From the human T2T-CHM13v2.0 reference genome, Homo sapiens: a stretch of DNA of 64,000 nucleotides. The DNA lies in contig CP086569.2 in assembly GCA_009914755.4 (NCBI GenBank), positions 10,368,001-10,432,000 of the forward strand, read 5' to 3'. Within the stretch, counting starts at the first letter, position 1. Each line of letters starts with the position of its first letter. The notes beneath the pieces were generated by a model. The model saw only the letters and a program-made list of their open reading frames with translations, did not search any database and had not been told where the DNA came from. Shown one piece after another: positions 1-64,000 of this stretch. A program made the translations under genes and the position numbers.

Positions 1-2735
1 AAGATTAGCAGCTCAGTGAATATCCTGTCTAGCTTGCTGGAGGACTGGAAGATAATCACCTAGAGGGCCGGTGTCTGGAATGAGACTGGGGCCTAATAAG
101 GCCTAATACAGGAACTCAAATGGCTGTACCCTGTAGCATCCCGAGGACAGGCCCGAATTCTGAGAAGGGCAATTGGTAAAAGTACTGTCCAGTCCTTTCT
201 AAGTTGGAGGCTAAGCTTGGTGAGGTGTGGCTTTAAAAAATCATTAGTTCTTTCTTCCTTTCCTGAGGATTGAGGGTGATAAGGAGCATGAAGTTATTAT
301 TGAATGCCAGGAGCCTGGGAGACTGCCTGAGTGATGTGACTGATAAAGGCTGGTCTGTTATCAGACTATACAGAGGTGGGAAGGGAAAACTGAGGAATTA
401 TGTCTGACAGAAGGAAAGAAATGACTGTGGTGGCCTTCTCAGACCCTGTGGGAAAGGCCTCTACCCATCCAGTGAAAGTGTCTACCCAGACCAAGAGGTA
501 TTTTAGTTTCCTGACTCAGGGCATGTGAGTAAAGTTAATTTGCCAGTCCTGGGCAGGGGCAAATCCCCCCACTTGATGGGTAGGGAAAAGAGGGGGCCTG
601 AACAATCCCTGAGGTGTGGTAGAATAGCAGATGGAACACTGAGAAGTGATTTCCTTGAGGATAGATTTCCATGATGGAAAGGAAATGAGAGGTTCTAAGA
701 GTCAGGCTAGTGGCTTGTAACCTACATGTAAGAGGTTATGAAATGATGACAGAATAGAATGGGCCTGTGAGGCTGGAGATATTTTCCTTGGTTCAAGAAC
801 CATTTGCCTTGTGTGGGAAGAGATTGATATATGGAAGATTTAGGGGGAGAGTAGGTGGGAGTAAGCAATGAGAAGGAGAAAAAGTGGCCATGATGAACAG
901 AAGTTGGAATGCTAGCTGCTTGTTTAGCTACCTTATCAGCATAAGCATTTTCTTGAGCAGTGGGATCTGATGCCTTTTGATGGCCCTTGTAGTGAATGAC
1001 TTCAGCTTCCTTTGGAAGTAAAGTGGCTTTAACAAGAGTTTTTATTAAGGAGGTATTAATGATGGAGGACCTAGCATAGTGAAGAAACCTCTTTCAGCCC
1101 ATATACAGCATGGTGGTGCAGGATATTGAAGGCATATTTAGAGGCAGTATAAATATTGACACATAGTCACCTTGCAAGAGTGAGGGACTGAGTTAAGACA
1201 ATGAATTTGGCTTGCTGAGAGGTATGGAGCAGGGCAGAGTGGTAGTCTCAATGATAGATGTGGAAGATACTATAATGTAGCCTGCCTTTGCTGGTGAGTG
1301 GCAATTAGGCCTGGTGGAACAGCCATCAATAAACCAAGTGTGATCAGGGTGAGGAACAGGAAAGAAGGAAATACAGGGAAATGGAGTGAATGTCAGGTGG
1401 ATCAGGGAGATACAGTCATGGGGGTCAGGTGTGATATCCGGAGTAATGTGGAAGGCTGGATTGAAGCCTGGGCCAGGAACAATGGTAATTGTGGGAGACT
1501 CAACAAAGACTGAGTATAGCTGAAGGAGCTGGAGGGCAGAAAGTATATGTGTCAGGGGTGAAGAAGAAAATAGATTTTGGAAGTTATGAGAACTGTAGAG
1601 ATTGAGTTGAGCATAGTTTGTAATTTTTGATAGCCACTAAAAGAATTAAAGCAGTGGCATCCACCACACACAGACATGAGGGCTAGGCTAAAACAGTAAG
1701 GTCAAGTTGTTTGGACAGAAAAGCTACAGGGTGCAGTCCCGGCTCTTGTGAAAGAATTCCAACCACATATCCCTGTACTTTGGATGGGTGTAATGAAAAA
1801 GGTTGGGATGAGCTAAGGAGAGCTAGTGTGGGAACAGCTTTTAGGGCTGTTTGTTAAGGAATGGAAAGGGGAGTGGGGAAAGTATTTAGGATTTATTGGG
1901 TCAGCTAGGTCTATCTAGAATAGAATAATGGGTTGTGGAGGGAGGTCTCATTGAGGATAGGAGAGTATATGGGTTTGGCACTACGAGGTGGATAGGCAAG
2001 ACAATTTTGTTGATAAGGTGCAGCTCCTGAACTAACCTGTAAGACTAGTCTGGTGTTTGGACAGGTAAAATGGGGGAATTGTAAGGAGAGTTTGCAGGCT
2101 TTAAAAGGCCATTCTGTGACAGGTGAGTGATAACAGGCTTTAATCCTTTGAAAGCATGCTGTGGGATGGGATATTGGCATTGAGCAAGGTAAGGCTGATT
2201 AGGTTTTAATGAGATGGTAAGGGGTGCATCATCCATTGCCAAGGAGGGAATAGATGTGTCCTATGCTTGTGGATAAAGGTAGGGAGATACAAGGAGAGGA
2301 TGTGAAGGCAGCTTTAAACTGGAGGAAAAGGTGGCAATGAGGTGTGGCTGTAGTCCAGGAATAGTCAGGGAAACAGATAATTTAGTTAAAATGTATCAAG
2401 CTAATATGGGAGCTAGGCAGGTGGGGATAACTAAAAAGGAATGCAGGAAAGAATGTATTCCAAGTTGGCACCAGAGTTGGACAGTTTTAAGAGGTTTAGA
2501 AGCCTGGCCATCAATACCCACAACAGTTATGGAAGCAAGGGAAACATGCCCTTGAAAAGAAGGTAATATGAAGTGTGTAGCTTCCATATTGATTAAGAAG
2601 GGGACGGACTTACCCTCCACTGCAAGAGTTACTCAAAACATCTGCGATTGTCCTGTAGGCTTCTGAGGTGATCAGGCAGCATCAGTCTTCAGCCGTTAAG
2701 CTGAGAAGATCTGGAAAGGAGTCAGTCAGAGAGCC

Positions 2736-3011
2736 TTAGGCCAGAGTTCCAGGGGCTCTGGGAGTGACTGCCGGGTGAGCTGGACAGTCTGATTTCCAGT
2801 GGGGTCCTGCACAATTGGGAGACAGCTTAGGAGGAATCCTGGGCTGTGGGCATTCCTTGGCCCAGTGGCCAGATTCCCAACACTTGAAGTAAGATCCTGG
2901 GGGAGGGAGTCCTGGAGGAATGCCTGGCCCCTGCGGTTTAGGTGTATTGGAGTTCTTGTGTGCTGGAGATGTGGCTGGGGTTTCTCTCACAGAGGAGGCA
3001 AGTAATTGCAA
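2736..3011 (-). pseudogene. Retroviral gag nucleocapsid fragment with two CCHC zinc knuckles (CWESGHWAKEC and CPNCAGPHWKSDC)
   Basis: The translated six-frame ORF shows two canonical C-X2-C-X4-H-X4-C motifs separated by a basic/Pro-rich linker. It is flanked by stop codons, so it is a relic and not an intact gag. Confidence 0.6.
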
Positions 3012-4228
3012 CTATTCTCTATTATTGTACACCTTGAAAGTGAGGTCAATTAAGCCCTGTTGTGGGGTTGAGGGCCAGAATCTAAATTTTAGAGCTTCTC
3101 TAATGTCAGGAGCCAATTGGGTAATAAAATGCATATTGAGAATAAGATGTCCTTCTGGCCCCTCTGGGTTTAGGACAGTAAAGCAGCTAAGGGTTGTTGC
3201 CAAACAGGCCATGAACTGGGCTGGGTTTTTATATTTGATGAAAAAGATCTTAAATGCTAACTGATTTGGGAGAGGTTCGATAAAGAAAAAAGGAGCATTA
3301 ACCTTGACTATGCCTTTAGCTCCAGCCACCTCTTTAAGAGGAAATTATTGGCCAGATATTGGAGGGCTAGTTGTGGAACAAAAGTGTAAGCTGGACCAGG
3401 TGTGAGGAGGGGAGGAAATAGAAGGGTTATAAGGTGGGGGAGTGGAGGCTGAGGAAGAGTTGGAACCTGACTTAGCCTGGGGAGTTGGGGAGAGGTCAGA
3501 TGAGTCCATAGAAAAGGAGGATTCAAAGGATTCAGAGCTTGGGATGGACACTGAAGGAACAGACAGGAGAGAAAGAAGAAAGATTTGGGATTAGTCACAT
3601 TAGGAGCAGAGACTAGGGAGGGACCAATGTGTAAAAGAATTCTTGGACATCAGGCACATCAGACCATTTGCCCATTTTTTGACAAAAATTATCTAGATCT
3701 TATAGGATAGACAAATTGAAAGTGCCATTCTCTGGCCACTTGGAACTACTGTCGAGTTTGTATTGGTGCCACACGGTATTGCAGAAGAAAATAAGGCACT
3801 TAAGTTTTAGGTCAGGTGTGAGTTGAAGAAGTTTTAAGTTATTGAGAACACAGGCTAAGGGAGAAGAAGGGGGAATGGAGGGTAGAAGATTGCCCATAGC
3901 GAAGGAGGTAAGTTTAAAGATAAAGGAAGAAACATGGAGAAGGGGGTGAGCAGCCCTGGGCTGCAATGTGGGTGAGCAGCCAAAGCAGGTGTCCCTGCAA
4001 TTGACTTGCCACCAAGGGAATGTGAGTGAATGACCAAGGCAGGCATCCCTGTGGTCATCAGACACCAATGAAATGTGGGTGAATAATCAGACAGGCATCC
4101 CCGCAGTGATTAAACACCAAGGGAACACTTTCTTCCTGAGTCCGTGACTGGCACCACAGTTTTGGGTTCACAGGTAAAATGTGTCTCCTTGTCTCTACTA
4201 GAGAGGAAAAAGAATTAGAATTGGAAGT

Positions 4229-4312
4229 ATAGAGAGATTGAAGAGTAGTGAGCAAGGGAGATTGAAGAGTAGTGAGAGAGGAAGATTGAAGGGTAGCAAG
4301 AGAGACTGGAGA
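4229..4312. repeat. Approximately 24-bp tandem repeat, about 3 copies (gagattgaagagtagtgagnnagg), in the ERV leader/gag region
   Basis: Direct repetition is visible in the sequence and produces the repeated LTTLQS peptide in the minus-frame ORF. Confidence 0.5.
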
Positions 4313-4454
4313 AGAGTGAAAAGACCACTTATCCAATTTAAAATTGATGAGATATTTCTTGGGCTGGTTGGTCTGAGGACCCGAGGTCGTAGGTGGATCT
4401 TCTTAGGGAGTGAGGGCAAGGACAGGTAACTGGTCTCCTGAAGGAGTCCTCCTG

Positions 4455-4472
4455 TCCTGCGTTTCAGCACCA
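4455..4472 (-). other. Primer-binding-site-like sequence (minus sense tggtgctgaaacgcagga), most similar to a tRNA-Phe PBS
   Basis: In minus sense it lies 2 nt downstream of the LTR terminus (...catgaca tg TGGTGC...). It matches TGGTGCCGAAACCCGGGA at 15 of 18 positions by eye. HERV-H uses a tRNA-His PBS, so this points towards a HERV-F-like element. Confidence 0.4.
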
Positions 4473-4474
4473 CA

Positions 4475-4955
4475 TGTCATGCATGTCCGTGTGAAGAGAG
4501 TCCACCAACAGGCTTTGTGTGAGCAACAAGGCTGTTTATTTCACCTGGGTGCAGGCTGAGTCTGAAAAAGGAGTCAGCTGAGGGTTGTGGGATTATCATT
4601 AGTTCTTATAGGTTTGGGATAGGTGTACAAAGTACCTTCTTAAGGGCGGGGGAGAATATTACAAAGTACCTCCTCAAGGGAGAGGGAGAATATATCATAT
4701 CAGTTAGGGTGGGGCAGCAACAAATCACAATGGTGGAATGTCATCAGTTAAGGCTATTTTCACTTCTTTTGTGGATCTTCAGTTGCTTCAGGCCATCTGG
4801 ATGTATACTTGCAGGTCACAGGTGATATGATGACTTAGCTTGGGCTCAGAGATCTGACACTTATGAGGTAGTAAACATAACAAGAACGTAGAGAAAAAGG
4901 CAAAAAGTCTTTCCTTTTAGAATTTTAAAAATCCCTTCCGGAACCCTTTTCCCAA
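4475..4955 (-). mobile_element. ERV1-type 5' LTR (U3-R-U5) of the provirus fragment
   Basis: In minus sense it ends ...aataaacagccttgttgctcacacaaagcctgttggtggactctcttcacacggacatgcatgaca. This gives an AATAAA signal followed by U5, then the PBS. The upstream boundary near 4955 is approximate. Confidence 0.5.
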
Positions 4956-5119
4956 TATCTTTCATTCATTGATTCATTCAAGAAATATTTATTGAGCTAG
5001 CATGGTCTAAGATTTTGTAAAATGGCATGATAGTCATGGTTGGTACTTCTATCATTGACAGAAAGAATGTTTCTTTTCTCCTACAATGTTTTTCTCTGAA
5101 ACATTCTTCTTGCAAATTC

Positions 5120-5435
5120 ATATTCTTTATTTTTTATTTTTATTTTATTTTTTTTGAGACAGAGTCTGGATCAGTTGGACAGGCTGGAGCACAGTGGCCT
5201 GATCTTGGCTCACGACAAGCTCCACCTCCTGGGTTCATGCCATTCTCCTGCTTCAGCCTGCTGAGTAGCAGGGACTACAGGCACCCATCACCATGGCCAG
5301 CTAATTTTTCTGTATTTTCAGTTGAGATGTGTTTCACCATGTTAGCCACGGTGGTCTCAATCTGACCTCATGACCCACCCGCCTCAGCCTCCCAAAGTGC
5401 TGGGATTACAGGCATGAACAACCGTGCCTGGCTGC
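5120..5435 (-). mobile_element. Alu SINE, full length, minus orientation, with a T-run at 5120-5155
   Basis: The reverse complement of the Alu consensus is readable (gagacagagtctgg...ggctcacgacaagctccacctcctgggttcatgccattctcctgc...cctcccaaagtgctgggattacaggcatgaaccaccgtgcctggc). Confidence 0.9.
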
Positions 5436-6477
5436 AAATTCGTATTCTTACAGATCCAATTGATTGTTCCTGCACTAAGAAGGTTCCCCAAACACGTCTA
5501 AACCCAGTTAAGAACTCCCTTTGTCTCCAACTAAGTTACTTAATTTTATATATTGTAACACTTGTTACAGTACATTGCAATTATTGTTCTTCTCTTCATT
5601 CTCCAATTAAGCTGTGAATATTTAGAAGGAAAAGGCTTTAGAGACAATGGATTGACATTTGTCAGTATTTATTTTACAAAAGATTATTAGATATTTATAC
5701 ATAATATTCTAACATATTTATCCTGATTTTTGGAAAACAATATAAATAATTTTCTCTGTGTGGGAAAGAGAGTTTCTGGGATGCCAGATGAGTTGGTCTA
5801 CCCTGTGTGAGACACCCACGGGAGCCATGGGGGGGCTCTGATGAAAAAAGTCTCCTTATTTCCTTTATGTTCTTATGCCTTGAGAGCATAACAGCTCAGT
5901 GGCATGCCACAGGTTGCTCAGGGAGATAACACTCCCTTGAAGCAGTGGAGTATAATCAAACATCTTGGCTCCTCCTGAAACCACCTCCTACCCATTTCAG
6001 TCCCAGTAAGTGAAAGATCTTAAGTAGTTTAGACACATGACTTTGCTCAAGGAAATTCACAGAAAGCGCCCCTGCTATACATCTTATTGAATGACTCATG
6101 ACTTCTCCTTCACTGATTAATCCTTTTCCTCGTCCCTTCCTCCCCTCCCATCTGCTCTAAGAACAAGAGCTTGTAAATCAATAAATTGGATGGAGGCTGG
6201 GAGCTCAGGCCATGAGCAAGCCTCCAATGCTCTGGTCCCCTAGACCCACCTTTTAAACTCTTATTCTGTCTCTTTCGAATTCCTTTGTCTCCACTGGACT
6301 CAGGGTACCTGCTGGGTGGTGTGGGACTGGTTTTCCCAACATCTCTGCCCATTCCCCATGAACTGCTCAACTTTAAACAATGTCTATGCTTTTGGAGCAA
6401 TTATACAAACTTCCAAAAAACACCTGAAAGTGTTTTTATTTTGTTTTGTTTCATCATATTATTTTCTAGAAACAAAT

Positions 6478-6700
6478 TCTTGCCCCATGGCCCAGGCTGA
6501 AGTACAGTGTGCCATTACTCCTCATTGCAACCTTGAACTCCCGAGTAAGTAGAACAACAGATGAGTGCCATCATACCCTATTTAATCAATTAATTACTTT
6601 TGTAGAGTTAGGTCTTGTTAGATTGCCTATGCTGGTCTCCAACTCTGGGCTTGAAATGTCCTCCCTTCTCAGCCTCCAAAAAAGCTGGGATTCCAGGCAT
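6478..6700 (-). mobile_element. Old, diverged Alu (AluJ/FLAM-like) fragment, minus orientation
   Basis: A recognisable reverse-complement Alu arm is present: gcccaggctgaagtacagtg...ctcccgagtaag...gcctatgctggtctccaactctgggc...cagcctccaaaaaagctgggattccaggcatc. Confidence 0.7.
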
Positions 6701-9700
6701 CAAAACTGGACTTTAATAGGAAATTTTAGATTTTAGAATATTGCAATACATTAGATTTAATTTATTTTTCAAATTTGCTGTTGCACTGCACTTGAGAATA
6801 ATTATTTCTCATATCTAGTCATCTACTTTTGAAATCTTTATTCTATTTACTTGAATCCTAATAACTGGTAGTCAGCTCAGCTGAAAACTGAGTACATGGG
6901 TGTTTTTGTGTTGAGGTTATGAACACAAATGTGGAGAGATATCAAGGACAAAAGACATTTATTTTGTATATAAACACTTCTCTTTTTATTATGGCCATGT
7001 ATTTGAAGAATTATGATAGGCATCTGATAAAAGAAGGATTGTGTATTGCTTAGTATATCCCAGGTGTTATCTATGGAAATCTATATTTCTTGAGTCATAT
7101 TATCCCATAGTACTGTATTGTGAGCTAAGTAGTTACCTTCTCACTTTACTGATAAACTGAAAGTTATCTAAGCATTCATAGTTCATAGGAAGATTAAAAT
7201 AAGTTAATAGAAATAGCAACTATACAAAAGAGTAAGAACTCACTTTTTTCTTGCAAATAGTGAAACATTTCTTTGTTTTAAATAAAAGAAGTACTGGGGT
7301 GGATGAAAATGGTAATATTTTACACTATTTAAATTGCAACCTAGAGGCACAAATAGGCACTTAGGCACACAACTGGGATGCCATATTGCCAGTATTGTTT
7401 ACATTTCTTTGCTTTGAAACATTTATTCTAAAACTTTATCCTTGCAGGTGAGGCATCATATATGGTATGGGTAGTTTTTAAAAATACCCTGAAATATGTA
7501 CTTTAGTAACCAGTTTTCCAAATTTGTTTTAATCAGTAGTTAACGAGGTATTGCACTCCTAGTAAGTACATGAATGTTCGAATTGCTGTGAGTTATTTTA
7601 GTAATTGCTTAGTTAACCATTTAAGTTATCAAAGATCTTTACTTGTGCAATATCATATAAATGTGGGAAATCAAAAATTAATAACAGGATTTATGTAACT
7701 AAAAGGTGCCACCTAAAGTGATATTTTTCAGTAAGATGACCATGGTAATTATGCCAAAAAATAGTCATTCCCACACTCTGACCCATTATAGCAATTTCCA
7801 TCTAAGGATTTTACAGTCAGATTCCAGTTCTGGGCAACAGTGATTAACATAATGGTTATTAATGAGAAGAGATTTTGAGACATCCAGGCTTGTTTAGATA
7901 TCAGTGCCTTGAAGGGATAGGTTTGGCATATTAATAAGAAAGATTGCATTGGACTGGACACTAAGAAATGTATTGAATTGTTTTTTTTTTGTCCTCTATA
8001 ACATGAAAGGTCAATTAGACATATAGAAACAATGGAACATTTCACAGCATGGCCTGACATTTCACTGCACTTTTATCCTTTTAACCATGTAAAAAGTCTA
8101 TTAAATATGCAAAGGTAGGACTGCTATAGGAAGAAAGAGGAGGAGTTAGAGGTCACAATCCACAGCAAGGTGACAGTCTGTTGTGGATCACACCCTGAGA
8201 GCTAATTAGAGTGAAAATGAACTTTCAGGTTGCCAACAGGGAACAAGGAAAATGAAGCTATCAGCAGTTAACATTATTGGATTAATTGAAATGAATGTTG
8301 ACAGAGATTTTGTTGTTCTCCATCAAATTGAGTATAAAATAATGTGACCGCTTATCAAATTTCACACATATAAAATTGTGGATTAAAATGTTACATAACC
8401 CATACATTATAAGTATATCATATAAATGTATACGTACATGTGCAAACTCACAGTGTGCAAATATGTGTCTATATCTAAATATATACAAATCCATTGACCA
8501 ACAGTTAGCAAGTTAGAAATTATTCTCCCATTTTACCATTCCCTTTCCTAGAGTTTTGTCACAAATATAATTTTTCCACCTGTTTGAATCCTACTTTATG
8601 GAGGTATGTACAGTAAAGCCATGAGATATCGCAGTGTTTGTATCATAGAAAACAATAACACTGGTATTATAAGAGACCCATTGTGAGGAGAAAGTTATAC
8701 CTCACATTACTACAAATACAGAAGTATGATTTCATCAAAAGCTGAAATCAGACAATATAATTTGTTTTTAATGTTTTATTTAAAATACTTCATTTCAAAA
8801 GGATTACTCAAGTAGAAGAGTGGCATTGGTAATAAATAATGATGAAGAATTCCCTTTAATTTGTTGATTATTTAAAATGTAAGTAAAATACTGAAAAGTA
8901 CTGTACGATGTAGTTTCATGAAGCATTCTTTACGGTTTTTGTAAAATTAATACTCTCAATGGAATATTTTAAGACTGAGAAAGTTCCATATATCATTGTA
9001 CTATACTTTCACTTTATTACTTGCTTACAGGTCATAATTGATGGAAATAAAAATATTTATATTTACACATATACAGAACATGGATTTTTATGTTTTCTAG
9101 TGAGATAAAGTTACCAATAATTTTATTTATATAGGAAAAATTTTACAAGCCCAAAGTTCATAACTTTCTTTTCTTTTGAAGTTTCATATTTCAGTCTAGG
9201 TATGAGATAGAATTGACTGTGATCATTCTTTGATTTCACTATGAATACTGAGTTTCTGATACAGTGTTAGGAATGTATAGACTTTAAAGCTTGCTTTCTT
9301 CTTCTTCTTCAACTCCCTTTGGACCTGTATATGTGATTTCTCCAGTAACCTGCATCGTTATCTGACATGTGGTTGCTGAAACATATAAGCATAAATAGAA
9401 TTCTTAGTTTCAGTGAATCATTAGGAACAGACAAGTAAAACAGAAAGATTATTATGAATGTAAGTAAGCAGTTTATCAAAGAGGTACAACAAGTGTGAAA
9501 ATAAATGTAAAAATATGTGCCCCATCCAAAACATGAGACAGTAAAAATGAAAAATTTAATTTGACATAAAGAACAATTTAAAAGTTATGATTATTTCTGG
9601 TGAGAGTAAGAAGCTCAGAAACCATGAAGAAGTCCAGCAAAGCTACATGATAGACTTGCAGGTCAGGATGGGGAGCATGGGAGAGGGTCCCAAGGTCCTG

Positions 9701-11089
9701 GTCAGGTTGAGGTCATCCTGGGGCATGGGGGTGTCTCAGTGGGAGAGCTGGAAAGGGGAAACGCATGCTTCACCCCAGCTAGCAGGCCACCTCAGCCCAC
9801 CTAGATGAAATTGTCCCTTGACCATCCTCTTTCTCCTTCTTGGACAGGCAGGTGGAGGAACTCAGCCATCCTGACTACCAGCAGCAGGATGAAGTTTGCC
9901 TTTCCTCACAACATTTACTTCCACAATGAAGTGATCATTAAGGAGTATTGTGTTGGCATCCTCAATAAAGAGTGCCTCCCAGCATGGTAGAGGGGGTGGC
10001 CTGTGGGAAGCTAGGCCTGGCATGAGCCTTCCTGACTCCTCTCCCTCCAGGATACAGGGCGACTGGCTCCACTGCAGTCCAGTGGTTCTAGGGTCATGCA
10101 GGTGAAGGTCCCAGTTTTAGGCAGGGCACCACCTAACTGAGCTTCTTCAGTTGGTTGACTGACGGTGGGTATTGCCCAGGCTATGGCAGGATTGCTGAGG
10201 TGGGGTGACTGTGATGTGTCATGTAAAAGGGTCTTGCAGATTGTTCCTTGACATTGGAGGAACTGGCTTTGAACCAGAACCTGACCTGTCATGACCACTT
10301 TGCCCAGTCCCCCAGATCATCAGCCAGGGCCTGTGGCTCCATCTCCTGCAGCACTAACCGAGGGAGTTAGGCCCTCAGAGAGGGAAGAGAGAGGAGGCTG
10401 GGGAGCACCCCAGGGCTGGGGGCTGAGAGGCCTGTGGGTCCTGGAGCTAGGCCAAGGCTCAGGGAGGAGACTGCAGTAAGAAAACTCAGGCCATCATGGG
10501 CTGGTGGAGAAAGACCCAGCAGGGAACTGTAGTACTCACATTTCAGGACTGGGGAACCTTAAGCTGCTTAAGAGGCATAAGTAGCTGAGGTCAATGTGTA
10601 AGAAGTCAGGCTCAAGAGATAGCTGCCTCATCATTCCTTGCTACCTCCCTTCCCTGCCCTGAGGCCTGCTTTCACCGGGGGCTCAGTTTGGACTCAACCA
10701 GGGTGCTCTCACCCTCCAGGCAGATTCCCTCCTGAGGCCCATCTAGGTCTACATCCTCTCAGAATGGCTCTCTCAGGCCTGTCAAGTTCTGTTTCAATGA
10801 CCCCAGGCTTCCCTGACATGCTTTTTCCCCTCTGCCATCTTCATTCACCCAGCCTCTGCCCACCCCCAGAAAAGACAGGCCACCACACAGGGAATCTGGA
10901 GGACCACAGCGGGCTCACAGGGGAGAAAATGTGAAAAGACAGCAAAACAGAAGGGGACCTTCTGTGTGTGTCCAGGAAGGCAATCTGGCTGGACATTAAG
11001 GCCCACCTCACTATTGGTGAAGACACCCAGTGTCTCTTGTCCCTGAGCATGTGCACACAAACACACACATTGTCTAAATGGCATTGACA

Positions 11090-12795
11090 TAAATACTACC
11101 TCAGTGATCTACAAAATCTACACAACCCTTGTAAAAATATCAATGACCCATTCTTCATAGAAAACCAACCTGAAAATAATAGATTTGCTATGAAATGGCA
11201 AAAGGTCCTGAGGACCCAGAGCAATCCAGTAAAAAGCACAAAGCTGAAGGCATCACACTACCTAACTTCACAATATACTACAAAGTTTTTCATACCAAAA
11301 TATAACAGCACTGCTAGAAAAGCAGAGACATGAGCTAATGAAAAACAGTAGAGGCTCAGAACTAAGTCACTGCATTTATAGCTCATGACCTTTTCCCAAA
11401 GAAGCAAAAACACACAGTGCAAAATCCAGTATCTTCTATAAACTAGGTTGGGGAAAACCTGAATATCCATATACAAGATTTTAAAAGTAGATTATTTCTC
11501 ACCAAACTCCAATGTCAGACCTGAAACGATAAAAATACCAGAAGAAATCACAAGGAAGAAGTTCCATGACATCGGTGAGGGCAGATGGCCTCAATGGGAC
11601 TGCAAAAGCACAGTAAACACAATCAAAAATAGAGAATGGTGTTATATCAAACTAAAGTGCTTTGGCACACCACAGGAAACTAAACAGAGGAAAGGGACAT
11701 TCTACAGGATGGGAGAAATCATTGGCTCACCATACATCTGTTAATGGGTGAATACAGTACTTAAGGAACTCCAACAACTCAATAGCATGAAAACAAATGG
11801 GCTAAGGATGTGAATACTCATTTGTGAAACTAAGACATACAGTTGCCCAGCAGACACACTAAAAAGTGCTCATCATCCCTAATCCATCAGGAAAATGCAA
11901 ATCAAAACCACAATGAGATTTCATCTCATGTCAGTCAGAATGCCTATTTTCCAAAAGCCTGAAACAAAAAACAAATAACAAAAAACAACAACAACAAAAA
12001 CACACACACACCTCATTTCTGGTGAGGATGCAGAGAAAAGGAAATCCTTGCACACTTTTGGTGGGAATGTAAATTAGTGCAGGATTACAAGAAGCTTTAT
12101 GGATTTTATTTAATTATAAAGAGTCTTCAGAAATCTACAAGTAGAACCACCCACCATATGATCCAGCAAATCAGAATACCGGGGCACACTCATAAGTATA
12201 CAAATCAGTATGTTGAAGCAGTGCATGCACCCATGCAATTATTGCTGCATGCTTTACATTTTCACTATAACCAAAATATGGAAGCAACCTGAGTGTCCCT
12301 CAGTTGAAGAGTGGACAAAAAAATGGGGCATATATGCACAATGGAAAAATCTGCTGCAATAACAAAGAAGGAAATCCTGCCAGTTGTGACAATACATCTG
12401 AATCTGCTGAATGTGTACATGCCACTTTGTTAAGTGACACAAGCCAGGTATCAGAAAGGCAAATAGCACATGACCTCATTCCTATAAAAAATCTAAAAAA
12501 TGGACCTCACATAGGTAGTGACTCCAGTGGTTGGGGTGGTGTTTAATGGAGAGGGTGCACTGAGGAGACGTTGGATCAAGAACACATATTTCTAGTTAGA
12601 AAGGAGGAATGCTTAAAAACCTTTTCTACAGCATGCTGACTATAACTAGTGATTTACATATTCTTTCTCTAAACAATCCTAAGACAATGTATGTCAAGTT
12701 TTATCACCACAAAAATGAAAAATATGTGAGGTCATATATGTGCTATTAGCTGGATATATCTAATGCCTAATGTATATGAGTTTTTGAACTTCAAC
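11090..12795 (+). mobile_element. Old L1 (L1M/L1PB-like) ORF2 C-terminal region and 3'UTR, plus orientation
   Basis: L1 ORF2-tail motifs (atgaaaacaaatgggctaaggatgtgaa..., ggaaaatgcaaatcaaaaccacaatgagatttcatctcatgtcagtcagaatg, cttttggtgggaatgtaaattagtgcag) are present. The L1M 3'UTR-like tail runs to about 12795. Confidence 0.75.
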
Positions 12796-12837
12796 TTTTG
12801 AGTTACAAATATGTATCATTTCATAAGAAAATTTTAA

Positions 12838-13885
12838 AAATAAAATGGTATCTAATTAAACTAAAGAGCTTCTGTACAGCAAAAGAAACCACCGTCAGAG
12901 AGAATAGGAAAACTACAGAATGGGAGAAAATTTTTACAATATACCCATCTGACAAAGGGCTAATATCCAAAGTCTACAAAGAACTTAAACAAATTTACAA
13001 GAAAAAAATCAAACAACCCCATCAAAAAGTGGACAAAGGGTATGAACAGACACTTCTCAAAAGAAGACATTTATGCAGCCAACAGGCACATGAAAAAATG
13101 CTCATCATCACTGGCCATCAGAGAAATGCAAATCAAAACCACAATGAGATACCATCTCACACCAGTTGGAATGGTGATCATTAAAAAGTCAGGAAAGAAC
13201 ACGTGCTGGAGAGGATATGGAGAAACAGGATGCTTTTGCACTGCTGGTGGGACTGTAAACTAGTTCAAATATTGTGGAAGACAGTGTGGCAACTCCTCAA
13301 GGATCTAGAACTAGAAATAACATTTGACCCAGCCATCCCATTACTAGGCATATACCCAAAGGATTATAAATCATGCTGCTATAAAGACACAAGCACACGT
13401 ACGTTTATTGCAGCACTATTCACAATAGCACAGACTTGGAATCAACCCAAATGTCCATCAGTGATAGACTGGATTAAGAAAATGTGGCACATATACACAA
13501 CAGAATACTATGCAGCCATAAAAAAGGGTAAGTTCACGTCCTTTGTAGGGACATGGATGAAGCTAGAAACCATCATCCTGAGCAAACTATTGCAAGGATA
13601 GAAAACCAAACACCACATATTCTCACTCATAGGTGGGAATTGAACAATGAGAGCACCTGGACACAGGGTGGGGAACATCACACACCGGGACCTGTTGTGG
13701 GGTGGGGGGAGGGGAGAGGGATTGCCTTAGGAGATATACCTAATGTAAATGATGAGTTAATGGGTGCAGCACACCAACATGGCACATGTATGCATATGTG
13801 ACAAACCTGCATGTTGTGCACATGTACCCTAGAACATAAAGTGTAATAATAAAAAATTGTAAAAATAAAAAAAATACAATTTTTA
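12838..13885 (+). mobile_element. 5'-truncated L1PA-family insertion (ORF2 C-terminus and 3'UTR with A-rich tail)
   Basis: It is about 90% similar to the L1 ORF2 tail. ORFs 12798-13184, 13042-13263 and 13203-13601 give ...[14 protein letters not shown]..., ...[42 protein letters not shown]... and ...WNQPKCPSVIDWIKKMWHIYTTEYYAAIKKG.... It ends in an A-rich tail at about 13850-13885. Confidence 0.9.
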
Positions 13886-13938
13886 AAATTCCTTAAGAGA
13901 ATAAATGTCTGTGAAGTATTTTCTTATAAAGAAGTGCC

Positions 13939-24900: not shown

Positions 24901-27900
24901 GAAAATATCTTCACACACACAAAAAAAGACAGAAGAATTCTGAGGAACTTTTTTGTGATGTGTGCATTCATCTCAAACAGCTGAACCTTTCTTTTGGTTG
25001 AGCAGTTTGGAAACAGTCTTTTTGTAGAATCTGCAAGTGGACATTTGGAGCGCTATGTGGCCTATGGTAGAACAGGAAATATCTTCACATAAAATCTAGA
25101 CAGAAGCAATCTGAGAAACTTCTGTGGGATGTGTGAATTCATCTCCCAGAGTTAACCCTTTCTTTGGATTGGGCACTTTCGACACTCTCTTTATGCAGAA
25201 TTTGCAAGTGGACTTTTGGAAGGCTTTGACCCCTATGGTGAAAAAGGAAATAACTTCACGTGAAATCTAAACCAAAGCAATATGAAAAATTTCTTTTTGA
25301 TGTGTGCATTCATCTCACAGAGTTAAACCTTTCCTTTGATTGTGCAGTTTTGAAAGGCTCTTTTTGTAGAATCTGCAAGTGGATATTTGAAGCACTTTGA
25401 GGCCTATGGTGGAAGAGGAAATATCTTCAGATTAAAACTTGACAAGAATTCTGCAAAACTTACTTGTGATGTGTGCGTGCATCTCAAATAGTTGAACCTT
25501 TCTTTTGATTGAGCATTAGGAAACACTTTTTTTGTAGAATCTGCAAATTGGGATTTGGAGCGCTCTGCAGCCTGTGGTAAAAAAGGAGATATCTTCACAT
25601 AAAATACAGACAGAAGCAATCAGAGAAACTTCTTTGTGATGTGTGCATTCATCTCACAGAGTTGAAAATTTCTTTTGATGGACTAGTTTTGAAATACTCT
25701 TTTTGTTGAATCTGCAAGTGGACATTTGGAGCTCTTTGAGGCCTATGGTGGAAAAGGAAATCCTTGACATAAAAACTAGACAGAAGTATTCTGAGAAACC
25801 ACTTTGTGATGTGTGCATTCATCTCACAGAGTTGAGCATTTCTTTTGATTGAGGAGTTTGGAAACACTCTTTTTGTAGAATCTGCAGGTGGACATTTGAA
25901 GCTTTTTGTGGCCTATCATAGAAAAGGAAATATTTTAACATAAAATCTAGATAGAGGAAATCTGAGAAACTTCGTTGTGATGTGTGCATTCATCTCCCAG
26001 AATTGAAACTTTCTTTTGATTGAGGAGTTTGGAAACAATCTTTTTGTAGAACGTGCAAGTGGACATTTGGAGTGCTTTGTGGCCTATGGTAGAAAAGGGA
26101 ATACCTTTATATAAGAACTAGACAGAAACATTCTGAGAAACTTATCTGGATGTGTGCATACATCTCCCAGAGTTGAACCTTTCTTGTGATTGTGCAGTTT
26201 GGAAACACTCTTTTTGTAAAATCTGCAAGTGGACATTTTGAGCGCTTTGCGGCCTATGGTAAAAAAGGAAATATCTTCACATGAAATCTAGACAGAAGAT
26301 ATCTGAGAAACTTCTTGGTGATGTGTACATTCATCTCACAGAGTTATACTTTTCTTTTCATTGAGTAGTTTTTTAAACTCTCTTTTTGTAGAATCTGCAT
26401 GTGGACATTTGGAGCGCTTTGAGCCCTGTGTTGGAAAAGGAAATATCTTCACATAAAAACTAGACTAAAGATATCTGAGAAACTTCTTTGTGATGTGTGC
26501 ATTCATCTCCCAGAGTTCAACCTTTCTTTTGATGGACCAGTATTGAAATATTTTTTTTTTTTTTAGAATCTGCAAGTGGACATTTCGAGCACCTTGAGGA
26601 CTATGGTAGAAAATGATATATCTTCACATAAAAATTAGACAGAAGAATTATGAGAAACTTCTTCATGATGTGTGCATTCATCTCACAGAGTTGAACCTTC
26701 CTTTGACTGAGCAGTTTGGAAACCCTCTTTTTGTAGAATCTGCAAGTGAATATTTTGAGTGCTTTGAGGCTGATGGTAGAAAAGGAAACACCTTCACATA
26801 GAATCTCCACAGAAGCAATCTGAGAAACTACTTTGTGATGTGTGCATTCATCCCACAGCTTTAAATGTTTCTTTTGCTTGAGCATTTTTGAAACTCTCTT
26901 TTCATAGAATCTGCAAGTGGACATTTGGAGAGCTTTGTGCCCTGCAGTAGAAAAGGAAATATCTTCACATAAAATCTTAACAAAAGCAATCTGAGAAACT
27001 TCTTTGAGATGTATGCATTCATCTCACAGAGATAAACCTTTCTTTTGATTGGACAGTTTTGAAATTCTCTTTTTGTAGATTCTGCAATTGGACGTTTGGA
27101 GCGTTTTGAGGCCTATGGTGGTAAAGGAAATATCTTCACATATAAACTAGACAGAACAATTCTGGGAAATTCCTTTGTGATGTTTGCATTCATCTCATGG
27201 AGTTGAACCTTTCTTTTGATTGAGCAGTTTGGAAACACTCTTTTTGTAGGATCTGGCAATTGGTCATTTCGAGTCCTTTGCAGCCAATGGTAGAAAAGGA
27301 AGTATCTTCACACAAAATCTAGACAGAAACAATCTGAGAAACTTGTTTCTGATGTGTGCATTCATCTCACAGAGTCAAACCTTTCTTTTGATTGAGAAGT
27401 TCTGAAACTTTCTTTTTGTAGAATCTGCAAGTGGGCATTTGGAGCGCTTTGAGGCCTATGGTGGAAAAGGTAATATCCTCACATAAAAATTACACAGAAG
27501 AATTCTGACAAACTTCTTTGTGATGTGTGTGTTCATCTCACAGAGTTGAGCCTTTCTTTTGATTGAACAGTTTGGAAACACTGTTTATGTAGAATCTGCA
27601 AGTGGACATTTGGAGCACTTTGAGGCCTGTGGTAGAAAAGGAAATACCTTCACATAAAATCTAGACAGAAGCAATCTGAGAAACTTCTTTCTGATGTGTG
27701 CATTCATCCTACAGAGTTAAATGGTTCTTTTGATTGAGCATTTTTGAAACTATCTTTTCGTAGAATCTGCAAGTGGAAATTTGGAGCGCTTTGAGGCTTA
27801 TGGTGGAAAAGGAAATATCTTCACATAAAAACTAGACAGAAGAATTCTGAGAAACTACTTTGTAATGTGAGCGTTCATCTCACAGAGTTGAATCTTTCTT

Positions 27901-30900
27901 TTGATTGAGCAGTTTGGAAACATCGTTTTTGTAGAATCTGCAAGTGGACATTTGGAGCTCTTTGCAGCCTATGGTAGAAAAGGAAATATCTTCACATAAT
28001 ATCTAGAAAGAAGCAATCTGAGAAACTTCTTTTTGATGTGTGCATTCATCTCACAGAGTTAAACATTTGTTTTGATTGAGCAGTTTTGAAACTCTCTTTC
28101 TGTAAAATCTGCAAGTAGACATTTGAAGCGCTTTGAGGTCTATGTTGGAAAAGGAAATATCTTCTTAGAAAATGTAGACCGAAGAATTCTGAGAAACTCC
28201 TTTGTGATGTGTGCATTCATCTCACAAAGTTGAATTTTTCTTTTGATTGAGCAGTTTGGAAACATTCTTTTTGTAGAATCTGCAAGTGGAAGTTTGGAGA
28301 GCTTTGCGGCTTATGGTACAGAAGGAAATATCTTCACATGCTATCTATACAGAAGCAATCTGAGAAGCTTCTTTGTGATGTATTTATCTCACAGAGATAA
28401 ATCTTTCTTTTGACAGAGCAGTTTAGAAACTATCTGTAGAATCTGCAAGTGGACATTTAGAGCGCTTTGTGGCCTATGGTAGAAAAGGTAACATCTTCAC
28501 ATAAAATCTAGACAATAGCAATCTGGGAAACTTCTTTGTGAAGGGTGCATTCATCTCACAGAGTTAACCTTTTCTTTTGATTGAACAGTTTGGAAACTCT
28601 CTTGTTGTAGTATCTGCAAGTGGACATTTGGAGCACTTTGATGCCTGTGGTGGAAAAGGAAATATCTTCACATAAAAATAGATAGAAGCATTTTGAGAAA
28701 CTTCTCTGTGAGGTGTGCGTTCATCTCCCAGAGTTGAACCTTTCTTTTGATGGACTAGTATTGACATACTCTTTTTGTAGAATCTGCAAGTGGACTTTTC
28801 TAGCGCCGTGTGGCCTATGGTGGAAAATGATATATCTTCAAATAAAATCTAGACAGAAGAAATCTGAGAAACTTCTTTGTAATGAGTGCATTCGTCTCAC
28901 TGAGTTAAACATTTCTTTTGATTGAGCAGTTTTGAAACTCTCTTTTTGTAGTATCTGCAAGTGGACATTTGGAATGCTTTGAGGCCTGTGGCGGAAAAGG
29001 ACACATCTTCACATAAAACCTAGACAGAAGAATTCAGAGTAACTTCTCTGTGATGTGTGGGCACATCTCACAGAGTTGAAAATTTCTTTTGATTGAGCAG
29101 TTTGGAAACACTCTTTTTGTAGAATCTGCAAGTGGAGATTTGGAGCGCTTTGTGGTCTATGGTAGAAAAGGAACTATATTCACATAAAATCTAGACAGAA
29201 GCAATCTGAGAAACTTCTTCATGATGTATACATTCATGTCACAGAGTTAAACTTTTCTTTTGATTGAGCACTTTGAAACACTCTTTTTGTAGAAGCTGCA
29301 AGTGGACATTTGGAGCACTTTCAGGCCTATGGTAGAAAAGGAAATATCTTCACATAAAAACTACACAGAAGAATTATGAGAAACTTCTCTGTGATGCGTG
29401 AGTTGATCTCACAGAGTTGAACATTTCTTTTGATTGAGCAGTTTGGAAACACTCTTTTTGTAGAATCTGCAAGTGGACATTTGGAGAGCTTTGCAGCCTA
29501 TGGCAGAAAAGGAAATGTCTTCACATAATATCTAGACATAAGCAATCTGAGAAACTTCTTTGTGATGTGTGCATTCATCTCACAGAGTTAAAACTTTCTT
29601 TTGATTGAGCAGTTTTGAAACTCTCTTTTTGTAGAATCTGAAAGTGGACATTAGTATCGCTTTGAGGCCTATGGTGGAAAAGGAAATATCTTCACATAAA
29701 AACTAGTCAGAAGAATTCTTTGTGATGTGTGTGTTCACCTCACAGAGTTGAACCTTTCTTTTGATTGAGAAATTTGGAAACACTCTTTTTGTAGAATCTG
29801 CAAGAGGATATTTGGAGCCATTTGCGGCCTAAGTTCGAAAAGGAAATATCTTCACATAAAATCTAGACAGAAGCAATCTGATAAACTTCTTCATGACGTG
29901 TGCATTCATCTCACAGAGTTAAACATTTCTTTTGATTGAGCAGTTCTGAAAGTCTCTTTTTGTAGAATCTGCAAGTGGACCTTTGGAGCGCTTTGTGGCC
30001 GATGGTAGAAAAGGAAATATCTTCACATAAAATCTAGACAGAAGCAATCTGAGAAAATTCTTTGTGATGAGGGCTTTCATCTCACAGTTAAACCATTCTT
30101 TTGATTAACCAGTTTTGAAACTCTCTTTTGGTAGAATCTGCAAGTGGACATTTGGAGCGCTTTGAGGTCTATGGTGGAAAAAGAAATATGTTCACATATA
30201 AACCAGACAGAATAATTCTGATAAACTTCTTTGTGATGTGGGCTTTCATCTCACAGAGTTGAACCTTTCTTTTGATTGAGCAGTTTTGAAACACTCTTTT
30301 TGTAGGATCTGCATGTGGACATTTGTAGCGCTTTGTGGCCTATGTTAGAAAAGGAAATATCTTCTCATAAATTCTAGACAGCAGCAATCTGAGAAACTTC
30401 TTTGCGATGTGTGCATTCATCTCACAGAGTTCAACATTTGTTTTGATTGAGCAGTTTTGAAACTCTCTTTTTGTAGAATGTGCAATTGGAAATTTGGAGC
30501 GATTTAAAGCCTATGGTGGAAAAGAAAATATCTTCACATAAAAAGTACACAGAAGCATTCTGAGAAACTTCTTTGTGATGTGTACATTCATCTCACAGTG
30601 TTGAACCTTTCTTTTGATTGAGCAGCTTTGAAACACTCTTTTTGTAGTATCTGCTAGTGGATACATGGAGCGATTTGAGGTCTATTGTGGAAAAGGAAAT
30701 ATCTTCACATAAAAACTACAAAGAAGCATTCTTTCAAACTTATTTGTTATGAGTGAATTCATCACACAGAGTGGAAGCTTTATTTTGATTGATCAGTTCT
30801 GAAACACTCTTTTTGTCGAATCTGGAAGTGGATATTTGGAGGGCTTTGAGGCTTATTTTGGAAAGGAACTATCTTCACATAAAAACTACACAGAAGCATT

Positions 30901-31620
30901 ATGAGATACTTCTTTGTTATGTGTCTATTCAACTCACAGAGTGGAAACTATCTTTTGATGGGGCACTTTTAAATCTCTCTTTTTGCAGAATCTGCAAGCG
31001 GATATTTGGAGCGTTTTGAGGCTTACCGTGGAAAAGCAAAAATCTTCACCTAAAAACTACACAGAAACATTCTGAGAAACTTCTTTGTCACGTGTGTATT
31101 CAACTCACAAGGTCGAACCTATCTTTTGATTGACCAGTTTTGAATCTCTCTTCTTGCAGAATCTGCAAGTGGATATTTGCAGAGTTTTTAGGCCTATTGT
31201 GGAAAAGGAAATGTCTCCACATAAAAACTACACAGAGAAATTCTGAGAAACTTCTTTGTGATGTGTGCATTCAACTCAGAGAGCTGGACCGATCTTTTGA
31301 TTGAGCAGTTTTGAAACACTCTTTTTGTAGAATCTGCAAGTGGACACTTGGAGCGCTTTGAGGCCTATGGTGGAAAAGGTAGTATTTTCCAATATAAACT
31401 ATACAGAATAATTCTGAGAAACTTCTTTGTGACATGTGTGTTCATCTCCCAGAGTTGAACCTTTCTTTTCACTGAGCAGCTTGGACACACTCTTTTTGTA
31501 GAATCTGCAAGTGGACATTTGGAGCACTTTGCAGCCTAAGGCAGAAAAGGAAATATCTTCATATAGAATCTAGACAGAAGCAATCTGAGAAACTTCTTTG
31601 TGATGTGTGCATTCATCTCG
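21937..31620 (+). repeat. Alpha satellite array, plus orientation. Monomers are 171 bp and diverged, with an alternating A/B dimeric organisation.
   Basis: The classic alpha-satellite monomer is repeated about 57 times (...cattcatctcacagagttgaacctttcttttgattgagcagtttggaaacactctttttgtagaatctgcaagtggacatttggagcgctttgaggcctatggtggaaaaggaaatatcttcacataaaaactagacagaagaattctgagaaacttctttgtgatgtgtg...). Type A (ctatggtGgaaaagg...aaaAactagacagaagAattctg) alternates with type B (ctatggtAgaaaagg...aaaTctagacagaagCaatctg). The pJalpha-type motif (ctatggtggaaaaggaa) recurs. No CENP-B box (ttcgttggaaacggga) was seen on reading. Confidence 0.95.
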
Positions 31621-34600
31621 AAACAGCTCATTGAAAAGAAAGGTTCAACTCTGTGTGATAGATGCACCCATCACAAAGAAATTTCTCTGAATGTTTCTGT
31701 GTAGTTTTTATGTGAAGACATTTGCTTTTCCACAATAGGCCTCAAAACACACCAAATATCCACTTGCAGATTCTACAAAAAGAGTGTTTGATAACTGCTG
31801 AATCATAACATAGGTTCAACCCTGTGAGATAAATGTACACATCACAAATAAGTTTCTCATAATGCTTCTCTGTAGTTTTTATTTGAATATATTTCCTTTT
31901 CCACCATAGGCCACAAAGGACCCCAAATATCCAATGGCAGTAACTACAAAAAGAGAGATTCAAAACTGCTCAATCAAAAGATAGGTTCAACTTTGTGAGT
32001 TGAATGCACACATCACAAAGAAGTTTCTAGGAATTTCTATATGTAGTTTTTATGTGGAGATATTTCCTTTTCCACAATAGGCCTAAAAGCTCTCCAAATA
32101 TCCACTTACAGATTCTTCAAAAAGAGAGATTCAAAACTGGTCAATCAAAAGATAGGTTCATCCTTGTGTAAGTTGACTGCACACGTGGCAAAGAAATTTC
32201 TCAGAATGCTTCTGTGTAGTTTTTATGTGAAGATATTTGCTTTTCCATGGTATGTCTCAAAGTGCTCCAAATATCCACTTGCAGATTCTGCAAAAATGGA
32301 GATTCAAAACTGCTCAATCAAAAGATAGTTTCCACTCTGTGGGTTGAATGCACACATAACAAAGAAGTTTCTCAAAATGCTTCTGTGTAGTTTTTATGGG
32401 AAGATATTTCCTTTTCCAAAATAAGCCCCAAAGCCCTCCAAATATCCACTTCCAGTTCTACAAAAAGAGTGTTTCTGAACTGCTCAATCGAAAGAAAGGT
32501 TGCACTCTGTGTGATGAATTCACTCACCGCAAAGAATTCTGTGAGAATGCTTCTGTGTAGTTTTTATATGAAGATATTTCCTTTTCCACAATAGGCCTCA
32601 AATTGCTCCAAATATCCACTAGCAGATTGTACAAAAAGAGTGTTTCAAAACTGCTCAATGAAAAGAAAGATTCAACACTGTGAAATAAATGCACACACCA
32701 CAAAGAAGTTTCTCAGAATGCTTCTGTGTAGTTTTTATGTGAAGATATTTGCTTTTCCACAGTAGGCCTCAAAGGGCTCCAAATATTCACGTGCAGATTC
32801 TACAAAAAGAGAGATTTCAAAACTGCTCAATCAACAGACAGGTTTGACTCTGTGAGTTGAATGCACACATCACAAAGAAGTTTCTCAGAATGCTTCCGTG
32901 TAGTATTTGTGTGAAGATATTTGATTTTCCACAGTAGACCTCAAAGCTCTCTAAACATCCCCTTGCAGATTCTGCAAAAAGAGAGATTCAAAACTGCTCA
33001 ATCAAAAGATAGGTTCAACACTGTGAGTTGAAGACACACATAACAAAGAAGTTTCTCAGAAGATTTCTGTGTAGTTTTTATTTGAAGATATCTTTTTTTC
33101 CAAAATTGACCTCCAAGCCCTCCAAATATCCACTTCCAGATTCTACAAAAATAATGTTTAAAAACTGCTCAATCAAAAGAAGAGTTCAATCCTGTGAGAG
33201 GAATGCGCACATCAAAAAGGAATTTCTCAGAATGCTTTTGTGTAGTTTTTATGTGAGGATATTTCCTTTTCCACAACAGGCCACAAAGGGCTCCAAATAT
33301 CCACTTGCAGATTCTACTGAAAGAGTGCTTCTAAACTGCTCAATCAAAAGAAAGTTTCAACTCTCTGAGATGAATGCACACATCACAAATAAGTTTCTTA
33401 GAATGCTTCTGTGTAGATTTTATGTGAAGATATTTCCTTTTTCACCATAGGCCACAAAAGACTCCAAATATGCAATTGTAGATTCTACAAAAAGAGAGTT
33501 TCAAAACTGCTCAACCAAAAGATAGATTCAACTCTGTGACTTGAATGCACACATCACAAAGAAGCTTCTCAGAATGCTTCTGTGTAGTTTTTATGTGAAG
33601 ATATTTGATTTTCCACAGTTGGCCTCAAAACCCTCCAAATATCCAGTAACAGATTCTGCAAAAACAGAGATTCGAAACTGCTCAATCAAAATATAGTTTC
33701 AACTCTGTGAGTTGAATGCACACATCACAAAGCAGTTTCTCAGAATGCTTCTGTGTAGTTTTTATGTGAAGCTATTTTATTTTCCACAGTAGGCCTCAAA
33801 GCACTCCTAATATCCACTTGCAGATTCTGCAAAAAGAGATTCAAAACAGCTCAATCAAAAGATAGTTTCAACTCTGTTAGTTGAATACACACCTCACAAA
33901 GAAGTTTCTCAAATTCTTCACTGTAGTTTTTATGTGAAGATATCTTTTTCTCCAATATAGTCCTCAAATCCCTCCAAATAGCCACTTCCAGATTCTACGA
34001 AAAGACTGTTTCAAAACTGCTCAATCCAAAGAAAGGTTCAACTCTGTGTGGTGAATGCACTCATCACAAAGAAGTTTCTCTGAACACTTCTGTGTAGTTT
34101 TTATTTGAAGATATTTACTTTTCCACCATAGGGTGAAAAGGGCTCCAAATACCCACTTGCAGATTCTACAAGAGAGATGCTAAACTGCTCATTGAAAAGA
34201 TAGGTTCAACTCTGTGAGTTGAATGCGCACATCACAAATCAGTTTCTCAGAATGCTTCTGTGTAGTTTTTATGTGAAGATATTTCCTTTTCCACTGTAGG
34301 CCTCAAATAGCTCCAAAGATACACTTGCAGATCATACAAAAACAGTGTTTCAATACGGCTTAATCAAAAGAAATGTTCAACTCTGTGAAATGAATGCATA
34401 CATCACAAAGAAGTTTCTCAGAATTTACTTTCAGAATTTTAGGTGAAGATATTTGCTTTTCCACGTTAGGACTCAAAGCGCTCCAAACATCCACTGGCAG
34501 ATTCTACAAAAAGAGTGTTTCAAAACTGCTCAATCATAAGATAGGTTCAACCCTGTGAGATGAATGCACACGTCAAAGGGAGTTTCTCAGAATGCTTCTC

Positions 34601-37600
34601 TCAATCAAAAGATAGGTTCAACTCAGTGAGTTGAATGCACACATCACAAAGAAGTTTCTCAGAATGCTTTCATGTAGTTTTTATGTGAAGATATTTGCTT
34701 TTCCACAATAGGCCTCAGATGTCTACAAATATCCACCCTCAGATCCTGCAAAAAGAGAGATTTAAAACTGCTTAATGAAAAGATGGGTTCGACTCTGTGA
34801 GTTGAATGCACACATCACAAAGAAGTTTCTCAGAATGCCTCTCTGTAGTTTTTATGTGAGGATATTTGATTTCCCAAGTAGGCCTCAAAGGGCTCCTAAT
34901 ACCCACTTGCAGATTCTGCAAAAAGAGAGATTCATAACGGCTCAATCAAAAGACAGGTTCAACTCTGAGTTGAATGCATACCTCTCAAAGAAGTTTCTAA
35001 GAATGCTTCTGTGTAGTTTTTATGTGAAGATATCTCCGTCTCCAAGATAGCAATCAAAGCCCTCCAAATATCCACTTCCAGATTCTATGAAAAGAATGTT
35101 TCAAAACTGCACAATCCAAAGAAAGTTTCAACTCTGTTTGAAGAATGCACTCATCCAAAGAAGTTTCTCTGAATGCTTCCGCATAGTTTTTATTTGAACA
35201 TATTTCCTTTTCTACCATAAGGCGTGAAGGGCTCCAAATATCCACATGCAGATTCTCCAAAAAGAGAGATTCTAAACTGCTCAATCTACAGATAGGTTCA
35301 ACTCTGTGAGTTGAATGCACACATCACAAAGAAGTTTCTGAGAATGCCTCTGTCTAGTTTTTATGTGAAGATATTTCCTTTTCCACCATAGGCTTCAAAT
35401 CGCTTCACATATCCACTTGCAGATTCTACAAAAAGAGTGTTTCAAAACTGCTCAATCAAAAGAAAGGTTCAACTCGGTGAGATGAATGCACACATCACAA
35501 AGACGTTCCACAGAATCCTACTGTCTAGTTTTTATATGAAGAAATTTGCTTTTACCCCAGAGGCTACAAAGCAATCAAAATATCCACTTGCAGATTGTAC
35601 AAAAAGAGTGTTTCAAAACTGCTCCATTAAAAGAAATGTTCAACTCTGTGAGCTGAATACACACATCACAAAGTAGTTTCTCAAAATGTTTCTGTCTAGT
35701 TTTTATATGAAGATATTACTTTTTCCACTGTGGGCCTCAAACCCCTCCAAATATCGATTTGCAGATACCACAAAAACACAGAGTCCAAATTGTGCAATCC
35801 AAAGAAAAAGGTACAACTCTGTGGGATAAATGGACACATCACAAAGCAGTTTCTTAGAATGCTTTTGTGTAGTTTTTATGTGAAGATATTTACTTTTCCC
35901 CATTAGGCCTCAAAGCGCTCCAAATATCCTCTTGGAGATTCTACTAAAAGAGTGTGTCAAAGCTGCTCAATCAAAAGTAATGTTGAATTCTGTAAGATGA
36001 ATGAGCACATCACAAAAAAGTTTCTCAGAATGCTTCTGTGTGGTTCTTATGCGAAGATACTTCCTTCTCCACCATTGGCCTCAAAGCACTCCACATATCC
36101 TCTTGCAGATTCTACAAAAAGAGTGTTTGAAAACTGGTGAATGAAAAGAAAGTTTCAATTCTGTGAAATGAATGCACTCATCCAAAGAAGTTTCTCAGAA
36201 TGCTTCTGTCTAGTTTTTATTTGAAGATACTTCCTTTTCCACCATCGGCCCCAAATCACTCCAAATATCCACTTACAGATTCTTCAAAAAGAGTTTTTCA
36301 AAACTGCTCAATCAAAAGAAAGGTTCATCTCTCTGAGATGAATGCACACATCACAAAGAAGTTTCTCAGAATGCTGCTGTATAGTTTTTATTTGAAGATG
36401 TTGCCTTTTCCACTAGTGGCCAAAAAGCTCTCCAAATATCCACTTGCAGATTCCACAAAAAGAGTGTTTCATAATTGCTCAATCAAAAGAAAGATTCAAC
36501 TCTCTGAGTTGAATGCACACATCGCAAAGAAGTTTCTGGGAATGCTTCTGTCCAATTTTAGAGTGAAGATATTTCATTTTCCACAATAGGCCTCAAAGCA
36601 CTCCAAATATCCACTTCCACATTCTACAAAAAGATTGTTTCAAAACTGCTCAATCAAAAGAAAGTTTCATCTCTGTGACATGAATGCATGCATCACAATG
36701 AAGTTTCTCATAATGCTTCCATGTAATTTTTATGGGCAGATATTTCCTTTTCAACCATAGGCCTCAAAGTTCTCCACATATCCAATTGCAGATTCTACAA
36801 AAAGAGTTTTTCAAAACTGCTCAATTAGAGGAAAGGTTCAAATCTGTGATATGAATGCACTGATCACAAAGAAGTTTGTCATAATGCTTCTGTGTAGTTT
36901 TATGTGAAGATATTTCCTTTTCCACAATAGGCCTCAGTGTGCTCCAAATATCCACTTGCTGATTATATAAAAAGAGTGTTTCAAAACTCCTCAATCAAAA
37001 GATAAGTTCAACTCTGTGACTTGAATGCACACATTACAAAGAAGTGTCTCACAATGCTTCTGTGTAGTTTTTATGTGAAGACATTTCCTTTTCCACAAGA
37101 AGCCTGAAAGCGCTCCAAATATCCACTTGAAGATCCTACAAAAAGAGTGTTTCAAAATGGTTCAATCAAAAGCAAGGTTCAACTCTGTGAGATGAATGCA
37201 CACATCACAAAGAAGCTGCTCAGAATGCTTTTGTATAGTTTTTATGTGAAGATATTTCGCTTTCCACCATAGGTCTCAACGGGCTCCAAATATCAACTTG
37301 CAGATTCTACAAAAAGAGTGTTTCCAAACTGCTCAATCAAATGACAGTTTCAACACTGTGAGATGAATGCACACATCACAGAGAAGTTTCTCAGAATGGT
37401 TCTGTGTAGTTTTTATGTGAAAATATTTCCTTTTCCACAATAGGTCTCAAAGCACTCCAAATATCCACTTGCAGATTCTACAAAAAGAGTGTTTCAAAAC
37501 TGCTCAATCAAAAGAAAGGTTTGACCCTGTGTGATGAATTTATTCATCACCAAGTAGTTTCTCAGAATGCTTCTGTGTAGTTTTTTTGTGAAGATATTTC

Positions 37601-38934
37601 CTTTTCCACAATAGGTCTCAAAGGGCTCCAAATATCCACTTGCAGATTGTACAAAAAGAGTGTTTCAAAAGGTCTCAATCAAAAGAAAGTTTCAAATCTC
37701 TGAGATAAATACACACATCACAAAGAAGTTTCTCAGAATGCTTCTGTGTAGTTTTATGTGAAGATATTTGCTTTTCCACAGTAGGCCTCTAAGCACTCCA
37801 TATAACCACTTGCAGAGTCTACCAAAAGGGTGTTTCAAAACTGCTCAGTCATAAGATAGGTTCAACCCTGTGAGATGAATGCACACATCACAAAGAAGTT
37901 TCTCAGAATGCTTCTGTGCAGTTTTTATGTGAAGATATTTCCTTTTCCACAATAGGCCTCAGTGTGCTCCAAATATCCACTTGCAGATTCTATAAAAAGA
38001 GTGTTTCCAAACTGCTCAATCAAATGAAAGTTTCAACACTGTGAGATGAATGCACACATCACAGAGAAGTTTCTCAGAATGGTTCTGTGTAGTTTTTATG
38101 TGAAAATATTTCCTTTTCCACAATAGGCCTCAAAGCGCTCCAAATATCCACTTGTAGATTCTACAAAAAGAGTGTTTCAAAACTGCTCAATCAACAGAAA
38201 GGTTCAACTCTGTGTGATCAATTTATTCATCACCAAGTAGTTTCTCAAAATCCTTCTGTGTAGTTTTTAAGTGAAGATATTCCCTTTTCCACAATAGGCC
38301 TCAAAGGGCTCCAAATACCCACTTGCAGATTGTACAAAATGAGTGTTTCAAAAAGCCTCAATCAAAAGAAAATTTCAAATCTGTGAGATAAATACACACA
38401 TCACAAAGAAGTTTCTCAGAATGCTTCTGTGTAGTTTTTATGTGAAAGTATTTCCTTTTCCACAACAGGCCTCAAAGTGCTCCAAATATCCACTTGAAGA
38501 TTATACAAAAAGAGTGTTTCAAAACTGCTCAATCAAAAGAAAGTTACCACTCTGTGTGATGAATTTATTCATCACAAAGAAGTTTCTCAGAATCCTTCTG
38601 TGTAGTTTTTATGTGAAGTCATTGCCTTTTCCTCCATAGGCCTCAAAGGGCTCCAAATACCCACTTCCATATTCTACAAAAAGAGAGTATCAAAACTGCT
38701 CAATCAAAAGATAGGTTCAACTCTGTGAGTTGAATGCACACATCACAAAGAAGTTTCTCAGAATGCTTCTATATAGTTTTTATGTGAAGATATTTCCTTT
38801 TCCACAATAGGCCTCAAAATGCTCCTAATATCCTCTTGCAGATTCTACAAAAACAGTGTTGCAAAACTGCTCAATCAAAAGAAAGTTTCAACTCTGTGAG
38901 ATGAATGCACACATCACAAAGAAGTTTCTCAGGA
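31621..38934 (-). repeat. Alpha satellite array, minus orientation. It is the inverted continuation of the same array.
   Basis: From 31621 the monomers read as a reverse complement (...gtccacttgcagattctacaaaaagagtgtttcaaaactgctcaatcaaaagaaaggttcaactctgtgagatgaatgcacacatcacaaagaagtttctcagaatgcttctgtgtagtttttatgtgaagatatttccttttccaccataggcctcaaag...). The array ends abruptly at 38934. Confidence 0.95.
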
Positions 38935-48720: not shown

Positions 48721-50919
48721 TGTTCTTCCTGAGGCAAAGTTAGCAATTTTCCGTTACACATGGTTCTTTCTCTGTAAGAATATCTAATGCAACAATGCAA
48801 GTGTTTCTTTCCCTCCTGGTAATGTGGGGAACTCCTTTTAGCTAAGACCAAGACTTAAAACCTTGTTCTTTCAACATTAATGAAGATCTATTTAGAAAGC
48901 CTCCATTTTTACAGAAAAGATATATAAACACCAATGAAAATGAATATGAAATTATATGACACAATTACATTGTGGAAAGACTGAATAAATAAGTGAACTA
49001 AGCTCTAAGAAAAAATATGATGATATAAAAAGATATAGAAGTAAAAACCTGGGCTGGTATAGCATAATTAATGTATCAGTAAAGTATGTACAGTGTAGAA
49101 GTGGCAGAAAGACAGCATAGAGAGTAAGACCTGACCAAAAGCTTTAAGAAAAGTTCTATACCCTTAAACGAGATTAAAGTGGACTCAGGAAAACATGGGA
49201 CACATGAGGGAAAGGACACATGCTCCAGATGGGCCAAAGCTCAGAGCATCTCTACCTTCTCCAGGAGGAAAGGGGAGGCAAAGCAGCAGGCAGAAGACAG
49301 CACAGCCAGGTCAGCACAGGGCGAAGCCAGGTGGGCTCCATCATACAGGTAGTGAGGAGCCACTGCCAGGTGGGCTTTATTCATTAGTTGGTTTTGTTTC
49401 CTTTAGTAACAAAGAGACATGATCAAAGTTGACCTTTGTAAGTGTTGCTGCAGCTGAACAAAAAGATGGATAAAACCAGTGTTTTAAAAATTATGTTGTA
49501 TACAGCACTAGCCTCAGTGAGTTATTAGTAGAACACACAGGTACACACATGCACACACATTCACACTGAGCCCAGATTATTCTGGCAAATTCTGGGTTAA
49601 GCTAACTAAAAGAAACATCTTTAGTTCTGGACTTCTCAGAACCTGGAATGCGGCTATATGACTCATAAAACAGCAAGGTTAAGACAGAGCATGTCATTTT
49701 TTCCAGAATTGTTGAAACATTTTCCTTCCCTTGGCATCAGTGTCACCTTCTTTCTCCTGGTTCTCCATCAACCTCTTTGGCTGCTCCTTCTTGATTTCCT
49801 TTTTCACGATCTGCTGCTGCTCAGCCATTCTCTTTTCATTCCCCATGGATTTCTCAAGTGTGTTTCTATTCCTGCATTTTAAACTTTCCTTGTTTTTCCT
49901 GACACTTCTCCTTGTCTGACCCTCCCCTGTTCTAAGGCAGGTGTTCCATCTGTGTGTGCTTTTGGCATCCTGGGATGCTCCCAGCATGTTCCCTGACACA
50001 CTCCATCAGGTTTTCTCTGCAGACTCTGTGAGAGCAGCAGCCTTGTTTCCACCGATCCTTCAATGCTCAGCACATAACACAGAAGCTGACTCCATAACAT
50101 TTAGTTGGCCAACTGAGACTAAATGTATGTTCCTCTAGATCTTAAAGAGTTACAAAAACATAGCACAATAGTCAAAACAATTCTCTTTAGTCAGGAGTTC
50201 TCTATATATGTACGACAGTTTGAAGTCATTATTAAAGCAAAGTGAAAGAGAAACTGTCACAGAATTCCCTAAGATAAATTATTTTGCTTTAATCTTCAAT
50301 TCATCATGTGAGATAATCAAGACCAAGTGTTATTGTAAATATTTCTTACAACACAATTAACTGATTTTTATTGTTTGAAATAACCACAAAATAAATCAGT
50401 CAATTAAAAATTGCATAAATAATCATTTCAAATAAAATTCTGCCTAAATTTTACTCATATGTTCAAATGATAATGAGCTCATAGGTGTTTCCAATACCTC
50501 AGTCAAAACATTGTACTGATTCCAGCTGTGGGAATAGTATCTGCAAGTTATTTTACAGATGGGGAAAAGGTACTTATGTGACATTGGCCTTTGCACTACT
50601 ATGCACTTTTGGGTCAGGAAAAAGCTGTTCCCTTAAAATCCTAAAATCTCTTCTCTCAGGTCTGAATGTGGATGGGAAACAAAGTTTTACAAATTTTAGC
50701 CACAGATGTTTTATTCCTTGCTTAAAGCAGTGACTAGATAAAGGCCCCTTGAAGAGCCTCCAATGATTCTTTAGAAGCGTGTGCCTGCGAATATCTTCCT
50801 GAAACACTCCCTTGTCTCTGCCCAAAATCACCTTAGGTAGGAAAATCAAAACTCAGCAGTCTGAGGAGATCCAAGGGGATCATTGAGCTCTGAGTCTTAT
50901 GAGAGAAGAGAGAGAGTTC

Positions 50920-51475
50920 TAAGACTGTTTGTGTATAAATGTATGGGTTCCAAGTGCAATTTTGCTGTAAGCATGGATGGCATAGTGGTGAACTCAGGGC
51001 TTTTAGGTATCCATCACCAGAATAATGCACATTGTACCCATTAAGTAATTTCTCACTGTTCACCCCTTCCATCCCCTCACCCTCCTGAGTCTCCATTATT
51101 CCACTCTCTACATCAATATCTACACATCTTTTAGCACCTGCTAATGAGTGATAAAATATGATGTTTACTCTGTGTCTGGCTTGCCTCACTTACAAAAATG
51201 GCCTCCAGTTTCATCCATGTGTCTGCAAAAAAGTTATGATTCTATTGTTTTTTATGCCTGAGTAGTATTTCATTGTGTATATTTTCTACATTTTCTTTCT
51301 CCAATCATTTGTTGATGGACATTTAGGTTGATTTTATATCTGTGCTACTGTGAATAGTATTGCAACAAATACACAAGTATAGTTATCTTTCTGATAGATT
51401 GATTTCTTTTCCTTTGCATAAATACTCAGTGGTGGGATTGCTGAATCAGACAGAGCCAATGGATGATCAGTAATG
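50920..51475 (-). mobile_element. 5'-truncated L1 3' end, minus orientation
   Basis: Reverse complement of the L1 3' terminus: ...cactgagtatttatgcaaaggaaaagaaatcaatctatcagaaagataactatac...tattcacagtagcacagatataaaatcaacctaaatgtccatcaacaaatgattggagaaagaaaatgtag...actactcaggcataaaaaacaatagaatcataac.... Confidence 0.8.
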
Positions 51476-52049
51476 GTGGCCAATCATCAGCTAGAAACAA
51501 AGAACTTAGCAGGGCTTGAAAACACCAAAACTCTGAGACCACTGACCTTCAAAAACTTCAACAGCCCTGAGTGAAAAGTCCAAACACATTTATCTACCAT
51601 TCAAAGATGCTTTATTGTCTGTCCTCTGTGCATCTCAGTAGCCTCTTTTTACCACACTGTCTCTATACTGCATGAGCCATTTATATGAAACTATCTGACT
51701 CTCCATGGCATCTTATACCATGTATTCAACCATGTATCCCTAGTACCTAGCACAGTCTTGGTATATAGTTTGCTACTAAACTTTTGCAGAATGAAGGAAT
51801 TATCTTGTATCGAGGTTCCAAGTTTTAAGGTGATTCTTCACTAAGAAAAAGTATTACAGTTCACAAATAATCTACTTCCCTTTTTACAGATGGGATCAAT
51901 TTTAATCTTATCTCCTAATAACATTACTTTCATTTATTCTGATCTAAATATTCTGTCCTAAGAGAGCAATAAGAAAGAGAGTTGAAGCTGGAGTTTGAAG
52001 AATTGTACATGGTTCTATGATACCTTACCTTGTTTTAACCTGAGTGACT

Positions 52050-52560
52050 CTCCCCTAGCAGAGAGAGAGCCAGACAGACTCTATTTTAGTTTCTTCACGT
52101 GCAACCCCCTTTACCTCCCTCCCTTAAGGGCATAACTAGTGTAAACTGACTCAAAGCACATCCAGGAATGCACATACTGATAAGATATTGAGGCAAGCTG
52201 CACCAGCAGCTCCTAGGGACGTGCTTGGTGAATGTCACCCAAAACCCCTGCATTTCTCTCTTTGTGATAGTTTAAGTCCCTGCACCTGGAACTGTTTCTT
52301 TGTTGTGTAACTGCTTTTGTAACCAATTAATTTTTTAACTATTTGCCAGCTCTGCTTCAGTAAAAATTGTTTCAGTTAAACTCCCCCCTCCCCTATTTAG
52401 ACCACGGAATAAAAACAAAATCAGCCCCTTCCTCGGGGCCAAGAGAATTTTCAGCGTTAGCTGCCTCTCCGTCGCTGGCTAATAAAGGATTCCTTAATTT
52501 GTCTCAAAGTGTGGCGTTCCTCTATAACTCGCTTGGTTACAACAGTCCACACTGTGGCCT
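52050..52560 (+). mobile_element. Possible solo LTR (unclassified)
   Basis: It has an internally duplicated ctcccccctcccctatttagaccacggaataaaaacaaaatcagcccc motif and an AATAAA signal (gctggctaataaaggattccttaatttgtctcaaagtgtggcg). This is weak support and is based on pattern only. Confidence 0.25.
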
Positions 52561-55530
52561 GAGGTGCATCGCCCACCTGAGCTTCATCTGTTATCTATGT
52601 CAGGGAAGATAAGCAGGGTGAGAGTGGCCTCATCAGAAGACCCAAGATCTCTGGCTTCCCCATCTGGCAAGTGCACCTCTGTGAACAAAGACTTCAGAGC
52701 CAGATGACAAGAATGGCCCAAGCAGTCCACCAGGGAAACTTGGGCCCAGTGTACATCAATGCAGAGCGTCAAGCATGGCATAACAGGTGGACAGTTGCCT
52801 ATTCCTGTTCAGAGATGACTGCATCCCACACACTGTAAAATGAAGAAATGCAGAGAAGCAGATGTAACTGAAGCAGACAGCAGGAACAACAAGGAAGGAC
52901 AACCACGACCTAGGAGGGCACCATGCCAGAGATGCCTGGACCCTATGCTAGGCTCAGTGCCTGTTATACTCTTGGGATCCAGCGCTTTCCCTCTCCATCA
53001 CAATGCATACTTGGCATTATTTGTTGTTTAAAATATTTTCCTTAGTTTTCACCTTTCCTAGGAGACACAGGCAGACCCTGTGACACTACAGCTTCTGGCA
53101 CACAGTAGGTGCATCACAAACATCTGTTGAGTTCACACACTCTTGCCTTCTCAAACCTTTTTGTCAAGTCTTCAGTGAAAAGGAATTGCTGATTGAGCAA
53201 GAATTAAACTTCTAGAGACTTCTGGATCCACTGAAGTTTAAGACAAGGTGAGATTTGTTTACTGCCATATTCCTAGCTCATAGCATACTGTAGTCACTTA
53301 AAAAATGTTTGTTGAATCAGTGACTGAATTGATTCATACGTCATACTTAGCTATATATTTTCTGAGTAAAATTGATGAATTTAATGGTTTAATTCTAGTA
53401 TAATTTTACTTTCCTTATTCAACGAACCTGACAATTCAACTTGGTGCCAAGCACACGGCTGCTGAAGTAAAGGAGGTATAAGATACAATTTCTGTCTACA
53501 AGAAAGCCACAATCTAAAAAGTAGAAACATATGAACAAATTATAATAATAAATAGGCTACATTCAAAATCAGAGGGGTCTGTTTCTATTTTAAACAGCTC
53601 TAGTCAGGAAGTGTTAGAAAGTTCTAAACAGGAAATGTTCCAACACACCATCCAAGCATGAAGCAGGAGACACCTATAATTGAGCTTGCTGCCACCAACC
53701 CCAACAGCAAGAATTCCAGTCCTGCTGCTGCAAAGTAAGTGTCACTCTGATTTTATTACTGCTGTGTAACCCAGTTTTAGACTCTCTGGTTCTCACTTAA
53801 TGTTCTAAATAAGTATTAAAGAGAAAATATTATTATGGTTTGAGCCCATCCACGGCAGACATCATAACATCATACTAGTTATAAGGCCTATCATTTAAAA
53901 GGAAAATTGTTAGCTTAACTTATTTATCCAAATATCAGTATTAGATAAACATCAGACTTTGTCATCAGACTTTGGATTTATGGGTTAAATAGCATACAAA
54001 TATGATTAGAGCCTTAAAGTTTACACTTCTCTGGTTTGCTCAAATTTTTTTCAAAATAGCATATGCCTTTCTAAAAAATTGTTAGTATATTTTTAAAAAT
54101 GAACATAAAAATATATATTTTCTCAAAACAAAATACAGCTCCCATTGGCAAATGATGATGTTGAAATACAACAGACAACTTCTCTTGGGAACCATTTAAT
54201 CAGTGCTCACTTTTGCACTCTTTCCAGAAATGTCAATGGCTTTAAAATGTAGAAGTATATTATACAACTAAACTTACACTTATTCAGTATTGTGCAATAT
54301 TTAGTACTTGTTCTAGCTATCTCTTGCTCAATAGTAAGCCATTCCAAAACTTAAGGAATTATTTATTGTTTAATTGTTTCTTGTTATTATTTGTTTAGTG
54401 ATTTTAAATAATGCTGTTTCTCGTGGTTTTGTGGGTTGATGGGCACTACAAAAGTTCTCTTTTGGAGTCTTTCTTGCGGTTGCAGTTGGTTGGCTGCTGC
54501 TGAACTCACCTGAAAGCTCAACTAGGCTAAAGAGCCTAGACAGGTCACTCATATGGCTGGCAGTGCATATTGGCTGCTGAGTGTGATGCCTATCTGACCT
54601 CTCTATGTTATCTGGAGTGCTCACAACGTGGTAGTTGGTCCCAAGACACACAGGCAAATACTACAAAGCTTCTTAGGACCTAGCCTTGGAGGTCCTAGAA
54701 TACAACTTCTGCTCCATCCTATTGATAAAGCAAGTCAGTGTGACCAGCACAGATTCAAGAAATGGGAGATTTGACTCTGTCAATGTAAAGAGCAGCATGT
54801 GCATGTAAGGAGGAAAGAAATTGAGGGCATCATCTTGAAGGCTATCATATCACACCATTATTCCAACTAATGAAAATTATGCATTAGATGGGCAGTCTTA
54901 GCTACTCATCTCTCCCCCAGAAACCCAAGCTAAGCACGGATATATTGAAGAGAATGTCAGCACCATTAAACAAACTCTAGAAAAATAACATGTGATGACT
55001 GAGGTTAATTCAGTCTGTCAATTACATCAATATAATTCCCTTCTTTTAACCCTAAATATGGTGAAGAAGAATTGAATTCTACAAAAGTCTTTCATCCGTT
55101 TTCCTATGGAATAATTAACAAACCCAATAAATGTATAAATAGTATGAAGCCCAATTTATTTTAGATTTTTACCTCTTAATTTCAAAGCTTATAGAAATCC
55201 AGAGAACTAATCATCATAATCCATAGTGCCTGGACCAGAAGTCTTTGTTCTAAGAGTATCTTCTGACATGCTAAAAATGTATTACTAACTAGGAAATTTA
55301 AAACTTTTTGGTTAGTGATTTTAAGAGAGGTGACTAACTCATCACCACAATTCACACAGATTAAGAATGGAGATTACTCTGCTGAGTGGATTCATAGTGA
55401 TCAGAAAAAAAATCACAAAAGAGGAAAAGAGATAGAGAAGGGGAAACATACTGTCAATCCCTTCAATTAAAGTGATTTTTCAAATGGTTTGATCTTATAT
55501 TTGCAAAGGAAATGCAGCTTATTGTGATAG

Positions 55531-55865
<335 letters not shown>

Positions 55866-55869
55866 CGTC

Positions 55870-56690
55870 TTCTTTTGAGAAATGTCTCCTTATGTCCCTT
55901 GTCAATGTTTTAATGGGGTTGTTTTCTTAATGTTCAACATCACTAATCATCAGAGAAATGCAAATCAATGTGAGATACCATCTGATATTAGTCAGAATGG
56001 CTACTATTAAAAAGTAAAAAAAAGACATTCTGTTTAGACTTCAGGGAAAATGAAATGTTTATACACTGTTGGTGAGAATGTAAATTAGTTCAGCCACTGT
56101 GAAAAGCAGTCTGGAGATTTTTCAAAGAATTTAAAACAGAAGTACCATTCAACCAGCAATTCCATTACTGAGTATATATCCAAAAGAAAATTTAAAATTC
56201 TACAAAAAGAAACCCCACATCCACTTGTATATGCATCATTTTGCTATTCACAATAGGGAAGGCATGGAATTAACTTATCTGTGAATCAATAAATTGGTTA
56301 GAAATATGTGTCACATATACACCATAAAATTCTATGCACACATTAAAAAGAATACAATTGTGTCCTGTGCAGCAACATGCATACTTCTGGAGGCCATTAT
56401 CCTAGGGAAATTAATACAGGAACAGAAAACCAAATACCACATGTTCTTGCCTATAAGTAGGATCTAAACATGGGGTACTCATGAATACAAAGACACCAAC
56501 AATAGACACTGAAAACTGCTAGATGAAGAAGGGAAGGAGGAGGGCAGGGGGTGAGAAACTATGAGTGTTATGCTTACTGCGTAGGTGATGGGATCAGTAA
56601 TATCCCACATTGCTCAGCATCACACAATATATCCATGTAACAAACCTGCAAATATACTCCCTGAATCTAAAAAATTTAAGGCAGAGACAG
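55870..56690 (+). mobile_element. Old L1 3' end (ORF2 tail and 3'UTR), plus orientation
   Basis: catcagagaaatgcaaatcaatgtgagataccatctgatattagtcagaatggctactattaaaaag...ctgttggtgagaatgtaaattagttcagccactgtgaaaagcagtctggagatttttcaaagaatt... Confidence 0.8.
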
Positions 56691-59570
56691 AATAAGAGGG
56701 CAGAATAGAGGCCTACATTCCCATCCACCACACAAAAACACCAAATTTTCACAACTCACTACATTCACGAATCAATGTCAAAGGGACCAAAAATTGGGTG
56801 AGCAATCCCAGTACCTGGTATTAACTTCAAATCACTGAAACAGACATTGGAGAAGACAAACAAATAAGAGACAGTCTAGAAGCACGGATGCTACCTCTTT
56901 TTCAACCACCAGTAGTGACTACATGGTGCCGAGATACTATGTTTGGGAGAGGGAGAGCATAGTTCGTGAGGCTTTGCAAAAAATTCAGTACTACCCCCTC
57001 ACAGTGAAAAGCAGAACCAGGCTGTACTCAGCTGACATTTGCCAATGGTGGGAGCACTTGTATTGGCCTTAGAAAGAGGAAAACCTCCCATCCTAGTGTT
57101 GGGAGCTTGAGTTTTTACAAGTCTTGCCATCATGAGTTGAAGTGCTATTGGACTCTAGGAGAACTTAAGGGGCAGTCTAGGCCACAAGGACTTCAATTAT
57201 TAGGCAAGTCATATTCCGAGCTGGGCTCAGAGCCAGTGGAATGTGGAGGGTGGGGAAAATGGGGTCTACTGAGACAGCAGCCAGAGCTAAGGGAGTGCTC
57301 ACAACACCAATCCTCCACTCCCACCTAGCAGCAGCCACACAACACAGAGAAACCAGTGAATTTGGGAGAGGGAGGGCACAGTGACTGGAGGACATTACAT
57401 TAAACTCAGTGCTGCCATGTCAGTAAAGACCTGGCAGAATTCATCACCTGCTGACTAAAGAACCCCTGTACCCAGAATAAAAAACAGTGACAACCAGGTA
57501 ATACACCATGGGCATTGGGCTCTGAGAAGCGCTAACTTCAGGTGTGACCCAGTACATTTCCAGCTGTGGTAGCTATGGTGAAAGACTTCTGTTTGAGAAA
57601 AGCAGGGGGGAAAGTAAAGGGACCTCTGCATTGCACATGATATGCCAGCTCAACCACAGTGGGGTAGAGCACCAAGCAGATTCTTAGAGTCCCTGAGTCC
57701 AGGCCTAGGGTCTTCTTGGTCAACATCTCTGCCCTTGCCCTGGGCCAAAGGTTGAGTCTCAGGCATTGCAGAATTTATCACAAGCTAATTAAAGAGTCCT
57801 TGTGCTTTAATTGAGAAAGTGATGATGATTTGGTGGAAATCCCCCATGAGCCAGTAGTGTTGGCAGTCATAAAAGAGGCTCTTCTGCCTGCAGACCGGGG
57901 AAGAAAGAGTAGAAAATACTTTGTCTTATTCCCAAAGTGCCAGGTTTGCTACAGTAAAATAGAAGAGAAGGTAAATTTTGAAGATTCTATGCTTTAATCT
58001 CTGGCTCCCAAGTAGCATCTGTGGACCCAATCATGGCTAGGTGAAATTGCCACCCTATAGGCAGAGACACAAACCTGGCTGGCTTTGCCACCTATTAATC
58101 ACAGAGTCCTAGGGCTTTGAATAAACTTATATGGTAGCCAAGTAGTGGTTGCAGTGGGCCTTGCATGAGACCAAGTTCTGTGCCTACTTCAGGTGTGAAC
58201 CAGCACAGTCTCAGTGGTGGTGGCCACAGGAGTGCTTATGTTACCCCAGCCCCAGCTTCACATGTCTCAGCACAGAAAGAGAGACTGATGATTTGAGAGA
58301 CAGTAAGGGAAGAGAACAAGAGTCTCTACTTGATAAATCAAGAGAATTTTTCTTGATGTTAATCCAAGGCTACCAAGGCAGTACCTCTATGTGTTTGCAT
58401 AAACTACCGTGCTATTGGGTTTGGGACCCAAGTTTCTTTGAATACCTGGAAAGTGTTCCCAAAGATAATGGGCACTAACAAACCCAGGCTGTGAAAACTA
58501 CAATAAAGACTGAACTCTTCAATGCCCAGATACAGATGAACATCTACAAGTATCAAGGCCATCCAGGAAAACATGACCTCACCAAACAAGCTAAATAAAG
58601 CATCAGGGACAAATCCTGGAAAAACAGAGATATGTGACTTTTCATACAGGAAATCCAAAATAGCTGGTTGAGGTAATTCAAAGAAATGTACAATATAACA
58701 CAGAGAAGGAATTCAAAATTCTATCAGATAAATTTAACAATGAGATTGAAATAAAAAGAATAAAGCAGAAATTCTGAAGTTAAAATGCTATTGTCATACT
58801 GAAGAATGGATCAGAATTACTTAAAAGAATTGAACAAGGAGAAGATAGATTTAGTGAACTTGAAGTCAGACTATTTAAAAATACAAAGTCAGAGGAGACA
58901 AAAAAGAATAAAAAATAAAGCACGTCTGTAGAATTTAAAAAATAGCCTCAAAATAGCAAATCTAAGAGTTATTGGCCTTAAAGAGGAGGTAGAAAAAGAG
59001 ATGAGTTGAACATTTATTTAAATAAATAATATTAAACAATTCCTCAACATTTGATATCAATATTCGAGTAACAGAAAGTTACAGAACATAAAGCAGATTT
59101 AACCTAAAGAAGCCACCTGAAGTCACGTAACTGAACTCCCAAAGATTAAGGATTAAGAAATGATTCTAAAAGCATCGAGAGAAGAGAAAGAAATAACATT
59201 CAGTGGAACTCCAATACATCTGACAGCAGACTTTTCAGGGGAAAATTTACAGGCTGGGAGACTGGCATGACGTATTAAAAAAGCTAAAGAAAAAAAGACT
59301 TTTACTTTAGAATAATGTATCTGACAAAAACGTCCTTTAATTTGACGGAAAAATAAGAACTTTTCCCGACAGAAAAAAAAAAAAAAACAGGGATTTCATT
59401 AACACCAGACCTGTCCTACAAGAAATGCTAAAGGGATATCTTAACCTAAAAGAAAAAAAGTGAGCAAGAAGAAATCATCTGAAGGTACAGAACTCACTAG
59501 CAATAGCACATGGAAAAACACTGAATATTATAACATGGTAATTATGGGGTGCAAAAATCTCAAATAGAAA
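56690..59570 (+). mobile_element. 5' portion (5'UTR, ORF1, inter-ORF) of an older L1, plus orientation. It is interrupted at about 59570 by a younger L1 in the opposite orientation.
   Basis: A long L1-type 5'UTR is followed by ORF1-like sequence (58700-59300, Lys/Glu-rich: ...aaagaataaagcagaaattctgaag...gaacaaggagaagatagatttagtgaacttgaagtcag...) and an inter-ORF region (aacaccagacctgtcctacaagaaatgctaaagg...). The assignment is by pattern only. Confidence 0.55.
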
Positions 59571-62500
59571 GAGTAAACATATGAACTTTAAAGTACTTTT
59601 TTCCAATTCTGTGAAGAAAGACATTTGTAGCTTGATGGGGATGGCATTGAATCTATAAATTACCTTGGGCAGTATGGCCATTTTCACGATATTGATTCTT
59701 CCTACCCATGAGCATGGAATGTTCTTCCATTTGTTTGTATCCTCTTTTATTTCATTGAGCAGTGGTTTGTAACTCTCCCTGAAGAGGTCCTTCACATCCC
59801 TTGTAAGTTGGATTCCTAGGCATTTGATTCTCTCTGAAGCAATCGTGAATGGGAATTCACTCATGATTTGGCTCTCTGTTTGTCTGTTATTGGTGTATAA
59901 GAATGCTTCTGACTTTTTACATTGATTTTGTATCCTGAGCCTTGGCTGAAGTTGCGATTCAGCTTAAGGAGATTTTGGGCTGAGACAATGGGGCTTTCTA
60001 GATATACAATCGTGTCATCTGCAAACAGGGACAATTCGACTTCATCTTTTCCTAATTGAATACCCTTTATTTCCTTCTCCTGCCTGATTGCCCTGGCCAG
60101 AACTTCCAACACTATATTGAATAGGAGAGGTGAGAGAGGGCATCCCTATCTTCTGTCGGTTTTCAAAGAGAATGCTTGCAGTATTTGCCCATTCAGTATG
60201 ACACTGGCTGTGGGTTTGTCATAGATAGCTCTTATTATTTTGAGAAACGTCCCATCAATACCTAATTTATTGAGAGTTTTTAGCATGAATGTTGTTGAAT
60301 TTTGTCAAAGGCCTTTTCTGCATCTATTGAGATAATCACGTGGTTTTTGTCTTTGGTTCTGTTTATATGCTGGATTACATTTATTGATTTGCCTATGTTG
60401 AACCAGTTTGCATCCCAGGGATGAAGCCCACTTGATAATTGTGGATAAGCTTTTTGATGTGCTGCTGGATTCGGGTTGCCAGTATTTTGTTGAGGATTTT
60501 TGCATCAATGTTCATCAAGGATATTGGTCTAAAATTCTCTTTTTGTGTTGTGTCTCTGCCCGGCTTTGCTCTCAGGATGATGCTGGCCTCATAAAGTGAG
60601 TTAGGGAGGATTCCCTCTTTTTCTATTGATTGGAATAGTTTCAGAAGGAATGGTAATAACTCCTCCTTGTACCTCTGGTAGAATTCGGCTGTGAATCCAT
60701 CTGGTCCTAGGCTTTTTTGATTCGTAAGCTATTGATTATTGTCTTAATTTCAGAGCCCGTTATTGGTCTATTCAGAGATTCAACTTCTTCCTTGTTTAGT
60801 CTTGGGAGGGTGCATGTGTTCAGGAATTTATCCATTTCTTCTAGATTTTCTGGTTTATTTGCATAAAGGTTTCTATAGTATTCACTGGTGGTAGTTTGTA
60901 TTCCTGTGGGATCAGTGGTGATATCACCTTTATCATTTTTTATTGCATCTGTTTAAGACTTCTCTGTTTTTTTCTTTATGAGTCTGCTAGCAGTCTATCA
61001 ATTTTGTTGATCTATTCAAAAAACCAGCTCCTGCATTCGTTGACTTTTTGAAGGGGTATTTGTATCTCTATTTCCTTCAGTTCTTCTCTAATTTTAGTTA
61101 TTTCTTGCGTTCTATGAGCTTCTGAATGTGTTTGCTCTTGCTTCTCTAGTTCTCTTAATCGTGATGTTAGGGTGCCGTATTAGATCTTTCCTGCTTTCTC
61201 TTGTGGGCATTTAGTGCTATAAATTTCCCTCTACACACTGCTTTGAATGTGTCCCAAAGATTCTTGTATGTTGTGTCTTTGTTTTCTTTGGTTTCAAAGA
61301 ACATCTTTATTTCTGCCTTCATTTCGTTATATACCCAGTAGTCATTCAGGAGCAGGTTGTTCAGTTTCCATGTAGTCGAGCAGTTTTGAGTGAGTTTCTT
61401 AATCCTGAGTTCTAGTTTGATTGTACTGTGGTCTGAGAGACAGTTTGTTATAATTTCTGCTCTTTTACATTTGCTGAAGAGTGCTTTACTTCCAACTATG
61501 TGGTCGACTTTGGAATAGGTGTAGTGAGGTGCTGAAAAGAATGTATATTCTGTTGATTTGGGCTGGAGAGTTCTGTAGATGTCTATTAGGTCCGCTTGGT
61601 GCAGAGCTGAGTTCAATTCCTGGATATCCTTGTTAACTTTCCTTCTCATTGATCTGTCTAATATTGACAGTGGGTGTTAAACCCCCCTATTATTATTGTG
61701 TGGGAGTCTAAGTCTCTTTGTAGGTCTCTAAGTACTTTCTTTATGAATCTGGGTGCTCCTGTATTGGGTGCATATATATTTAGGATAATTAGCTCTTTTT
61801 GTTGGATTGATCCTTTTACCATTATGTCATGGCCTTCATTGTCTCTTTTGATCTTCACTGGTTTAAAATCTGTTTTATCAGAGACTAGGATTGCAACCCC
61901 TGCCTTTCTTTGTTTTCCATTTGCTTGGTAGATCTTCCTCCATCCCTTTATTTTGAGCCTGTGTGTGTCTCTGCACATGAGATAGGTTTCCTGAACACAG
62001 CACACTGATTGTTCCTGACTCTTTATCCAATTTGACAATCTTTGACTTTTAATTGGAGCATTTAGCCCATTTACATTTGAGGTTGATATTGCTATGTGTG
62101 AAATTTATCCTGTCATTATGATATTAGCTGGTTATTTTGTTCATTGGTTGATGCAGTTTCTTCCTAGCATTGATGGTCTTTACAATTTGGTGTTTTTGCA
62201 GTGGCTGGTACAGGTTGTTCTTTTCCACTTTTAGTGTTTCCTTCAGGAGCTATTTTAGGGCAGGTCTGGTGGTGACAAAATCTCTCAGCATTTGCTTGTC
62301 TGTAAAGGATTTTATTTCTCCTTCACTTACGAAGTTTAGTTTGGCTGTATATGACATTCTGGGTTCAAAATTCTTTTCTTTGAGAATGTTGAATATTGGC
62401 CCCCACTCTTCTGGCTTGTAGAGTTTCTGCCAAGAGATCAGCTGTTACTCTGAAGGGCTTCCCTTTGTGGGTAATCTGACATTTCTCTCTGGCTGCCCTT

Positions 62501-64000: not shown

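What the first reader, a model, noticed from the sequence alone, without database searches (positions are those of the whole stretch)
30700..32500. Alpha-satellite strand switch at 31620/31621 is a palindrome (mirror inverted duplication), not a simple inversion
The array reads in plus orientation up to 31620 (...gtgcattcatctc) and in reverse complement from 31621 (gaaacagctcattgaaaagaaaggttcaactctgtg...). The junction skips about 38 bp of a monomer. Monomers equidistant from the junction are mirror images of each other, much closer than generic monomer similarity. For example, left 31060-31270 (...caactcacaaggtcgaacctatcttttgattgaccagttttgaatctctcttcttgcagaatctgcaagtggatatttgcagagtttttaggcctattgtggaaaaggaaatgtctccacataaaaactacacagagaaattctgag...) matches the reverse complement of right 31990-32200 at roughly 90%. 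Left 30790-30960 likewise matches the reverse complement of right 32280-32450. Both pairs share the rare variants aaaaactacacagaa, gaacctatcttttgat and ttgaatctctc. A palindrome of at least 0.9 kb per arm, already about 10% diverged, is therefore centred near 31620. Strand-switch palindromes of this kind are consistent with inverted-duplication or break-induced mechanisms at centromere edges. The same pattern can also be an assembly artefact, so it deserves verification.
Basis: seen in the sequence. Interest (0 to 1): 0.7.

Follow-up and report, generated by a model that had tools for sequence, protein, structure and literature searches.

The report
Mirrored patch beside alpha-satellite strand switch
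Two oppositely oriented blocks of old centromere-type repeat DNA meet head-to-head, and about 0.74 kb of one block was long ago copied backwards into the other at the mirror-image position; this is a real but small and fairly ordinary repair footprint, not a large palindrome.

Summary
The strand switch at 31620/31621 is real. A 57-monomer alpha-satellite array on the + strand (21943-31620) meets a 42-monomer array on the - strand (31621-38936). A mirror-image relationship also exists, but it is much smaller than claimed and does not reach the junction. Only about 30541-31278 and 31996-32735 are elevated (667/737 = 90.5%, against a monomer background of about 81%). The innermost 0.34 kb on each side is at background (78.4%), and the rest of both arms and the flanks are not mirrored. 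The two arrays are distinguishable types. The mirrored left block (monomers L2-L6) is a right-type patch embedded between left-type monomers, with chimeric in-phase monomers at both edges. Its mirror axis is the in-phase axis closest to the junction (chance about 0.02). The best explanation is a pre-existing head-to-head junction between two distinct monomeric arrays, across which one strand folded back and copied about 4.5 monomers of the right arm into the left arm. This happened long ago (K2P 0.10, changes equally split between the copies). A palindrome-first history with a later overwritten centre is not excluded. An assembly artefact is unlikely. Strand switches in monomeric alpha satellite are common, so interest is modest.

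The parts
21943..31620 (+). Left alpha-satellite array: 57 monomers (L56..L0), 'left-type', with an irregular a/b dimeric alternation
   Evidence: TRF period 171, 56.7 copies; monomer chopping; type classification; a/b string
31621..38936 (-). Right alpha-satellite array: 42 monomers (R0..R41), 'right-type', in reverse orientation
   Evidence: TRF; monomer chopping; type classification
31620..31621 (.). Head-to-head strand-switch junction. The left monomer is truncated at consensus position 122 and the right monomer at position 156.
31621..31654 (.). 34-bp asymmetric segment present only in the right arm. It forms the loop of the minimal-loop fold-back, and the mirror axis (31637-31642) falls inside it.
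   Evidence: coordinate sums
30541..31278 (+). Left copy (inferred recipient) of the mirrored patch: right-type sequence embedded in the left array. The outer limits of the boundaries are about 30516 and about 31320.
   Evidence: 90.5% to the reverse complement of 31996-32735; 57-bp window profile; LLR painting; alignment
31996..32735 (-). Right copy (inferred donor) of the mirrored patch, lying in native right-type context (R2-R6)
31279..31620 (+). Non-mirrored centre, left side: tail of L2, L1 (b-type) and L0 (a-type). These are ordinary left-type monomers; L0 is 93% identical to L12, L21 and L50.
31655..31995 (-). Non-mirrored centre, right side: R0, R1 and the first bases of R2, all right-type. 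Identity to the opposite side is 78.4%.
30473..30643 (+). Chimeric monomer L6 (171 bp, in phase) at the outer patch boundary. Its head is left-type (G at column 43). From about column 79 it is right-type and shares CACAGTG with R6.
31158..31326 (+). Monomer L2 (169 bp, in phase) at the inner patch boundary. It matches R2 up to about column 128 (about 31282), and its tail no longer matches.
29791..30472 (+). L10-L7: a possible weak extension of the mirror relationship to R7-R10 (32804-33488). Suggestive only.
   Evidence: 4-monomer run z-sum 6.89, rank 2 of 1504, but the control direction reaches 7.78

Best explanation
Two distinct monomeric alpha-satellite arrays already lay head-to-head at 31620/31621. 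Such strand switches are common in divergent alpha satellite. Because all monomers are about 80% alike, the junction is an imperfect (quasi-)palindrome. After a break or fork stall about 300 bp to the left of the junction, a 3' end in the left arm paired with the right arm in the fold-back register that has the smallest loop (34 nt). It then copied about 4.5 monomers (R2 to part of R6, about 0.74-0.8 kb) and returned in monomer phase to the left array. This left a reverse-complement patch of right-arm sequence in the left arm at exactly the mirror position. The patch is flanked by chimeric monomers and separated from its source by the unconverted stem (L1, L0 | R0, R1). The two copies have since diverged by about 10%.

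Shown: the strand switch, the two array types, the patch with its boundaries and register, the direction of copying (right-type sequence sits in the left arm), and the symmetric old divergence.

Inferred: the order of events (junction first), the fold-back or template-switch mechanism, and whether the patch replaced five monomers or added them.
For: The mirror block is limited to L2-L6/R2-R6, with the top four residuals of 2394 cells falling there. The pairs share 5-7 rare variants. Identity is 90.5% over 737 bp, against 78.4% in the centre. L2-L6 are right-type, while L0, L1 and L7 onward are left-type. All 50 left-core monomers classify as left-type. Both boundaries lie inside monomers and preserve monomer length and phase, which indicates homology-guided switches rather than end joining. 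The mirror axis is the in-phase axis nearest the junction; the chance of a random register giving this is 39/2106 = 0.019. The centre folds as a long imperfect hairpin in this register, at -91.8 kcal/mol with z = -15. Removing L2-L6 restores the a/b alternation (L7 = a, L1 = b, L0 = a). Differences between the copies are evenly split, 34 on the left and 37 on the right, and dominated by substitutions (37 transitions, 33 transversions, 3 gap events). For precedent, fold-back inverted duplications have non-duplicated spacers of 766 bp or more and hybrid repeats at homologous junctions (PMC3907307). Template switching between imperfect inverted-repeat arms homogenises them (PMC8604942). Strand switches are frequent in monomeric alpha satellite.
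Against: No outgroup or ancestral state is available, so the order of events is inferred. Pairing had to start on a stem only about 78% identical. Classical quasi-palindrome template switches span bases to tens of bases, not 740 bp. The a/b parity argument for net insertion is weak (likelihood ratio about 2.6). A weak mirror signal in L7-L10 could instead point to an older and larger palindrome.
Confidence: 0.5

Rival explanations
1. Palindrome first. A fold-back inverted duplication of the right-type array created the strand switch and a true palindrome of at least 6.5 monomers per arm. The short arm was then joined in phase to the left-type array. Later the innermost left monomers (L0, L1 and the tail of L2) were overwritten by gene conversion from left-type monomers, with the tract ending at the junction where homology stops.
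For: The same number of monomers (one full plus one partial) separates each patch copy from the junction, so the register is preserved. The 34-bp asymmetry resembles a fold-back loop. The weak extra mirror signal in L7-L10 (p about 0.001) and the mirror diagonal ranking first of 46 diagonals beyond the patch could be traces of a longer, older palindrome.
Against: It needs three events instead of one. L0 and L1 show no residual similarity to R0 and R1 (z = -1.5 and -0.2; 0 and 1 shared rare variants), not even in the last 30 bp next to the junction. Left-type sequence would have had to jump over the retained L2-L6 block. The L7-L10 signal is matched by extremes in the control direction.
Confidence: 0.25
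2. Direct duplication followed by a simple inversion. A five-monomer right-type block was first copied in direct orientation within a unidirectional array, which is ordinary tandem-array exchange. A later inversion of 31621-38936 then happened to place the two copies at mirror positions.
For: Inversions are common in divergent alpha satellite. Un-inverting the right arm turns the two blocks into direct repeats in the same order (inference).
Against: It requires the two copies to lie by coincidence at the same distance (two monomers) from the two inversion breakpoints, with p about 0.01-0.02. It offers no reason for the minimal-loop register.
Confidence: 0.08
3. Assembly or sequencing artefact: a chimeric fold-back read or a false contig join at 31620/31621.
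For: The junction could not be checked against reads. No independent copy of the junction was found in the searchable collections, but those collections are microbial and so uninformative.
Against: Fold-back chimeras give near-identical arms starting at the junction. Here the arms next to the junction are 78% identical and of different array types. The mirrored block is 9.5% diverged, with balanced and substitution-dominated changes. A false join would not coincide with the symmetry axis of a genuine old inverted duplication (p about 0.02).
Confidence: 0.05
4. Chance or monomer-class effect: the elevated identity merely reflects matching monomer subtypes on the two sides.
For: The quoted motifs are right-type markers rather than unique variants. 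L4 also resembles R8 and R13.
Against: After row and column correction the four top cells of 2394 are consecutive on one diagonal. The pairs are reciprocal best hits. They share 5-7 variants that occur in 10% or fewer of the other monomers. Neighbouring diagonals at offsets of +-1, +-2 and +-4 are at background.
Confidence: 0.01

Closest known systems
Strand switches (inversion breakpoints) in divergent or monomeric alpha satellite of human pericentromeres (Altemose et al., bioRxiv 10.1101/2021.07.12.452052; 2026 preprint 10.64898/2026.07.22.740206)
   Same: A 171-bp monomeric array of about 82% inter-monomer identity flips orientation. It is flanked by an L1 fragment, Alus and 5S-composite units typical of centromere transition regions.
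   Different: Those surveys catalogue breakpoints. In the passages read they do not describe an in-register inverted duplicated patch beside a switch.
Fold-back inverted duplications with a non-duplicated spacer (Hermetz et al. 2014, PMC3907307)
   Same: Inverted arms are separated by a non-duplicated spacer of under 1 kb. The reported minimum spacers are 724-766 bp, and here it is about 717 bp. The transition occurs at homologous positions of inverted repeats and creates hybrid repeat units.
   Different: Those duplications span kb to Mb, extend into a dicentric or terminal-deletion chromosome, and have a spacer in one orientation. Here the copy is only about 0.74 kb and returns to the original array. 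The spacer itself contains the strand switch and two array types.
Quasi-palindrome correction, or template switching between imperfect inverted-repeat arms (Ripley 1982, as reviewed in PMC8604942; short-range template switching in apes, PMC7954356)
   Same: One arm of an imperfect inverted repeat serves as template for the other. There are two switches, and the result is a reverse-complement tract in register that makes the arms more alike.
   Different: Known events are a few to tens of bases. This tract is about 740 bp, and the arms are satellite monomers only about 80% alike.
Arm-to-arm gene conversion in large palindromes and inverted segmental duplications (own knowledge: Y-chromosome palindromes P1-P8)
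   Same: Intrachromatid exchange between inverted arms in register.
   Different: Those arms are kept above 99.9% identical by ongoing conversion. Here there was a single old tract, now 9.5% diverged, and no ongoing homogenisation of the arms.

Membership tests
Monomeric (non-HOR) alpha satellite | Tandem head-to-tail monomers of about 171 bp | tested here: met
   TRF period 171, with 56.7 and 42.4 copies; monomer chopping
Monomeric (non-HOR) alpha satellite | No higher-order periodicity of near-identical (>95%) units; monomers about 70-85% alike | tested here: met
   Mean identity 82.5% (left-left) and 82.7% (right-right). No lag from 1 to 12 rises above 83.6%.
Monomeric (non-HOR) alpha satellite | Assignment to a named suprachromosomal family or layer | not testable with these tools
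   No alpha-satellite monomer-class models (HumAS-HMMER type) are available. Only 'left-type' and 'right-type' were defined internally.
True DNA palindrome / fold-back inverted duplication | Two inverted arms with identity well above background | tested here: met
   90.5% over 737 bp against about 81% background
True DNA palindrome / fold-back inverted duplication | Arms reach the centre, or are separated by a single-orientation spacer continuous with one arm | tested here: not met
   The 717-bp interval contains the strand switch and is half left-type (+) and half right-type (-), at 78.4% identity
True DNA palindrome / fold-back inverted duplication | Inverted homology or microhomology at the spacer/arm transition | tested here: met
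   Both boundaries lie inside in-phase chimeric monomers
True DNA palindrome / fold-back inverted duplication | The duplication accounts for the orientation switch of the whole arms | tested here: not met
   The arms are different array types and are not mirrored outside L2-L6. The flanks are not mirrored.
Simple inversion | Two breakpoints with reciprocal strand switches | not testable with these tools
   There is only one switch in the window. The other array ends abut non-satellite DNA.
Simple inversion | No sequence duplicated across the breakpoint | tested here: not met
   An inverted duplicate of 0.74 kb is present
Template-switch homogenisation of an imperfect inverted repeat (quasi-palindrome correction) | A pre-existing imperfect inverted repeat able to pair | tested here: met
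   The centre folds as an imperfect hairpin, -91.8 kcal/mol, z = -15. Off-register arms are about 80% complementary.
Template-switch homogenisation of an imperfect inverted repeat (quasi-palindrome correction) | [quoted passage not shown] | tested here: met
   The mirror axis at 31637-31642 is the in-phase axis nearest the junction
Template-switch homogenisation of an imperfect inverted repeat (quasi-palindrome correction) | An ancestral (pre-switch) sequence is documented in an outgroup | not testable with these tools
   No primate assemblies are searchable. The microbial collections gave only chance 20-23-mer matches.
Template-switch homogenisation of an imperfect inverted repeat (quasi-palindrome correction) | Typical tract length of bases to tens of bases | tested here: not met
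   The tract is about 740-800 bp
Fold-back chimera / assembly artefact | Near-identical arms beginning at the junction, with differences of the read-error type | tested here: not met
   Identity next to the junction is 78%. The patch is 9.5% diverged, with 70 substitutions against 3 gap events, split 34/37 between the arms.

The most novel reading that the evidence does not exclude
Head-to-head junctions inside centromeric satellites may behave as giant quasi-palindromes that undergo long-tract (about 1 kb), in-register, arm-to-arm templated repair, possibly recurrently. The strong L2-L6 patch plus the weak L7-L10 signal would then represent two events. This would be a so far undescribed way for sequence to cross a strand switch between otherwise independently evolving satellite arrays. 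It would also provide a built-in clock for dating such junctions.
Probability: 0.15. Interest if true: 0.55.

Novelty: new member of a known kind. Interest (0 to 1): 0.3.

Why it matters
The patch shows that the strand switch is ancient and genuine. The junction must already have existed when the patch formed, about 0.10 substitutions per site ago. That is of the order of tens of millions of years at primate neutral rates of 1-2.2e-9 per site per year. The age is my inference: the rate in satellite DNA and the species are unknown. It also gives a concrete example of roughly 80%-identical inverted satellite monomers supporting a 0.74-kb homology-guided inverted copy. If in-register patches turn out to be common at satellite strand switches in T2T assemblies, they would be a simple marker for separating real junctions from misassemblies, for dating them, and for studying fold-back repair in heterochromatin. 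As a single case it is a modest refinement of known centromere-flank decay processes.

Tried and rejected
1. Whole-arm palindrome. The best reverse-strand BLAST alignment is centred at 31641 but is only 82.75% identical, against about 81% for other registers. The monomer matrix shows the elevation is confined to L2-L6.

2. Mirrored flanks. No inverted similarity was found between 1-21942 and 38937-64000, apart from a few dispersed-repeat hits.

3. Extension of the mirror beyond L6. The L7-L10 run has p about 0.001 by rank, but the control direction gives equal extremes. I kept it as suggestive only.

4. Independent copies of the junction. The 31-mer across the junction is absent from metagenome contigs and genome contigs. 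The 20-mer gave five bacterial contigs with only 20-23 bp chance matches.

5. Locus identification. Rfam found only two 5S pseudogenes. ORFs in the flanks are short or lie in GC-rich non-coding DNA and were not pursued with the expensive protein searches. The literature places monomeric 5S-composite units in centromere transition regions, but the chromosome and species remain unknown.

6. Spacer inversion between the patch arms was considered as the origin of the central segment. It was rejected because flipping the spacer would put left-type monomers in the right arm and simplify nothing (reasoning).

7. The staggered-break inversion model, with duplications at both inversion ends, was rejected because it does not place the two copies symmetrically around one breakpoint.

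8. The a/b parity of the left array was used to separate insertion from replacement. It gives only a weak preference for net insertion.


Full report
**What is in the window.** TRF finds one 171-bp tandem array split into 21943-31619 and 31621-38936. GC skew changes sign there. I cut both parts into monomers against the array consensus. This gave 57 monomers on the + strand (L56..L0, with L0 next to the junction) and 42 on the - strand (R0..R41). The left arm ends at consensus position 122, and the reverse-complemented right arm ends at position 156. The strand switch at 31620/31621 is therefore real. The array is monomeric alpha satellite: mean monomer identity is 82.5% within the left arm, 82.7% within the right arm and 81.0% between arms, with no higher-order periodicity.

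**The surroundings.** The flanks are primate non-satellite DNA. There are two Alus at 5149-5432 and 55576-55864. The start of an L1 5'UTR abuts the right end of the array at 38937. Degenerate 5S rDNA units lie at about 39.5-44.5 kb, with 5S pseudogenes at 41527-41645 and 43992-44110. Monomeric 5S-composite units are reported to be enriched in human centromere transition regions (10.1101/2021.07.12.451456). This fits a pericentromeric origin, but the chromosome and species could not be determined.

**Testing the mirror claim.** A reverse-strand BLAST of the window on itself gives a best alignment centred at 31641. Its identity is only 82.75%, against about 81% for every other register, so the arms as a whole are not a palindrome.

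The 57x42 left-by-right monomer identity matrix has mean 81.0% and sd 2.8. The mirror diagonal reads L0-R0 79, L1-R1 76, L2-R2 91, L3-R3 89, L4-R4 90, L5-R5 87, L6-R6 88 and L7-R7 81. After removing row and column effects, the four largest residuals of all 2394 cells are L2-R2, L3-R3, L4-R4 and L5-R5 (z 5.8-8.4). L0-R0 and L1-R1 are at z -1.5 and -0.2.

Variants present in 10% or fewer of the other monomers are shared 5, 7, 6 and 7 times by these four pairs. The matrix-wide mean is 0.44 and the 99th percentile is 3. L0-R0 shares 0, L1-R1 shares 1 and L6-R6 shares 1. The pairs are also reciprocal best hits among all 99 monomers.

A 57-bp window profile of the mirror alignment gives 0.75-0.82 for 31279-31620 vs 31654-31995. 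It gives 0.84-0.93 for 30541-31278 vs 31996-32735, and mostly 0.74-0.89 further out. The exact figures are 667/737 = 90.5% for the patch, 78.4% for the centre and 83.3% for the next 0.67 kb outward. The repeat finder agrees: off-register arms are about 80% complementary, and mirror-register pieces are 87-89%. The flanks are not mirrored.

The mirror block is real and highly non-random. It is about 0.74 kb per arm, does not reach the junction, and has its axis at 31637-31642.

**The two arms are different arrays, and the left block is a foreign patch.** For each monomer I compared its mean identity to the left core (L7-L56) and the right core (R7-R41). All 50 left-core monomers are closer to the left core (minimum +0.007). 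Right-core monomers are closer to the right core, with one at +0.001. L2-L6 score -0.022, -0.031, -0.030, -0.021 and -0.008, which is right-type. L0 (+0.041), L1 (+0.012) and L7 onward are left-type. R0 and R1 are right-type.

Position-wise likelihood painting gives the same picture and resolves the edges. L6 starts left-type and becomes right-type after about column 45-79 (window about 30516-30548). L2 matches R2 up to about column 128 (about 31282), and L1 is left-type from its first bases. Both edge monomers keep normal length (171 and 169 bp) and phase, so the joints are homology-guided.

The left array has an irregular a/b dimeric pattern that alternates about 90% of the time. L7 = a, L1 = b and L0 = a, so deleting L2-L6 restores alternation. 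This weakly favours a net insertion of about five monomers over an in-place replacement. L0 is 93% identical to L12, L21 and L50, so it is an ordinary left-type monomer.

AAAAACTACACAGAA occurs 18 times on the minus strand.

**Register.** The patch pairs 30541 with 32735 and 31278 with 31996, so its axis is 31637-31638. This is the in-phase axis closest to the strand switch. It is displaced 17 bp from the junction because the right arm carries 34 extra bases. If a four-monomer inverted copy were dropped at random, only 39 of 2106 placements (1.9%) would fall on this diagonal.

Folded as single-stranded DNA, 31470-31810 forms a long imperfect hairpin in exactly this register, with the 34-nt asymmetry in the loop (-91.8 kcal/mol; shuffles -36.4 +- 3.7; z = -15). 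The generic similarity of alpha monomers is therefore enough to make the junction a quasi-palindrome.

**Age and authenticity.** The patch copies differ by 70 substitutions (37 transitions, of which 7 are in CpG context, and 33 transversions) and only 3 gap events. K2P is 0.102. Polarised with the right-core consensus, 34 changes lie on the left copy and 37 on the right. This is balanced, substitution-type evolutionary divergence. It is not long-read error and not a fold-back chimera, which would give near-identical arms starting at the junction. A false contig join would not sit on the symmetry axis of a genuine old duplication. At 1-2.2e-9 substitutions per site per year the event would be roughly 25-50 million years old. 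This figure is my inference, because the rate in satellite DNA and the species are unknown.

**Mechanism.** The simplest history has three parts.

- Two distinct monomeric arrays were already head-to-head. Strand switches are frequent in divergent alpha satellite.
- A break or stalled fork occurred about 300 bp left of the junction. This let a 3' end pair with the opposite arm in the minimal-loop fold-back register and copy R2 to part of R6.
- The end then returned in phase to the left array.

This is a kilobase-scale version of template switching between imperfect inverted-repeat arms (Ripley's model, as reviewed in PMC8604942). Structurally it resembles fold-back inverted duplications, which have a non-duplicated spacer (sequenced junctions 766-70,466 bp, plus one 724-bp entry) and hybrid repeats at homologous junctions (PMC3907307). 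Here the extension was captured locally instead of producing a dicentric chromosome. I give this model a confidence of 0.5.

**Rivals.**

- Palindrome first, with the centre later overwritten by left-type conversion (0.25). This model preserves the register and could explain a weak mirror signal in L7-L10 (z-sum 6.89, rank 2 of 1504). However, it needs three events, there is no residual L0/L1-R0/R1 similarity, and the control direction produces equally extreme runs (max 7.78).
- A direct duplication followed by an inversion that happened to be symmetric (0.08). This needs a coincidence of about 1-2%.
- Assembly artefact (0.05) and chance or monomer-class effect (0.01). Both are argued against above.

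**Comparison with what is known.** The array passes the tests for monomeric alpha satellite. As a 'palindrome / fold-back inverted duplication' it meets two defining features (elevated inverted arms and homologous junctions). It fails two others: the arms neither reach the centre nor are separated by a single-orientation spacer, and the duplication does not account for the orientation of the arms. It works like inverted-repeat arm homogenisation by template switching, but the tract is 10-100 times longer than typical cases. I found no description of such an in-register patch next to an alpha-satellite strand switch in the passages read. Those were keyword searches of open-access text, not an exhaustive review.

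**Verdict.** This is a real, statistically solid, small and old inverted duplication symmetric about a genuine strand switch. It is not a palindrome that created the switch. I class it as a new member of a known kind (fold-back or template-switch repair footprints, and decay features of monomeric alpha satellite). Interest is 0.3. Its main value would come from a genome-wide test of whether such in-register patches are a general property of satellite strand switches.

Noticed in passing
window 39500-44600 (5S at 41527-41645 and 43992-44110, both on the - strand): GC-rich (59%) degenerate tandem units carrying two 5S rRNA pseudogenes (87% and 84% identical to human 5S), with 73-80% similarity between units over roughly 39560-44410. 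This looks like relic 5S rDNA or '5SRNA_Comp' monomers, which are reported as enriched in centromere transition regions.
   Followed up: partly
window 38937-39080: The right end of the alpha array abuts the very start of an L1 5'UTR-like sequence (ggatgatggctgaataggaacagctccagtgtacagctcccagc...). The similarity is lost after about 140 bp, where unrelated sequence begins.
   Followed up: no
window 34508-34599 (TRF period 242 at 34362-34844): A 92-bp stretch between monomers R16 and R17 does not align to the monomer consensus and shifts the phase of the right array. Many reverse-strand BLAST alignments break at about 34600.
   Followed up: partly
window 19800-21942: The left flank next to the array is 62% GC with a low CpG o/e of 0.28. 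It contains a (CCACCT)n run at 20010-20056 and an internal inverted repeat (19946-20193 vs 21272-21489, 76-86%). It has no similarity to the GC-rich right flank.
   Followed up: partly
window 1-4000: Strong G-over-C skew (+0.34 to +0.36) with a very low CpG o/e of 0.08. It is followed by several minisatellites with periods of 52, 24 and 34 bp at 4010-4693. Its nature was not identified.
   Followed up: no
window 21943-30472: The left array is an irregular a/b dimer array. Columns 46, 75, 87 and 89 of the monomer alignment are linked, and alternation holds about 90% of the time. The right array lacks the 'a' state, and TRF reports only a weak 342-bp period there.
   Followed up: partly
window 29791-30472 vs 32804-33488: Monomers L7-L10 are slightly more similar to their mirror partners R7-R10 than expected (rank 2 of 1504 four-monomer runs). 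This may be a trace of an older or longer in-register exchange, or it may be noise.
   Followed up: yes
window 47092-48589 vs 59665-61171 (direct, 75%); 44856-45754 vs 58518-59314 (inverted, 73-75%); 45175-45330: Dispersed repeat copies lie in the T-rich right flank (AT skew about -0.28), probably old interspersed elements. There is also a 78-bp tandem duplication (92% identical).
   Followed up: no
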